Below, one piece after another: positions 1-64,000 of a DNA stretch of 64,000 bases (positions are counted from its first letter, which is position 1; every line of letters starts with the position of its first letter). The DNA comes from Myxococcales bacterium. GTDB taxonomy: Bacteria; Myxococcota; Myxococcia; Myxococcales; JAKAPL01. Below the pieces are notes generated by a model. The model searched no databases, was not told where the DNA came from, and was given only the letters and a program-made list of their open reading frames with translations. The position numbers and the translations under genes are program-made. The stretch is from contig JAJXUD010000007.1 of assembly GCA_021783235.1 (NCBI GenBank), positions 10,025-74,024 of the forward strand, given 5' to 3'.

Positions 1-48
1 CTCGCGAGGGCGCGGGGGGCGCGCCTCGTCACCGGAAAGCACGACGCC

Positions 49-2682
49 GTGAAGCGCGCGCGGGAGCTCGGGGTCGCGACCGTCACCGTGGACGAGCTCA
101 TCGACGAGCTCGCGGCGGCCGGCCGGATCGACGCCGCGGCGTGCAAGCGGCGGATCCTCGAGACCGGTTACGGCCCCCCGGGCTATGACCACCGCGAGAT
201 CGAGGCGCGCTGGCAGCGCATCTGGGAGGAGAGGCAGCTCTTTCGGGCGGGCCGCCGGCCCGAGGCGAAGAAGCGCTACGTGCTCGAGATGTTCCCCTAC
301 CCCTCGGGCGCGATGCACATGGGCCACGCCCGCGTCTACGCCATCGGCGACGTGCTCGCGCGCGCCGCCCGCATGCGCGGCGAGGACGTCCTCCACCCGA
401 TGGGCTACGACGCGCTCGGGCTGCCCGCCGAGAACGCCGCCATCAAGGACGGCATCCACCCGGCGATCCGGACGCGCGACAACATCGCGAGCTTCCGCGC
501 CGAGATGAAGTCGATGGGCTTCTCCTTCGACTGGTCGCGCGAGCTCGCCACCTCGGACCCGGCCTACTACCGCTGGAACCAGTGGTTCTTCGTCAAGATG
601 CTCGAGCGCGACCTGGTCTACCGGCGCCAGGGCTGGGTCAACTGGTGCCCCTCGTGCGCCACGGTCCTCGCGAACGAGCAGGTCGAGGACGGCGTCTGCT
701 GGCGGGGCCACCCGGGCGTGACGAAGCGGCAGATCGGCGAGTGGGCCTTCCGCATCACCCGCTACGCGGACGAGCTGCTGCGCGACCTGGACCAGCTCTC
801 GGCCTGGCCCGAGCGGGTCACGCAGATGCAGCGCAACTGGATCGGCCGCAGCGAAGGGGCCGAGGTCGAGTTCGAGGTCGCCGGGACGGGCGAGCGGCTG
901 CGGATCTACACGACGCGGATCGACACCATCTTCGGCTGCAGCTACCTCGCCATCGCGCCCGAGCACCCGCTCGCCCAGCGGATCGCCTCCCCCGCGCAGC
1001 TCCCCGCGGTCCGGGCCTTCGCCGAGCGGATGGCGAAGGCCGATCAGGTCGCCCGCACGGCCGAGGGGGCGCCCAAGGAGGGCGTCGACACCGGGGCGGT
1101 GGCGATCCACCCGTACAGCGGCCGCCGCCTCCCCGTCTGGGCGGCGAGCTTCGTCCTCGCCGAGTACGGCACGGGCGCGGTGATGAGCGTGCCCGCCCAC
1201 GACCAGCGCGACTTCGAGTTCGCGAAGCGGCACGGGCTGCCCGTCGAGGTCGTCATCGAGCCCGCGGGTGGCGAGCGGCTCGACGCCGCGGCGCTCGAGG
1301 CGGCCTTCACCGAGGACGGGCTCCTCGCGGCGAGCGGCGAGTGGAGCGGCCTCTCGTCCGCCGAGGCGCGCCAGCGGCTCGCGGCCTTCGCGAAGGAGAA
1401 GGGCTTCGGCGGCCCCAAGGTGAACTACCACCTGCGCGACTGGGGCTTCTCGCGGCAGCGCTACTGGGGCACGCCCATCCCCATCGTCTACTGCGACCGC
1501 TGCGGCGAGCCGGGCAAGCCGAAGGCCGTCCCGGTGCCCGTGGAGCAGCTGCCCGTCCTGCTCCCCGAGAAGGCCGTGCTCACCGGCTCGGGCGAGCCGC
1601 CGCTCGCGAAGGTGCCGGAGTTCGTGCAGACGACCTGTCCCGCCTGCGGCGGCCCGGCGCGCCGCGAGACGGAGACGATGGACACCTTCGTCGACTCCTG
1701 CTGGTACTTCGCCCGCTTCCTCTCGCCGAAGGACGATCGGGCGCCGTTCGACCGCGAGGCGGCGCGTCGCTGGCTGCCGATCGACGTCTACGTCGGCGGT
1801 CCCGAGCACGCGGTCCTCCACCTGCTCTACTTCCGCTTCTGGACCAAGGTGATGCGCGACCTCGGACTCTGCGACGTCGGCGAGCCCGCCGCGCGGCTCG
1901 TGACGCAGGGGATCGTGCTCGGCCCCGACGGCGAGAAGATGTCGAAGTCGCGCGGCAACGTCGTCTCGCCGCGCGGCTACGTGGAGCGCTACGGCGCCGA
2001 CGCGACGCGGCTCTTCGTCCTCTTCGCCGGACCAGTCGAGCGCGACTTCGCCTGGAACGACGCGCAGCTGGAGGGGCTGCACCGCTTCCTCGCGCGCGTC
2101 TGGCGGCTGCTGCACCGATCGCACGGCGAGATCGCCCGGGCGGGCGCGCCGGACGCGGCGGGGCTGGGGAGGGCGCTCGAGCTGCGCCGCTCCTCGCACC
2201 GGACCCTGAAGAAGGTGACCGAGGATCTCGAGCGGATCCACTTCAACACCGCGCTGTCGGCGGCGATGGAGCACGTCAACGAGATCGCGCGGCTCTACGG
2301 CGCGGAGGGGGCCCTGCAGCTCGGCCAGCCGGGCGACCGGGAGGCGCTGCGGGAGGCGTTCGAGCTGCTCGCGGTCTGCCTCGCGCCCTTCGCCCCTCAC
2401 TTCGCCGAGGAGGTCTGGTCGCTCCTCGCCCACGCGGAGTGCCTCCAGGAGAGCCTCTGGCCGGCCTACGACCCGCGCCTCGTCCTCTCGGAGAGCGTCA
2501 CCTACGCCGTGCAGGTGAACGGGAAGCTGCGCGGGGAGGTCCGCGCCGGCGTCGAGGCGGCAGAGGCCGAGGTGGTCGCGCTGGCGCGGGCCGAGGAGAA
2601 GGTCGCGCCTCACCTCGCCGGCAAGACCGTCCGCAAGCTCGTCTTCGTCCCGAAGCGGCTCGTCAACTTCGTGGTGGGCTGA
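49..2682 (+). CDS. leuS: Leucine--tRNA ligase; 5' boundary uncertain because the frame is open back to nt 1
   Basis: 877-aa track ORF. HIGH-type motif HMGHARVY, KMSKS loop KMSKSRGN, and conserved N-terminus YDHREIEARWQRIWEE starting near nt 184. Followed by lptE, a common synteny. Confidence 0.93.
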   Translation: MKRARELGVATVTVDELIDELAAAGRIDAAACKRRILETGYGPPGYDHREIEARWQRIWEERQLFRAGRRPEAKKRYVLEMFPYPSGAMHMGHARVYAIGDVLARAARMRGEDVLHPMGYDALGLPAENAAIKDGIHPAIRTRDNIASFRAEMKSMGFSFDWSRELATSDPAYYRWNQWFFVKMLERDLVYRRQGWVNWCPSCATVLANEQVEDGVCWRGHPGVTKRQIGEWAFRITRYADELLRDLDQLSAWPERVTQMQRNWIGRSEGAEVEFEVAGTGERLRIYTTRIDTIFGCSYLAIAPEHPLAQRIASPAQLPAVRAFAERMAKADQVARTAEGAPKEGVDTGAVAIHPYSGRRLPVWAASFVLAEYGTGAVMSVPAHDQRDFEFAKRHGLPVEVVIEPAGGERLDAAALEAAFTEDGLLAASGEWSGLSSAEARQRLAAFAKEKGFGGPKVNYHLRDWGFSRQRYWGTPIPIVYCDRCGEPGKPKAVPVPVEQLPVLLPEKAVLTGSGEPPLAKVPEFVQTTCPACGGPARRETETMDTFVDSCWYFARFLSPKDDRAPFDREAARRWLPIDVYVGGPEHAVLHLLYFRFWTKVMRDLGLCDVGEPAARLVTQGIVLGPDGEKMSKSRGNVVSPRGYVERYGADATRLFVLFAGPVERDFAWNDAQLEGLHRFLARVWRLLHRSHGEIARAGAPDAAGLGRALELRRSSHRTLKKVTEDLERIHFNTALSAAMEHVNEIARLYGAEGALQLGQPGDREALREAFELLAVCLAPFAPHFAEEVWSLLAHAECLQESLWPAYDPRLVLSESVTYAVQVNGKLRGEVRAGVEAAEAEVVALARAEEKVAPHLAGKTVRKLVFVPKRLVNFVVG

Positions 2683-2687
2683 CGCCC

Positions 2688-3230
2688 GTGGGCCGCCGCC
2701 TCGCCGTCGCGCTCGGGGGGCTGCTGCTCGCCGCGTGCGGCTACCGCTTCGCCGCCGACGGCGGTCCCTTGCCGAAGGGGGTCGGGCACGTCGCGGTCCC
2801 GACGCTCAAGAACCTGACCGCCGAGACCTACCTGTCGGCCTGGCTCACCGAGGAGCTGCGGCGCGAGCTCGCCCGCGGTGGCCACGGCGAGGAGCAGGGG
2901 GCCGAGGCGCGGCTCGACGGGACGATCGAGCAGGTCGGGGGCGGGCCGCTCGCCCTGAAGTCGGCCGCGCCGTTCGTGAACGGCCAGCCGGTCGCCGGCG
3001 CCATGCTCGCCCCCGCGAACCCAGGGCTCTACTCGGCGCAGGTGACCGTGACGGTGCGGCTCTGGCGCGGCGCCGAGCTGCTCGCCGAGGTCGACCACTT
3101 CCAGCGCCAGGAGCCGTACCTGCCCTCGGACGATCTCGCGACCATGGAGGCGAACCGCCGGCTCGCCCTGCGGCGGCTCGCGGCCACCGTCGCCCGCGAG
3201 CTCGTCGCGCGCCTCGAGGCGGCGCCGTAG
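2688..3230 (+). CDS. lptE: LPS-assembly lipoprotein LptE-like
   Basis: GTG start 5 nt after the leuS stop. Lipoprotein signal VGRRLAVALGGLLLAACGY. About 180 aa, sitting in the tail of track ORF 582..3230. Position directly after leuS. Confidence 0.7.
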   Translation: MGRRLAVALGGLLLAACGYRFAADGGPLPKGVGHVAVPTLKNLTAETYLSAWLTEELRRELARGGHGEEQGAEARLDGTIEQVGGGPLALKSAAPFVNGQPVAGAMLAPANPGLYSAQVTVTVRLWRGAELLAEVDHFQRQEPYLPSDDLATMEANRRLALRRLAATVARELVARLEAAP

Positions 3231-3265
3231 GGCTCCAGTCGCGAGCGGCTCCCCGGCGGAGCGGC

Positions 3266-3281
3266 TGACGGGGTCCCGTCA
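3266..3281. terminator. Short hairpin between convergent lptE and amt (candidate bidirectional terminator)
   Basis: tgacgg-ggtc-ccgtca: 6-bp stem, 4-nt loop, overlapping the amt stop codon. No U-tract. Confidence 0.2.
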
Positions 3282-4874
3282 GTCCGGCTGGGGGACCGGC
3301 TTGCGGCGCGGCTCGAAGGTCGCCGACGGCTGCGTCCCCGCGCCGAAGGCGCCGACCGACGAGGCGCCGATGAGCGTGGGGTCGGGGTAGCCGACGAGCC
3401 CGATCTCGCCCTGATCGAGCCCCAGGATCTCCACCTCCTCGGAGACGCGGTTGCCGACGAGCCGCTCGCAGAGCGCGTAGGCGGCCCAGCTCGTCGGCAC
3501 GACCCAGGCGAGGAGGGCGAGGAGCCCGACGAGCGAGGCGACGAGCTGCCCCGGGTCGCCGTAAAAGAGGCCGCGCACCCCGCCGGCGACGCCGTTCAGT
3601 CCGGCGCCGTAGCTGCCGTCGGCGAGGAGCCCGACCGCGAGGATCCCGAGCGCGCCGCAGGCGCCGTGGACTCCGACGGCGCCGACGGGGTCGTCGAGCC
3701 GGAAGCGGCGCTCCACCCAGAGGTTCACCCACGTCGCGGCGAGTCCGGCCGCGAGCCCGATCCCCACGGCCGCGCCACTGGTCACGTAGGCGCAGGGGGC
3801 GGTGACGGCGACGAGTCCGCCGAGGAGGCCGTTCGACATCATCGTGACGTCGGGCTTGCCCATCCGCCACCAGACCCAGAGCGTCGCCGAGAGCGCGCCC
3901 GCCGCGGAGGCGAGCATCGTGTTGACGAGGACGATGGAGATCCGAAGGTCGGTCCCGGCGAGGGTCGAGCCGCCGTTGAAGCCGAACCAGCCGAAGGCGA
4001 GGACGATCGTGCCGAGCACCGCCATCGGGATGTTGTGGCCGGGGATGGGGATCGGGCGGCCGTCCTTGCGGAAGCGGCCCCGGCGTGGCCCGAGCACGAT
4101 CAGCCCGACGAGCGCCATCACCCCCCCGACGAGGTGGACCACCGAGCTGCCGGCGAAGTCGACGTGGCCGTGTCCCCAGCCGAAGTTGGTTCCGAGCGAG
4201 GCGAGGAAGCCTCCGCCCCAGGTCCAGTTGGCGTAGATCGGGTAGATGAAGGCGCAGACGATCGCCGAGTAGAGGGCGAAGGCCGAGAAGCGCCAGCGCT
4301 CCGCGAGCGCGCCCGTGGGGATGGTCGCGGCCGTGTCCATGAAGACCATCTGAAAGAGGAAGGTCGCGAAGACGGCCGCGTCCGCGGCGGCGCCGGAGAG
4401 AAAGAAGCCGCGGCCGCCCGCGAGGCCGAAGGCCTTGCCGAAGAGGTGCACCGTCAGCTCGTGCGAGAGCACGTCGGCGCCGCCGAGCGTCGAGAGGGCG
4501 CCGACCCCGCCCATCTGCAGGCCAAAGCCGACCGCCCAAAAGCAGAGGACGCCGATGGCGTAGACGAAGAGGTTCATCGCCATCGTGTGGGCGACGTTCT
4601 TCGCCCGGGTGAGCCCCGTCTCGACGAGCGCGAAGCCCGCTTGCATGAACATGACGAGGAAGGCGCCGAGCAGCATCCAGACGAAGTTCAGCGAGACTCG
4701 GTCGTGGCCCACCGCGTCGGCGAGCTCCGCGACCGTGGGCTGGCCCGCGTGGGCCGCGGGGACGTCGAGCGCGCCGCCGGTGTGCAGACCGACGGGATCG
4801 GGCGCCACCGCGAGGGCGGTCGCCGAAAGGCCGAGGGCGAGGAGGAGGGGGAGGGCGCGGCGGAAGGGGCGCAT
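3279..4874 (-). CDS. amt: Ammonium transporter (Amt family) with N-terminal signal peptide
   Basis: Motifs FMQAGFALVETG, DFAGSSVVHLVGG, FGWFGFNGGS and C-terminal RVSEEVEILGLDQGEIG. Start moved to ATG 4874 (MRPFRRALPLLLALGL...), inside track ORF 3279..5144. Confidence 0.92.
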   Translation of the reverse strand: MRPFRRALPLLLALGLSATALAVAPDPVGLHTGGALDVPAAHAGQPTVAELADAVGHDRVSLNFVWMLLGAFLVMFMQAGFALVETGLTRAKNVAHTMAMNLFVYAIGVLCFWAVGFGLQMGGVGALSTLGGADVLSHELTVHLFGKAFGLAGGRGFFLSGAAADAAVFATFLFQMVFMDTAATIPTGALAERWRFSAFALYSAIVCAFIYPIYANWTWGGGFLASLGTNFGWGHGHVDFAGSSVVHLVGGVMALVGLIVLGPRRGRFRKDGRPIPIPGHNIPMAVLGTIVLAFGWFGFNGGSTLAGTDLRISIVLVNTMLASAAGALSATLWVWWRMGKPDVTMMSNGLLGGLVAVTAPCAYVTSGAAVGIGLAAGLAATWVNLWVERRFRLDDPVGAVGVHGACGALGILAVGLLADGSYGAGLNGVAGGVRGLFYGDPGQLVASLVGLLALLAWVVPTSWAAYALCERLVGNRVSEEVEILGLDQGEIGLVGYPDPTLIGASSVGAFGAGTQPSATFEPRRKPVPQPD

Positions 4875-4880
4875 CGCGAA

Positions 4881-4909
4881 ACGATAGCGATGGTGACGAG
4901 GTGCGTCAA
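4881..4909 (-). promoter_or_regulatory. Candidate sigma70-type promoter of amt (TTGACG-N17-TATCGT), with the -10 box ending 6 nt before the ATG
   Basis: Read on the minus strand: TTGACG (4909..4904), 17-nt spacer, TATCGT (4886..4881), then 6 nt, then ATG. No SD sequence. Confidence 0.3.
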
Positions 4910-4995
4910 TGAGCGGTCGCTTGACAGCGCGCGTCGAGATCGAGTAACAGGCGCGCCGATCGGGTGGCGTCCCGTCCCCGGCGGAGGTGGCTCCC

Positions 4996-5262
4996 ATGCG
5001 GCGGATTCTCTGGACCCTGGCCCCGGTGGCGATCGGCGCGACGCTCTGCCTCGGCGCCGCGCCCGCGCAGTCGGCCCCCACGCGCACGCGGCTCGAGCTG
5101 CCCGAGCTGCTCCTCCCCGCGCCGAAGCCCCAGCCGAAGCCCAACGCCTCCGCCGATGCCCCGCAGAAGAAGGACGCGGGCCTCGGCGACTACACGCTGC
5201 CCGGCCGTCGCGCCGACGAGGCCAGCGCTTCGCGCGCCACCCCGCCCTCGGCGCGGCTCTAG
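4996..5262 (+). CDS. Small secreted Pro/Ala/Ser-rich protein (88 aa), hypothetical
   Basis: GGAGG lies 8 nt upstream of ATG 4996. Signal peptide MRRILWTLAPVAIGATLCLGAAPAQS, then a low-complexity APKPQPKPNASADAPQ segment. GC-rich third codon positions. Confidence 0.45.
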   Translation: MRRILWTLAPVAIGATLCLGAAPAQSAPTRTRLELPELLLPAPKPQPKPNASADAPQKKDAGLGDYTLPGRRADEASASRATPPSARL

Positions 5263-5274
5263 CCGTCGCCGTCC

Positions 5275-7116
5275 TTGCCGCCCGATGGGACGATTCGGCG
5301 GGCTCCCCCGCTGGCGGCGCTCCTCTTCGTCGTCCCGCTCGCTTTCTGTCCCTGGACGCTCGACAACTTCGAGCGGGTCAAGCTCTCGCTCCTGCTCCTC
5401 GGGGCGATCGGCGTCGCCACGGCCGCGCTCTCGCGGGTCGCTCCGCGGCGGCTCCTCGGGCGGCCGGACCCCGTGAGCTTCGCGGTCGCGGCAGGACTGC
5501 TGGCCGCGGCCGTCTCGGCCGCGTTCTCGATCGACCGGCGCGTCTCGATCTTCGGCGACCCCGCGAGCCTCCACGGGCTCCTGACAATCGCCGCCCTCGC
5601 CGTCCTCACCGCCGCGGCTCGCGCCGCGGGACGGTCGGAGGCCGCGCGTCGCCGCTGCCTCGAGGCCGCGTTCGCGTCGGGCGCCCTCGCCGCCATCTAT
5701 GCTCTCGCCCAGCTCCTCCAGCTCGACCCACTGCGCTGGGGAGGCACCGCCTCGTTCGCGGGCAGCCTCCGGCCGTTCGGTACCCTCGGTCACCCCATGC
5801 TGCTCGGGGGCTACCTCGCGATGGTGCTGCCTCTCGGGGCTTGCCTCCTCGGGGAGGCGAACCGGGAGGGGAAGCGGCTCCGCGCGACGCTCCTGGCCGT
5901 AGCGCTCGTCGCGTGCGCCGCGGCGCTCGTCGCGTCGCTCTCTCGCGCCGCCTGGGGCGCCGGGGCCGCGGGGCTCCTCACCGCCTGGCTGCTCGGCGGG
6001 TGGCGCGCGAGGTACCCGCGGCGGGCGGCGCTCCTCGCGGCGCTCGGCACGGTGGCGGCGGTGGCTCTCTCCGCCGGCCTGCGCTCCCGGCTGCTGGGAT
6101 TCTTCCAGGCCCCGAGCCGGCTCGCGATCTGGCGCGTGGCCTGGGCACTCTTTCTCGAGCGGCCGCTGAGCGGGATCGGCCTCGACGCCTTTCGCCTCGG
6201 CTTCATCCACCGCCGCACGGCGGCGTACTGGGCCCTGGAATTCGGTGCGACCCCCTCGCGCGCGCACTCCCAGCCGCTCGAGATCCTCGCGACCGAGGGG
6301 CTTCTCGGCGCGCTGGCGGCTGCCCTCCTCGCCTGGGCGCTCGCCTCGGCCCTGATCCGCGCCCGTCGAACCGCCTCTCCCCCCGTCGTGGCCGCGCTGG
6401 CGGGCGCGCTCGTCGCCTTCGCGGTCCAGGGGCTGACCGGCTTCACCGTCGCGGCCACCGGGCTCCTCTTCGCCGCCTGCGCCGGCTTCCTCTCGAGCCT
6501 CGCCTGGCCAGAGCCGTTCCTCGAGCTGCGCCGAACTCCTCCGCTCGTCCGGCCGCTCGTCTGGGGCGGCGGCGCCGCGGCCGCGCTCGCGCTCGCCATC
6601 GCGCCCACGGTCGCGGATCTCTTCGCGCAGCGGGGTAGCCATCGCGCCGCTGCCGATCCCGCGAAGGCTGTCGCCGCGCTCTCCCGGGCCCGGCGGCTCG
6701 CCCCGCTGGAGCCCCGCGACGCGGGAGAGCTCGGGCTCGCCCTCGCGCGGCTCGCACGGCAGACGCCCGCCGGCGCCGGACGGGAGGCGCTCACCGGCGA
6801 GGCCGAGGCCGCTCTCGGTCGGGCCATCGCGCTCGAGCCGCTCGATCCCGCCTACGATGTCGAACTCGGCTCGGTGGAGGCCGAGCTCTCGCCGTCGCGC
6901 TGGCCCGAGGCGCAGGCGAGCTTCGAGCGGGCGCTGACCCTCGATCCCGCGAACGCGCTCGCCTACCTCGACGCGGGTCGGGCCGCCCTGCGGGTGGGGC
7001 GGCCCGCGAACGCGCTGCTCTACGCGAGCCGGCTGCTCGCTCGCTACCCGGATCTGCCCGAGGCGCTCGACCTCCAGGTCCGCGCCCGTAGATCGCTCGG
7101 AGCACGTTCTCCTTGA
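5275..7116 (+). CDS. O-antigen ligase/polymerase-like (Wzy_C-type) polytopic membrane protein with a C-terminal TPR domain
   Basis: TTG start. Many TM segments, an SLSRAAWGAGAAGLL-type loop typical of Wzy_C/WaaL-like proteins, and a C-terminal TPR-like region (ALEPLDPAYDVELG..., ALTLDPANALAYLDAG...). Confidence 0.7.
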   Translation: MPPDGTIRRAPPLAALLFVVPLAFCPWTLDNFERVKLSLLLLGAIGVATAALSRVAPRRLLGRPDPVSFAVAAGLLAAAVSAAFSIDRRVSIFGDPASLHGLLTIAALAVLTAAARAAGRSEAARRRCLEAAFASGALAAIYALAQLLQLDPLRWGGTASFAGSLRPFGTLGHPMLLGGYLAMVLPLGACLLGEANREGKRLRATLLAVALVACAAALVASLSRAAWGAGAAGLLTAWLLGGWRARYPRRAALLAALGTVAAVALSAGLRSRLLGFFQAPSRLAIWRVAWALFLERPLSGIGLDAFRLGFIHRRTAAYWALEFGATPSRAHSQPLEILATEGLLGALAAALLAWALASALIRARRTASPPVVAALAGALVAFAVQGLTGFTVAATGLLFAACAGFLSSLAWPEPFLELRRTPPLVRPLVWGGGAAAALALAIAPTVADLFAQRGSHRAAADPAKAVAALSRARRLAPLEPRDAGELGLALARLARQTPAGAGREALTGEAEAALGRAIALEPLDPAYDVELGSVEAELSPSRWPEAQASFERALTLDPANALAYLDAGRAALRVGRPANALLYASRLLARYPDLPEALDLQVRARRSLGARSP

Positions 7117-7162
7117 ACGCCCCGTTCCTTTGTGGCATCACGCGGGCTCCTCTGGAGGCGCC

Positions 7163-8107
7163 ATGAATTTTCGTTCTGCCGTGTTTGCCGCGCTCGTCTC
7201 GTTGCTCGCTGCTTGCGGGGCTGGTGCCAAGGGCGGATCCGACGCCGGCGTGGGCGGCAGCGGCGGGCCGGGGGGAGCGATGCACCTGAACCTCGTGGCC
7301 CAGTCGATCGACTTCCGGATGTCGTCGGACCTCACGATCGTCTTGAGCGACAACGGTTCGTTGCCCTGTTTCCAGCCGCAGGGCGGGGTGGGTGCGGCCG
7401 GCAATCAGCTCGTCGTCCAGCTCGCTGACCCCTCGGGAACGATCCAGTCGGGCAGCTACGACCTCGCGAGCTCGACCTCTAACCCGGGCCAGGCGGTCGC
7501 GGCGGCCTACCTGCTCCGCATCGCGGTCGACGGCAGCGAGACCGTCGACCCCGCGACCTCCGGGACGCTGCGGCTCGACTCGGCCGACCCGAACTTCTAC
7601 ACCGCCAAGGGCTCGGTGGACCTCGTCTTCCAGGACGGCACACTGAGCGCGAGCATCGACGCGACGGCGGCGTGCCAGTTCCACGACTCGGTGATGGGCG
7701 CGGGCGTTGTGGCCGGGGACTGCGGGCTGTTCGCCGATGGCGCCCACGCGGTTCTGAACGGCAACAGCCTCGCGATCGACCTGCTCTCCCCGGCGGCCGG
7801 CTCGAGCTACAGCCCGACGGACTGCGCCCGTGCGCAGCTCACCCCGACGGTCCTCACGGCCACGGTGGACACCGGCGCCTCGGGGAGTCCGGGCAGCTTC
7901 TCCGGATCGCAGCTCTCGGTGTCGCTCGTCCAGAACGGCCAGTCGATTGATTCGTCGTCGGCGTCGCTGACGCTGACCGAGATCAACAACTACAACCGCG
8001 GCGTCACCGAGACGGCCAGCGTCATCGGCTTCGGCACGGCCACCTTTCCCCTGGCCGGCGGCAAGAGCTGCGAGGCGTCGTTCGCCTTCGACAGCTACTG
8101 CGACTGA
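7163..8107 (+). CDS. Lipoprotein, hypothetical
   Basis: GGAGG lies 5 nt upstream of ATG 7163. Lipobox ALVSLLAACGA, then a Gly/Ser linker. No recognisable domain. Confidence 0.65.
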   Translation: MNFRSAVFAALVSLLAACGAGAKGGSDAGVGGSGGPGGAMHLNLVAQSIDFRMSSDLTIVLSDNGSLPCFQPQGGVGAAGNQLVVQLADPSGTIQSGSYDLASSTSNPGQAVAAAYLLRIAVDGSETVDPATSGTLRLDSADPNFYTAKGSVDLVFQDGTLSASIDATAACQFHDSVMGAGVVAGDCGLFADGAHAVLNGNSLAIDLLSPAAGSSYSPTDCARAQLTPTVLTATVDTGASGSPGSFSGSQLSVSLVQNGQSIDSSSASLTLTEINNYNRGVTETASVIGFGTATFPLAGGKSCEASFAFDSYCD

Positions 8108-8124
8108 GCCGTCGCCGCGCCTCC

Positions 8125-11013
<2,889 letters not shown>

Positions 11014-11024
11014 GGAAGGGGCTA

Positions 11025-11052
11025 AAGATAAGGGGGAGCCCCCACCAGTCAA
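11025..11052 (-). promoter_or_regulatory. Candidate promoter of uvrA (TTGACT-N16-TATCTT)
   Basis: Read on the minus strand: TTGACT (11052..11047), 16-nt spacer, TATCTT (11030..11025), then 11 nt to the ATG with no SD. Confidence 0.3.
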
Positions 11053-11094
11053 CCAGATGGCGCCTTCGGCGACGAAGATTCCGGCGGGTGCTCC

Positions 11095-11775
11095 GTGGGC
11101 CGTGAACCGGCGTCGACAGGTCGCTTCGGCCCTGTTATCCCTCCGATTGCCATGGCATGTCTCGCAAGCGACCGGGGGAGCCTGCGCCTTTCGCTCGAGC
11201 TCGCCGCCCGCGAGAGCGGCGCGCCCGCGGCGCGCGGCGCCGAGGGCTGTGAGCTACCGGCCCCGGCCTCGGCGAAGATCGGCCTTCCGATCGTCGGCGC
11301 GAAGGGCCTTGGGGCGGACGAGCTGCCGCGCGTCCTCTGCGCCGTCTCGATGGACTTCCACGACCGGCGCGACGGCGAGTTCTGGCCGTTCGTCCGCTAC
11401 GCCGTTCTCTGGCTCGGGCCGAACGACCCGCAGGAGCTCGTCCTCGGGCTCGAGCGGCTTTTGCGCGACGAGCTGCCGGGCTTCGCCTTCCGCTGCGCCG
11501 GCCTCGGCGCGCTGGGGCTGCAGGTCGGCAGGCTCTCGGGCGAGCGGGTGGGGACGACGCGCTACGCCGTCGAGGTCGGGCTCGACCTCGCGGGGGTCCT
11601 CGACGAGGCCGCCGGCGCCGGCCACCCGCCTGGCGAGACGCTCTCGCTCTTCCGCTTCCAGACGGGCCGCGGCGAGCTCGTCGCCTTCGCGCGCGGGCTC
11701 GCCGACGAGCTCGCCGAGATCGGGGGGCTCGGGCGGGCGACGCCGCCGGGGGAGGGGACGGCGGCGCGCCGTTGA
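11095..11775 (+). CDS. Hypothetical protein (226 aa; start uncertain, an alternative ATG lies about 57 nt downstream)
   Basis: Strong GC3 codon bias in this frame. Its stop overlaps the TTG start of the next gene (TTGA). No recognisable motif. Confidence 0.5.
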   Translation: MGREPASTGRFGPVIPPIAMACLASDRGSLRLSLELAARESGAPAARGAEGCELPAPASAKIGLPIVGAKGLGADELPRVLCAVSMDFHDRRDGEFWPFVRYAVLWLGPNDPQELVLGLERLLRDELPGFAFRCAGLGALGLQVGRLSGERVGTTRYAVEVGLDLAGVLDEAAGAGHPPGETLSLFRFQTGRGELVAFARGLADELAEIGGLGRATPPGEGTAARR

Positions 11776-12644
11776 TTCGCCGCCACCCACTCGCAGCCCT
11801 CGCGGTCTCGTCGCTCTTCTTCGCCTCGATGGCGTTGCTGACGCGGATCGCCTCGCACCGAGGCTACCCGGCCGACGAGCTCGTCTTCGTGCGGATGGCG
11901 GTCGGGGCCGCCGGCTGCCTGGCCCTCTGGCGAGCCGGACAGGGCTCGCTGCGGGTCACCCGCCCGGGGCTGCTCCTCGTCCGCGGCCTGCTCGGGACGG
12001 CAGCGATCCTCCTCTTTTTCTTCGCGATCGGCCGGCTCCCGGTCGGGATCGCGACGCTCCTCAACTACACGAGCCCGCTCTTCACGGCCCTCTTCGCGAT
12101 CCTCTTCCTCGGGGAGCGGCCCGGCCCCCGCCCGCTCTTCGGCCTCGCCGCGACCTTCCTCGGCCTGGCGCTCGTCGTCGGATGGCCCGCGGGCGGCTCC
12201 CGCCTCGGCGTCGCGGCGGGGCTTCTGTCGGGCGTCCTCTCCGGCGGGGCGATCACCTCGGTGCGCGCGCTGCGCCGAACCGAGCCGCCGCTGCCCATCT
12301 TCCTCGGCTTCTCCCTGATCGCGATCCTCGTCTCGGGCCCGCTCGCCGGGCCGCACGCGCGCTTGCCCCGCGGCCTCGACCTTCCGCTCGTCCTCGGCAT
12401 CGGCCTCTGCTCGCTCGCGGCACAGCTCCTCTTCACCGACGCGATGGGCCACGTCAGCGCCGTCGCCGGGGCGGTCGTCAGCCCGCTCACGCCGCTCTTC
12501 GCCTTCGCCCTGGGCGCGCTCCTGCTCGGCGAGCCGCTCAGCCCCCGGATCCTCGCGGGCAGTCTTCTCGCGCTCCTCGGGGTGGGCTACGGGAGCTCGG
12601 GCGTCGAGACGTCCGACCCCGCTCCCGCCGTCGCCGCCGGCTGA
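11772..12644 (+). CDS. EamA/DMT-family transporter
   Basis: About 10 TM helices in two EamA-like halves; 290 aa; typical RhaT/EamA-like sequence. Confidence 0.8.
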   Translation: MIRRHPLAALAVSSLFFASMALLTRIASHRGYPADELVFVRMAVGAAGCLALWRAGQGSLRVTRPGLLLVRGLLGTAAILLFFFAIGRLPVGIATLLNYTSPLFTALFAILFLGERPGPRPLFGLAATFLGLALVVGWPAGGSRLGVAAGLLSGVLSGGAITSVRALRRTEPPLPIFLGFSLIAILVSGPLAGPHARLPRGLDLPLVLGIGLCSLAAQLLFTDAMGHVSAVAGAVVSPLTPLFAFALGALLLGEPLSPRILAGSLLALLGVGYGSSGVETSDPAPAVAAG

Positions 12645-12765
12645 GAGCCTAGAGCGGCGCCGGCCCGCTTCCCCGGCTTCCGGTCGGTCGCTTCGCGTCC
12701 ATAGGTTGCCTTCGTTCGCCCCTCTTCCTCGCCGAGGCGGAGACCGGGCGACGGGAGGCAGGGCG

Positions 12766-15723
12766 ATGGGCGGGAGAGCGTTCGCGGCGCTGGCCGTGGG
12801 CCTGGCGTGGGCCTGTGTGGGCTGCCGGGCGAGGCCGGAACTTTCCGGGAGCAATGACCAGGTGCGGGTCCGGGGGCTGGACCTCGGGATGGTGCCACTC
12901 GGGACGACGGCCCGCGGCTCGATCTGGCTGAGCGCGGACGGCGCCTCGCCGCTGGTCGTCACGGCCATCGCGCCTCCGCCCGACTGCCCGTCGGGCTTCT
13001 CGGTCGACGCACCGGTGCCGCTGACGATCTCGGGCGGGAGCAGCGCCCCGATCCCGGTGGCGCTCGCCGCCACCGCGGCCGGCGACCTCGACATCCCGCT
13101 GCACCTCGCGCTGGATCCCGGCGGCGAGCTGGTAGCGCACGTCACGGCCCAGGTCGTGCCGGTGGAGCTGACCGCCCAGACGTCCTTGGCCTTCGGGGAG
13201 GTGGCGCTCGGGGCGGTGAGGAGCCTCTCGCTCGACGTCTCGAACGGCTCGCCGCTCGCGGTGGCGGCGCCGCTCGCCATCGCCGCGGGCGGTGAGTTCG
13301 AGCTGCGGGGCCTCCCCTCGAGCGGTCGGCTCCTCGTCCCCGCGAACGGGAGCGCGAGCGTCACGGTTGCATTTGCGCCGACGGTCATCGGCGGCGCCAC
13401 CGGGGAGCTCTCCATCGCGGCCTACCCGGGCGGGCCGGCGACCCAGGTGGCGCTCTCGGGCAACGGCATCGCCACCGCCGTCTCGGTGGCCCCCGCCAGC
13501 CTCGACTTCGGCGACCTGCCGCTCGGAAAGCAGAAGACTCTCGGCGTCACCGTGGGGAACGCCGGCGACATGCCGCTCTCGCTCTCCTCGGTCGCCGTCG
13601 CGGCGGGGGCCCGGGCCTTCTCCGTCTCCCCGGGCGGAGCGCTCTCGGTGCCGGCCCGCGGGACCGTCTCGCTGCAGGTGACCTTCGTGGCCGAGAGCCC
13701 CGGCCCCGCACAGGGGACGCTCCTCCTCGAGACCTCCGATCCCGACAGCCCGCGGGTCGCGGTCCCGTTGAGCGGCGCGGGCGGTGGCCCCTCGATCGCG
13801 GTTCTGCCGCCCTCGCTGGATTTCGGAGCGGTGCCCGCGGGGACGAGCCGGACGCTCGAAGTCGTCGTCGAGAACGTCGGCGACTGCGGCGCCGGCGTCT
13901 CGTCGCTCTCGGTCTCGTCGGTTCAGATCGCGGGGGGCGGCGGCGCCTTCACGGTCTCGGGCCCCGGCGCGACGAGCCTCGCCGCGGGCCAGTCGGAGAC
14001 GCTGGAGGTCACCTTCGCGGCCAGCGCATCGGCCACCGTCTCGGCGGCGCTGCAAATCGGGAGCGACGACGCGCAGTCGCCGCTCGTCTCCGTGCCGCTC
14101 ACCGGAACGGGCCACGTGCCCCTGCCTTGCCTCTGGACCGCCGCGCCCAGCCAGGTCGACTTCGGCCTGCTCGCCCCCGGGCAGTCGGCGACGCTCAGCT
14201 TCGCTCTGGGCAACGTGGGCATCGACCAGTGCGTCGTGAGCGGCCTCGGCATGGCCTCGGGCAGCTCGGCCGCCTTCCAGCTCCTCGGGCCGCAGCCGCC
14301 GCAGGTCGTCTTGAACCCGGGCGACTTCTACGACCTCTGGGTCCGCTACTCGCCGACGGCGGCCGGCGAGGACGTGGGCCAGGTGGCCTTCGGCGTCTCG
14401 AACCCAGAGGCCCCGAGTGGACAAGTGCCGCTGTTCGGCGTCTCGCGGCCTGGCTGCCTCGCCATCTCTCCGACCGATCTCCAGTTTGGCGACGTCGGCG
14501 TCTCGTGCCCCGCGCGCGGCAAGCAGGTGACGCTCTCGAACTCCTGCCAGGGGCCGGTGACCGTCGCCTCCGCGACCGTGGGCGGCGGCACCGCCCGAAG
14601 CGGCGAGTTCGCGCTCGCGCCGGCGCTCCTGCCGACGACGCTGCAAGCGGGCGCCTCGATGCTGCTCACGGTGCTCTACTCCCCGTCGCCGCAGGACCCG
14701 GATGACGACCCCGACAACGCGGCGCTCTCCATCGACGACGGCGAGGGGCAGCCGCGCACCGTCGGACTCTCGGGCATCGGCGTGCAGTCGCCGGACCAGA
14801 CCGACACCTTCACCCAGCAGGCGGCCCCCAAGGTCGACGTGCTCATGGTCATCGACAACTCGGGGAGCTTCGACGCCCAGCAGGCCGCGATGCGGGCCAA
14901 CGCGAGCGACTTCCTCCAAGCGGCGCTCGCCTCGGGCGTCGACTTCCACCTCGGCGTCACCACCACCGGCATCGAGCCCGCTACCGGGAGCTGGTCGATC
15001 TGCCCCGGTGGCGCCAACGGCGGCGAGGCCGGACGGCTCTTCCCCGTGGACGACAGCTCGCCCCGCATCCTGACGTCGCAGACGCCGAACGTCGTCGGGG
15101 ATCTCGCGAACAACGTGGTGGTCGGCACCTGCCACTGGGACGAGCAGCCGTTCCAGGCGGCGGTCGACGCGCTGACGCCGCCGCTGTCGACCTCGGCGAA
15201 GGACCCCGGCTCGCCCTGGCCGGCCGACGGCAACCTCGGCTTCCTCCGGGACGACGCGCTCTTGAACATCATCTTCATCCAGGACGACGACGATGAGTCG
15301 CAGGTGCCGGTCGACCACTTCACCTCGATCCTCAAGGAGGTGAAGGGGGCGGGCAACGAGTGGATGATCACGGCCTCGGCGGTGACCGCGGTCCAGGGCT
15401 GCAACAATCCCCAGGATCTCGGCGTCCGATACTTCCAGCTCGTCGGCGAGATGGGGGGGCAGATCTTCTCGGTCTGCACGCAGGACTGGGGCGGGCTCCT
15501 CGGGCAGCTCGGCGCCCAGGCCTTCAGCCTGAGGCTGCGCTTCCCGCTCTCGGGGACGCCGCTCGCCCCCGGCCAGATCCAGGTGGCGGTGGGAGGTCAG
15601 GCGGTGCCGGCGGGAGCGGCCTGGAGCTACGACGCGAAGACGAACGAGGTGGTCTTCTCGCCGGGCTCGGCGCCGCCAGGAGGTAGCCAGGTTCAGATCA
15701 GCTACGCGGTCGCCTGTCCATGA
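12766..15723 (+). CDS. Large lipoprotein: six ASH/choice-of-anchor-D-like beta-sandwich modules plus a C-terminal vWA domain with an intact MIDAS
   Basis: GGGAGG lies 7 nt upstream of ATG 12766. Lipobox AWACVGC. Six repeats of the (L/V)DFG-x-V/L-x-x-G module signature. Contains VDVLMVIDNSGSFD (DxSxS at 14854..14868), FHLGVTTT and NIIFIQDDDDES. Paralog of 20932..24027. Confidence 0.82.
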   Translation: MGGRAFAALAVGLAWACVGCRARPELSGSNDQVRVRGLDLGMVPLGTTARGSIWLSADGASPLVVTAIAPPPDCPSGFSVDAPVPLTISGGSSAPIPVALAATAAGDLDIPLHLALDPGGELVAHVTAQVVPVELTAQTSLAFGEVALGAVRSLSLDVSNGSPLAVAAPLAIAAGGEFELRGLPSSGRLLVPANGSASVTVAFAPTVIGGATGELSIAAYPGGPATQVALSGNGIATAVSVAPASLDFGDLPLGKQKTLGVTVGNAGDMPLSLSSVAVAAGARAFSVSPGGALSVPARGTVSLQVTFVAESPGPAQGTLLLETSDPDSPRVAVPLSGAGGGPSIAVLPPSLDFGAVPAGTSRTLEVVVENVGDCGAGVSSLSVSSVQIAGGGGAFTVSGPGATSLAAGQSETLEVTFAASASATVSAALQIGSDDAQSPLVSVPLTGTGHVPLPCLWTAAPSQVDFGLLAPGQSATLSFALGNVGIDQCVVSGLGMASGSSAAFQLLGPQPPQVVLNPGDFYDLWVRYSPTAAGEDVGQVAFGVSNPEAPSGQVPLFGVSRPGCLAISPTDLQFGDVGVSCPARGKQVTLSNSCQGPVTVASATVGGGTARSGEFALAPALLPTTLQAGASMLLTVLYSPSPQDPDDDPDNAALSIDDGEGQPRTVGLSGIGVQSPDQTDTFTQQAAPKVDVLMVIDNSGSFDAQQAAMRANASDFLQAALASGVDFHLGVTTTGIEPATGSWSICPGGANGGEAGRLFPVDDSSPRILTSQTPNVVGDLANNVVVGTCHWDEQPFQAAVDALTPPLSTSAKDPGSPWPADGNLGFLRDDALLNIIFIQDDDDESQVPVDHFTSILKEVKGAGNEWMITASAVTAVQGCNNPQDLGVRYFQLVGEMGGQIFSVCTQDWGGLLGQLGAQAFSLRLRFPLSGTPLAPGQIQVAVGGQAVPAGAAWSYDAKTNEVVFSPGSAPPGGSQVQISYAVACP

Positions 15724-17030
15724 GCCGGACGGTTGCCAGCCTCGTGGCCCTGGCCCTGGCCGGCTGCGGTGGCCAGGCTCTGCCGAGAGCGCTCTTCTCG
15801 CCGGACGCCGGCAACTCGATCGTGCTGCCGGGCGGCGGGACGACGGCCGGCCCCGCCTGGAAGGCGACGGCCGGGGTCTGGCCCGCGGGGGCGAGCGGGA
15901 TCCCGATGGGCAGCCTCACGGGCAGTGGCCTCGCATCCGGCGGGAGCACGGGTGGCGGCAGCACGGGAACGGCGCCGGCGAGCGGGGGATCGGTCGGCGG
16001 TGATCTGAACCCGGGCAGCGCGCCCTGCGCGGCGCTCCTGCCGGCGCGCGTGCCCGCGCCGGTGACCGTGACGATCTCGAAGCCCGACCAGACGCTCCGC
16101 TGCCTGCCGACACCGGGGACGGACGACGGTCCCGGGACGCTCGCGGTGGGCGAGCTGCCCTCGGTTGGCAAGACCCGGTGGAAGTTCTGGTCGCTCGCGA
16201 CGGGGGCTCTGCTCACGCTCGCGACCGAGAGCTCGGTGAACCTCCCCACCCTCTGGGCCCAGCCCTCGGGCTTCGCGGGACTGACGCTGGACACGGCCTC
16301 GGGGACACAGCTCCTCCGCAGCTACTCGCACGCGGGGCAGCTCGTCTCGAGCGTGCTCGTGCAGAGCGACCCGTCGGGCAGCGCGGCGGGCGCGGGGCTG
16401 CCCGCTGGCGGCGCCGTCGTGATCCGCGGCGTCTTCGCGGCTGGAAGCTGCGAGCTGCGCTACGAGCGCTACGATTCGGTCGGCTCGGCGGCGATCGAGG
16501 AGACCACCGTCGCCGCGGGCCTCGCGCCGCACTCGGGCACGTTGCGTTGCCCGGCGCCGCCCTATTGGCTCTCCCTGTCGGGCGACGCGCTGGTCTTCTT
16601 CGCGCCGGGAGGGGTCCCGAGCGCCGAGTGGGTCGCGCCCGACGGCTCGGTCGCGGTGCCGCCGTTCGAGGTTCCGGCCATCCCCGCTGCCATGGCGGCG
16701 CTCTCCGACGGGTCGCTGGTCGCGAAGGAACCGACGGCCGGCGGGACCGCCTTCTGGCAGCGGAGCTGGCACGACCGCTGGTCGAGCCCGTCGGCGCTGC
16801 CCGACTGGATCGCCAAGGCGCAGCCGCAGGCGATCGCCCCGATCCACGGCGGGCAGGGCTACCTCGCGACCTTCCCCGATCCGGAAGAGAGCGAGCTCTT
16901 CTCGGCCGACGGCACCGCGTGCGGCCCCGCCGGCATACCCGCGGCGGTGGTGGGGCGGGACGGATCGGCCGTGCGGCAGGAGGGGAGCTGCGTCTACGCC
17001 TGGTGGCCGCAGCTCTTCCCAACCCGCTGA
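15720..17030 (+). CDS. Lipoprotein, hypothetical (436 aa)
   Basis: ATGA overlap with the upstream gene. Lipobox LALAGCGG, then a Gly/Ser/Thr linker. No recognisable domain. Confidence 0.65.
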   Translation: MSRTVASLVALALAGCGGQALPRALFSPDAGNSIVLPGGGTTAGPAWKATAGVWPAGASGIPMGSLTGSGLASGGSTGGGSTGTAPASGGSVGGDLNPGSAPCAALLPARVPAPVTVTISKPDQTLRCLPTPGTDDGPGTLAVGELPSVGKTRWKFWSLATGALLTLATESSVNLPTLWAQPSGFAGLTLDTASGTQLLRSYSHAGQLVSSVLVQSDPSGSAAGAGLPAGGAVVIRGVFAAGSCELRYERYDSVGSAAIEETTVAAGLAPHSGTLRCPAPPYWLSLSGDALVFFAPGGVPSAEWVAPDGSVAVPPFEVPAIPAAMAALSDGSLVAKEPTAGGTAFWQRSWHDRWSSPSALPDWIAKAQPQAIAPIHGGQGYLATFPDPEESELFSADGTACGPAGIPAAVVGRDGSAVRQEGSCVYAWWPQLFPTR

Positions 17031-17042
17031 ACGGTGCCTAAA

Positions 17043-17084
17043 GCCGAGCGAACGAGGCAAAGCCCGGGTCTACTTCGACTCGGC
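17043..17084 (-). terminator. Imperfect hairpin downstream of the TRL-like gene (candidate terminator)
   Basis: gccgagcgaa ... ttcg(a)ctcggc: 10-bp stem with one bulge and a 21-nt loop. On the minus strand it is followed by UUU. Lies between convergent genes. Confidence 0.25.
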
Positions 17085-17104
17085 GTCTGCCGGCGGCGCG
17101 AGGG

Positions 17105-17485
17105 CTACTTGGCGACTCGGCCCTCGAGCTCCGTGCAGTTCGTCGCATAGAGGCCGAGGACGTTGAAGCGCTTGCTGTCGACCCGGACATCGAAGAGCGA
17201 CGACCCGCCGGAGGTCTCGAGCGCTCGGTTGTAAGCGTCGTTGTAGCCGCCCGCGCCCCAGGTGATGAGGCCGAAGAGGCTCGTGATGCAGGCCTCGCCG
17301 TGCGCGACGGTGCCACCCGGGGGGGGTGGGGTCGTCGGGCTGAAGTACGAGGCTGGGACGGTGATGTCGCTGACGATTCCACCGGCTCCGGGGTTGCCCA
17401 GCCCGGAGACGGCGACACCGGCGAAGCAGCCGGTGCCGAGGACGGACGAGGCGGCGGCGAACGAGATGATGATGAGGCGGCGCAT
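17105..17485 (-). CDS. TRL-like family lipoprotein
   Basis: Lipobox SSVLGTGC. Pattern G.A....LFGLITWG....A......GG..LFDV.VD.K.FNVLGLY....T.L.G matches the TRL-like family by eye. Confidence 0.72.
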   Translation of the reverse strand: MRRLIIISFAAASSVLGTGCFAGVAVSGLGNPGAGGIVSDITVPASYFSPTTPPPPGGTVAHGEACITSLFGLITWGAGGYNDAYNRALETSGGSSLFDVRVDSKRFNVLGLYATNCTELEGRVAK

Positions 17486-17542
17486 GGTTTCCTCCCTTCA
17501 GAATGGAGGGACCGAAGTGCCAGATCCTCGAGCGATCGTCAA

Positions 17543-19060
17543 TCAGCCGCGGCGGCGTCTGCGGCGGCGCTCGGAGAGGGCCATCGCGCCTCCGAGGCCG
17601 AGGAGTAGCGAGCTGCCGCCCGCGCAGCCGCCAGGGCTTCCCGAGCTGCTGACCTGACAGAGGTTGAAGCTCTGGCCGCCGGACGATTGGGGGACGCAAT
17701 TCCCCTGGCTGCACGTCGCGCCGGTGGCGCACTGGAAGCCCTCGGCGCAGGGCTGTCCCGCGCCCGGCAGCGGCGCGCAGCTTCCCAGCACGCCGGCATC
17801 GGCCCCCAGGCACCATTGCTGCGGGCTGGGCCCCAGAAGGGAGCCTCCGCTCGGGGTGCACGAGAGGTCGCTGATGCAGGGGCCGCCGTCGCCGGAGGGC
17901 GGGGCACAGACCGTCCCTCCGTCCGAGAGCGGCTCGCACCAGCCCTGGAAGCACGACTGGCTGCTCGACGCGACGCAGCCGGCCCGTCCGACGACCAGGG
18001 CCGGGACGCAGCTGCCGCCGACGCCGCAGTAGAGGTACGGGGCCCCACACTCGGAGTCCGCGCCGCAGCTCGTCCCGTTGACGCCGAGGGCGACGCAGCC
18101 CAGGCCACCATCCGCAAGGAAGCCGCAGCTGAGGCAGCTCTGGCAGTCCGCGGCGCTCTGGCAGGGATCGCCCGGGCCGCCGTCTCCCGGTCCGCCCGAG
18201 CTGCTGCCGCTCGCGCTGCAGGTCGGCGGCGATCCGCCGCAGCTTCCGCTCTGGGCGCACTCGTCGCCCATGGCACAGCTCGCGCCGATGGGGACGAGCG
18301 GCTGGCAGACGCCGCTGCCGCCGTCGCTCGCGCAGACGCCTTTGCAGAAGAGACCGCTCGCGCAATCGAAGTCGACCGTGCAGCTTTCGCCCTGGCGCAG
18401 CTGCCCCTGCACGATCCTGAAGCAGGGGCCGGAGCCGCCGTCCGTGCCGATCGTCTGGGCGACCCAGGCGGGCGGCGCGGCCCCCGCATCCAGGCTGAGA
18501 AGGTCGCCCAGGTAGCCGCTGGCGGTCATTCCCTGCGCGCAGCTTGCCGCGGCGGCCGCGTCCCACGAGAGCCGACCGGCCGCGAGCGAAGCCGAGAGCG
18601 CCCGGGCGACCGTGGAGGGCAGGCTCGACGGGTCGGAGCAGGCCGAGGGCCCGAGACCCTGGGGCCAGCCGCCGGCGGGCTCGGAGAGCGTGACGAGCTC
18701 GGCCTGCGCCGCCTGCGTCTCTGCCTGGAGGACGAGCGTCTCGTCGGCGCTCGGGGTCGGGCAGTGAGCTCCGGTCGGCGGTGTCCGCTGCGCGAGGCTC
18801 ACCAGATCGCCGTAGCGGGCGAGCCCTTGCCAGACGAAGTCGCAGAGCTCGGCCTGCGTCGGAGGGCCGCCGCTCGATGAGCCGGTCGTTCCCGAACCTC
18901 CGCCCGAGGAGCCGCCGCCCGTCGTCCCACCGCCGGAGCTCCCGCCGCTCGTGGCGCCCGGGCCGGCTGCGCCTCCCCCGTCCCCCCCGGCGGCTGGCGT
19001 GGCGCAGCAGGCGCCGGCGAGCAGCGTGGAGAGAGCGGCGGCGAAAAGCTCCTTGCCCAT
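17543..19060 (-). CDS. Cys-rich (Dickkopf-N-like repeats) lipoprotein with a MYXO-CTERM-type tail
   Basis: Lipobox LLAGAC and a Gly/Ser/Thr tether. Repeated G-x-x-C-x(4-6)-C-x-x-G/S-x-x-C units. C-terminus SPGGCAGGSSLLLGLGGAMALSERRRRRRRG. Confidence 0.82.
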   Translation of the reverse strand: MGKELFAAALSTLLAGACCATPAAGGDGGGAAGPGATSGGSSGGGTTGGGSSGGGSGTTGSSSGGPPTQAELCDFVWQGLARYGDLVSLAQRTPPTGAHCPTPSADETLVLQAETQAAQAELVTLSEPAGGWPQGLGPSACSDPSSLPSTVARALSASLAAGRLSWDAAAAASCAQGMTASGYLGDLLSLDAGAAPPAWVAQTIGTDGGSGPCFRIVQGQLRQGESCTVDFDCASGLFCKGVCASDGGSGVCQPLVPIGASCAMGDECAQSGSCGGSPPTCSASGSSSGGPGDGGPGDPCQSAADCQSCLSCGFLADGGLGCVALGVNGTSCGADSECGAPYLYCGVGGSCVPALVVGRAGCVASSSQSCFQGWCEPLSDGGTVCAPPSGDGGPCISDLSCTPSGGSLLGPSPQQWCLGADAGVLGSCAPLPGAGQPCAEGFQCATGATCSQGNCVPQSSGGQSFNLCQVSSSGSPGGCAGGSSLLLGLGGAMALSERRRRRRRG

Positions 19061-19078
19061 GGCGTCTCCCTTCGTCGA

Positions 19079-20794
19079 TCAGGCGCGCTTGCGGCGGCGC
19101 AGCAGCACGAGCGCGCCGCCGAGCCCCAGGTAGAGCGAGAGGAGCGGTCCCTGGCAGCCGCTCGTCCCGGAGCCGGAGGCGAGGCAGGGGCTCTCGCAGA
19201 AACCAGCCTGGCAGAGCCCACTCAGGCATTCGCTCGCCGCGGCGCAGCTGGCGCCGCCGGGCTTTTGGGCGGCGCAGAGGGCCGAGGTCGCGAGGCAGTA
19301 GGCGCCCTCGGCGCAGAGCCCGGTGCGGGAGCAGGGTTCTCCCACGCTGGGCAGCGGCGCGCAGGTCGACAGGGCTCCCGTGAGGCTCACCTCGCAGTAG
19401 CTGCCCTGCGCGCACTGCCCTTGCGGCGTGCAGCCGGCGTCGGGTCCGGGCAGTGGCGTGCAGCTCCCGCTCGCGGCGCCATTCGTGCCGACGGGGAGCT
19501 GGCACCAGTCCCCCGGGTCGGCGCAGGTCGGGCTCAGCCACGGCGCGCTCCCGCACGGTTGACCCCGTGTGGGGAACGGGAGGCATTCGCCCGGTACGCT
19601 GGTCCCGGCGTCCTGGGCACAGAAGAGCTCCGGGGAGGCGCAGCCACGCCCCTGCAGGCAGGGCCCGCCGGCGCCGGAGAGCGGTAGGCAGGATCCCGTC
19701 GAGGAGCTCGGCGAGGTGGGCTCGCACCAGCCCCCCAGGCAGGAGAACGGACTCGCGGTCGGGCAGAGGGCGCCGGGCAGCAGCGCGGCCGCGCAGTGGT
19801 CGGCCGAGCAGAACTGGAGGGGGAGCGCGCAGTCGCCGTCCGCGGCGCAGAGCGCGCCGATGGCGGGGGGGAGGGTGCAGAAGGTCCCGCCGCCATCGCG
19901 GGGCGAGCAGGAGAGGCAGCTCTCGCAGTCTGCGGCGCTCTGGCATGGGGCCCCCGGGGCGCTCGCGCCGGAGGGGACGCCCGCGTCGGGGCTGCCGCCG
20001 CAGCGGCCGGAGAAGCAGGCGAGGCCTGCCGCGCAGAGGTCGAGCGGCCCGCACGGGCTGCCGGGAGGGACGGGCGGGGCGCAGACGCCACCGCAGCCGC
20101 CGTCGCCAGGCGAGCGGCAGTAGAGGCCGGCGACGCAGTCTGGCCCGATGGTGCAGCCGCCGCCCGTGGCGACGCGGCCGACGAGGATCCGCGAGCAGAC
20201 GCCGCCGCCGTCGGGGAGTAACGCCGCCTCCCCCGGAAGGAGCCCGGCGTCTGGAAGGAGCGCGCCGAGGAGCTCGCCGCTCGCCCCGACGGCCGCGAGG
20301 CAGCTCTGGTTGGCCGCGGCGTTCCAGCCGATCCGGCCCGCGTCGAGCGAGGCGGCGAGCTGGGCGGGCAGCCCGCCGAGCGCGCTGGTCGGGTCGTCGC
20401 AGATCGCCGGCCCCGAGCCGTCGGGCCAGCCGCCGTCCGGCGGCGAGAGCGTCAGGAGCGCCGGCGCCGCGGCAGCGAGCTGCGCCTGCAGGTAGGCGCG
20501 CTGGGCCGGAGTCGGCGCCGGGCAGAACGGGCCTTGCGCCAGTGAGACGCCCGAGGCCGCGGAGAGGTCGAAGAGCAGCGCGGCTCGGCGCTCGCCGGCC
20601 CAGAGCCGGAGGCAGAGCTGCTTGGCATCGGGCGGGCCGGCGTCCGCGAGCGGGGGGAAGACGAAGGCGCCGGAGGAGCCGCCGCTCGATCCCCCACCAC
20701 CGCCCCCAGTGGTTTGGCCGCCGCCATCCGGCCCCGCGGCAGGGCCACAGCCCGCGAGCAGAGTGAACCAGAGGAGAAAGCGGCTGGAGCGCAG
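19079..20794 (-). CDS. Cys-rich lipoprotein with a MYXO-CTERM-type tail, paralog of 17543..19060; apparent CTG start; only its last 103 codons are in the ORF track
   Basis: I checked every codon of this minus frame from 20929 down to 19079. There is no stop, and no ATG/GTG/TTG upstream of 19390. N-terminus (L)RSSRFLLWFTLLAGCGP carries a lipobox. GGGAGG lies 6 nt upstream of CTG 20794..20792. C-terminus GTSGCQGPLLSLYLGLGGALVLLRRRKRA. Confidence 0.72.
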   Translation of the reverse strand: MRSSRFLLWFTLLAGCGPAAGPDGGGQTTGGGGGGSSGGSSGAFVFPPLADAGPPDAKQLCLRLWAGERRAALLFDLSAASGVSLAQGPFCPAPTPAQRAYLQAQLAAAAPALLTLSPPDGGWPDGSGPAICDDPTSALGGLPAQLAASLDAGRIGWNAAANQSCLAAVGASGELLGALLPDAGLLPGEAALLPDGGGVCSRILVGRVATGGGCTIGPDCVAGLYCRSPGDGGCGGVCAPPVPPGSPCGPLDLCAAGLACFSGRCGGSPDAGVPSGASAPGAPCQSAADCESCLSCSPRDGGGTFCTLPPAIGALCAADGDCALPLQFCSADHCAAALLPGALCPTASPFSCLGGWCEPTSPSSSTGSCLPLSGAGGPCLQGRGCASPELFCAQDAGTSVPGECLPFPTRGQPCGSAPWLSPTCADPGDWCQLPVGTNGAASGSCTPLPGPDAGCTPQGQCAQGSYCEVSLTGALSTCAPLPSVGEPCSRTGLCAEGAYCLATSALCAAQKPGGASCAAASECLSGLCQAGFCESPCLASGSGTSGCQGPLLSLYLGLGGALVLLRRRKRA

Positions 20795-20811
20795 GTGGAG
20801 CCTCCCACCTT

Positions 20812-20841
20812 CGGATAGCGGGGGGAGGGCGCGGCTGTCAA
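20812..20841 (-). promoter_or_regulatory. Candidate promoter of the minus-strand Cys-rich/TRL operon (TTGACA-N18-TATCCG)
   Basis: Read on the minus strand: TTGACA (20841..20836), 18-nt spacer, TATCCG (20817..20812), then a short leader containing GGGAGG. Confidence 0.35.
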
Positions 20842-20872
20842 CTCGTTGCCCGGCGGCCGGCAGCCCTTCGTC

Positions 20873-20902
20873 TTGACCGGCCGTTTGGCTGGTCTGTATG
20901 CT
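20873..20902 (+). promoter_or_regulatory. Candidate promoter of 20932..24027 (TTGACC-N18-TATGCT)
   Basis: TTGACC at 20873..20878, 18-nt spacer, TATGCT at 20897..20902, 29 nt before the ATG. Confidence 0.4.
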
Positions 20903-20931
20903 GCCATCCTGTCCATAGATCGGGGTTTTTC

Positions 20932-23900
20932 ATGACCAGCGCCCTTCGTCTCGGCCGAGTCGTCGCGGCCGTCGCCGTTTTCGGGCTCGGCCTCTCCGCC
21001 TGCTGCAAGAAGGGCGGCAGCGGGATTCAGAGCTCCTCCGGCGAGCCGCAGATCCAGACGGGCGGCGGCGTCAGCTCCAGTTCGCCATCGCAGGCGACGG
21101 TCGACTTCGGCGACGTGCCGGTCGGCCAGAAGACGACTCTGACGCTGAAGCTCTCGAACGTCGGCATCGCGTCGCTGAACATCCTGAAGGTCGAGGTCAC
21201 GAAGCCGGATCCCGAGTTCACGGTGGACGTGCAGGAGGGGGCGCAGGTGGGCAGCGAGCCGCTCGCGATCCCGATCCGCTTCCTGCCGTTCACGACGGGG
21301 CCGAAGACCGCGACGGTCGTGCTGCAGACGGACTCGGCCGACGTCCCGACGGTGACCTTGAATCTGTCGGGGACGGGCGTGAAGCTGGCGCTCTCGGTGG
21401 TGCCCGAGGCCATCGACTTCGGCAAGGTGGTGGTCCAGACGACGGCGACGCAGAGCATCGCCATCACGAACGCCTCGGGGGTCTCGTTGACCTTGACCCT
21501 CTCGGCGCTCCAGGGGGCGCAGGCGCCGCTCTTCGCGCTGGGGTCGCTCGCCGCGACGACGATCGCGCCGAGCCAGACGGTGCAGCTTCAGGTCAGCTAC
21601 TCGCCGGTGGTGAAGGGGCCGGTGCCCGATACCGCCTACTTCACGCTGGGCTACTGCACCGGCTGCAACCCGCTGACGGTGAACCTCCGGGGCGAGCCGG
21701 TGGACACCGGGCTTTCGGTGAGTCCGATGCCCTTGGACTTCGGCTTCGTGCAGCTGGGCGGCGCGGTCTCGAAGATCATCAAGCTGCAGAACGTCGCGAA
21801 CCGTTCGATCCATCTGACCAACACGCCGCTGCTCGACACCGGCCACCCGGCGGCGGCCTTCGCCTTTGGATCGGCGATGCCGGCGTTCCCCGCGGTGATT
21901 CCCGCGAACGGCGAGGTGGACGTGCCGGTGGTCTTCACGCCGCCGGGGCTCGCCGAGTTCAAGGGGAGCGTCGTCTTCACGAGCGACGATCCGCAGGCGA
22001 GCCAGGTCACGGTGAACCTGGACGGCTTCGGTGGCGGGGCGCAGATCTCCTGCCTGCCGTCGAGCGTCGCGTTCGGCCAGTCGCCGATCGGAGTCGGGGT
22101 CACGCAGCGGGTCCAGTGCACGAACGTCGGCCAGGACGTGCCGGGTCACCCCGAGGGGAACCTCCAGCTCAGCTCGCTCGCGGTGCCGGACGACAAGGCG
22201 TTCTCGGCCCATTTCGACGCGCCGTTTCCGACGGCGGGGCTGCAGGCTGGGCAGAGCGCGGTCATCGACGTCGTCTACGCGGCCGTGACGAGCGCCGGCG
22301 ACCTCGGCCACCTGCACATCGGGAGCAACGACACCACGACTCCCGATACGGTGGTGCCGCTCTCGGGCACGGGTGTGAACCTGCCGCCGTGCGACTTCGC
22401 GATCGTCCCGGCCGCCGGCGTGGACTTCGGCCACGTCGACAAGGGCAACTCCGGGCAGCTCCAGTTCGCGATCCAGAACCAGGGGGCGAGTGACTGCCTC
22501 GTGGACGGCCTCTCGCTCGCGCCGAGCTCCGACCCGTCCTTCTCGCTGCCGAGCGGGCCCATCGCGTCGCAGGTCGTGAGCTACAAGGGCAACCCCGCGG
22601 GCGCCCCGGCGGAGCTCGACGTCACGGTCCAGTTCGCCCCGACCGGCTACGGCAACTTCTCGGGCGACGCCGTCTTCACGATCTCGGATCCGTCCTCGCC
22701 GCAGCAGGACGTCCACCTGACGGGGACCAGCGAGCCGGGGTGCCTGCTCATCGCCCCGAACGACCTCGACTTCGGCGTCGTCGGCGTGAACCCGGCCACG
22801 GGGGCCTGGTGCTCGTCCGTCAAGCGAAACTTCGAGGTCTACAACACCTGCAACTACGACGTGCACCTGACCGGCATCACCCTGAACCCGGGCATCGGGA
22901 GCACCGACTTCGTCCTCTCCGGCCAGCCCGCGAGCTACCCGGTGGATCTCCCGCCGGGATCGAACCCGGTGACGTTCCAGGTGGCCTTCCACCCGGACAG
23001 CCAGGGGCAGAAGCTCGGCTCGCTCGGCATCACGACGAAGGAGCTGCCGACGGCGCCCTACCTCGTGACCTTCCACGGCGACGCCGAGGTCAACGCGACG
23101 CAGACCGACACGTTCACGCAGTCGAGCCAGCCGCAGGTCGACATCCTCTGGGTGGTCGACAACGACGACAACCAGCAGGTCCAGCAGCTCGTCGCCCAGA
23201 ACCTCCCGTCGTTCATGCAGTACGCTCTCTCGGCTGGCATCGACTTCCACATGGCCGTGACGGCGACGGACGTCTGCCAGACGGGCACCTCCGACGACGG
23301 CTGGTTCGACCCGTGCAGCCACTGCGCCGAGATGGGCAGCAACGCGACCATCGTCACCCCGCAGACGCAGCCGGATCCGACCTCGGTCCTCCAGAACCTG
23401 ATCCAGGTGGGGCAGAGCGGGGGCTGCGACGACCCGCTCTTCGAGCCGGCCTACGAGGCGCTCCAGCCGTCCCTCCTCTCCGGCCACAACTCGGGCTTCC
23501 TGCGGCCGAACGCCTACCTCGCGGTCATCGGCATCTCGGACGGCGACGACAACAGCCAGCAGAGCGTCCAGTTCTATTACAACTTCTTCGAGAGCGTGAA
23601 GGGCTTCCGCAACGCGAGCATGTTCTCGTTCTCGGCGGTCAACGAGCTCCCCACCGACTCGGCGGGCGGCTGCTCGAACGGCCTGGCCTATGACGACGAC
23701 CCCTCGCAGGTCACGCGCGTCCCGCAGATGGTCCAGATGACCGGCGGGCTGAACGTCGACATCTGCACGAGCGACTGGGGCTCCTCGCTCCAGCAGCTCG
23801 GCAACATCGCCTTCGGCGCCCGGACGAGCTTCCCCTTGACCGCCCAGCCGGCCGACCCGACGAAGATCACGGTCACCCTGAACGGCCAGCCGCTGCCGCC

Positions 23901-24027
23901 GACGGGGCCGAACAACGCGCCCGAGTGGCACTACGATCCGACGCAGAACGCGCTGGTCTTCGACCCACTCGCGGCTCCGCAGCCGGGCGATCAGATCACC
24001 GTCACTTACACGGTCGCCTGCAATTGA
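20932..24027 (+). CDS. Large lipoprotein: six ASH/choice-of-anchor-D-like modules plus a C-terminal vWA-like domain with a degenerate MIDAS (paralog of 12766..15723)
   Basis: Lipobox GLGLSAC. Six x-DFG-x-V modules. VDILWVVDNDDNQQ (DNDDN at 23158..23172) replaces DxSxS. Same C-terminal architecture, ending ...VTYTVACN. Confidence 0.85.
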   Translation: MTSALRLGRVVAAVAVFGLGLSACCKKGGSGIQSSSGEPQIQTGGGVSSSSPSQATVDFGDVPVGQKTTLTLKLSNVGIASLNILKVEVTKPDPEFTVDVQEGAQVGSEPLAIPIRFLPFTTGPKTATVVLQTDSADVPTVTLNLSGTGVKLALSVVPEAIDFGKVVVQTTATQSIAITNASGVSLTLTLSALQGAQAPLFALGSLAATTIAPSQTVQLQVSYSPVVKGPVPDTAYFTLGYCTGCNPLTVNLRGEPVDTGLSVSPMPLDFGFVQLGGAVSKIIKLQNVANRSIHLTNTPLLDTGHPAAAFAFGSAMPAFPAVIPANGEVDVPVVFTPPGLAEFKGSVVFTSDDPQASQVTVNLDGFGGGAQISCLPSSVAFGQSPIGVGVTQRVQCTNVGQDVPGHPEGNLQLSSLAVPDDKAFSAHFDAPFPTAGLQAGQSAVIDVVYAAVTSAGDLGHLHIGSNDTTTPDTVVPLSGTGVNLPPCDFAIVPAAGVDFGHVDKGNSGQLQFAIQNQGASDCLVDGLSLAPSSDPSFSLPSGPIASQVVSYKGNPAGAPAELDVTVQFAPTGYGNFSGDAVFTISDPSSPQQDVHLTGTSEPGCLLIAPNDLDFGVVGVNPATGAWCSSVKRNFEVYNTCNYDVHLTGITLNPGIGSTDFVLSGQPASYPVDLPPGSNPVTFQVAFHPDSQGQKLGSLGITTKELPTAPYLVTFHGDAEVNATQTDTFTQSSQPQVDILWVVDNDDNQQVQQLVAQNLPSFMQYALSAGIDFHMAVTATDVCQTGTSDDGWFDPCSHCAEMGSNATIVTPQTQPDPTSVLQNLIQVGQSGGCDDPLFEPAYEALQPSLLSGHNSGFLRPNAYLAVIGISDGDDNSQQSVQFYYNFFESVKGFRNASMFSFSAVNELPTDSAGGCSNGLAYDDDPSQVTRVPQMVQMTGGLNVDICTSDWGSSLQQLGNIAFGARTSFPLTAQPADPTKITVTLNGQPLPPTGPNNAPEWHYDPTQNALVFDPLAAPQPGDQITVTYTVACN

Positions 24028-24065
24028 CGCGGCGTTTCGGAGCGACGCGAGGGCGGGAGGAACGC

Positions 24066-25448
24066 TTGAATCGGTCGGCTCGCATTCTCTTCACGGCGGC
24101 GATCGCCCTCGCGGCGGCGCTCGGCGACTCCTGCTCCTGCGGCAACCGCTGCGCCGGTGTCTCGTGCGCCACGGGCGAGGCCTGCGACCCGGCCGACGGC
24201 CAGTGCAAGTGCGGCGGCGCCCAGGGATCGGGCAACGGGACGGGGGGCGTCGTCTGCGGCAGCGGCGAGAAGTGCGACCCGAATCTCCAGGCATGCGTCT
24301 CGAGCCTCTGCGACGCGGTGAGCTGCTCGAACGGCAACGGCTGTGACCCCGCCGACGGCAAGTGCAAGTGCGGCGGCGTGGTCTGCGCGCCGGACGAGCT
24401 CTGCGACCAGTCGACCCACGACTGCCAGGGGACGGCGGCCTGCGCGGGCGTGCTCTGCCCGGGAGGGACCTCCTGCGACCCGCTCGACGGCCTCTGCAAG
24501 TGCGGCGTCTCCGTCTGCGACGGAGGCGAGATCTGCGCCGACGCCGGCTGCGTCGCCGACCCGTGCTTCGGGGTCTTTTGCCCGGGGAGCCTCGACGGCG
24601 GCGGAGGCAACTCCTGCTTCGGCGGCCTCTGCCATTGCGGCGGCCCGGACGGCCCCATCTGCGACACGGGCCAGAGCTGCGCCACCGCGTCGAAGAGCTG
24701 CCAGCCGAGCGAGCTTTGCCAGGGCGTCTCCTGCGAGCCCGGCGCCATCTGCGGGCCCGCCGACGGCCTCTGCCACTGCGGGGGAGTCTCGGGACCGGTC
24801 TGCGGCGGCGGGGCGACCTGCGTCCTCTACGGGCTCGACGCTGGTCCGCCGTTGCCGGCGGACGCGGGTCTTCCCGACGGCGGGATCGTGGGCCGCTGCC
24901 TCGGCGGCAACCTCTGCGCCGGCGTCGCCTGCCCGGAAGGCGAGAGCTGCGATCCGACGAGCGGCGCCTGCCTCTGCGGAGCCACCTCGGGGAGCTCCGG
25001 CTTCGCGTGCGGTCCGGGCCAGATCTGCGAGAGCCTCCCGGGCTGGAGCGGTCCGGGCTGTCTGACGCCCTGCGACCCGTACGCGCAGCCGCCCTTTCAG
25101 AACGTGCCGTCGTGCCCGAAGGCGGACGGTGGGGCCCCGGACGCGGCGGCGCCGGAGGCCTGCTACCTCGAGCCGGACGCGAGCGTGGTGATCTGCGAGC
25201 GCTCGGGTCCCGGCACCGACGGAGCGCCGTGCGGCATCCAGTCCGACTGTGCGCCGGGCTTCGGCTGCTTCCCCCCGCCGGCCGACGCGGGAACGAGCGC
25301 CCTGCAGTGCTGGGCCTTCTGCGACAGCTTCGACGGAGGGATTCACACCTGCCTCGGCTTCGGCCGACAGTGCGTGGGAGAGGCCGAGATCGCCCAGGAC
25401 GGCGGCCTCGTCCAGGTCGGCGCCTGCTTCCCCGCGAGCCAGCCCTAG
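24066..25448 (+). CDS. Secreted protein made of tandem Cys-rich repeats
   Basis: GGGAGG lies 5 nt upstream of TTG 24066. Signal peptide (M)NRSARILFTAAIALAAALG. About six units of C-x-GV-x-C-x-x-G-x-x-C-D-P-x-D-G-x-C-K/H-C-G-G. The track ORF's earlier start (23925) overlaps the upstream gene. Confidence 0.75.
   Translation: MNRSARILFTAAIALAAALGDSCSCGNRCAGVSCATGEACDPADGQCKCGGAQGSGNGTGGVVCGSGEKCDPNLQACVSSLCDAVSCSNGNGCDPADGKCKCGGVVCAPDELCDQSTHDCQGTAACAGVLCPGGTSCDPLDGLCKCGVSVCDGGEICADAGCVADPCFGVFCPGSLDGGGGNSCFGGLCHCGGPDGPICDTGQSCATASKSCQPSELCQGVSCEPGAICGPADGLCHCGGVSGPVCGGGATCVLYGLDAGPPLPADAGLPDGGIVGRCLGGNLCAGVACPEGESCDPTSGACLCGATSGSSGFACGPGQICESLPGWSGPGCLTPCDPYAQPPFQNVPSCPKADGGAPDAAAPEACYLEPDASVVICERSGPGTDGAPCGIQSDCAPGFGCFPPPADAGTSALQCWAFCDSFDGGIHTCLGFGRQCVGEAEIAQDGGLVQVGACFPASQP
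24150..25075 (+). repeat. Protein-level tandem array of about 45-aa Cys-rich units
   Basis: CAGVSCATGEACDPADGQCKCGG / CDAVSCSNGNGCDPADGKCKCGG / CAGVLCPGGTSCDPLDGLCKCG / CQGVSCEPGAICGPADGLCHCGG / CAGVACPEGESCDPTSGACLCG. Confidence 0.7.
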
Positions 25449-25457
25449 GAGTCGCCC

Positions 25458-28400
25458 GTGAGAACGCTCAGCTCGATCCCGATCCTGGCCCTGGCCCTCG
25501 CGGCGACGCCGGCCCTCGCGCAGGACGGGGGCGTGCCCGCCTACCCGGTCCTCGTCTCGAGTGGGAGCTACGCGCCGCTCGGTGACGCGGGCAGCCCGGT
25601 CCCCGGCGTCACCGGCACCCAGAACGGCGTCGGCACGATCTCGCTCAGCGGCTGGCAGTTTCCCTACTTCGGCCAGCAGTTCTCGCAGATCACGGTCACC
25701 ACCGACGGCTACCTCATCGTCGGCGACGGGTCGGAGTGCGGCTGCACGGCTGCCGCGGGCGGCATGGCCGCGGGCTGCGCCGATCCGATGACCTACTGCG
25801 ACCCGTCGTTCGGTGCGCCCTGCAGCGGCCCCGGCTCCGGCTGCTGCTCGCTGCCGGCCTACCAGAGCTCGTGCCAGGGCGGCAATTTTCCGAGCTGCGG
25901 CGGCGGCTGTTGCACGAACTGTCTCGTGACGCCGCCGTCGAACGCCGGCCCCGATCCCGCCGCCGTCGGCACCATCGCGGGCTGGTGGGAGCAGCTCGAC
26001 GACAGCGCGGCGAAGGGGATCAGCTACGCCCAGGGTGGCGCCGACGGCGGCCACTTCCTCACGGTCGATTACCATGGCGTTCCCGCCCTCAACACCGGCT
26101 TCAGCGGCTGGAACGTCTACGACTTCCAGATCACGCTCGACGAGTCCGGGCTCGTGCAGGTGACCTACGGTCAGACCTTCGCGGGCGACGCCGGGGTCGA
26201 TTCGAGCAGCGCCTGGGCGAGCCTCGAGGGCTACGACGGGGGCCAGTGGGTGCCCGGACTCGGCTGCGACGTCGACGGCGGGAGCCTGATCTCTGGCGCC
26301 TTCTCCTACAGCGGCTGCACCGCCGCGAACTGGCCGACGGACACGACCGTCTCCTATGGCTCCCCCGCCGGCGTCTTCCTCACGCCCTCGTCGGTTCAGA
26401 TCCAGGGGCTCTCGCTCGACGGAGGCTTGACCATCGACGTCACCACCGTCGCTTCGGACTTCGGGCGGACCGCCATCGGCTCGTCGTTCGACTACTCGGT
26501 CTATCTCGTCCAGCAGCCCGAGCCCGCGACGGCGCTCGCCGCCTGTCCGGGCGGCGCCGGCTGCCTCGGCGGCTTCACCGCGTCGGGCGGCGTGCCCGCG
26601 CAGGGCAGCGCGACCTTGGACACGGGTCCCATCACGATCCCGATCCCGGCACAGCAGGGCAGCTACTACGTCGAGGTCTGGCTCGACCCCACGAACTCGA
26701 CCGGCAGCGTGCAGCCGAGCGCGCTGGTGGGAGTCTCGTCGCCGCTCGCCCTCGGCATCGACCTGACCGGCGCGGTCGGCGCGCTACCCGCCGCCGTCCC
26801 CGCGAACGGCAGCTTCCAGCTTCCGATCACGCTGGAGAACCTCGGGCTCTTGCCTTCGGGGACGTTCCACTACCAGCTCTGGCTCACCCAGGCGAACACC
26901 GGAATCGACCCCCAGACCGACCTGCTCGTCGAGGACGCGACGGCGAGTCTCGTGGGCGGTCAGACCGTGACGAAGACGGACACTGCCACAACGAACAACG
27001 CGGCCCAAGGGCAGTACTACCTTGCCCTCACGATCGATCCGGCCCACCAGCTGGGCGACATCGATTACGGCAACAACGTCGTCTTCTCGGCCACCACGGC
27101 GAGCGTCACGCCAGCCCACCTCAAGGTGACCGCGGTCGGCGCGCCGGCGGAGGCGTTCCCCGACTTCCCGACGCACGTCTCCTACACGATCGAGAACGAC
27201 GGCGACGACATCGCCGCGGGCTTCGCCATCGGGCTCGTCATCCATCCCCAGTCGAAGGGGACGACCTTCACCCTGAACGACCCGCGGCTGCTCGAACTCG
27301 ACGGCGTCACCATCGCTCCGAAGTGCACCGTCCAGGCCGAGGACGGCGTCATCCTCCAGGCGACGCCCGCGGGCTGCGCGACCTTCCCCTCTCCCGCCGT
27401 GACCGAGAGCAAGGTGCCGGCGACGATGTACGGGGCGGCGACGGCGCCGGGAAACTACCTCGTGGGCGTCATCGCCGATCTCTACAGCCAGGTGAACGAG
27501 GCTCGCAACGCCAACCGCATGGGCGCGCCAAACGTCACGGTCGTCCAGGCGCCGGCGCCCGACCTCGCGGTGGGCCTCGGCGATCTCACCGCGCCGCCAG
27601 CGGCCTCGGCGGGCGACCGGATCTGGGTCGACCGATCGATCCACAACCTCGGCATCGCGACGGGTAGCGCGCCCTACGGCTACTTTCTTTCCGATACGGG
27701 CGAGGCGAACGCGGGCGGCGTGCCCGTGCCGGTCGTTCTGCCGACGGGCGTGGTCACCTACCGCCCAACGACGCAGACGCTCTCGCCGCCGGGGCAGGGG
27801 ACGAGCGACGACCGGGGCTCGGATCTGCTCGCGCTTCCTTCGGGGCTGTCGCCGGGGAGCTACACCCTCTCTCTCGTCATCGACCCGGACCGGGTGGCGC
27901 CCGATCTCGATCGGACGAACGACACCGTCGCAGCCCCCGAGCCGCTCGCGATCTCGGCGGACGGCCTGCAGCTGCTCGGCGGCAACCTGCCTCCGGCGCT
28001 CGTCCATTCTCCTTACGCCTACCAGCTCGAGATCTCGGGCGCGGCGACCGCTCCCGCCTTCCAACTCGTGGCTGGGGGACTGCCGGCCGGCTTGTCGCTC
28101 TCTGGGTCAGGCCTCGTCTCCGGGACCCCCACGGCCCTCGGCGGCTCGACCTTCGTCGTGCTCGCGACGAGCGGACAGAAGCAGCAGCTCGCCACCTGTG
28201 CGCTGACCGTCGCCCAGCCCTCGGGGCCCCTTGAGGTCGTCGTCAGCGGTTCCGAGCTTCCGCCCGCGACGGTTGGCCGCGCGTACACGCTGCAGCTCGC
28301 CGCCGTCGGAGGCGTCCCGCCCTACGACTGGACGGCCGACGGTCCCATCCCTGGTGGCGGCGACCTCGCGCTCGAGCCGTCTGGCCTCCTCGCCGGAACC

Positions 28401-31400
28401 CCAGCGACGGTCGCCGCGGGCTCGCTCCACGTCACGGTGACGGACCAGGCGGGCAACGTGGTGCAGGCGACCCTGGGGCTGCGGGCGGTGGATCTCGGGA
28501 CGCTCGCGATCACGACCACCCTCATCGGTCCCGCCACCGTGGGCCAGAGCTTCGTCGGGCCGATCGAGGCGACCGAGGGCGACGGGCAGAACCACATCTA
28601 CACCTGGACGCTTCCCCAGGGGCAGGAGCTGCCGCCGGGACTCGAGCTCGTCACCCAGGGGACGCCGGCGCTCGGCCAGCTCTCGGGAACGCCCAGGCTC
28701 GCCGGGTCGTGGCCGTTCCGGGTGGTCGTCACCGACGAGTCCAAGCACGAGGCCACGCGGGAATTCGTACTCGTCGTCAACCCGGCGCCGCTCGACGTCT
28801 CCGCCCAGTCACTGCCGGCGGCGACGCAGGGCAAGCCCTACCAGGTGACGCTCCAGGCGAGCACGAGCGGTCTCGTGACGTTCTCGCTCTTCTCCGGCGA
28901 CCTTCCGCCGGGGCTGTCGGTCGGCACCGACGGGAGCATCGGTGGCACCGTCGACGCCAAGGCCGAGGTCCGGACGTATCCCTTCGCGGTGCTCGCCATC
29001 GATTCGAGCGGCGACCAGGCGCTGTTGCCGCTCTCCATCCAGCTGCTGGCCGCGTCGCCCGCGCCGAGCGGTGGTTGCGGGACGGGCGGCGGTCCCGGGG
29101 GGCTCCTCGCGGTCGGGGCCGCGCTCTGGCTCATCTCGCGCCGGCGGAGAGGCTTCGTCGCGGCGGTGGCCGGGGCGGCGCTGCTGCTCTTCGGCGCGCT
29201 GCCCGCTCGCGCGGCCTTCGGCTACTCCGTGGCCAAGGGCACGACCACCTTCCAGGACATCACCGCGCAGCCCGGCACGGCGGTCCTCTCCCAGTCGCAG
29301 GAGATGAGCCCGACCCAGTACCCCGTGACCCTCCCCTTCCCGTTCAGTTACGGCGGAAGCTCGTTCTCTTCGATGACGGTCTGGAGCAACGGTGCCGTCT
29401 CCTTCGACGCGAACGGCAGCGCCCAGTCGAGCGACGGCTGCGGGGCCTTCCCCTTCTCGAACTGTCCGGGGCTCCAGACCGTGCTCGCGCCGTGGTGGGG
29501 GGACCTGACCGTCTGCTACCAGGCCTCCGTCGCCTGGATGACGACTGGTAGTCCTGGCAACCGGCTGATCACCGTGCAGTGGACCAACCTGAACACGGAC
29601 GACGGCTGCCAGGGCGTCAGCGCCGGGCAGAGTCTCTTCACTTTCCAGCTCCAGCTCCACGAGTCCTCGGGCGCCGTCGACTTCATCTACGGCCCCTCGA
29701 CCCAGGGGCTCTCGAGCTGCCTGTCGGGAAGCTGCTCCTTCGCGGTCGGCATCGAGGATGGCGCGGACGGTCTCGGGGGCCTCGCCTGCAACGCTGCTTG
29801 TCAGGTCACCGACATCCCGGGCGCGGGGACCGCCCTCGTCTTCTCGGAGAGGCCGGATCTGCAGATCGCGCAGCTCACCGCCCCGTCGGCGGTCGAGCAG
29901 GGAGGCGCGATGACGCTTCAGCTCGAGGTTCAGAACGCCGGCGCGGTGGCCGCGAGTCAGGCGACCGGGAGCTTCTTCTACTCGCCGGACGGCGGCAGCT
30001 ACGACCCGACGGCGCCGCTCGGCGGCGTCGGCCCCTTCAACCTCGCGGGCAGCTCCAGCGCGACCCTGCGTCGGACCGTCACCCTGCCCAGCGGCGCCGC
30101 GGTGGGAACGGGCTACGTCGTGGCGGTGGTCCAGGACTCGGGCGATCCCGACCCCATCGGCAAGACCCTTGCGTCGGCCCCGTTCGAGGTGATCCCCGCC
30201 ACTCCGGACCTCATCCCGACCGCCCTCCAGATCCCGAGCGGTGGCGCTCCCGGCGCGACCGTCTCCTTCGCGCCGACCATCGTGAACCAGGGGACGGCGA
30301 CGGCGACGGCGGTCGCCTACGCCTACTACCTCTCGACCGACGCGACGGTCAGCGTCGTCGATCTCCAGGTCGGCGGCGGCACCGTCGCGTCGCTCCCGCC
30401 AGGGCAGACGTTCCAGACGACCGACCAGGTGACTCTCCCCGCCGGGCTCGCGCCCGGAAGCTACACGGTCGGCCTCATCGTGGATCCGGCGGGCGAGAGC
30501 CCGGAGTCCTCCCGTTCGAACGAGACCTTCGTCGCCGGCAGCCGGCTCGCCGTCCAGGCGGGAGCCCTGGCGGTCGCGACCTCCAAGCTGCCCCCCGCCC
30601 AAGTCGGGGCGCCGTACCAGGCGCTGCTCGCGGCCACCGGCGGCGACGGCCACTACCAGTGGAGCGTTGCCTCGGGCAGCTTGCCGAGCGGGCTCTCGCT
30701 CGACGCTCAGCTCGGCGCCATCGCCGGGACCCCCGCCGCCGTAGGCACCTCCCGGCTCACCCTGAAGCTTCAGGACGGAAGCGGCCAGTCGGCGACGATG
30801 CCGCTCGCGATCCAGGTGACGGCGCTCGCGGTCCCGCTCGAGGTCGTGACGACGGTGCTGCCCGGCGGCTCGTTCGGCGTTCCCTACCAGGTCGACCTCG
30901 TGGCCACGGGTGGCGCGCCGCCTTACCTCTGGTCGCTCTCTGCGGGGGGCCGGCCGCCTCCGGGCATCTCGCTCTCTTCGGGCGGCGTCCTCGCGGGAAG
31001 CCCCGCTGCCGACGGCGCATTCGTCTTCCAGGTGGAGGTCCAGGACTCGACCGGGAAGAGCGCGCAGTCGGGACCGCTGGATCTCGAGGTGCTCTCGCCG
31101 GGCCGCGTCAGCGTCGCCGAGGCGGAGCTCGCTCCGGCGACGGTGGGGAAGGCCTACGTGGCCGAGCTCCTCGCGGTGGGAGGCACCCCGACCTACTCCT
31201 GGCAGCTCGTCTCAGACGAGCGGCTGCCGGGTGGCGCCGGTGACACGGGGCAGGATCTCGCCCAGGCCATGCCGCCCGGGCTCGCGCTCGAGACGAACGG
31301 CGCCGTCTCCGGGGTGCCGACCGTCACTGGTCAGTTTGCGCTCACGCTGCAGGTGACCGACTCCTCGACGCCGCCCGACACGGTCACCGACACGGTCGTC

Positions 31401-31811
31401 CTGACGGTGCTGCCGGATCAGGCCCTCGCGATCACGAACCCGACGCTCCCCGAGGCGACGGAGGGGACGCCCTACCGGATCTCGTTCGACACGAACGCCA
31501 CCGGGGGCCAGGTGACGTTCCAGCTGGTCGACGGGCTGGGCGAGAACTCGCCGGCCGCGCGCAAGACGCTCCCCCCCGGACTGACGATTGACACGACCGG
31601 GCTGCTCTCCGGCACGCCGACGGCCACCGGTACCTTCGATTTCCTCGTCGAGGCGAGCGATGCGGAGAACCGGCGCGCCATCCAGGCGGCCTCGCTGACG
31701 GTCCTCCCGAGCCAGGGCAAGGGTTGCGGCACGGCGCCCGGGAGCGGGGGTGGGGGCAGCCTCGCGCTCCTCCTCGCGCTCGGCGCGCTCCTCGCTCGGA
31801 GACGCGGATGA
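25458..31811 (+). CDS. Giant cell-surface protein (2117 aa), apparently two fused modules, each = signal peptide + NIDO-like N-domain + CARDB-like domains + He_PIG (putative Ig) repeats + MYXO-CTERM-type tag
   Basis: Single track ORF. N-terminal signal [22 protein letters not shown]. Repeated LPPA-x-VG-x-x-Y-x-x-x-L...GG-x-x-P-Y-x-W...LP-x-GLSL...G-x-(I/L/V)-x-G-T-P units. Tags at residues ~1207-1232 and at the C-terminus. Confidence 0.85.
27952..29048 (+). repeat. He_PIG/putative-Ig repeat array of module 1 (about 4 units)
   Basis: Examples: [18 protein letters not shown]...[18 protein letters not shown] and [26 protein letters not shown]. Confidence 0.65.
29076..29153 (+). other. Internal MYXO-CTERM-like tag in the middle of the 2117-aa ORF
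   Basis: [28 protein letters not shown] (Cys codon at 29076), immediately followed by the signal-peptide-like [22 protein letters not shown] (29154..29213). Confidence 0.7.
30562..31708 (+). repeat. He_PIG/putative-Ig repeat array of module 2 (about 4-5 units)
   Basis: Examples: [49 protein letters not shown] and [26 protein letters not shown]. Confidence 0.65.
31725..31808 (+). other. C-terminal MYXO-CTERM-type tag of the giant ORF
   Basis: [31 protein letters not shown]-stop. Confidence 0.7.
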
Positions 31812-32944
31812 ACCCGTTCGGCGAGGAGCACGAGGCCTTCCGGCGCACCGTCCGGCAGTTCGTCGAGAAGGAGATGGAGCCGCACGCCCGCGAGTGGGAC
31901 GAGGCGGGAATCTTTCCCCGGGAGCTCTTCGCGAAGCTGGGCGAGCTCGGCTTCCTCGGCATCCGCCACGACCCGAAGTGGGGGGGCAGCGGACTCGACT
32001 ACTGGTACGTCACGGCCTTCGGCGAGGAGCTGGTTCGCAGCCGCAACGGGGGCGTCAACATGGCGCTGCTCGTGCAGGCCGAGATGGCGACGCCGGTCAT
32101 CGACGCCGTCGGTACGGACGAGCAGAAGCGGGAGTTCCTCGCGCCGGCGATCGCCGGGCAGAAGATCGCGGCGCTCGGCATCAGCGAGCCGGGCTGCGGA
32201 TCGGACGTCGCCGCCCTGCGGACGACCGCGCGGCGCGACGGCGGCGACTATGTCATCGACGGTAGCAAGATGTGGATCACGAACGGGACCCGCGCCGATT
32301 TCATCACGCTGGCGGTGCGGACCGGCGAGGCGGGCTACGGGGGCATCTCCCTCGTCACCTTCCCCACCGACGTGCGCGGCTTCTCGGTCGGAAAGAAGCT
32401 CGAGAAGGTGGGAAATCTCGCCTCCGACACGGCCGTCCTCTACTTCGACGGCTGCCGGATCCCGGCGCGCTACGTCCTCGGCGAGGAGAACCAGGGCTTT
32501 CGCCTCATCATGGAGAACTTCCAGGGCGAGCGGCTCGTCGCGGCGATCCTCGCGGTCGCCGGCATGAGGCAGATGGTCGAGGACGCCATCCGCTACGGCC
32601 AGGAGCGCGAGGCCTTCGGTCGGCCGCTCGCGAGGTTCCAGGTCTGGCGCCACAAGTTCGCCGAGCAGATGACGGCCATCGAGGCCGCCCGGCAGCTCAC
32701 CTACCACGCCATCGACCGCTTCGTCCGAAAGGAGGACGCGCTGCGCGAGGTGAGCATGGCGAAGCTCTTTGCCTGCGACCTCGCCCAGGACGTCGCCTAC
32801 GACTGCCTGCAGCTCCACGGCGGGATGGGCTACGTGACCGAGAGCCACATCGCCCGGGCATGGCGCGACGTGCGGCTGCTCACGATCGGCGGCGGCGCGA
32901 GCGAGATCATGAAGGAGATCATCGCGAAGACGGAGGGGCTCTGA
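31808..32944 (+). CDS. Acyl-CoA dehydrogenase
   Basis: [23 protein letters not shown]..., [50 protein letters not shown]. The ATG overlaps the stop of the giant ORF (ATGA). Confidence 0.9.
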
Positions 32945-33322
32945 GTGGCGGCCAAGACGAGGAAGAGAGCGGTCGGGGCGAGGGGGGCGCTGGTCGCGCT
33001 CTCGACCGCCCCGGACGTCCGCACGGCCCGCCGCATCGCCCGGCTGCTCGTCGAGGAGCGGCTCTGCGCCTGCGTGAACGTCGTGCCGGCGGTCCGCTCG
33101 ATCTACCGCTGGAAGGGGGTCCTCCACGAGGACGGAGAGCTCCTCCTCGTGCTCAAGACTCGCCGCTCGCTCCTCGCGGCGCTCGCGAAGCGGCTCAAGG
33201 TGCTCCACCCTTACGATCTGCCCGAGCTCGTGGCGCTCCCGGCCGTGGGCGGGCTCGATCCGTACCTTGCCTGGCTCGAGCGCGAGACGAGCGGCGCGAA
33301 GCGGGCTCGCCCTACTTCTTGA
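32945..33322 (+). CDS. cutA: Divalent-cation tolerance protein CutA
   Basis: LVALSTAPDVRTARRIARLLVEERLCACVNVVPAVRSIYRWKGVLHEDGELLLVLKT...HPYDLPELVALP is a typical CutA1 fold sequence. Confidence 0.85.
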   Translation: MAAKTRKRAVGARGALVALSTAPDVRTARRIARLLVEERLCACVNVVPAVRSIYRWKGVLHEDGELLLVLKTRRSLLAALAKRLKVLHPYDLPELVALPAVGGLDPYLAWLERETSGAKRARPTS

Positions 33323-33599
33323 AGAGGGCCTCGAGCTTCCGGCGGGCCTCGTCGCCGGCGCTCGCCGCACCGCCTCCGGCTCCGCCGGCGGGCTGGAAGA
33401 ACTCGCAGAAGTTCGCCCGCTCCTTGTCCTGGACCCGCTCGGCCTGCGGCTCGCGGCACTGGTTCGAGGCCGCCGTGTCGTAGAAGCGGCACTGCACGCA
33501 GGCGTGCAGATCGGCGCCGCAGCCGTCGCACTGGTCGCGGCGCCCCGTCGGGCCCTCGAGGCCGATCTCGGCGCCGCAGGCCTGGCAGTGACGTTTCAT
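33312..33599 (-). CDS. Small zinc-ribbon protein (95 aa)
   Basis: MKRHCQACGAEI...CDGCGADLHACVQCRFYD...NQCREP...ANFCEFF: four Cys pairs. Start moved to ATG 33599. The 3' end overlaps cutA convergently by 11 nt. Confidence 0.7.
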   Translation of the reverse strand: MKRHCQACGAEIGLEGPTGRRDQCDGCGADLHACVQCRFYDTAASNQCREPQAERVQDKERANFCEFFQPAGGAGGGAASAGDEARRKLEALFKK

Positions 33600-33649
33600 G
33601 CGCGCGAGCTTAACATGAGACCGACCCAACGGAATTTCGCGGGCGCTCC

Positions 33650-33679
33650 TTGAAGCGGCCCGCTCGCCAAGGCTAAACT
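33650..33679 (+). promoter_or_regulatory. Candidate promoter (TTGAAG-N18-TAAACT) for 33694..34356
   Basis: TTGAAG at 33650..33655, 18-nt spacer, TAAACT at 33674..33679, 14 nt before GTG 33694. Confidence 0.3.
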
Positions 33680-33693
33680 CGGCGCACTGCATC

Positions 33694-34356
33694 GTGGAGG
33701 TCGTCCATCCCGTGAATGCCCATGCCCCTCGTCGATTCTTGCTCGCCGCCGCCATCGGCGCCGCGCTCCTCGCCCCCGCCCTGGGCGCCCGCGCCGAGAC
33801 GGTCTCGCTCTCCGAGTCGGAGTTCAAGACCTACCACGACTACCTCGATGCGCTGCGGGACCCGCGCGTTCAGAAGCTGAAGTCGGCGAAGCGGTTGCCC
33901 GCCATCGCGCGCAACTTCGGGATCTCCGTCAGAGAGCTCGACCGGATCATCGCGAAGGGCAAGCAGTACCCGGACCTCGCGGCGATCGGGCGGGACTGCG
34001 AGGAGGCCATCCGGCAGGCGCTAGACGGGACGGAGCTGGCCCCTCGGATCGCCGAGGTGAAGGTCGACACGAGCGACTCGCACGTGGTCACCTACGTCTC
34101 GTGGAAGGAGGGCAAGCCCGACGCCCTCGAACAGGAGGCCTGCCTCCTCGCGGTGCGGGCCCGCAAGGCCGCGCCCATCACCGCCGACCTCCGGCTCTGG
34201 GCGGTCGACCCCCAGAATCCCGACCACAAGGCCTTCGACGGCATGATCACGGGCGAGGCGGCAGGCCGCATCCAGGAGGCCCGCATCCCCGACTTCGCGC
34301 AGACCCGTTACATCAAGCTGTTCGAGAAGGTCCACCTGGACCGTCCGGCCGACTGA
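33694..34356 (+). CDS. Secreted hypothetical protein (start could be GTG 33715)
   Basis: Signal peptide RRFLLAAAIGAALLAPALGARAE. Coding-type GC3 bias. 21 nt upstream of the kinase gene. Confidence 0.6.
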   Translation: MEVVHPVNAHAPRRFLLAAAIGAALLAPALGARAETVSLSESEFKTYHDYLDALRDPRVQKLKSAKRLPAIARNFGISVRELDRIIAKGKQYPDLAAIGRDCEEAIRQALDGTELAPRIAEVKVDTSDSHVVTYVSWKEGKPDALEQEACLLAVRARKAAPITADLRLWAVDPQNPDHKAFDGMITGEAAGRIQEARIPDFAQTRYIKLFEKVHLDRPAD

Positions 34357-34377
34357 GGCCCCCGCGGCCGCCCGTCG

Positions 34378-36804
34378 ATGAAGAAACCGCTCCCCTTCGG
34401 CAAGTACCTCCTCCTCGACCGCATCAACGTCGGGGGCATGGCCGAGGTGTTCCTCGCGAAGTCGTTCGGGGTCGAGGGGTTCGAGCGGATCCTCGCCATC
34501 AAGAAGATCTTGCCGACGATGGTCGAGGACGAAGAGTTCATCTCGATGTTCATCGACGAGGCGCGGATCGCCGTCCAGCTGAACCACCCGAACGTCGTCC
34601 AGATCCACGAGCTCGGCAAGCACGAGGAGCACTACTTCATCGCGATGGAGTACCTCTCGGGCCGCGACCTGCGGCTCGTCCTCGACGCGACGAAGAAGCG
34701 CAAGCAGCTCCTCTCGATTCCCCAGGCGGTCTTCCTCGCGCAGAAGATCTGCGAAGGGCTCGACTACGCGCACCGGAAGAAGGATCCGCAGGGGCGCGAG
34801 CTCCACATCGTCCACCGCGACGTCTCGCCGCAGAACGTCCTCATCTCCTACGACGGCGAGGTGAAGCTCATCGACTTCGGCATCGCCAAGGCGCAAGGGC
34901 GGCTGCAGAAGACGCAGGCCGGCATCCTCAAGGGAAAGTTCGGCTACATGTCGCCGGAGCAGGTGCGCGGGCTGCCGATCGACCGGCGCTCCGACATCTT
35001 CGCGGTGGGCGTGATCCTCTACGAGATGCTCACCGGCGAGCGGCTCTTCGTCGGCGAGAGCGACTTCTCGACGCTCGAGAAGGTGCGGAACGCCGAGGTC
35101 CTGCCGCCTCGCCAGTTCAACGACGAGATCCCCGAGGCGCTCGAGAAGGTGATGCTCCGCTCGCTCGCGCGCGAGCCCGAGGAGCGCTACCAGTGGGCTT
35201 CGGACATGGCCGAGGAGCTGACGCGCTTCTCCGTGAAGGGCGACGTCGTCTACGGCACGAAGCAGCTCTCGGCCTTCATGCACGAGCGCTTCGCGCCCGA
35301 GCTCGAGCGCGAGCGCGGGCGGCTGGCCCGATTCGCGACCGTCGAGAAGACCGAGGGCTCCGGGACCGCCCCGGGCCCGACCGGCCCTCAGCCCGTCGTG
35401 GTCGCCGCCCCGCCCGGCGCCGGGGTCCGCGCCTCCGCGACGGTGCCCTTCGACGCGCTCCCTTCGACTCCCGAGGCCGACGAGCCCCCGCCCTCCGAGG
35501 CGACCCAACTCTTCCGCCCGGAGTTCATGGCGGGCGCCGACACCGGGCCGATGGATCCCGCGCCGCCTGAGCCGGCTGGGAACGCCGTGTTTGCGCGGAC
35601 CGTCATCCGCCCCGACGCCTCGGGGCCGCGCGCCGCGCCCACCGCCCCTGTCTCCGAGCTCGCCGAGGCCGACTGGCCGGTGCCCCCGCCGAAGACCGAG
35701 GGCAAGACGGTCATCCGCGCCGAGCCGTCGAATCCGAACGCGGGCGCCCCCGCCCGTCCGCTCCCGGCTCCGGCGCGCCCGCTGCCGCCCGCGACCCGGT
35801 CGGTGCCGGCGGCGCCGGCCGGTCGGCGCGGCCTGCCACCGCCCGTCCTCGCGGGGCTCGGGGCGGCGGTCGTGGTCTTCGTGGCGCTGCTCTTCGCGCT
35901 TCTGCTCCGGCGCCCTGGCCCCCAGCCCGGCACGCTCGTCATCTCGCCGCACCCCGCCGAGGGCGTGAGCCTCTGGGTGGACGGTCGGCCGCTCTCACCG
36001 GCCGAGCACCACACCTTCGTCGCGAGCAACCTCGCCGCCGGCGTTCATCTGGTCGAGGCGAAGAACGGCACCGGGCGGCGCGCGCTCAAGGTTCGGGTCG
36101 AGTCGGGGCGGATCGTGCCGATCGCCGTCGAGCTCCCTGCCGCGCCGCCGCCGGTGGTGGCGACGACCGCGGCCGTTCCGACCCCGTCCGCCCCCCCATC
36201 GCGGGGACCTGCCGACGGCGCCGCGGGTCCGACCGGCGGCCCCGCGCCGCTGGCAGCGCGGCCGAGGCCCGCGAAGATGGGGCTCGATCTCTCGCAGACC
36301 GAGGCGCCGCCGCCCCCCGCTCCCGCCAACGTGACGATCGATGTCGAGCCGAGCGAGGCGCAGATCTTCATCGACGGCGCGCCCGTGGGATCGGGCAGCT
36401 ACGTCATCCCGGGGGCCGATCCGGCGCACCGCTATCGGATCGAAGCGACCGCGCCGGGACGGCGGCGGGTCGAGCGGACCCTCCGCTTCTCGCACGACCA
36501 GACGGTGCGGCTCGTCCTACGCGAGGAGCATGCGGCGGCGGCGGCTCGCGAGCGACCGCCGCGCAAGCGGTCCGGCCACGGTCCCCCGGGAACGCTCATC
36601 ATCTCCTCGCGGCCGGTCGCCAAGGTCTTCGTCGACGGCCGCCCCACCGAGCGCTACACCCCGGTCCCGCCGAGCGACCCGCTCCAGCTCCCGAGCGGCG
36701 ACCACGTGATCCACCTCGAGTCGGACGACGGTCGGAAGGCCGACCGGCGCATCACCATCGAGCCGAACGCGCTGAACAAGCTCATCAACGTCATGCTCGA
36801 CTGA
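34378..36804 (+). CDS. Ser/Thr protein kinase with one TM segment and three extracytoplasmic PEGA-like domains
   Basis: Hanks motifs GGMAEVFLAKS, AIKKI, HRDVSPQNVLIS, DFGIAK, GYMSPEQ. TM segment LAGLGAAVVVFVALLFALLL. PEGA-like LVISPHPAEGVSLWVDGRPL, IDVEPSEAQIFIDGAPVGSG, LIISSRPVAKVFVDGRPTERYTP. Confidence 0.9.
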   Translation: MKKPLPFGKYLLLDRINVGGMAEVFLAKSFGVEGFERILAIKKILPTMVEDEEFISMFIDEARIAVQLNHPNVVQIHELGKHEEHYFIAMEYLSGRDLRLVLDATKKRKQLLSIPQAVFLAQKICEGLDYAHRKKDPQGRELHIVHRDVSPQNVLISYDGEVKLIDFGIAKAQGRLQKTQAGILKGKFGYMSPEQVRGLPIDRRSDIFAVGVILYEMLTGERLFVGESDFSTLEKVRNAEVLPPRQFNDEIPEALEKVMLRSLAREPEERYQWASDMAEELTRFSVKGDVVYGTKQLSAFMHERFAPELERERGRLARFATVEKTEGSGTAPGPTGPQPVVVAAPPGAGVRASATVPFDALPSTPEADEPPPSEATQLFRPEFMAGADTGPMDPAPPEPAGNAVFARTVIRPDASGPRAAPTAPVSELAEADWPVPPPKTEGKTVIRAEPSNPNAGAPARPLPAPARPLPPATRSVPAAPAGRRGLPPPVLAGLGAAVVVFVALLFALLLRRPGPQPGTLVISPHPAEGVSLWVDGRPLSPAEHHTFVASNLAAGVHLVEAKNGTGRRALKVRVESGRIVPIAVELPAAPPPVVATTAAVPTPSAPPSRGPADGAAGPTGGPAPLAARPRPAKMGLDLSQTEAPPPPAPANVTIDVEPSEAQIFIDGAPVGSGSYVIPGADPAHRYRIEATAPGRRRVERTLRFSHDQTVRLVLREEHAAAAARERPPRKRSGHGPPGTLIISSRPVAKVFVDGRPTERYTPVPPSDPLQLPSGDHVIHLESDDGRKADRRITIEPNALNKLINVMLD

Positions 36805-36817
36805 GGGCCTTCGAGGA

Positions 36818-37951
36818 ATGCCACAAGGGATTCCTCGCGCCGCTCGGGACGACCAGCGGCCGGCGCCATCGGCGTTCCGAGCGAGGCCCCGGAGCGCCGG
36901 CGTCCTCGCGCTCCTCGCCGTCCTCGCCGTCCTCGCCAGCTGCCATGGGCCAGCGCCCATCCCGAAGGTCGACGTTCACACCCACGTCTCCCCGGCGGCG
37001 ATGGGGCGGGCCCTCGCGATCTTCGACGCCGCGGGGATCGGGCGCGCCGTCGACCTCTCGGGCGGGCCGACCGCCGAGGCGCTCGCCGAGGCGATCGAGG
37101 CCGCCTCGCGGAGCCAGGGCCGCGTCGTCGTGTTCGCGAACCTCGACTGGAGAGGCGCCCTCGAGCCCGGCTGGTTGGAGCGGCAGCTCGCCTGGCTCGG
37201 GCAGGCGAAGGCGATGGGCGCGAGGGGGCTCAAGATCTTCAAGTCGCTCGGCCTCACGATCCGCGATCCCGCCGGAGCGCGGCTCGCCGTCGACGACCCG
37301 AGACTCGACCCCATCTTCGAGGCCGCCGGTCGGCTCGGGCTGCCCGTCGCCATCCACACGGGCGACCCCAAGGCCTTCTTCGAGCCGCTGGGCCCGGGCA
37401 ACGAGCGGAGAGAGGAGCTCGCCCTGAACCCCGCCTGGAGCTTCGCCGACCGGGCGCGCTTTCCGGCTTGGGACGACCTCTTCGCCGAGCTCGTGCGGCG
37501 GGTCGAGCGGCACCCGAAGACGAAGTTCCTCGCGGTCCACTTCGGCGACGACCCCGAGGATCCAGCCCACGTGGGGGAGCTCATGGACCGCCTCCCGAAC
37601 CTCTACGTCGACACCGCGGCGCGCGTCGGCGAGATCGGCCGACGTCCGACCGCCCTGCTGCGCCGGATCTTCCTTTCGCACCCGCGCCGCATCCTCTTCG
37701 GCAGCGACATCGGCGTCTCGCGCAGCCGCCTCACGCTCGGCGCCCCGGAGCCCGAGCCCGCGAGCGATGCCGATGCCCCACCGTTCTACGCTGCGCAGTT
37801 CCGCTTCTTCGAGACGAGCCAGCGCGGGCTACCGAACCCCATCCCCGTCCAGGGCCACTGGACGGTGGACGGCCTCGGACTCCCCCGGGAGGCCCTCGAG
37901 GAGCTCTACCACCGCAACGCCGAGCGGCTCCTCGGGCTCGCGCCCCTCTGA
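36818..37951 (+). CDS. Amidohydrolase-family (amidohydrolase_2-like) protein with a signal/lipoprotein-like N-terminus
   Basis: VDVHTHVSP metal-binding motif, VAIHTGDP, LFGSDIG; N-terminus LLAVLAVLASC. Confidence 0.72.
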   Translation: MPQGIPRAARDDQRPAPSAFRARPRSAGVLALLAVLAVLASCHGPAPIPKVDVHTHVSPAAMGRALAIFDAAGIGRAVDLSGGPTAEALAEAIEAASRSQGRVVVFANLDWRGALEPGWLERQLAWLGQAKAMGARGLKIFKSLGLTIRDPAGARLAVDDPRLDPIFEAAGRLGLPVAIHTGDPKAFFEPLGPGNERREELALNPAWSFADRARFPAWDDLFAELVRRVERHPKTKFLAVHFGDDPEDPAHVGELMDRLPNLYVDTAARVGEIGRRPTALLRRIFLSHPRRILFGSDIGVSRSRLTLGAPEPEPASDADAPPFYAAQFRFFETSQRGLPNPIPVQGHWTVDGLGLPREALEELYHRNAERLLGLAPL

Positions 37952-38035
37952 AGGGGCGTGCCTCGAACGCGCCCTCAACCTCAGGCCGCGGTCGGCGCAA
38001 AGCTTTCGCCGTCCGGTCGTGCCCCAGGCCCCCCC

Positions 38036-38064
38036 TTGCTTTTGTAGCGAGCCGTTGCTAGAAG
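38036..38064 (+). promoter_or_regulatory. Candidate promoter (TTGCTT-N17-TAGAAG) of the 38146-46749 operon
   Basis: Located in the only sizeable AT-richer intergenic patch (37952..38145). Leader of about 80 nt ending in GGGAGGGAGG. Confidence 0.35.
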
Positions 38065-38145
38065 GGCACGCTACTTTTGCGGTCGCTCGCCCAGGACCGA
38101 AACGCAGCCGCGACCTCAGCCACCAAGGGGAGGGAGGCCGAGCAC

Positions 38146-39204
38146 TTGCGAACGACGATTGTCGCCGTGACCGTGCTGCTCCTCGCCGCTCCGGCCGTCG
38201 CGGAGCAGGGCAAGGAGAGTTCCCTTCCCAAGGAAGAGCGGACGGGCAGTGCGGCGCCCACCGCGGCGACCTCCTCGAGCACGGACGCGTCGGCGGGCGA
38301 CACCATCGATCGTTCGGTGGGCTCCGAGCTCATCGGCGAGAGCAAGAAGCGTTGGCGCATCGACGCGGGCTGGGAGTCGCACGCGCTGCTCGTCTCGAAC
38401 AACCTCCTCGGCAGCGGCGCCAACACCTTCTTCAACTACTTCTACGCCGGCGGCCGCTACGAGCTGACGCCCGGGAACGACCAGGTCCGGGTCACGGCTG
38501 GCTTCTATCAGTTCGCCCTCACCGATCCGAACGAGGACGGCGGCCTGCGCTCCGACGACATCTACTTCTCGTACGACCACCACTTCGCGTTGCCCAAGGA
38601 GTTCGGCCTCGACGCCCGGGTGGTGACGAACGCCCCCACCTCCTTCATGAGCTACAAGATGGGGCTCATCACTGCCCCCGAGGGCGTGCTCGAGCTCACC
38701 CGGACCGTCGGGAAGTACCTCACCTTCGATCTGCGCGGGATCGGCGAGTACTTTTTCGAGAGCTACACCTCGGTCCAGGGTGGATCGACGCCGAACCCGA
38801 TCGCTCGCCTCGGCGCGGGGCTGAACGTCGAGGGGGCGCTCCCCTGGCATCCGGACCTCGCGCTGGGCGTCGACGTCTACACCGAGTACTTCTGGTTCTA
38901 CTATCCGAACGGCCAGCCGGGGGCGATGGGGCCGAGCAGCTACTACGGCGTCGAGAACTTCCCGACCTACCCGGTGCAGCCCGCGCAGCAGAACTACGGC
39001 GGCGACGTCTACGTGCGCTACAGCCTCAACAAGATCCTCCCCAAGACCGGAGCGAAGGGGCTCAAGGGCAACGTCGAGCTCGCCTACGCGAACGGCGATC
39101 CGACGATGGGCTACACCTCGGAGCTCGTCGACGGCGTCTCCAGCATCTACCTCTTCTACCCGGAGACCTCTCAGGTCTTCTTCTCGCTGAACCTCTATTA
39201 CTAG
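38146..39204 (+). CDS. Outer-membrane beta-barrel protein, hypothetical
   Basis: GGGAGGGAGG lies 8 nt upstream of TTG 38146. Signal peptide (M)RTTIVAVTVLLLAAPAVAEQ. Alternating hydrophobic beta-strand pattern. C-terminus ...VFFSLNLYY (aromatic terminal residue). Confidence 0.62.
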   Translation: MRTTIVAVTVLLLAAPAVAEQGKESSLPKEERTGSAAPTAATSSSTDASAGDTIDRSVGSELIGESKKRWRIDAGWESHALLVSNNLLGSGANTFFNYFYAGGRYELTPGNDQVRVTAGFYQFALTDPNEDGGLRSDDIYFSYDHHFALPKEFGLDARVVTNAPTSFMSYKMGLITAPEGVLELTRTVGKYLTFDLRGIGEYFFESYTSVQGGSTPNPIARLGAGLNVEGALPWHPDLALGVDVYTEYFWFYYPNGQPGAMGPSSYYGVENFPTYPVQPAQQNYGGDVYVRYSLNKILPKTGAKGLKGNVELAYANGDPTMGYTSELVDGVSSIYLFYPETSQVFFSLNLYY

Positions 39205-39241
39205 GCCTCCGGGCCTGCCGTAGAGACGACAAGGAGCGAAC

Positions 39242-42200
39242 ATGCGTCGGTTCACCCTCACGCTGGGTTGTCTCGCCGGAATCTCGCTCGCGGCGTGCCA
39301 GGACGGCCCCACGCAGACCTACCAGCCGCCACCGCCGGCCGCGGGCTGGAACAACGGTCGCTCGCCGTTTCTTCCGGACGGCGGATTGAACCAGGTGCCC
39401 AACGGCACCGCCACGACCTCGAGCGCCCCCTTCGCGACGCCGGACGGCGGCGCCATCGGATCGGGCGGCAACAACGCGAACGAGATCTGCACGCCGGCGC
39501 AGGTCTACGCGATGACGGCCGCGATCGCGAACGCTCCGATTCGGCTGCCCAATGGCGCGGCGGGGCTGAACCTCGCGGGCACGGACGCCGACGGCGGCGT
39601 CACCTGGCAAGGGCTCACGATCGAGCAGGCCGAGCAGCAGATCTGCCAGGGGACGAGCATCCCCGACATCTTCGGCAGCGTCTCCGACATCTCCGTTTAC
39701 TGGGACAACCAGTCGATCATCGTCGAGTACTCGCTCACCACCCACAAGATCGACTACATCGGCCTCTTCGCCCCCTCGTACACCGGGACGATGAACATCA
39801 CGAGCCTCGACGGGAACACGAGCTACACCATCGCCGTCGATGGGCAGACCGCGATCTCCGTCGCGACGAAGGACTCGCAGGGAAACGTCACCACGGCCCC
39901 GATCGCGGCCCTCGACTGGGTGGGCGCGTCGAACGGCCTGCCGGTCTCCGTCAAGCCCTTCGACGACATGTACCGGGCCGCCATGGCGACCTTCATGCCG
40001 GGCTTCCCGGTGGAGCCCAAGGGCTTCACCTGCAACCAGACGGGCGCGTGCATCATCGGCACCTTCCCCGCGGGCGCCTACGCCTACTTCTTCATCCCGG
40101 CCCTCGGCTGGGCGATGTGGGTGAACCCGTACTACGCCCAGGCGGCCGCGATCGCGCCGAACCGCATGGACATCAACTTCGCCCAGATCATGAACTTCTC
40201 GCCGGCGAACCCGGTCCTGAAGATGGACGCGAAGGGGCCGACGACGGTCCCGATGCAGGTCGCTCAGTCGGGCAATCCGGCCTGCGAGCTCACGCTCGGC
40301 ATGAGCTACCTCGACTTCGAGCAGAACTGCCTCCTCACCGCCCCCGGCGGGCAGAATGCCGCGGCGAACCAGTCGGAGCTGCGTGAGCTCTTCAGCGACT
40401 TCTCGCACGGCGAGCAGACCTTCAGCTTCAACATCGCGGGCGTCGACCTCTCCTTCGCCGACACGCGGCTCGGAAAGACCCAGACGGTGGTCGACCCGCC
40501 CGTCGCGGGCGGCTGCCCGGGCAACCCGACCGATCCGGCCTGTCCGCAGGCGCAGGATCTCTCCTACGAGTTCAACGTCGATCAGTCGACCCTGGGGAAC
40601 GTCGCGAACGACTGGATCTACGACTCGAACGGCAACCCGCTGCGGCACGACCTGCACGGATGGGGCGCGATCGTCGACGACTTCCGCGGCCTCTCGATGC
40701 AGTATCTGGAGCAGGAGGTCTGCGCGCCGGGGGCTCCGCAGACGCCCATCGGTCAGGCGGATTGCGCGGCCTGGTTCCCGACGGCCGATGGCGGCTCCCC
40801 GCCGGCGCTCACGGCGCAGATCGCGGGCTGCATCGAGCCGCGCGATTCGAGCGGCGCCCTCCTGGATTCGACCTTTCCGGCGGACTTTCCCGGTGCGCCG
40901 GGCGCTCCGGTGGGCTCGACTTGCACCGGTATGGAGGATCTCGTCTCCTCCGACATCACCACCCCGGACGACCCGGTCAACGTCGGCCCCATCGCGAGCC
41001 TCATCGCGCCCGCCTACTCGCTCGGCATGAAGATGGGCCACCAGCAGGGCGCCTGGTGCACGGACGCGATGTCGCGCAACCAGATCGCGAAGCAGAGCTA
41101 CATGTACGTCTGCCCTGGCCAGGCGCAGTCCTGCGCGCTGCCCGGCCAGAGCAGCTTCAGCTGCGCGCCCGGTAGCTGCGATCCGACCGTCGCGAATGCG
41201 AACTGCGCGGCGGGGACGCCGACCTGCACGACCCAGACGGCAACGGTGACGCCGTTCAGCGTCGCCCAGATCGACTACATCGGCGAGGTGGGGCAGAGCG
41301 GCTTCCTTTTGAACATGAACCCGGATCCGACGGGGACGCCGACGCCGGCGCCCGCCGGCGCTCAGATCGTCCTCGTGTTGCCGCAGTACTGCTCGGCGAA
41401 CAACATCTTGCCGCAGGCGGAGCTCCAGGTGGTCAACGCCATCGGCGGCGGCAACGACTCGAACCTCCCGATCGACGTTCAGGGCGGCAAGCCGAGCCCG
41501 GGCTCGCCCCGCTTCTTCTTCAAGATGTACGGCATGGCGATGATTCAGACGCTCGAGGCGACCGACAAGAACGGCCAGCTCATCGCGCCGGTCTCGAGCT
41601 GGGGTCCGCCGACGCTCGGCTCGGCGATGCCCATCAGCCTCGCCGACCTCTACTTCGACAGCAGCGGCGACGGGCAGTTCGAGACCATGGAGTACGTGGA
41701 TCGCCGCTTCGTCTGCCCGGACGGCGCCGACAACTGCGCGCCGGTCGGTGCAACCGGTTGGACCTGCCCGTCGACCTCCTGCGACCTCTCCGTCGCGGCG
41801 AACGCCAACTGCGTCAGCAGCCCGCTGCCGACCTGCAACCCGAACGAGACCTGGCAGGCGCCGCTCGACCTCAACTTCAATGCCGATGTCAAGGACGGCA
41901 TCATGAACGCCTACGACCTGAACCGCCTCTCGCGGCGAGGCGAAGCGGCGCTCTACGAGATCATTCAGCCGGCCGGCTTCGCGCCGCAGAAGGCGAGCAA
42001 CGCGCTCCTCTCCGACATGTTCGGGAGCCCGGTCCTCTCGGCCAACGCCGCCGGCTGGGGGGCGGATCCGACGACCGGTCAGCTCTTCCCGGCGCTGCCG
42101 AACGGTTCGCCGGCCGGGCCGCCGTTCGTGGACCTGACGGGCAACCCGATCTACGCGCAGGACTACCCCGACGCGCTCGGCATCAACGCCCCGACGGCGC

Positions 42201-42826
42201 TCAGCCTCTCGTTTGGCCAGGCGCCGGACCAGAATCTGACCGTCGTGCAGTCGTTCCAGGGGTCGCAGCAGGCGCTCGTGCAGTACCCGTACCCGAACGG
42301 CCCGACTTCCACGTCTGGCAGCCCGGAGCTGCTCGAGCAGCTCATCCCGTGGGTCCCGAGCCAGCCTGGGAGCGGCTTCAACGAGGCGGAGCCGAACAAC
42401 AGCGAGCTCGACTACTTCGTCCAGACTCAATCGCTCGACTTCACCGGAACCACCACCACCGGACTGCTCGACTTCAATCTTCTCCCAATGGGTGGCCCCG
42501 GCTCCCCGCTCGGCATGGAGCGGCTCGCGGTCGAGAGCCAGAACTACCTGGGCGACGTCTTCATGTGCTACGAGCCCGCGGCGAACCCGCCGCTCCTCGC
42601 GATCCGGATGTATACCCCGACCGCCGCCGTGCTCGACTGGCTCAACCGGAACCCGCAGGCCTACACCGACTGCGGCATCGTGGTCCGCTGGAGCCCCTAC
42701 GACAACTACGTGAACCTGGTCGAGTCGACCACCAACGGCGTGCGGCTTCAGGTGACGCAGGGCGGAGGCCTCGGCCGAGTGGTCGGCGCCACGCTCTACG
42801 TCCCCGGCTTGCCGTTCGAGGAATGA
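39242..42826 (+). CDS. Very large lipoprotein (1194 aa), no recognisable domain
   Basis: Lipobox GISLAAC. Asn/Gln/Thr/Tyr-rich extracellular-type composition. Two copies of a C-x-x-x-S-C-D-x-x-V-A-x-NANC-x(5-7)-P-T-C insert. Confidence 0.8.
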   Translation: MRRFTLTLGCLAGISLAACQDGPTQTYQPPPPAAGWNNGRSPFLPDGGLNQVPNGTATTSSAPFATPDGGAIGSGGNNANEICTPAQVYAMTAAIANAPIRLPNGAAGLNLAGTDADGGVTWQGLTIEQAEQQICQGTSIPDIFGSVSDISVYWDNQSIIVEYSLTTHKIDYIGLFAPSYTGTMNITSLDGNTSYTIAVDGQTAISVATKDSQGNVTTAPIAALDWVGASNGLPVSVKPFDDMYRAAMATFMPGFPVEPKGFTCNQTGACIIGTFPAGAYAYFFIPALGWAMWVNPYYAQAAAIAPNRMDINFAQIMNFSPANPVLKMDAKGPTTVPMQVAQSGNPACELTLGMSYLDFEQNCLLTAPGGQNAAANQSELRELFSDFSHGEQTFSFNIAGVDLSFADTRLGKTQTVVDPPVAGGCPGNPTDPACPQAQDLSYEFNVDQSTLGNVANDWIYDSNGNPLRHDLHGWGAIVDDFRGLSMQYLEQEVCAPGAPQTPIGQADCAAWFPTADGGSPPALTAQIAGCIEPRDSSGALLDSTFPADFPGAPGAPVGSTCTGMEDLVSSDITTPDDPVNVGPIASLIAPAYSLGMKMGHQQGAWCTDAMSRNQIAKQSYMYVCPGQAQSCALPGQSSFSCAPGSCDPTVANANCAAGTPTCTTQTATVTPFSVAQIDYIGEVGQSGFLLNMNPDPTGTPTPAPAGAQIVLVLPQYCSANNILPQAELQVVNAIGGGNDSNLPIDVQGGKPSPGSPRFFFKMYGMAMIQTLEATDKNGQLIAPVSSWGPPTLGSAMPISLADLYFDSSGDGQFETMEYVDRRFVCPDGADNCAPVGATGWTCPSTSCDLSVAANANCVSSPLPTCNPNETWQAPLDLNFNADVKDGIMNAYDLNRLSRRGEAALYEIIQPAGFAPQKASNALLSDMFGSPVLSANAAGWGADPTTGQLFPALPNGSPAGPPFVDLTGNPIYAQDYPDALGINAPTALSLSFGQAPDQNLTVVQSFQGSQQALVQYPYPNGPTSTSGSPELLEQLIPWVPSQPGSGFNEAEPNNSELDYFVQTQSLDFTGTTTTGLLDFNLLPMGGPGSPLGMERLAVESQNYLGDVFMCYEPAANPPLLAIRMYTPTAAVLDWLNRNPQAYTDCGIVVRWSPYDNYVNLVESTTNGVRLQVTQGGGLGRVVGATLYVPGLPFEE

Positions 42827-42889
42827 CGCATGGACCGGCACTCACTGAGCCTTCCCACGATCAACCGCAGCCACTTCGAGGATCGCCCC

Positions 42890-45800
42890 ATGCCGAACCG
42901 CATCTCGCGTCTCCTGCTGGTCGCCGGCGCTCTCCAGGCGCTCGCCGCCGGCTGCGTCCAGACCCGCCCGGCCCGTAACGCGGTCTTCAACGAGCACCAG
43001 TATCTCCGCAAGGACTTCCTGGTGGGCTCGCCGACCTCGGCCACGCCCGACCCGGGCTGGTGGCTCAAGGGGACGATCGTCTCGGTCTCGACGCCGAACC
43101 CGCTCGGCAGCGCGAACTACTCGCTCTCGCCGGGCATCGACTCGGGGGCGGTCCCGGTCCGCTTCGTCATCACCGAGGACAAGCTCCAGATGGTTTCGAC
43201 GCGCGAGATGGCCGCGACCGACTCGCAGTCGAACCAGGTCTCTCCGGCGGTCGTCAACGCCTGGCCGGCCACCAACGTCGACCTGATGTACTACATCAAC
43301 CTGGACGGCGAGATCACGAACCAGTACGTGACGAACCAGGAGGCCGACTGGCAGCAGCGCGAGTGGGTCCAGGTCGACTTCGACAAGAACGACATGAGCG
43401 ACATCGCCCCGCTGGGCGAGGCCACCTGGAACATGCTGAGCCACTGTGTCGACGGCTCGAACGTCACGACCACGCTGGTGCCGGGATCGTTCGTCGTGGA
43501 CGAGGCGAACAAGTACGTGCAGTGGACGGTCAGCGTCACGCTTCCGCTCATCTGGGACGACGCGACCTGCGTCTTCTCGTACGGCACGCTCGGCCAGCAG
43601 GCCGCGGCGCTCGGCAAGCAGAGCGTCACGATCAACCTGATGTACTCGCTGATGCGGCAGACGCCGCTCGACCAGGTCACCTACAAGCCGCTCGTGGTGG
43701 CCGAGAAGGACGGCATCCACCACAAGTACGGCTTCTTCCCGAACATCACGGAGAACCTCGACCCGACGAGCGGCATGGTGGCCTCGGACGAGCAGGTCGA
43801 GCGCTTCGATCCGAACAAGCCGATCGTCTGGTACTTCGCCCAGGGCTTCGATCCGGCGTACAAGCACTTCTTCACCGACCCCGGCACCGGGATCGTCGAC
43901 CGCACGAACGCGGTGCTCCAGGCGTCGGGGGCGCAGGCCCGCGTTGCCGTCAAGGAGTTCGACGATCCCGACGGGCTCGCGCCGGGCCAGGCACCGCGGC
44001 AGTACGGCGACATCCGCTACAACTTCCTCGTCTGGATGAACGACCAGTTCTCGCAGGAGACCTTCGCGGGCGTGACCGAGTTCGACGTCGACTACCGCAC
44101 GGGCGAGATGCTCTCGGCGAACATCGCCTACAACAAGTTCGCCTTCCAGGACTACTACACCCAGCGGGTCAACTCGTTCCTCCAAGGCGTCGGCGCGGCG
44201 GACTCCGTCAACTCGCCGAGCGAGTGGCCGACCACCCCGACGATCTCCGACCCGACGCTCGCGACGAACTGCTCGAAGAAGCAGACCGCCGGCTCGTGCC
44301 CGATCACGGTGCAGAACAGCGACGGCTCGACCTCGACGCTCTATTGCGCCTCCGGCTCCACGGTGCCCATCCAGTCGGTCGTCGCCGCCGCGGTGCACAA
44401 CGGCACCTCGACCGTCTTCGGCAAGATGCAGCAGTACCTGGGCTACCCGACGTCGTCGTACGGAAACCTCGGGCCGACGGACTTCATCGCCTGGCCGAGC
44501 AAGACGAACGACACGGACTTCTTCAACGCCTTCTACACGCTGCTCCCCTACGAGGTCTACGCGGATCCGGAGACGAACCCGTACGTCATTCCCGAGGGCG
44601 GGAACGGCTACTACGGGCCGCCGGCCTCGGCCTGGGCCGACCTGCAGAAGGAGTACCAGTTTCAGCAGGCCGCGGCGAATCTGAACGCCGGCAAGGGGCA
44701 GGGCTGGCCCTACCAGGGCGCGAGCGGCCTGCCGAGCCTCGCGGAGATGGCGGCGGGCGCCGACAACTTCCGCGCGCTCTCGCAGGCGCACGAGGACTAC
44801 AAGTACAACCAGATCTGGGCCCATGGTCAGCTCGGAATGCGGCTCGACGGCATCGACTCGCTCGCCTTCGAGAACGTGGCCGATCAGGCCGCCCGCGTCT
44901 GCGGCGCTCACGCCTCGGGCGCCTGGCAGACGAAGGAAGAGTGGCAGAACGACATCGACCAGGCCTACTGGGGCCAGGTGGAGTTCCACGAGTTCGGCCA
45001 CTCGCTCGGCCTCACCCACAACTTCATGGCGTCGATCGATGCGCCGCACTACCCGGCCTACCCGATCGGGGGTACCCCGCAGGCCACCTGCGACGCGAAC
45101 CCGCTCGCCTCGGGCTGCGTGCCCGTGATCCACGCCTCCTCGATCATGGAGTACAACGCCTCGATCGATCGGCTCAGCTTCGCGCAACCCGACTGGGCCC
45201 CGTACGACAAGGCCGCGATCGCCTGGATCTACTCCAACACGACGCCGAACGGCGCTCCTTGCACGGGCGAGGGCTGCGGCGTCAGCGGCCAGGTCGACGC
45301 CAAGACGCCCTGGAACGATCCGCTGGGCTTCGACTCGAGCGGCAACGAGAAGCGCTTCCTCTTCTGCAACGAGGCGCACATGCGTTACACCCCGTTCTGC
45401 CGCCAGGGCGACCTCGGCCGGACGCCGAGCGAGATCATCGCGAACGACCTCGACTCGTATGAGTGGGAGTATCAGTGGCGCAACCTGCGCAGCTACCACA
45501 AGTTCTGGGACGACTCGCAGTACGCGAACGCGCCCGCGGGGCTCTTCTATGACCTGACCCGCTTCGTCTCGGTCTGGGCGTACGACTGGAGCAACTCCGA
45601 GATCACCACGACGCTCCGCCGCATCGGCCTCAAGAACCCGTGCAACGGCGCGAATCCCCCGGCGGCCAGCTGTCCGAACGGTGGGCAGAGCGACGTCGAC
45701 TACTTCACCCAGCTGACGAACAAGTTCAACGCCGAGGTCTCGAGCGCGAACCAGATCGCTGCCTCCTACCACATGGCGATGATCGAGCAGGCGGAGAGCG

Positions 45801-46534
45801 AGCGGCCGGCCGCGACGACCTACGACCCGTACTACGGCGACGTCGAGCAGCAGGGCATCATTCTCGACAAGTACTTCGCCATGCAGAACTTCGCGGGCAT
45901 GTACCCGGTCCTGAACTTCGACCCGACCCAGTCGGCCGGCGCCTACATCGCCTGGTACGAAGGGCTCGGCGACTCCGCGTTCAACGACCTGGCCCAGTGG
46001 GGCGTCACCACGATGCTCGGCGGCGTCCCGAACGTCTTCCCGTACTTCCAGCCGGCCTCGGTGGCGATCTTCGCTCAGGACACCCACGATCCGGCCTTCC
46101 CGAACCAGGCCATCCGCAATTGGATTGGCGGCTGGGGCTTCGTCCGCGAGCAGGACTTCCTCTCGTTCTTCCAGAACCTCGCGGTGGAGCACCAGTACTC
46201 GGGCCCGGGTTGCCAGGACAGCAGCGGCAACGCCACGGCGTGCAACTGCACGACCACGGCGACCTGCAGCTACGACCCCCGCAACATCCCCGATCCGCAG
46301 CAGCTGAACCAGGTGGTCGGCCCCGATGGCCGGCGCTACATCTGGTCGTACATCCAGGATCGGAACTCGTGGGTGGTGGCCGAGCAGGACACGCACATCG
46401 TGACCAACACCATCATGCTGAACTACAACTCGGACGTCGTCGCCGGCCAGGACGACGGCAACTTCCCGGGTTCGGCGTACGCGGATCAGCTCCCGATCAA
46501 GTACACCCTCGACTCGTTCACCCAGTTCAACTGA
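42890..46534 (+). CDS. Large zinc metalloprotease lipoprotein (metzincin, DUF4953/DUF5117-like); alternative start ATG 42830
   Basis: Lipobox LQALAAGC (Cys 22 counted from ATG 42890). HEFGHSLGLTHNF = HExxHxxGxxH at 44987..45019. N-terminal VRFVITEDKLQMVS-type region. Confidence 0.85.
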   Translation: MPNRISRLLLVAGALQALAAGCVQTRPARNAVFNEHQYLRKDFLVGSPTSATPDPGWWLKGTIVSVSTPNPLGSANYSLSPGIDSGAVPVRFVITEDKLQMVSTREMAATDSQSNQVSPAVVNAWPATNVDLMYYINLDGEITNQYVTNQEADWQQREWVQVDFDKNDMSDIAPLGEATWNMLSHCVDGSNVTTTLVPGSFVVDEANKYVQWTVSVTLPLIWDDATCVFSYGTLGQQAAALGKQSVTINLMYSLMRQTPLDQVTYKPLVVAEKDGIHHKYGFFPNITENLDPTSGMVASDEQVERFDPNKPIVWYFAQGFDPAYKHFFTDPGTGIVDRTNAVLQASGAQARVAVKEFDDPDGLAPGQAPRQYGDIRYNFLVWMNDQFSQETFAGVTEFDVDYRTGEMLSANIAYNKFAFQDYYTQRVNSFLQGVGAADSVNSPSEWPTTPTISDPTLATNCSKKQTAGSCPITVQNSDGSTSTLYCASGSTVPIQSVVAAAVHNGTSTVFGKMQQYLGYPTSSYGNLGPTDFIAWPSKTNDTDFFNAFYTLLPYEVYADPETNPYVIPEGGNGYYGPPASAWADLQKEYQFQQAAANLNAGKGQGWPYQGASGLPSLAEMAAGADNFRALSQAHEDYKYNQIWAHGQLGMRLDGIDSLAFENVADQAARVCGAHASGAWQTKEEWQNDIDQAYWGQVEFHEFGHSLGLTHNFMASIDAPHYPAYPIGGTPQATCDANPLASGCVPVIHASSIMEYNASIDRLSFAQPDWAPYDKAAIAWIYSNTTPNGAPCTGEGCGVSGQVDAKTPWNDPLGFDSSGNEKRFLFCNEAHMRYTPFCRQGDLGRTPSEIIANDLDSYEWEYQWRNLRSYHKFWDDSQYANAPAGLFYDLTRFVSVWAYDWSNSEITTTLRRIGLKNPCNGANPPAASCPNGGQSDVDYFTQLTNKFNAEVSSANQIAASYHMAMIEQAESERPAATTYDPYYGDVEQQGIILDKYFAMQNFAGMYPVLNFDPTQSAGAYIAWYEGLGDSAFNDLAQWGVTTMLGGVPNVFPYFQPASVAIFAQDTHDPAFPNQAIRNWIGGWGFVREQDFLSFFQNLAVEHQYSGPGCQDSSGNATACNCTTTATCSYDPRNIPDPQQLNQVVGPDGRRYIWSYIQDRNSWVVAEQDTHIVTNTIMLNYNSDVVAGQDDGNFPGSAYADQLPIKYTLDSFTQFN
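44987..45019 (+). other. Zinc-binding active-site motif HEFGHSLGLTH
   Basis: Direct translation of cac gag ttc ggc cac tcg ctc ggc ctc acc cac. Confidence 0.85.
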
Positions 46535-46563
46535 TCCGGACGGATCGAAAGGGAGCGCTAGAA

Positions 46564-46749
46564 ATGATGGCCCGGATCTCGATGCTGATCGCCGCGCTCG
46601 CGCTGACGGCCGCCTGTGGCGGACCGCCGAACTGCGCCTGCGTGGCGAGCGCTGCCTGCACGACCAACTACACGGAGAGCTGCGGGGTGGGGCTCGTCTG
46701 TTGCCCGCCCGTGGCCGACGGAGGAACGGCGGCGACGGACGGAGGCTGA
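46564..46749 (+). CDS. 61-aa Cys-rich mini-lipoprotein
   Basis: GGGAG lies 8 nt upstream of ATG 46564. Lipobox LALTAACGG. Six further Cys in about 40 mature residues (NCACVASAACTTNYTESCGVGLVCC). Hidden in the tail of shadow ORF 45640..46749. Confidence 0.5.
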   Translation: MMARISMLIAALALTAACGGPPNCACVASAACTTNYTESCGVGLVCCPPVADGGTAATDGG

Positions 46750-46770
46750 GGGGGAGCGGTCGGCCCCCTC
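46748..46770 (+). terminator. GC-rich hairpin right after the mini-lipoprotein stop (candidate terminator)
   Basis: gaggggg-agcggtcgg-ccccctc: 7-bp stem, 9-nt loop, no U-tract. Lies between convergent genes. Confidence 0.3.
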
Positions 46771-46812
46771 GTTCCACCGTGTCGTCCTGCCAGCCGGCAA
46801 CTGCCCGCTCTT

Positions 46813-48090
46813 TCAGGGAAGGCGTCGGGCCGCGAGCGGAAAGCCGGAGCAGCCCGAGCAGGCCCTGAGCCCCACCGCGTAGAGGCTTCCGGCGCCATCA
46901 CCGGCCAAGGAGTCGACCCGCGCGGCATCGGCCGGCAGCGTCTCGAGCCACCAGAGACCGGTCGCGATCCCCCCGTCGAGGTGGAATAGTTCGGCTGCGG
47001 CCCCGGACGGAGCGGCGGCGAGGAAGATCTCGCCCGGGGACGGCTCGCTCACCGCGGTCAGCGCCGGGACGGCGGGGAGTGTGGCGAGCGGAACGAAGCC
47101 GCCGTCGGCGAGGACGTAGGCGAGACCGTTTCCGTTTCCATCGTCTCCCACGAGGACGACATCGCCCGCCGGACCCACCGTTAGGTCGACGAGGTTCGTC
47201 GCGCTGAAGATCTCCGGGAGCAGGCTCCAGCCGCCGTCCGAACGCTCGAGCACCCAGGGCGGCAGGGTGGGATCCGTGGAATCCGCCAGCGCGAAGACGA
47301 GCCCGCCCCCTTCGGCGAGCCGGTATGCGCGCGTCAGCTCCGGCGGAAACGATTCGTACGTCAGCCCGCCGTCCGGGAGGAGGTGCAGCGCGACGGGCGG
47401 CGCCGGCGGGACGGGATCTCCGACCGCGAGCGCCTCCCCGGGGCCGAGCCCCACGACCGATAGGAGAGTCTGAACGGCGGGGCCGCCGTCCAGGTTCACC
47501 GAGGCGAGTCCGCCATCGAGCGTCCCGGCCACGAAGAGGGCGGTCCCCGCATCCGAGAGCCCGACCGCGAAGACGTCCCCTCGCGGATCCGCCCAGAGTC
47601 CGAGGAGCGCCGACGCGGCAGGCACGCCCGCGACCACGGTCCAGCCCGCGTCGGACGAGCGGACGAGGATCTGCGCGACCCCCGGTCCGTTGCCCGCCGC
47701 CAGCTGAAGCCCGGGCGACGGTGCGACGACTGCTCCGAGGGCGACGACGTCGCTCGTCACTCGCTCCTCCAGCCACTGCGCTCCGTCGTTCGGAAGTCCG
47801 CTCGTGCTGCCGGTCGTCCCTCCGCTCGACGTTCCGCCCGTGGTCCCTCCCGAACCGGCGTCGGGAATGCACAGTCCGGCCAGCGGGTCGCAGACGTCCG
47901 AGGCCGAGCAGCACGGCACCCCGGGAGCGCAGACCGAGCCGGTCGAGACGCAGCCGATTCCGGCGTCGATCCCGCCGTCCAGGCCTCCTCCGGCGTCGAT
48001 TCCGCCATCGGTGGAGACGGAGGTCGGACAGCCCGTGAAGAATGCGATCGCCGCGAAGAGAAACAACGCGCTGCGGGAGGACTCGCTCAT
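46813..48090 (-). CDS. Lipoprotein with a Cys-rich N-terminal knot and a beta-propeller-like repeat body, hypothetical
   Basis: Lipobox AFFTGC. GCVSTGSVCAPGVPCCSASDVCDPLAGLC, then a Gly/Ser/Thr tether. Repeated ...W....G......L.GLW....G.VFAVG... blades. Confidence 0.75.
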   Translation of the reverse strand: MSESSRSALFLFAAIAFFTGCPTSVSTDGGIDAGGGLDGGIDAGIGCVSTGSVCAPGVPCCSASDVCDPLAGLCIPDAGSGGTTGGTSSGGTTGSTSGLPNDGAQWLEERVTSDVVALGAVVAPSPGLQLAAGNGPGVAQILVRSSDAGWTVVAGVPAASALLGLWADPRGDVFAVGLSDAGTALFVAGTLDGGLASVNLDGGPAVQTLLSVVGLGPGEALAVGDPVPPAPPVALHLLPDGGLTYESFPPELTRAYRLAEGGGLVFALADSTDPTLPPWVLERSDGGWSLLPEIFSATNLVDLTVGPAGDVVLVGDDGNGNGLAYVLADGGFVPLATLPAVPALTAVSEPSPGEIFLAAAPSGAAAELFHLDGGIATGLWWLETLPADAARVDSLAGDGAGSLYAVGLRACSGCSGFPLAARRLP

Positions 48091-48096
48091 GCCCGC

Positions 48097-48102
48097 ATTC
48101 TA
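48097..48102 (-). promoter_or_regulatory. -10-like TAGAAT box 6 nt upstream of ATG 48090 (possible leaderless transcript)
   Basis: The minus strand reads TAGAAT-gcgggc-ATG. No SD and no convincing -35 box. Confidence 0.3.
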
Positions 48103-48135
48103 GCCGATGCGGCGAGGCCCCACTCGAAGGCGAAG

Positions 48136-48165
48136 TTGCCGCTTTCGTCAAAGCTGAGATAGACT
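48136..48165 (+). promoter_or_regulatory. Candidate promoter of the glt/nfs-like operon (TTGCCG-N18-TAGACT), 8 nt before GTG 48174
   Basis: TTGCCG at 48136..48141, 18-nt spacer, TAGACT at 48160..48165. Confidence 0.3.
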
Positions 48166-48173
48166 GCACCGCC

Positions 48174-48992
48174 GTGCGCCTCCTCTGGCCGATTGCCCCC
48201 GAGTTCCGGGCGCTTCCATTGACGGCGGCGCTTCTGCTCGGCGCCCCCCAGGCGCTCGCCCAGGGCTTCGGGCTGGACCTGTCGTCGAAACCGCCTCAGG
48301 ACAGCGCAGCCCAGCCTGCGGAGTCGCAACCTCCTCCGCCTCCCCCGCCGCCCGCAGCGGCGCCACCGCTCGAAGCGCCCGCCGCCGAGGCGGCCAGCAC
48401 GAATCCGGCGGAGCGGGACGTCCAACTGGCCGATCGCGTCAAGAGCGTGCAGAGGAAGAGCTTCCTGATGACCCATCGACTGAGCCTCTCGGTCGATGGC
48501 TTCGCGTCGATCAACGACGCCTTCTTCCAGAAGTGGGGCGGCGGTCTGCAGCTCGCCTTCGCGTTCTCCGAGCCGTTCTCGCTCGTGGCCCACGTCGATT
48601 ACTTCGGGGACCAGGAGACCCCGAACGTGCTCCTCGCGAAGGAGGTCCTCACCGCGCAGCTCTATGCGACCCGGCTCCACGGCCTCGGCGGACTCGACTT
48701 CGCCTGGACCCCGGTCTACGGCAAGCTGGCGGCCTTCGGCGCCATCGCCCACTTCGATCTCTACCTGCTCGCGGGATTCGGCGGGGCGCAAGGGGAGCAG
48801 GGGATTCTCCCGGCCTCCGAGGTCGGCGTCGGACAGCGCCTCTTCCTGACCGACTGGATGTCCTTCGGGATCGAGGCTCGCTACGACCTCTACCTCGATG
48901 CCGCCACGGGAGGGCCGGCGACGATCCAGCGCGCGTTGCTCGTCGGCGCGCTCGCCACCATCTGGATCCCCTTCCACCAGGAGGAACGTTGA
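48174..48992 (+). CDS. OM beta-barrel protein, GltA/GltB (NfsA/NfsB)-family-like, copy 1
   Basis: Signal peptide ...LTAALLLGAPQALAQG and a Pro/Ala-rich linker. Motif FAWTPVYGKLAAFGAIAHFDLYLLAGFGG is shared with the next gene. Located at the head of the glt-like operon. Confidence 0.7.
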   Translation: MRLLWPIAPEFRALPLTAALLLGAPQALAQGFGLDLSSKPPQDSAAQPAESQPPPPPPPPAAAPPLEAPAAEAASTNPAERDVQLADRVKSVQRKSFLMTHRLSLSVDGFASINDAFFQKWGGGLQLAFAFSEPFSLVAHVDYFGDQETPNVLLAKEVLTAQLYATRLHGLGGLDFAWTPVYGKLAAFGAIAHFDLYLLAGFGGAQGEQGILPASEVGVGQRLFLTDWMSFGIEARYDLYLDAATGGPATIQRALLVGALATIWIPFHQEER

Positions 48993-49768
48993 CCGCCCGG
49001 ATCCCGGTCCTTCTCGTCCTCCTCGCCGGAGCACCGGCGCTCGCCGCGCCGCAGCCGGCGCCGCGGGCGGCGACCAGCGCGCCTCCGCGGGCCGCGGCCG
49101 ACAGCCCGTCCAAGGAAGAGGCGGCGCCCGCAGAGGAGGCGCGGCCGCCATCGCTCGAGAGCCGGATCCCGCCCGTCTCGGGCCAAGCGTTCACGACGTC
49201 CGGGCGTTTCGAGCTGACGCCCGGCCTGGGCCTCTCGCTGAACGACCCCTTCGTCCAGAAATTCATCCCGGAACTCGCGCTCGGCTACCACCTGAGTCAG
49301 AGCCTCTACCTCGGCCTGCGCGGCGGCTACGCCCTCTCGACCTTCTCGGGCGTCGTCAGCGCCTGCAGCGAGACGGGCTCCGGGCCAAGCTGCGGGCCGC
49401 CCTCCGCGACCCAACTCGGCCAGCTTCCCGGACAGATGAGCTTCATGTGCTTCGTCGAGGCGGGTTGGTCGCCCATCTACGGGAAGGTGAGCCTGTTCGC
49501 CGAGAAGGTCATCCACTTCGATTTCTCGGCCCTGCTCGGGGTGGGCGCCATCGGCATCGGCACGCCCGCCTCGCCGGACGGAACCGTCTCGGCCGGATCG
49601 ACCATCAGCCCCGCGCTCGGGCCCGGCCTCGGTGAGCGGCTCTTCTTCGGCGAGCACGTCGCGCTCGAGGCCGAGTTGCGGGACTACGTCCTCCTGAGCC
49701 CGAGCTTGACCACCCAGCTCATGTTTCACGTCGGGCTGGCCTTCTTGATGGGTGGGGGCCAGGGATGA
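48989..49768 (+). CDS. OM beta-barrel protein, GltA/GltB (NfsA/NfsB)-family-like, copy 2
   Basis: TTG start overlapping the upstream stop (TTGA), with AGGAGGA upstream. Signal peptide IPVLLVLLAGAPALAAP. Motif AGWSPIYGKVSLFAEKVIHFDFSALLGVG. Confidence 0.7.
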   Translation: MTARIPVLLVLLAGAPALAAPQPAPRAATSAPPRAAADSPSKEEAAPAEEARPPSLESRIPPVSGQAFTTSGRFELTPGLGLSLNDPFVQKFIPELALGYHLSQSLYLGLRGGYALSTFSGVVSACSETGSGPSCGPPSATQLGQLPGQMSFMCFVEAGWSPIYGKVSLFAEKVIHFDFSALLGVGAIGIGTPASPDGTVSAGSTISPALGPGLGERLFFGEHVALEAELRDYVLLSPSLTTQLMFHVGLAFLMGGGQG

Positions 49769-51648
49769 CGCGCCTTGCCCTTCCCCTTTCCCTCGTGCTC
49801 CTCGCCGCCGTACCGGCTCGGGCGCAGATGTCCTTCCAGGGCCTCAATCTGACGGACGACAGCCATCCCGCGAAGAAGAAGAAAAAGAAGCATACGCACC
49901 GAGGGCATCGCAGGCCGGAGGACGAAGGGCCGGCCGCGCCGCCGCCGGAGGTCGCGCCCCCGCCGGCCACGACGCCTCCCGCGGGCCTGGGCCTCGATCT
50001 CTCGGCCCACCCGCCGACGGTCCGGAGGTCGCTCGCCTCGCCGCCCGCGCCGCTGGTGCTGCCTGGACTCGCCGTGGGGAAGGGCGGCGCGACCCGCGTC
50101 CAGCTCGATGGCATCGCGAAGCAGTACAAGTCCGGCGACTACCGGGAGGCGGCGGTCGGTGCGTGGGACGCCCTCCAGAAGGCCGGGGATCCCGTCCAGT
50201 CGGCCGAGGCCGAGTACCTGCTCGCAAAGTCGCTCTACAAGCTGAAGATGTACCACTCGGCGCTTCACCACTTCTCGCGCGTCCTCGCGCGGGGTGAGCG
50301 GGGGAAGTTCTTCCGCCCGAGCCTCGAGTGGCTCTTCTTCATCAGCCGCAAGACGGTCGACGAGAGCATCGTGCTCGACGACGTGGCGCGCTGGGCGAAC
50401 GTCGAGTTCCCGGTGCGCTACCAGAGCGAGTTCCGCTACCTGCTCGCGCGCTACTACCTCGAGCGGGCGGAGGCGCTCTTCCAGGCCGGCCAGCTTCCGG
50501 AAGGGCGAGCGGCGCTCCACGAGGCCCGCCGCCTAGTCGAGATGGTCCCGGCGACGACCCCTTACTTCGTCAAGGCGCGTTTCCTCGCGGGAACCGCCGC
50601 CTACCAGGACGCCGAGATCGGACTCCTGCCCGGGCAGCCCGCCGCGCCAGCGGCGCTCGCCCCGGCGCTCGAGGCCTTCAAGGAGGTCATCCGGTACACG
50701 AACCCGCGCTGGTCCGGCGCGACTCACGACTGGAAGACGCGCGACCTCGCCTTCATGGATCTCGCCCGGATCCACTATGAGGCGCGGCAGAACCGAAACG
50801 CCGTCTACTACTATTCGAAGGTCACGCGGGGCGGGGAGGACTGGCTCGAGGCGCTCTACGAGGAGGCTTGGGCCTACTACCGGATGGGGGATGACGAGCG
50901 GGCGCTCGGGAACATGATTACGCTGCACTCTCCCTTCTTTCAGGGCGAGTACTTCCCGGAGTCGCTCACGGTCAAGGCGATCATCTACTACGAGAACTGC
51001 CGCTACGAGGAGGCGGGCCTGGCCATCGACGAGTTCGACCACATTTACGGCCCCGTGCAGCAGGAGCTGGAGCGGATCACGGGGCGGGATCAGCCCCCCG
51101 AGTCCTTCTACGATCTCCTCGACGACATCCAGCGCAAGCAGAAGAAGAATGGATCGAACGCGCTCCTCGACCGGATCCTCAAGCTCGCCCTCTCAGATCA
51201 GGATCTCCGTCGGCGAAACAGCGCTATCCAGGAGATCGAGGCCGAGAACGATCGGGTCTCCGCCGCTCCCGAGGCGTTCCGCTACAGCGATCTCGCGAAG
51301 TCGCTCCTCGAGGGGCTCAAGCAGGAGCGCCAGGCGGCCATCACCCAGGCGGGCCTGATCGCGCGCGCCAAGCTGGAGCAGGAGCGCGACGAGCTCAAGG
51401 ATCTGCTCGGCAAGGCGCTGCGCATCAAGTTCGAGACGCAGGAGAAGGAGAAGGAGCTGCTCGAGCAGAAGATCGCCGGCCGTGCGGCTCGGCCGGAGGA
51501 GCTGCACGGCTACCGCTACTCCGTGGCCACCGGGGGCGACGAGGAGTACTGGCCGTTCGACGGCGAGTACTGGCGCGACGAGCTCGGCACCTACCAGTAC
51601 ACCCTCACGAAGGGCTGTCGGCAGAGACGGCTCGGAGGAGAGCGGTGA
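49765..51648 (+). CDS. Secreted TPR-like protein, GltC/NfsC-like
   Basis: ATGA overlap. Signal peptide LALPLSLVLLAAVPARAQ. Basic KKKKKKHTHRGHRR patch. TPR-like helices. Third position in the operon, as in nfsABC / gltBAC. Confidence 0.72.
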   Translation: MTRLALPLSLVLLAAVPARAQMSFQGLNLTDDSHPAKKKKKKHTHRGHRRPEDEGPAAPPPEVAPPPATTPPAGLGLDLSAHPPTVRRSLASPPAPLVLPGLAVGKGGATRVQLDGIAKQYKSGDYREAAVGAWDALQKAGDPVQSAEAEYLLAKSLYKLKMYHSALHHFSRVLARGERGKFFRPSLEWLFFISRKTVDESIVLDDVARWANVEFPVRYQSEFRYLLARYYLERAEALFQAGQLPEGRAALHEARRLVEMVPATTPYFVKARFLAGTAAYQDAEIGLLPGQPAAPAALAPALEAFKEVIRYTNPRWSGATHDWKTRDLAFMDLARIHYEARQNRNAVYYYSKVTRGGEDWLEALYEEAWAYYRMGDDERALGNMITLHSPFFQGEYFPESLTVKAIIYYENCRYEEAGLAIDEFDHIYGPVQQELERITGRDQPPESFYDLLDDIQRKQKKNGSNALLDRILKLALSDQDLRRRNSAIQEIEAENDRVSAAPEAFRYSDLAKSLLEGLKQERQAAITQAGLIARAKLEQERDELKDLLGKALRIKFETQEKEKELLEQKIAGRAARPEELHGYRYSVATGGDEEYWPFDGEYWRDELGTYQYTLTKGCRQRRLGGER

Positions 51649-54600
51649 GCCTCCGGGCGTGGGCAGGAGTCGTGGCCGTCTCGCTGCTCGCCCTGCCGGG
51701 GGGCGCCCGCGGCGCATCCTCGCGAGAGGTGAGCCTCGGCCGCAAGCAGCAGAGCGGTCAGGGCCCGGACGTCTCGCTGGCGGGCGACGTGCGGCGTCAG
51801 AAGAAGCACGAGGAGTACCGCCCCGCCGTCGAATACGACGCCTTCCGGTTCGAGCTCGAGCTCCAGGTGGCCTCGAAGCGCAACGACCAGCTCGAGACGC
51901 TCGGCAAGATCATCGCGCTGGGCTCGTCCGACAAGGAGATGCCGGACCTGCTCTTCCGCTACGCCGAGCTGCTCTGGGAGGAGAGCCGCTACCTCTTCTT
52001 CGAGGCCAACCGCGAAGACGACGACTACATCCGCGCGAAGAACAAGGGCGACCAGGCCGCGATGCAGAAGGCGATGGCCGACAAGCAGGCCTACCTCGCG
52101 AAGAGCCAGCGCTACCAGGCGAACGCGGTCGCTCGCTACAAGGAGATCGTCCTCCGCTTCCCGCGCTACCAGCGGATGGACGAGGTGCTCTACTTCCTCG
52201 GGCACAACCTCTGGGACGAGAACCACGAGCAGGAGGCCCTCGGGATCTACAAGCTGCTCGTCACCCGATACCCGCAGTCGAAGTACCTCCCCGACGCCTT
52301 CCTCGCGTTCGGCGAGTACTACTTCGACAACTCGAAGGGGCAGCGGCCGGCGTTGCTCAAGGCGCTCGCCGCCTACAAGAAGGCCGCGAGCTACCCCGAG
52401 AACAAGGTCTATCTCTACGCGCTCTACAAGCAGGCCTGGTGCCACTACAACCTCGCGAGCTACCCCCAGGCACTCGACCTCTTCAAGACGGTCATCCTCT
52501 ATGCCGACCTTTCGACGACGGTGAACAAGGGCAGCAAGCTCAAGCTCGCGAAAGACGCCCGTAAGGACTACGTCCTCACCTATAGCCACTACGGCAATCC
52601 GCTCGGGGCGAAGGAGGACTTCCTCAAGGTCGGAGGGCAGGAGAACTGGTGGGCGATGCTCAAGGGGCTCGCCGGCTTGTACTACGACGACGGAAACGAC
52701 AAGGCGGCCGTCCTGACCTACCGGCAGCTCATCCGCGAGCGGCCGCTCTCGCCGGAGGCGCCATTCTTCCAGGCGCGGATCGTCGACGCGATGATGCGGG
52801 TCGGCAACAAGAAGATCACCGCCCAGCAGGCGCAGATCCTCGTCCAGATTCTCGAGAAGGTGAAGTCGAGCGGCCTCGGCAAGACCGAGGGCGACAAGAA
52901 GACGCTCGCCGCCGCAGACGATCTCGCCGAGCGGACGCTCTCCAATCTCGCCGTGACCTGGCACAACGAGGGGAAGAAGACGCGCGACGAGGAGACCTAC
53001 GTCCAGGACGACGAGATCTACCGCGACTACCTCGAACTCTTCCCGAACAGCCCCAAGGCCTACGACCTCCGCTTCTACCACGGCGAGCTCCTCTACGATC
53101 AGCTCCAGAGCTACGGCCCCGCCGCCCGGGAATATGGGCGGGTGGTGGCGCGCGACGTCGCCCGGATCAAGGCTCACGAGAAGCCCGGCCGTTGGTTCGC
53201 GAAGGCGCTCGAGGATCAGGTCTTCGCGTCGGAAGAGGTTGCCCGCGTGGCCGCCGCCAAGGTGGCGCCCCCTGCCAAGTCGACCACGCCCTTGCCGATT
53301 CCGCCGGAGCAACAGGGGCTGCTCTCGGCCTGCGACGCCTACCTCGCCTGGCTCCCGAAGGGGCCGAAAGTGGTCGAGGTCACGTACAAGGCGGCGCAGA
53401 TCTACTACCGCTACAATCACTTCGACGATGCGGTGAAGCGTTTCTCGTTCATCGCGACGCAGCACCCCGAGAGCGACGTCGCGGTCTACAGCGCGAACCT
53501 CGTCTTGGACAGCTACAACCTCCTCGGCGACTACGCGAAGGTCCACGAGTGGGCGCGGAAGTTTCTCGCGATGCCGAAGCTCGCCAAGGGCAAGTTCCAC
53601 GACGACCTGCTCAAGATCATCGAGGAGTCCGGCTTCAAGCTGGTCGAGCGGGACGAGAAGGCGGGCCACTTCGAGCAGGCCGCCGAAGCCTACCTCGGGT
53701 TCGCGCGGGACTTTCCGAGGGGAGAGCGGGCCGATCAGGCGCTCTGGAACGCCGCCGCGGATTTCTACAAGGCCCACGACTACGAGCGGTCGCTGGCGGC
53801 CCGCGAGCAGCTGATCGCGCGCTACCCTCAGAGTCCCCTCATGCCGAAGGCGCTGTTCGCGAACGCCGAATCGCACGAGGCGAGGGCGGACTTCGCTCAG
53901 GCCGCGGCCGAGTTCGAGCGATACGCGGAGGCCTACGAGCGGCAGGTCGGCGGAGGCGCTGGTGCGGGGAAGCATCGCCGCCGCGCCGCCACGCAAGCGC
54001 CCTCGCCGGTCCACTTCGACGAGCAGAAGGCGCAGGAGGCGCTGATCAACGCGGCGGTCTTCCGGGTCGGGCTGCGGCAATACCAGGCGGCCCTCAAGGA
54101 TCGGGAGGCCTACCTCGACCTCTGGCCGGTCGGGAGGCGAGGCGGCGAGACGAGCGAGCAGGTCTTCGCCTCGATGGCGGACGTCTACGAGGCGCAGGGC
54201 AAGACCCAGCTCGCCATCAAACAGTTCGAGGACCACCTGCGGCGGGTGGGGCGAGAAGCGAACGCCTACCTGACCGTTCAGGGACGGCTCGCGAAGCTCT
54301 ACGAACGCGCGCACAACTCGACGGTGGCGCGCAAGATCGACGAGGAGATCCTCGCCTTCTACAAGCACGCCTCGAGGAAGCATCTGTCGCCCGAGGCCTA
54401 CGACGCGGTCGGCCATGCCAGCTACGTCCTGAACGAGGACGCCTTCGCGGCCTTCGACGCCCAGCGGCTGCATCTGCCGGAGAAGAGGCTCCTCGCCGAC
54501 GTCCAGGCGAAGGCGAAGTCACTCCTCGAGATCCAGCGGCTCTACACCGAGACGGTCTCGCTCCACTCGGGGGACCCCGCGATCTGCGCGCTCTGGAAGA

Positions 54601-55139
54601 TCGGCCTCGCCTACCAGAAGTTCGCCCAGGCGCTCTACGATGCCCCGATTCCCGCCCAGTTCAGGGGTCAGGAGCAGCTGGTCCAGGCTTACAAGGATCA
54701 GCTCGCCCAGCAGGCGATGCCCGTCGAGGCCAAGGCCAAGGAGGCCTTCCAGAGCGCCGTGGCCAAGTCGCGCGAGCTCGGCATCTACAACGATTGCGCC
54801 GCGAAGTCGCTCGCCGGGCTTCGAAAGTACGATCCGGCGGGCTTCGGCGACGCGCCGGAGCTGACCGTCGCCGTGGCGTCGCGAGAGCCCGCCACGCCCG
54901 CAGCCGGGCTGATGGCCGAGATCCGGCCCCGCGAGGCCTCGAGCCTTCGTCCGGCAGCTTCGGCGGCGGCGCCTCCGCCCGTCCAGCCCGAATCCCAGCC
55001 CGCCTCTCCGGCCGCCGAAGACGATCGGCCGCCCGAGCCGTCGCCATCGGCCGAGGTCGCCCCGCCCCAGCCTCCGCCCGCCGCCGCTGCGGCGCCCACG
55101 CCGTCGCCCGATTCCCACGACGAGGAGCCCAGCTTCTGA
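51645..55139 (+). CDS. Large periplasmic TPR protein, GltD(AgmU)/NfsD-like
   Basis: GTGA overlap. Signal peptide. 1164 aa of TPR-like repeats with a Pro/Ala-rich C-terminal tail. Size and position match GltD/NfsD. Confidence 0.78.
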   Translation: MSLRAWAGVVAVSLLALPGGARGASSREVSLGRKQQSGQGPDVSLAGDVRRQKKHEEYRPAVEYDAFRFELELQVASKRNDQLETLGKIIALGSSDKEMPDLLFRYAELLWEESRYLFFEANREDDDYIRAKNKGDQAAMQKAMADKQAYLAKSQRYQANAVARYKEIVLRFPRYQRMDEVLYFLGHNLWDENHEQEALGIYKLLVTRYPQSKYLPDAFLAFGEYYFDNSKGQRPALLKALAAYKKAASYPENKVYLYALYKQAWCHYNLASYPQALDLFKTVILYADLSTTVNKGSKLKLAKDARKDYVLTYSHYGNPLGAKEDFLKVGGQENWWAMLKGLAGLYYDDGNDKAAVLTYRQLIRERPLSPEAPFFQARIVDAMMRVGNKKITAQQAQILVQILEKVKSSGLGKTEGDKKTLAAADDLAERTLSNLAVTWHNEGKKTRDEETYVQDDEIYRDYLELFPNSPKAYDLRFYHGELLYDQLQSYGPAAREYGRVVARDVARIKAHEKPGRWFAKALEDQVFASEEVARVAAAKVAPPAKSTTPLPIPPEQQGLLSACDAYLAWLPKGPKVVEVTYKAAQIYYRYNHFDDAVKRFSFIATQHPESDVAVYSANLVLDSYNLLGDYAKVHEWARKFLAMPKLAKGKFHDDLLKIIEESGFKLVERDEKAGHFEQAAEAYLGFARDFPRGERADQALWNAAADFYKAHDYERSLAAREQLIARYPQSPLMPKALFANAESHEARADFAQAAAEFERYAEAYERQVGGGAGAGKHRRRAATQAPSPVHFDEQKAQEALINAAVFRVGLRQYQAALKDREAYLDLWPVGRRGGETSEQVFASMADVYEAQGKTQLAIKQFEDHLRRVGREANAYLTVQGRLAKLYERAHNSTVARKIDEEILAFYKHASRKHLSPEAYDAVGHASYVLNEDAFAAFDAQRLHLPEKRLLADVQAKAKSLLEIQRLYTETVSLHSGDPAICALWKIGLAYQKFAQALYDAPIPAQFRGQEQLVQAYKDQLAQQAMPVEAKAKEAFQSAVAKSRELGIYNDCAAKSLAGLRKYDPAGFGDAPELTVAVASREPATPAAGLMAEIRPREASSLRPAASAAAPPPVQPESQPASPAAEDDRPPEPSPSAEVAPPQPPPAAAAAPTPSPDSHDEEPSF

Positions 55140-56500
55140 TGCGTACGCGCTCACTCCTCCTCGCCTTCGCTGCGTCGGCGATCGGCTGTGCCGGCGCCAA
55201 GGCCGTCCAGCGCCCCGTCGCTACCGCCCCTCCGCCCCCGCCGGTAGCGTCCTCGGCTCCCGTGGTGAGCTCGTCCGAGCCGTCGCCCCGGGCGCGACGG
55301 CTCTTCTCCGACGCCTGCGATCGCTATCGCGCCGAGGCGAAGGCCGGCGCGATCGACTACGCGGGCCTCGAAGCCCGCTTCGAGGAGGTGGCGGAGATCG
55401 CGCCCGGCTTCGCGGAGCCCCGCTACGACCTGGGGCTGCTCTACGAGCGTCATGGACTGCTCGACAAGGCCGCCGAGGCATACCGTGAAGCCCTGCGGCT
55501 GGACCCGGGACTCGGTCCAGCCGCCGCCAACCTGGCGGGGCTCTACCTCGCACGTGGCCAGAGGGACCAGGCCGTCTCGCTTCTCGAGAAGGTCATCCCG
55601 CTCGACCGGGCCGACGCGAGTTGCCGCGCGTTGCTCGCAAAGGTGATCGCGAAGGAAGGGAATGCCGGACGGGCGATCTCGCTTGCGAAGCAAGCGCTCG
55701 CCCGAGATCCGAAGAACGCCCTCGCGTACAGGGTGCTCATCGATGAGGCGCTCGCCCGAGGGGACGACGAGCTCGTCCGGCTGCTCGCCATCAAGGCAGC
55801 GAAGGCGAACGCGAAAGATCCATCGATTCCAATCGCCCTCGCACGGCTCGCGCTCGCGAAGAAGGACGTTCCGGCGGCGGTGCTTCAGTACGAGGCGGCC
55901 TTGACGCTCGATCCCCGCGACGAGCGAGCGCTCGCCTCGCTCGCCCAAATCGCGCTCGAGCACCGGGACTTCGCTTCGGCCGAGGCGAGGTACCGAAAGC
56001 TGCTCCAGGCCGATCCGAAGGCCTGCGCGGCGCATCTCGACCTCGGGGTTTGCGAGCGGGCCGAGGGGCGGCTGGACGAAGCGATCTCCGAGTACCGCGC
56101 CGCCCTCGCCTGCGACCCCAAGCTCGTCGTCGCCTTCTACGATCTAGGCTTGCTCTACCACCGGCAGAAGAACGACTGCGTCGAGGCCGAAGGGCTCTAT
56201 CGCGAGTTCGTGTCGAAGAGCGCCTCTGCCCTTCCAGGCGATCACCCGGTCTTCGGAAACCTCCAGGAGTGCCAGCAGATCGCGGCGATGGAGGCGCGGG
56301 AGAAGGAGCAGAAGGCCCACGCCGCTCCGTCCCCCACGCCACCCGCCACGCCGGCTCCCACGGCCTCGCCATCCAGCGCCTCCCCCGCGAAGCCCGCCTC
56401 CGGGCCACCGGCTGCCTCGCCGCCGGCTGCGACCGCGCCGGTCCCGAACGCCAAGGCCCCACCGCCAGCGGCCACGGACGCCGCGGAGCCCTCGATGTGA
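55139..56500 (+). CDS. TPR lipoprotein, GltE(AglT)/NfsE-like
   Basis: TGATG overlap. Lipobox AASAIGC. Canonical TPRs (AEAYREALRLDPGLGPAAANLAGLY...). Pro/Ala-rich tail. Hidden in the tail of shadow ORF 52649..56500. Confidence 0.75.
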   Translation: MRTRSLLLAFAASAIGCAGAKAVQRPVATAPPPPPVASSAPVVSSSEPSPRARRLFSDACDRYRAEAKAGAIDYAGLEARFEEVAEIAPGFAEPRYDLGLLYERHGLLDKAAEAYREALRLDPGLGPAAANLAGLYLARGQRDQAVSLLEKVIPLDRADASCRALLAKVIAKEGNAGRAISLAKQALARDPKNALAYRVLIDEALARGDDELVRLLAIKAAKANAKDPSIPIALARLALAKKDVPAAVLQYEAALTLDPRDERALASLAQIALEHRDFASAEARYRKLLQADPKACAAHLDLGVCERAEGRLDEAISEYRAALACDPKLVVAFYDLGLLYHRQKNDCVEAEGLYREFVSKSASALPGDHPVFGNLQECQQIAAMEAREKEQKAHAAPSPTPPATPAPTASPSSASPAKPASGPPAASPPAATAPVPNAKAPPPAATDAAEPSM

Positions 56501-56516
56501 GCGAGGAACGACATCC

Positions 56517-56798
56517 ATGGTAGACTCTCGGTCCGTGCTCGCGACGTTCAAATGGCTGTCCTTGCTCGGGCTGCTCGCCCTGCCGCTCGCCGCCGGATCC
56601 GCACACGCCGCGGACAAGGGAGGCGTCGTCTACGAGAAGAAGACCGTGATCAACTTCGAGGACGACACGATCCAGGGCGACCTGACGCGACCCGACGGCG
56701 AGTACGTCGAGGCGCGCAAGAAGGTCTCGCACTCGAACCTGATCCGGATTCGCGAGGAGTTTCGCCAGAAGGTCCTGAAGTCGGCTGGTGAGCTCTAG
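56517..56798 (+). CDS. Small secreted/TM protein, GltF/NfsF-like by position
   Basis: 93 aa. Hydrophobic N-terminus WLSLLGLLALPLAAGSAHA. Conserved-looking TVINFEDDTIQGDLTRPDGEYV. Lies between the E-like and G-like genes. Confidence 0.6.
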   Translation: MVDSRSVLATFKWLSLLGLLALPLAAGSAHAADKGGVVYEKKTVINFEDDTIQGDLTRPDGEYVEARKKVSHSNLIRIREEFRQKVLKSAGEL

Positions 56799-56813
56799 CT
56801 CGAGCACGCGAAC

Positions 56814-58736
56814 ATGCCGGTTCCCGTCACTTTCAAGATCTTCAGGGGCGAATCGCTGGTGGGAACCCGCGAGTTCAACCGCGACATCATCAAGATCGGT
56901 CGCCTCTCCTCGGCCCATCTCTGCCTCGAAGACGAGAAGGTCTCCCGGATCCACTCGGTCATCGAGATCGCTCCCGACAGCTCGATCAGCATCATCGACA
57001 TGGGGAGCGCGGAGGGGACCTTCGTCAACGGCAAGCGGGTGAACAAGGGCTCGCTCGCCTCGGGCGACGAGATCCGACTCGGCGCTACCCGGCTCGTCCT
57101 CGCCGTCGGCGGTGCCGCCGCCGAAGTCGCCGCCGCGCCCGAGGCGCAGGGCGAATCCAGCACCATCGAGATCGCGCCCGAACTCGGCGCCGAGCTGCGC
57201 GCGGCGGCCGCGCCAGCTCCCCCGGCGGCGATGCCCGAGCCCGAGCCACCGCCGACTGGACCCTCTCCGGAGGCCGTCTCCGCGAGGCCCGAGCCGGTTG
57301 GGCCGCCCGCGCCGGAGGCGACCGCCGAGCGGCCGGCGCGCCGGCCGAGGCGACGGCGGTCGGAGGTCGCCGAGGAGCCGGGTGAGGACGGCGTCGAGGT
57401 CCGGGTCTTCTGGGGAGAGACGCTTCTCGGGTCGGTCTTCCGGGTTCGACCCAAGGCGATCACCTTGGGCGAGGAGGCCTCGGCGGACTTCCAGCTTCCG
57501 GGACAAGGGTTGCCCGCCAGCGCGTTCCCCATCGTCGAAACGGCCGGGAGCGAGTCGAGGCTGGTCTTCGACGCCTCGATGGACGGCGAGGTCGAGCGGC
57601 CGGGCGAGGCCCCGAGGCGGCTGCGCGAGCTCGGTCGCGACGCCGAGGCGCACCCCCTGGCGGGCTGCCACGCGGTGGCGCTCACCTCGGGAAGCTTCGC
57701 CTGGGTCCAGCTCGAGACCCTGCGCATCGAGGTCTCGGTCCGGCCGGCCCCGAAGCGGGTCGTCGCGCCGTTTTGGCAAGGGCTCGACTACCGCTTCATC
57801 AACACCTGTCTCGTCCTCGGCTTCGGTATGCTGGCCTTCATCGTGTCGGCCGCCCTGACGCCACTCGACACCGACACGACGGCGGACGACCTGTTCCGCA
57901 ACCCGACGGCGATGGCGAAGTTCATCGTCAAGCCTCCGCCCAAGACGAAGAACCCATTCCTCGAGAAGCTCAAAGGCGAGACGGGCAAGATGAAGGGGGA
58001 GCCCGCCGAGAAACACAAAGGCAAAGAGGGGAAGATGGGGAAGAAGAACGCCCCCAATCGAAACGCCCGCTCCGCGCCCAAGGCCGTCGACGTCAACGCG
58101 AAGGAGGTCGTGAAGAACAGCGGCCTCATGCGGCTGCTTGGCGGAGGCGGGGGAGGTCTCTCGACGATCTTCGGCCACGGTGGGCTCGGCGGCGACCTCA
58201 AAGGCGCGATCGGCCACATGTTCGGCCCCGCGGTGGGCGACGCCGGAGGCCTCGGAGGCCTCGGCCTGCGCGGAACGGGCTCGGGGGGCGGCGGCCTCGG
58301 GAACACGATCGGCATCGGAGACATCGGGACCAAGGGGCGCGGCGGCGGGCTCGGAGGCTACGGCAGCGGCATCGGCGGAATGGGGACGAAGGGGGGCTCG
58401 GACGTCGCCATCTCGAGCGGCAACCCCATCGTCGAGGGCTCGCTGGATAAAGAGCTGATTCGCCGGGTCATCCACCAGCACCGCAGCCAGGTGCGCTTCT
58501 GCTACGAGTCCGAGCTCGTCCGTCACCCCGGCATGGCCGGCAAGATCATGGTGAAGTTCGTCATCACGGCGAGCGGCGGCGTCCAGCGGGCCTCGGTCGA
58601 CCAGTCCACGCTGGGGAACGCGAACGTCGAGAACTGCATCGTCTCGCGCGTCTATCAGTGGGAGTTCCCGAAGCCGAAGGGCGGAGGGATCGTCATCGTG
58701 AACTACCCCTTCCTGCTCAAGGAGTCGGGCGAGTGA
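56814..58736 (+). CDS. FHA-domain / single-TM / TonB-C-like protein, GltG(PglI)/NfsG-like
   Basis: FHA: IKIGRLSSAHLCLEDEKVSRIHSVIEI...IIDMGSAEGTFVNGKRV. TM segment FINTCLVLGFGMLAFIVSAAL. Lys-rich then Gly-rich linker. C-terminal LDKELIRRVIHQHRSQVRFCYE...GGVQRASVDQSTLGN..VENCIV..V..WEFPKPKGGGIVIVNYPFLL. Confidence 0.85.
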   Translation: MPVPVTFKIFRGESLVGTREFNRDIIKIGRLSSAHLCLEDEKVSRIHSVIEIAPDSSISIIDMGSAEGTFVNGKRVNKGSLASGDEIRLGATRLVLAVGGAAAEVAAAPEAQGESSTIEIAPELGAELRAAAAPAPPAAMPEPEPPPTGPSPEAVSARPEPVGPPAPEATAERPARRPRRRRSEVAEEPGEDGVEVRVFWGETLLGSVFRVRPKAITLGEEASADFQLPGQGLPASAFPIVETAGSESRLVFDASMDGEVERPGEAPRRLRELGRDAEAHPLAGCHAVALTSGSFAWVQLETLRIEVSVRPAPKRVVAPFWQGLDYRFINTCLVLGFGMLAFIVSAALTPLDTDTTADDLFRNPTAMAKFIVKPPPKTKNPFLEKLKGETGKMKGEPAEKHKGKEGKMGKKNAPNRNARSAPKAVDVNAKEVVKNSGLMRLLGGGGGGLSTIFGHGGLGGDLKGAIGHMFGPAVGDAGGLGGLGLRGTGSGGGGLGNTIGIGDIGTKGRGGGLGGYGSGIGGMGTKGGSDVAISSGNPIVEGSLDKELIRRVIHQHRSQVRFCYESELVRHPGMAGKIMVKFVITASGGVQRASVDQSTLGNANVENCIVSRVYQWEFPKPKGGGIVIVNYPFLLKESGE

Positions 58737-59308
58737 TGCGCGCCTCGGTCCCCCTCTCGCTCGTCTGCGCGCTGCTCATGCCCCTGGGCGCCCTCGCCGA
58801 GCCGGCCGGCCAGATCTCCAACGCTGGGCAGGTTCCCCTCGGGGAGGTCGTGCGCGGGGGCTACGCCGAGGCCGAGGTCGGGGCCATCGACTTCTTCGGC
58901 CTCGGGGCCGGCACGCTGGTGGGTGTCGACGTCGGCTGGGACGTCGCGAGCGGCTTCGGCTTGGGCCTCTTCGTCGACGGGCTGGATCTCGGTGCCCCTT
59001 CGCTGCCGGGTGACGTCGCGGCCGTCATGCCAGGTGTCGAGGCGAGGCTCTATCTGCCGATCTTCCAGGACTCGAACGGCGTGGACCGGCTCTTCTTCGG
59101 CGTCCGCGCCGGGGGAGGGGTCGCGCTGTTCAGCCCCATCGGCGGGCTGACGGGGACCATGCCGATGGTCCGCGCCGGCCTGAGCCTCGAGTACTTCACG
59201 CACCTGCGCCATTTCTCGGTCGGGCTCGCTGCCGATGGCATCGCGCTGTTTGGCGCCAGCAGTAGGCCCGGCGTAGCCGTGAGCCCCTTTGCCCGTTACA
59301 GCTTCTGA
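58736..59308 (+). CDS. Small OM beta-barrel protein, GltH/NfsH-like by position
   Basis: TGATG overlap. Signal peptide LSLVCALLMPLGALAEP. Alternating beta-strand pattern. C-terminal ...SPFARYSF (terminal Phe). Confidence 0.62.
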   Translation: MRASVPLSLVCALLMPLGALAEPAGQISNAGQVPLGEVVRGGYAEAEVGAIDFFGLGAGTLVGVDVGWDVASGFGLGLFVDGLDLGAPSLPGDVAAVMPGVEARLYLPIFQDSNGVDRLFFGVRAGGGVALFSPIGGLTGTMPMVRAGLSLEYFTHLRHFSVGLAADGIALFGASSRPGVAVSPFARYSF

Positions 59309-62300
59309 GGCAGCGCTCGAGAGCGCCCGCCGGAAGCAGGAGCTGGCGCTCTTGGAGGGGCGGCTCACGGAGGCCCATTCCTGGGCCTGCTGGCTCGCCT
59401 GGAACGAACCCGACCTCGCCATCCGCGCGAGGCGCTGGCGCGAGGCCGGCTCTTTTGCGAGGGAGCGGTTGCTCGATCCGGCCGAAGCCGAGGCGTGCTT
59501 CCGCCGTTCGCTCGCCGCCGATCCACGCGGAACGGATTCCGCAGACGCGCTCGCGGCTCTCCTCGCGGAACGAGGCGAGGTCCAGGCTGCCGCGGAGCTG
59601 ATCGCCCGGGCTCCCGTCCCGGATCCCGCGGTGCGTGCCCGGCGGCTGGAGAGCGCCGGGCTGCTGCTGCGCGGAACGGCGCCGGCCCGAGCGGCCGTCT
59701 ACCTGCGGGAGGCGCTCGCGGGCTCGGCCGCGGCGGGCGAGGCCAGGCGGGCGCTCGTCGATCTCTTCGCCCAGTCGCGGCTCTTCGCGGGGGCGCTCAG
59801 GGTTTGCGCCGCGGCCCCCCCCGGCGCGGACCGGATCCGGGCGCTCGTCGAACTCGGCAGCCGGCTGGTCGACGAGCCATTGGAACACCCGTTGGCTCGT
59901 CGCGCATTCGAGCTCGCACTCGAAGAGGCCCCAGACCACACCGTGGCCGCGGAGGCGCTCGGGAGACTCGCGGCTTGGCCGAAGAGCTGGCCCCAGGTCG
60001 CGCGCCAGCTTCGGGCCGCCGCGGTCGAGGAGCGGGATCGCCGCACGGCGGCCGGTCTCTACCTTCGGCTCGCGGCCCTCCACGCGGCCTACGACGAGAA
60101 CGGCGCCGCGGCCGCGCACGAGCAGCTCGGGCGCTGCTTTCTCCTCTGGCCTGGGATGCCCGCGGCGCTCGACCTCATCGAGCGTCTCGCGATCCGCTGG
60201 GGCGATCGGGGCTGGGCCGTCCGCGGCTTCGAGGCGCTCGCGCCGGCGGCGCGGGATCGAGGCTGCGCGGCCGACCTCTGGGAGCGAGCCGCGCGGCTGC
60301 GCCGGCTCGATTCGGCCGATTCCCAGGGAGCGGACCAGGCGCTCGCGAAGACGCTCGAAGCGGATCCGGAACGGAGCTCGGCGATCTGGGATCTCTTCGA
60401 GCGGCTCCTCGATTCCGGTGACCGCGACGGCGCGGCGCGTCTGCTCGAGCGGCCGTTCGGGCGGGTGGCCGCGAGTTCGGGGGCGGTCCGCCTGGCCCTC
60501 GGCGAGTGGCTCATCTCACTCGGCGATCGGGCTCGGGCCGCGACCCAGCTCGAGGGGCTCGTGGAGCGCCCTCCGGACGCGCCCGCGGCCTTCGACGCCT
60601 GGATGGGCGCGGTGCGGGAGACCGGGGATGCGCTGCTGGCGGCACGCGCCTTGGCGATCGCGGCGGCGAGGGCCGACTCGGCGGCCGGCAGGCGGACGTC
60701 TCTCGTCGCTCTCGCGGAGCTCGAGCGGGCTCAAGGGCGTGGCAAGGCCGTCGCGAAGACGCTCGGCGAGGCGCTCTGGCTCGCTCCAGGGGATCCGGCG
60801 CTCCTCTCGGCCCTCGAGCTGCTCGGGCGCGAGGACGGCGCCGCGGGAGAGGTCGCCCAGTCGCTTGGACGAGCGCTCGAGGCCGAAGGAGGCGGGCCCG
60901 CCACCGGGCCCCTCGCGCGCTCGCTCGCGAGGTCGATCGCGGCGGATCCCAACCGACGAGCCGAGGCCGTGGCGCTGCTGCAGCGGGTGCTGGAGCAGCT
61001 CCCGGGAGACGCCGAGGCGCTCTCGCTGCTGGACGCTCTCCTGCGGGGCGGTCGACCGGAAGAGCTCGAGGCCGAGCTGAAGCGCCGCTTCGAGGCGGCG
61101 CTCACCGACGAGGCTCGGGCGGCTTGCCTCCGGGAGATCGCGGCTTCGCAGGCCCGGCGGCAGGCTCCGGCCGCGGAGCGGGCGCCGGTCTTGTCGCGGC
61201 TCGTCGATCTCGCGCCGGGGGACCCGGTGTCCCTTCGCCAGCTCGCCTCCGCCCGCGCCGAGCTGGGCGAGTGGGGCCCTCTCGCGGAGCTTCTCGCGAG
61301 GCTCGCGGCCGTGGAGACCGACGAGCGACGCCGCGTCCAGATCGAGATCGAGCGAGCCGGCCTCCTGCTGGACCGGCTCGGGGACGGGCCCGCCGCGCTG
61401 GAGGGGGCGCGGCGCGCGCTCGGCTCTGCGTCTGGGAGGGCCGGCGCCCTCCGGCTCCTCGAGCAGCTCGTCGGCGACCCGGTCGCGAGCGCAGGGGCGC
61501 TCGAGATCCTCGAGGTCGAGTATGCCAAGAGCGGGGACTGGACGCGCGTGCTCGCCATCCTGGCGCGGCGCGCAGAGGCGTCGGCGGATCCGGTCGAACG
61601 GGCGGGGCGCCGCCTGGAGCAGGCGAGGGTGCTCGAGGAGAGGCTCGCCGATCCTCGCGGCGCCTTCTCCCTTCTCGCGGCGGCGCTGGCCGATGCCCCG
61701 GAGCTCGTTGCCCCGGAGCTCGTCAGGGTCGCCCGCTCGATCGGAACGCTCGCCGAGACGATCGATCGGCTCGACGAGGTCGCCTCCAGCAGCGGGGCGG
61801 CCGAGGGCCTGCCGCTCGCCCGTCGCGCGGTCGACCTCGCGAGGGAGGCCGGTGACGCCGAGCGGCTCGCCGCCGCCCAGGGCGTCGTCCTGCAGCTCGC
61901 GCCCTCGGATCCCGATGCGCTCGACGCGCTCGCGACGCGAGCGCGAGAGAAGGGGGAGGCCGAGCGGGCGGTCGAGCTGCTGCGGCGCCAGCTGGCTGCG
62001 GGCGGCAGCGCCGCGGAGCAGGCCCGCCGGCTGGTCTTGCTCGGCAGGAGCTCGCTCGACGTCCTCGCCCAGCCAAGCGAGGCGGTCGAGGCCTTCGAGC
62101 AGGCGCTGGCGCTCGGCGCCGACGAAGGGGAGCTGCTCGAGCCCCTCGCTCAGGCGCTCGCGAACGCAGCGCGCCCACGCGAGGCGTGCGACGTGCTGGC
62201 CCGGGCCATCGCGCGGCTCGACCGAGCAGGGGATGCCCCACGGGCTGCTGAGCTGCGGTTGCGCCGTGCCCGTGCACTCTTCGAGGGGCTCGGGGACGCG

Positions 62301-64000
62301 CTGGGAGCGGCGGCCGAGCTCGAGGCGCTCCTCGCGCTCCGGCCGAACGACCCCGAGGCCATCGCGGCCCTGGAGGGGCTGCTCGGAACCGAGGCCGATT
62401 CGAAGGCGGTCGCGACCCTCGCCTCGGTGTTCGAGCGCATCGGCGACGCGGCGCGCCTCGCTCAGGCGCTCGGCGCCCTCGCGGATCGGGAGACCGATCC
62501 CGAGAAGCGTGCCGACATCCTCCGCCGCATCGCCCGCCTCGAGGCCCAGGACCTTCGGGACCCCGGGCTCGCGTTCTCGACGCTCTCGCGAGCCGCTCAC
62601 CTTCGACCCAAGGACGCCGAGCTGCGATCCGAGCTTCGCGCCCTGGCGTCCGCTGCTCGGCTCGAGGCCGAGCTCGCCGCCCTGCTCCAGGATCTGGCGG
62701 AGGCCCAGCCCGGGAAGGCCGGAGCGGCGTTGCTGCTCGAACTCGGCGAGCTGCTCGAGGGGATCGGCGATCTCGAGGGCGCGCGGCGGGCCTACTCGCA
62801 GGCGAATCGACAGCACCCCGCGAGCCCGGCTCCGCCGCGGGAGCTGCTGCGACTCGCGAGGCGGTCGGGGGACGCCGGGGCGGTCTCGGAGGCCGCCCGC
62901 GCCCTGGCGGAGCTCACGGCGGGGGAGGAGAAGATCGCCCTTCTCGCCGAGGCCGCCTCGGCAGCGCCGGTGCCCAAGGCCCTCGAGCTCTGGGCCGAGC
63001 TGCTCGAGCTCTCCCCCGGAAACGCGGCGGCGGTCGCCGCCCTGGAATCGCTGCTTGCCGGCCCACCGCCGGTCCGCGATTCGGCCGCGGCCCTGCTCGT
63101 GCCCGTCTACCGGGCCGGCGGGAACGGCGAACGGTTGGCCGCGGCGCTGGAGCCCCTCGCGCCGCTCGCCCGCTCGGCCGACGAGCGCGCCGCCGCCTGG
63201 ATCGAGATCGCCTCCCTGCGGGATCGGCTCGGGCAGGCCCGGCCTGCCCTGGCGGCCCGCCTGCGCGCGCTTCGGGAGCGGCCCGGCGACCTCGCGCTCT
63301 GCGAGGAGATCGAGCGAGCCGGCGCCGCCGTCGGGGGGCTCGACGAGATCGCCGCCAGCTACGAGGAGCTCATCGGCGCCCTCGGTGCGGTCGCCGGAGC
63401 CCTGCCGCTCCGCGAGCGGCTCGCCGCCCTCGCCGCCGGTCCGCTCGCGGCTCCCGAGCGGGCGCTCGCCCTCGAGCTCGAGATCGCCGAGCTCTCGCCG
63501 AGTGACGTTTCAGCCGTGGCGAGGGCCGCCGAGCTTCAGCGGCGGCTCGGCCGGGAGCGCGATCTGGCGGGCTCGCTCGTTCGGTTGGCGCACGCGAGCC
63601 CGGAACCGGCTAGAAAGAAGGATCTCTTGCGCGAGGCGGCAGAGATTTTCGGCCGCCTCGACGATCGGGATGGTGCCATGGCTTCTTATCGAGAGATCCT
63701 CGAGATCGACCCTTCGGACCCCTCGGCGCTCGAGCGGCTGGGCGCCATCCTCGGCGGCGCGGGGAAGTGGGGCGACCTCGCGGATGCCTTGGACGGGCTG
63801 GCACGAGAGGCGCTCGCCGCGGGCGCGACCGCGGACGCCGATCGGTTGCGGCTCCGGCGCGGCCTCGTCTTGCTCGATCGGCTGGGGGATCTCCGCGGCG
63901 CGCTCGCCTGCTTCACGGCCGTCGCGGCAGGCGTCGCGGATGATCCGGCAATCCCAGCCTCGCTGGAGCGCGCCTTCTCCGCGGCGACGGATCCGAGCGA
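59289..64000 (+). CDS. Very large cytoplasmic TPR-like protein, GltI(AgmK)-like; 3' partial (runs off the window); start tentative (TTG 59289)
   Basis: Absent from the ORF track, which appears to list only ORFs that end in a stop. Frame 0 is open from the stop at 59280 to nt 64000. Spot-checked codon by codon at 59941, 61501, 62761, 63601, 63661 and 63961. Ala/Leu/Glu/Arg-rich helical repeats (…AMASYREILEIDPSDPSALERLG…). No signal peptide. Confidence 0.7.
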   Translation, partial: MPVTASEAALESARRKQELALLEGRLTEAHSWACWLAWNEPDLAIRARRWREAGSFARERLLDPAEAEACFRRSLAADPRGTDSADALAALLAERGEVQAAAELIARAPVPDPAVRARRLESAGLLLRGTAPARAAVYLREALAGSAAAGEARRALVDLFAQSRLFAGALRVCAAAPPGADRIRALVELGSRLVDEPLEHPLARRAFELALEEAPDHTVAAEALGRLAAWPKSWPQVARQLRAAAVEERDRRTAAGLYLRLAALHAAYDENGAAAAHEQLGRCFLLWPGMPAALDLIERLAIRWGDRGWAVRGFEALAPAARDRGCAADLWERAARLRRLDSADSQGADQALAKTLEADPERSSAIWDLFERLLDSGDRDGAARLLERPFGRVAASSGAVRLALGEWLISLGDRARAATQLEGLVERPPDAPAAFDAWMGAVRETGDALLAARALAIAAARADSAAGRRTSLVALAELERAQGRGKAVAKTLGEALWLAPGDPALLSALELLGREDGAAGEVAQSLGRALEAEGGGPATGPLARSLARSIAADPNRRAEAVALLQRVLEQLPGDAEALSLLDALLRGGRPEELEAELKRRFEAALTDEARAACLREIAASQARRQAPAAERAPVLSRLVDLAPGDPVSLRQLASARAELGEWGPLAELLARLAAVETDERRRVQIEIERAGLLLDRLGDGPAALEGARRALGSASGRAGALRLLEQLVGDPVASAGALEILEVEYAKSGDWTRVLAILARRAEASADPVERAGRRLEQARVLEERLADPRGAFSLLAAALADAPELVAPELVRVARSIGTLAETIDRLDEVASSSGAAEGLPLARRAVDLAREAGDAERLAAAQGVVLQLAPSDPDALDALATRAREKGEAERAVELLRRQLAAGGSAAEQARRLVLLGRSSLDVLAQPSEAVEAFEQALALGADEGELLEPLAQALANAARPREACDVLARAIARLDRAGDAPRAAELRLRRARALFEGLGDALGAAAELEALLALRPNDPEAIAALEGLLGTEADSKAVATLASVFERIGDAARLAQALGALADRETDPEKRADILRRIARLEAQDLRDPGLAFSTLSRAAHLRPKDAELRSELRALASAARLEAELAALLQDLAEAQPGKAGAALLLELGELLEGIGDLEGARRAYSQANRQHPASPAPPRELLRLARRSGDAGAVSEAARALAELTAGEEKIALLAEAASAAPVPKALELWAELLELSPGNAAAVAALESLLAGPPPVRDSAAALLVPVYRAGGNGERLAAALEPLAPLARSADERAAAWIEIASLRDRLGQARPALAARLRALRERPGDLALCEEIERAGAAVGGLDEIAASYEELIGALGAVAGALPLRERLAALAAGPLAAPERALALELEIAELSPSDVSAVARAAELQRRLGRERDLAGSLVRLAHASPEPARKKDLLREAAEIFGRLDDRDGAMASYREILEIDPSDPSALERLGAILGGAGKWGDLADALDGLAREALAAGATADADRLRLRRGLVLLDRLGDLRGALACFTAVAAGVADDPAIPASLERAFSAATDPS

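Follow-up and report, generated by a model that had tools for sequence, protein, structure and literature searches.

The window, by which we mean the whole 64,000-nucleotide stretch of DNA analysed here, contains a 2117-residue open reading frame (ORF) that is probably a true polyprotein, in which two paralogous cell-surface proteins of a Myxococcota bacterium were fused long ago. Two NIDO-like/CARDB/He_PIG units stand within this single ORF, with a sorting tag and an in-frame signal-peptide-like segment between them and a second tag at the C-terminus. On sequence grounds, the junction keeps every element that both processing proteases would need, and we favor, with reasonable though incomplete confidence, a reading in which signal peptidase and myxosortase would divide the Sec-threaded polyprotein into individual surface proteins, each with its own lipid anchor.

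Architecture of the ORF and its neighborhood

The features of the ORF and of the two genes upstream of it are as follows.

20932..24027, plus strand: ASH/HYDIN-type Ig-repeat protein, 1031 aa, a neighbor gene (gene calls, Pfam)
24066..25448, plus strand: Cys-rich protein, 460 aa, with CDPxDGxCKCGG repeats and, at the N-terminus, a signal of its own (translation)
25458..31811, plus strand: polyprotein ORF, GTG start, 2117 aa
25458..25520, plus strand: N-terminal signal peptide of the polyprotein, residues 1-21, the initiator M plus 20 residues and then Q (translation, by inspection)
25521..29066, plus strand: unit A, residues 22-1203, with a NIDO-like N-domain carrying a Cys-rich insert, CARDB-type domains and four He_PIG (Pfam)
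29067..29153, plus strand: internal MYXO-CTERM-type tag, residues 1204-1232, 29 aa (sequence, HMM)
29154..29213, plus strand: internal signal-peptide-like segment, residues 1233-1252, 20 aa, followed by AFGY (sequence)
29214..31715, plus strand: unit B, residues 1253-2086, with a NIDO-like N-domain, two CARDB and four He_PIG (Pfam)
31716..31811, plus strand: terminal MYXO-CTERM tag, residues 2087-2117, 31 aa, plus the stop codon (TIGR03901, sequence)

Genomically, the stop codon of the 460-aa Cys-rich gene (TAGGAG) lies 9 nt ahead of the polyprotein GTG, and the polyprotein stop overlaps the ATG of a downstream acyl-CoA dehydrogenase gene (ATGA, 31808-31811). The ASH/HYDIN Ig-repeat gene belongs to a conserved gene cluster, being found upstream of the orthologues on contigs L007 and L019 and adjoining a distant four-unit relative, P0233. 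Two more ORFs of the window, at 17543-19060 and 19079-20929 on the minus strand, end in Cys-helix-Arg tags; they form an unfused tandem pair, and both are Cys-rich. A search for a gene of the myxosortase MrtX, a member of the CPBP family with which MYXO-CTERM tags co-occur, found no ORF within the 64-kb window with the EExxxR...HxxxN motif pair in a plausible context.

The sequence-only reading that preceded this work had the downstream half repeating the upstream architecture, which holds for the CARDB domains, the He_PIG stretches and the tag, and holds less well for the NIDO assignment. By Pfam, both halves carry CARDB plus four He_PIG stretches, and aligned to each other they are 34% identical over 456 aa (E 1e-47), with a weak mutual match between their N-terminal domains (E 3e-4). 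The He_PIG repeats of unit A are Ig-like. Neither of the window's two N-domains matched PF06119 (NIDO) at E<=1, nor did either reach its gathering threshold; the profile weakly matches 9 of 24 related unit N-domains, with a best E of 2.5e-4. The motifs LPFxFxFYG, NGxxSF and APxWDDL in these domains are ones that we take to resemble NIDO. The label "NIDO-like" is used here as a weakly supported one. The N-domain family is large, with 2297 relatives at E<=1e-3. An AlphaFold2 model renders the unit B N-domain as a beta-sandwich with mean pLDDT >80 in most 10-residue blocks, and a Foldseek search of the PDB with the model of junction and N-domain returned nothing below E 0.5.

The junction between the units

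The internal tag reads as a sorting tag in an unusual place. Cys1207 (nt 29076-29078) lies at the start of the domain within a signature motif, SGGCGTGGG; it is followed by a 12-residue hydrophobic helix, L1216-S1227 (29103-29138), and then by RRRR (29139-29150) and a Gly, in line with the hydrophobic segment and 2-5 basic residues, mostly Arg, of MYXO-CTERM tags. As in other MYXO-CTERM proteins, the ORF begins with an N-terminal signal peptide (by inspection), and two further tagged proteins are encoded in the window. The claim of an internal MYXO-CTERM-like tag stood with one profile and fell short with the other: the tag scores 20.1 bits against TIGR03382 (GC_trans_RRR), above the cut-off of 15.85, and 17.4 bits against TIGR03901 (MYXO-CTERM), just under the cut-off of 20. 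The whole-protein TIGR03901 search that had been proposed as a check did report the two expected stretches, although only the terminal tag (Cys motif GKGCGTAPG) passed the cut-off, at 28.3 bits. Positionally, 885 residues follow the internal tag, whereas the terminal tag sits at the C-terminus as the definition asks; the internal copy thus looks, from its sequence, like one that works as a tag yet is not a C-terminal domain.

Immediately after the arginines, with no stop codon in between, the frame runs through a second hydrophobic segment into AFGY, as had been noted. In Sec type I signals, a positively charged n-region precedes an uncharged h-region of ~7-15 residues, and the -3 and -1 positions hold small residues (A-x-A); the segment offers RRRR(G), a 16-residue h-region and then P-ARA↓A; it departs from the definition in its position, being internal (residues 1233-1252) rather than N-terminal. 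The RRRR of the internal tag would double as the n-region of this signal, and the predicted signal peptidase I site, ARA↓A, falls after nt 29213. The earlier suggestion of a signal peptide directly behind the internal RRRR is thus borne out by the layout of the sequence, and by the same layout in 26 of 26 type-I junctions read, each with A/V/S-x-A just before the conserved start of the N-domain. Fourteen of the 26 have Gln at +1, as do most N-termini of these proteins, and the cleavage pattern AxA↓Q at the N-terminus of the polyprotein is likewise common to the N-termini of homologues. A rule-based signal test called 24/24 type-I junctions in database proteins against ~19-23% of control positions, a background that is high in these Ala/Gly-rich proteins and makes this crude test supporting only. 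Ala-rich sequence gives A-x-A easily. The AlphaFold2 model places helices at residues 1214-1227 in the tag and 1233-1245 in the signal segment, that is, two short helices linked by RRRRG and followed by a confident beta domain.

Conservation of the fused frame

Evolutionarily, the fusion is shared well beyond the window. The identical 2117-aa protein occurs on 23 contigs from several independent assemblies, and to the question of whether orthologous loci hold one gene or two the answer is one: the junction is read through in frame at 7/7 orthologous loci, five of them ~45-65% identical. These loci were sought with a four-sequence alignment, a 24-sequence alignment having no stretch conserved enough for the purpose. 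The gene order (ASH-Ig gene, Cys-rich gene, polyprotein, acyl-CoA dehydrogenase, CutA1) is kept around P0003 on L007, around P0002 on L009 and on L019, and L012, L013 and P0115 are likewise fused in frame. Unit A is collinear with unit A of P0002 (56% identity), P0003 (54%) and P0014 (26%), and unit B with unit B of the same proteins (52%, 52% and 29%). Candidates for a split or unfused state did not hold up. P0004 (1389 aa) and P0124 (788 aa) look like a split orthologue, but their contig, L019, is full of frameshifts, with even the acyl-CoA dehydrogenase in pieces, and the junction itself is in frame; P0005 and P0036, considered as unfused pairs, are single-unit relatives with no second unit after them, the unit of P0005 being of the same type as unit A.

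The same junction grammar recurs in relatives at ~28% identity (P0010, P0011, P0013, P0014, P0022, P0025 and others), so that the single polypeptide proposed from the window alone proves to be a kept state, both in the orthologous loci and at this distance. Altogether we read 28 junctions in 20 such proteins, at most four units standing in one ORF (P0127 and P0233, with three junctions each), and all 28 comprise a Cys motif, a hydrophobic helix, a basic cluster and an h-region of 10-16 residues, followed in the type-I junctions by A-x-A and then the start of the next N-domain. Nine of 10 internal tags from relatives score above the TIGR03901 cut-off. The MAGs that carry the relatives bear the labels Myxococcales, Myxococcota or Deltaproteobacteria. 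Every orthologue and distant homologue that we examined has tag plus signal at this same position, which puts the junction far beyond chance. In a neighbor-joining tree, units cluster by position across proteins (first units with first units, second with second), and units A and B are equally conserved, from which we conclude that the fusion is old and that both parts are under selection. Two readings had been offered for the window, a fusion of tandem paralogous genes or one polypeptide with a central hairpin that might be cut, and both hold, the first as origin and the second as present state.

Behind a tag, P0010, P0013 and P0299 carry a lipobox-type signal and then a Cys-rich unit, the junctions ending in ALPSFTA↓C, VLMSG↓C and LLGLG↓C, which are lipobox-like and not all canonical. 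The window's 460-aa Cys-rich gene matches unit 3 of P0013 (37% identity over 381 aa, E 9e-44) and of P0010 (E 3e-33), so that this component is a separate gene upstream of the polyprotein in the window and a fused third unit in some relatives; its stand-alone relatives have N-terminal lipoboxes such as LAGC, LSAC and LVGC. The minus-strand tagged genes at 17543-20929 were also considered as counterparts of the third unit of P0010 and P0013 and showed no significant similarity (E>0.1). Since a lipobox cysteine is useful only if the signal is processed, these junctions would count for processing.

Proposed processing of the polyprotein and comparison with known systems

We posit that the N-terminal signal peptide would start Sec export of unit A, that the helix of the internal MYXO-CTERM tag would halt transfer with RRRR staying in the cytoplasm, and that the second hydrophobic segment, with these same arginines for its n-region, would re-enter the translocon and start export of unit B, until the terminal tag halted transfer a second time. 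Signal peptidase I would then cut after ARA1252 and free unit B, and each unit would be lipidated at its tag cysteine, cut by the myxosortase (MrtX) and carried to the cell surface as ordinary MYXO-CTERM proteins are, with a hairpin peptide of ~45 residues left over in the membrane. We infer all cleavages, the lipidation and the surface location from the sequences. The likely benefit would be that partner surface proteins are made at a fixed 1:1 ratio and delivered together. For the family at large, we give an even chance to the wider proposal that two to four membrane passes, signal peptidase I or II and myxosortase together yield two to four lipid-anchored proteins, with the tag-signal junction as a general fusion device.

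Uncut, the product could instead be an inner-membrane protein of 2117 residues, with two large periplasmic domains permanently anchored by a two-helix hairpin and at most its terminal tag processed. The continuous frame, the helical hairpin of the model and the sub-threshold TIGR03901 score of the window's internal tag are all consistent with this, but we regard it as unlikely. The tag Cys is kept at 28/28 junctions and A-x-A at 26/26 type-I junctions, while the helix sequences vary freely and the signal elements alone are conserved, a pattern expected of sorting signals rather than of a specific structural hairpin. Moreover, the second segment, at 10-16 residues, has the length of a signal peptide and is short for a stable transmembrane helix, and the lipobox-type junctions stand ahead of a unit whose stand-alone versions are predicted lipoproteins. 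A tether in the inner membrane would also keep unit A from the cell surface, and reaching the surface is what the tag is known to be for (PMC11980579).

Less probable again is that one junction protease acts and the other does not. In one version, signal peptidase would free unit B and leave the hairpin on unit A; in the other, myxosortase would release unit A and unit B would stay anchored at its N-terminus by an uncleaved signal-anchor. As general considerations, internal signals are not always cleaved, and MrtX may refuse an internal tag with a second helix behind it. The determinants of an unused cut should decay, however, and both sets are conserved together across ~28-55% identity, which counts against partial processing.

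We think it highly improbable that unit B is translated separately from an internal start codon in the junction, the fusion being merely apparent at the protein level, although this is conceivable in some orthologues such as L012 and, more weakly, in the window. The window does have GGAGAGG with an in-frame GTG 13 nt later, at 29166, which is a weak pointer, and L012 has GGAGGGG and then an ATG directly after RRRRG (MPVRPAAW...). Yet GGAG is a by-product of the arginine codons CGG-AGA/AGG, initiation at the window's GTG would leave the signal peptide without a positive n-region, and the start codon is not conserved, the L009 junction having no in-frame ATG, GTG or TTG and L007 a single GTG in the middle of the h-region. 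Ribosomes translating unit A would read through in any case, given the lack of a stop codon. Finally, the fusion might be put down to faulty sequencing or assembly, or to recent inactivation through loss of a stop or an indel between tandem genes. In favor one might cite that read-through would follow from one T-to-A substitution (TGA to AGA) in codon 1231 and that an unfused tandem pair of tagged genes lies in the same window, but this reading is refuted by the 23 contigs of independent assemblies, the 7/7 in-frame loci and the fused homologues at ~28% identity with their equally conserved halves.

Returning to the polyprotein that would be cut at both sites, its interest is that the sorting tags LPXTG, PEP-CTERM, PGF-CTERM, GlyGly-CTERM and MYXO-CTERM are defined and annotated as C-terminal, and that a conserved alternation of tags and signal peptides inside one ORF indicates that such signals can serve as internal punctuation. 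These proteins will be described wrongly by pipelines that seek a tag at the C-terminus alone or that flag the ORFs as frameshifts or fusions. If the tag-signal device is real, neighboring genes for secreted partners could fuse with individual export kept, stoichiometry fixed and delivery co-located; the alternation between separate genes and fused units points to the ASH-Ig, Cys-rich and NIDO-like/CARDB/He_PIG proteins as one putative surface assembly of uncultured Myxococcota. If the cuts occur, the family would be a bacterial counterpart of viral glycoprotein polyproteins and a natural test of which substrates myxosortase and signal peptidase accept.

The closest known system is the canonical sorting of MYXO-CTERM proteins, TraA of Myxococcus xanthus among them, by MrtX, which cleaves the tag in a Cys-dependent manner and for which processing of internal tags has been proposed (PMC11980579; bioRxiv 10.1101/2023.06.07.544157). 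As far as these sources describe it, the ORF shares with that system a tag made of a Cys motif, a membrane helix and an Arg cluster, an N-terminal Sec signal, a Myxococcota host and a large Ig-repeat surface cargo. The terminal tag of the ORF is a standard member of the class at its 28.3 bits, whereas proximity to the C-terminus is listed among the defining attributes of these tags, and the extra tag of the ORF stands 885 residues away from it, with a signal peptide directly behind and then a whole second cargo. The literature does mention internal MYXO-CTERM motifs, as rarities, with MXAN_5598 of M. xanthus as the example; it is read as a two-gene fusion, and processing and surface anchoring are proposed for its N-terminal adhesin part (PMC11980579). 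The earlier impression of an arrangement undescribed for MYXO-CTERM proteins therefore does not stand for the internal motif itself. On that description, MXAN_5598 resembles the ORF in its internal motif, its fusion reading and its processed N-terminal part, and differs in being a rare single case that joins an adhesin to an outer-membrane barrel/OmpA module; the passage on it makes no mention of an internal signal peptide, repeated homologous units, a second tag or conservation. The MXAN_5598 remark was all that our literature search turned up on surface polyproteins of bacteria in which sorting tags and signal peptides stand internally. What appears to be new is therefore a conserved multi-unit family with internal signal peptides, of which we found no description, and what was known is that internal MYXO-CTERM motifs occur rarely.

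Further afield, an ArtA substrate of Haloferax volcanii carries a PGF-type tripartite signal away from its C-terminus and is processed (Abdul Halim et al. 2017, J Bacteriol 199:e00802-16, as cited in PMC11980579). As summarized there, it indicates that processing is possible for a tripartite sorting signal placed mid-protein, and it differs from the ORF in being archaeal, an archaeosortase substrate and a Tat substrate. What follows its signal is not known to be a second exported unit. Among the glycoprotein precursor polyproteins of enveloped viruses, that of bunyavirus Gn/Gc, with its internal Gc signal peptide, is like the ORF in having an anchor helix, a short cytoplasmic loop, an internal signal cut by signal peptidase and two anchored ectodomains (PMC5113920). 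Unlike the ORF, it is processed in the eukaryotic ER by the host signal peptidase complex, with no homology and no C-terminal lipid-anchoring protease, so the likeness is an analogy of mechanism alone. Among bacteria, FbcH of Bradyrhizobium japonicum, a cytochrome b-c1 precursor, is said to be split at an internal signal (work of Thony-Meyer and co-workers, ~1989-1991). FbcH would thus be, like the ORF, a bacterial polyprotein in which an internal signal after membrane helices is cleaved to give two proteins; unlike the ORF, it is a respiratory-complex subunit, with no sorting tag, repeated paralogous units or surface display.

Architecture of the putative polyprotein

Structurally, the polyprotein matches what the sequence-only reading had described, an internal tag followed in frame by a signal peptide and a repeat of the upstream architecture:

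25458..31811, + strand: polyprotein ORF, 2117 codons
29067-29153, + strand: internal MYXO-CTERM-type tag, residues 1204-1232, read from the translated sequence
29154-29213, + strand: internal signal-like segment, continuing in frame into /AFGY from 29214 (a slash marks a putative cleavage site)

No stop codon separates tag and signal-like segment within ORF 25458..31811, CARDB and four He_PIG stretches occur in each half, and an alignment of the two halves covers 456 residues at 34% identity (E 1e-47), with a weak mutual match of their N-terminal domains (E 3e-4). Where two TIGR03901 (MYXO-CTERM) hits were expected, the terminal tag scored 28.3 bits (NCBIfam cut-off 20) and the internal one 17.4 bits; the latter passed TIGR03382 GC_trans_RRR (20.1 bits, NCBIfam cut-off 15.85). 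The terminal tag belongs to the ordinary MYXO-CTERM members; the internal copy, judged by its sequence, would work like such a tag, yet it misses the defining ‘C-terminal’ criterion and, narrowly, the TIGR03901 cut-off. An AlphaFold2 model of residues 1198-1462 (overall pLDDT 81, 10-residue blocks of the domain mostly >80) places helices at 1214-1227 and 1233-1245 with RRRRG between them, and a beta-sandwich domain next.

The N-domain of the downstream unit B (window 29214..29870, roughly 220 residues) is a widespread, poorly described beta-sandwich domain. A search of 1.84 billion representatives gave 2297 relatives at E<=1e-3, which often carry it inside very large proteins, whereas the PDB gave no structural match. 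Its Pfam NIDO matches are marginal, and the earlier ‘NIDO-like’ label is tentative: of 24 related N-domains, PF06119 matched nine (best E 2.5e-4), and it did not match the window copy. A C-terminal Cys-helix-Arg tag occurs in 10 of the top 150 representatives, seven of them multi-unit. Genome loci with the domain came from MAGs labelled Leptospiraceae and Rokuibacteriota.

Conservation of the junction and age of the fusion

The fused ORF is not an artefact. Gene calling found the identical protein on 23 contigs, which come from several independent assemblies; among these are four MAG assemblies in GenBank and two Logan assemblies built from sequencing runs. Asked whether orthologues have one gene or two, all seven orthologous loci gave a frame continuous through the junction, and neither a stop and start nor an assembly error was seen there. 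Positional orthologues share the order ASH/HYDIN-Ig gene (~1030 aa), Cys-rich gene (~460 aa), polyprotein ORF, acyl-CoA dehydrogenase and CutA1, which is complete around P0003 (locus L007, 53% identity) and in locus L019, and kept around P0002 (L009, 54% identity) as far as its 8-kb contig extends. Two further loci, L012 and L013, came from scanning species-representative genomes; their MAGs are labelled Proteobacteria and Myxococcales. The fragment P0115 is closer (N-domain 67% identical); relatives' MAGs are labelled Myxococcales, Myxococcota or Deltaproteobacteria. Alignments to P0002, P0003 and P0014 are collinear, with both halves equally conserved (56% and 52%, 54% and 52%, and 26% and 29% identity, respectively).

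Locus L019 (ENA contig_18807) carries many frameshifts, with several genes called in pieces and its intact orthologue split into P0004 and P0124. This pair was rejected as a split orthologue, its junction being intact, and seemingly ‘unfused’ homologues recorded elsewhere can owe that look to the same kind of database artefact.

More distantly, P0010, P0011, P0013, P0014, P0022 and P0025 (~28% identity) have the same junction in the same place, and searching the 1.84 billion representatives with the unit B N-domain gave further junction proteins (P0127, P0149, P0152, P0174, P0215, P0222, P0224, P0233, P0234 and P0239). Element order is constant in 28 junctions of 20 proteins. First comes a Cys motif, frequently GC or GCxC, and then a hydrophobic helix; the cluster of three to five basic residues lies about 20-32 residues beyond the Cys motif. 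A loop, usually short, leads from there to an h-region of 10-16 uncharged residues. Of the junctions read, 26 are type-I, ending in a signal peptidase I-type site (24 in database proteins, plus L012 and L013); in these, [A/V/S]-x-A follows the h-region, often with Gln at +1, just ahead of the conserved N-domain start (xPYxxL..GG...LPFxFxFYG). Nine of 10 internal tags of relatives exceed the TIGR03901 cut-off (20.1-36.8 bits), a crude rule-based signal-peptide test called 24/24 type-I junctions of database proteins versus 19-23% of control positions, and conservation in the junction sequences is confined to the signal elements. As a device, the junction is conserved. P0152 (1594 aa; NCBI metagenome contig) is Lys-rich and low-GC-looking and has the same junction (DEGCKCN...RKK-IISLTLPLFLVFSVFSTAQA/Q), so the device may extend beyond high-GC Myxococcota.

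Evolutionarily, the fusion is old. A neighbour-joining tree built from the N-domains of the units (a simple distance tree of about 270 columns, for broad pattern only) clusters units by position across proteins, not within proteins. Window unit 1 falls with unit 1 of P0002, P0003 and P0005; window unit 2 joins its counterparts in P0002 and P0003, close to the second units of P0149, P0174, P0010, P0013 and P0014. Single-unit members (P0005, P0036) end in an ordinary terminal tag. Three junctions, and therefore four units, are present in both P0127 (4011 aa) and P0233 (4029 aa); these proteins resemble a pair of P0025 type linked to one of P0215/P0022 type.

Gene boundaries and tagged neighbours

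In the window junction, an in-frame GTG comes 13 nt after GGAGAGG; L012 (1785..1802) has GGAGGGG and an ATG directly after RRRRG (RRRRG-MPVRPAAW...), apparently a remnant of the start codon and n-region from a downstream gene that was once separate. The only start codon in the L007 junction is a GTG inside the h-region, and the L009 junction has none in frame. Internal initiation of unit B is considered very unlikely, no start codon being conserved across the junctions. The GGAG motif arises from CGG-AGA/AGG arginine codons; in the Arg clusters of both window tags (29139..29152, 31797..31808), rare AGA or AGG stands beside CGG, giving Shine-Dalgarno-like GGAG(A/G)GG. Real gene boundaries of the window are laid out differently from the junction:

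25446-25460: TAGGAG-N7-GTG, stop of the 460-aa gene and polyprotein start
Minus strand, between two tagged genes: TGA-N18-ATG, one TGA and an 18-nt spacer with AAGGGAGA
31808-31811: ATGA overlap, polyprotein stop and acyl-CoA dehydrogenase start

The ATGA overlap recurs in L007 and L009. This conserved link between the genes for a surface protein and a metabolic enzyme is odd.

The minus-strand pair (17543..20929) consists of two Cys-rich paralogues in tandem (41% identity, E 7e-49) with Dickkopf_N-like Pfam matches, each with a lipobox signal (..FTLLAGC, ..STLLAGAC) and its own MYXO-CTERM-like tag at the end. The pair shows the tag-then-signal arrangement without fusion. The upstream member is probably under-called, since in public gene calls it has only 103 aa, with a call of 135 aa on the other strand; its stop-to-stop ORF has 616 aa. 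Upstream of the polyprotein is an ASH/HYDIN-type Ig-repeat gene (20932..24027, +; about 1030 aa), as also in L007 and L019, and such a gene directly adjoins the distant four-unit P0233. A second ASH-type gene (985 aa, about 12.8-15.7 kb, +) is followed by an unrelated 436-aa lipoprotein-like gene (15720..17030).

Immediately ahead of the polyprotein lies a further Cys-rich gene:

24066..25448, + strand: 460-aa Cys-rich gene with CDPxDGxCKCGG repeats, ending 9 nt ahead of the polyprotein start

Its protein has no Pfam match and is homologous to the third units of P0013 (37% identity, 381 aa, E 9e-44) and P0010 (E 3e-33), where the second junction comprises a tag, a lipobox-like signal (...ALPSFTA/C in one, ...VLMSG/C in the other) and a Cys-rich unit without a terminal tag. 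The fragment P0299 gives a third example (He_PIG unit, tag, lipobox signal LLGLG/C, Cys-rich unit). Nearly all of the about 70 relatives, from Myxococcota MAGs, are stand-alone (410-510 aa). In more than half, a loose pattern search matched a lipobox-like motif at the N-terminus, and many of these motifs are canonical. A unit that is an exported lipoprotein when alone thus appears to have retained its lipoprotein signal behind a sorting tag in P0010, P0013 and P0299, the strongest indirect evidence that internal signals would be used.

Proposed processing and comparison with known systems

MYXO-CTERM proteins are described as entering through Sec and being retained by the tag helix, with an invariant Cys thought to carry lipid; MrtX, a CPBP-family protease, cleaves them Cys-dependently, and type II secretion takes them to the surface (PMC11980579). 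No mrtX gene was found within the 64-kb window. We consider processing at both sites the probable outcome and infer each cleavage step: the tag helix would act as a stop-transfer sequence, the Arg cluster would double as the tag's cytoplasmic anchor and the next signal's n-region, and the second hydrophobic segment would restart translocation, whereupon signal peptidase I would cut after ARA1252 and MrtX would cut both tags, leaving a short hairpin peptide and two lipid-anchored surface proteins in a 1:1 ratio. That the hairpin instead stays uncleaved seems unlikely, and partial processing is less probable still.

A limited literature search, which is no proof of novelty, found no description of a conserved multi-unit tag-plus-signal family. 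The Bradyrhizobium FbcH cytochrome b-c1 precursor is one of the closest analogues in mechanism. Others are viral glycoprotein precursors with internal signal peptides (e.g. PMC5113920). The closest published case is MXAN_5598 of M. xanthus, from a study terming internal MYXO-CTERM motifs ‘rare’, where a single fusion is read as a gene fusion with a processed N-terminal part, on the ground that sorting tags work mid-protein; unlike the polyprotein family, it is described, in the account of it consulted, without mention of an internal signal, repeated units or conservation (PMC11980579).
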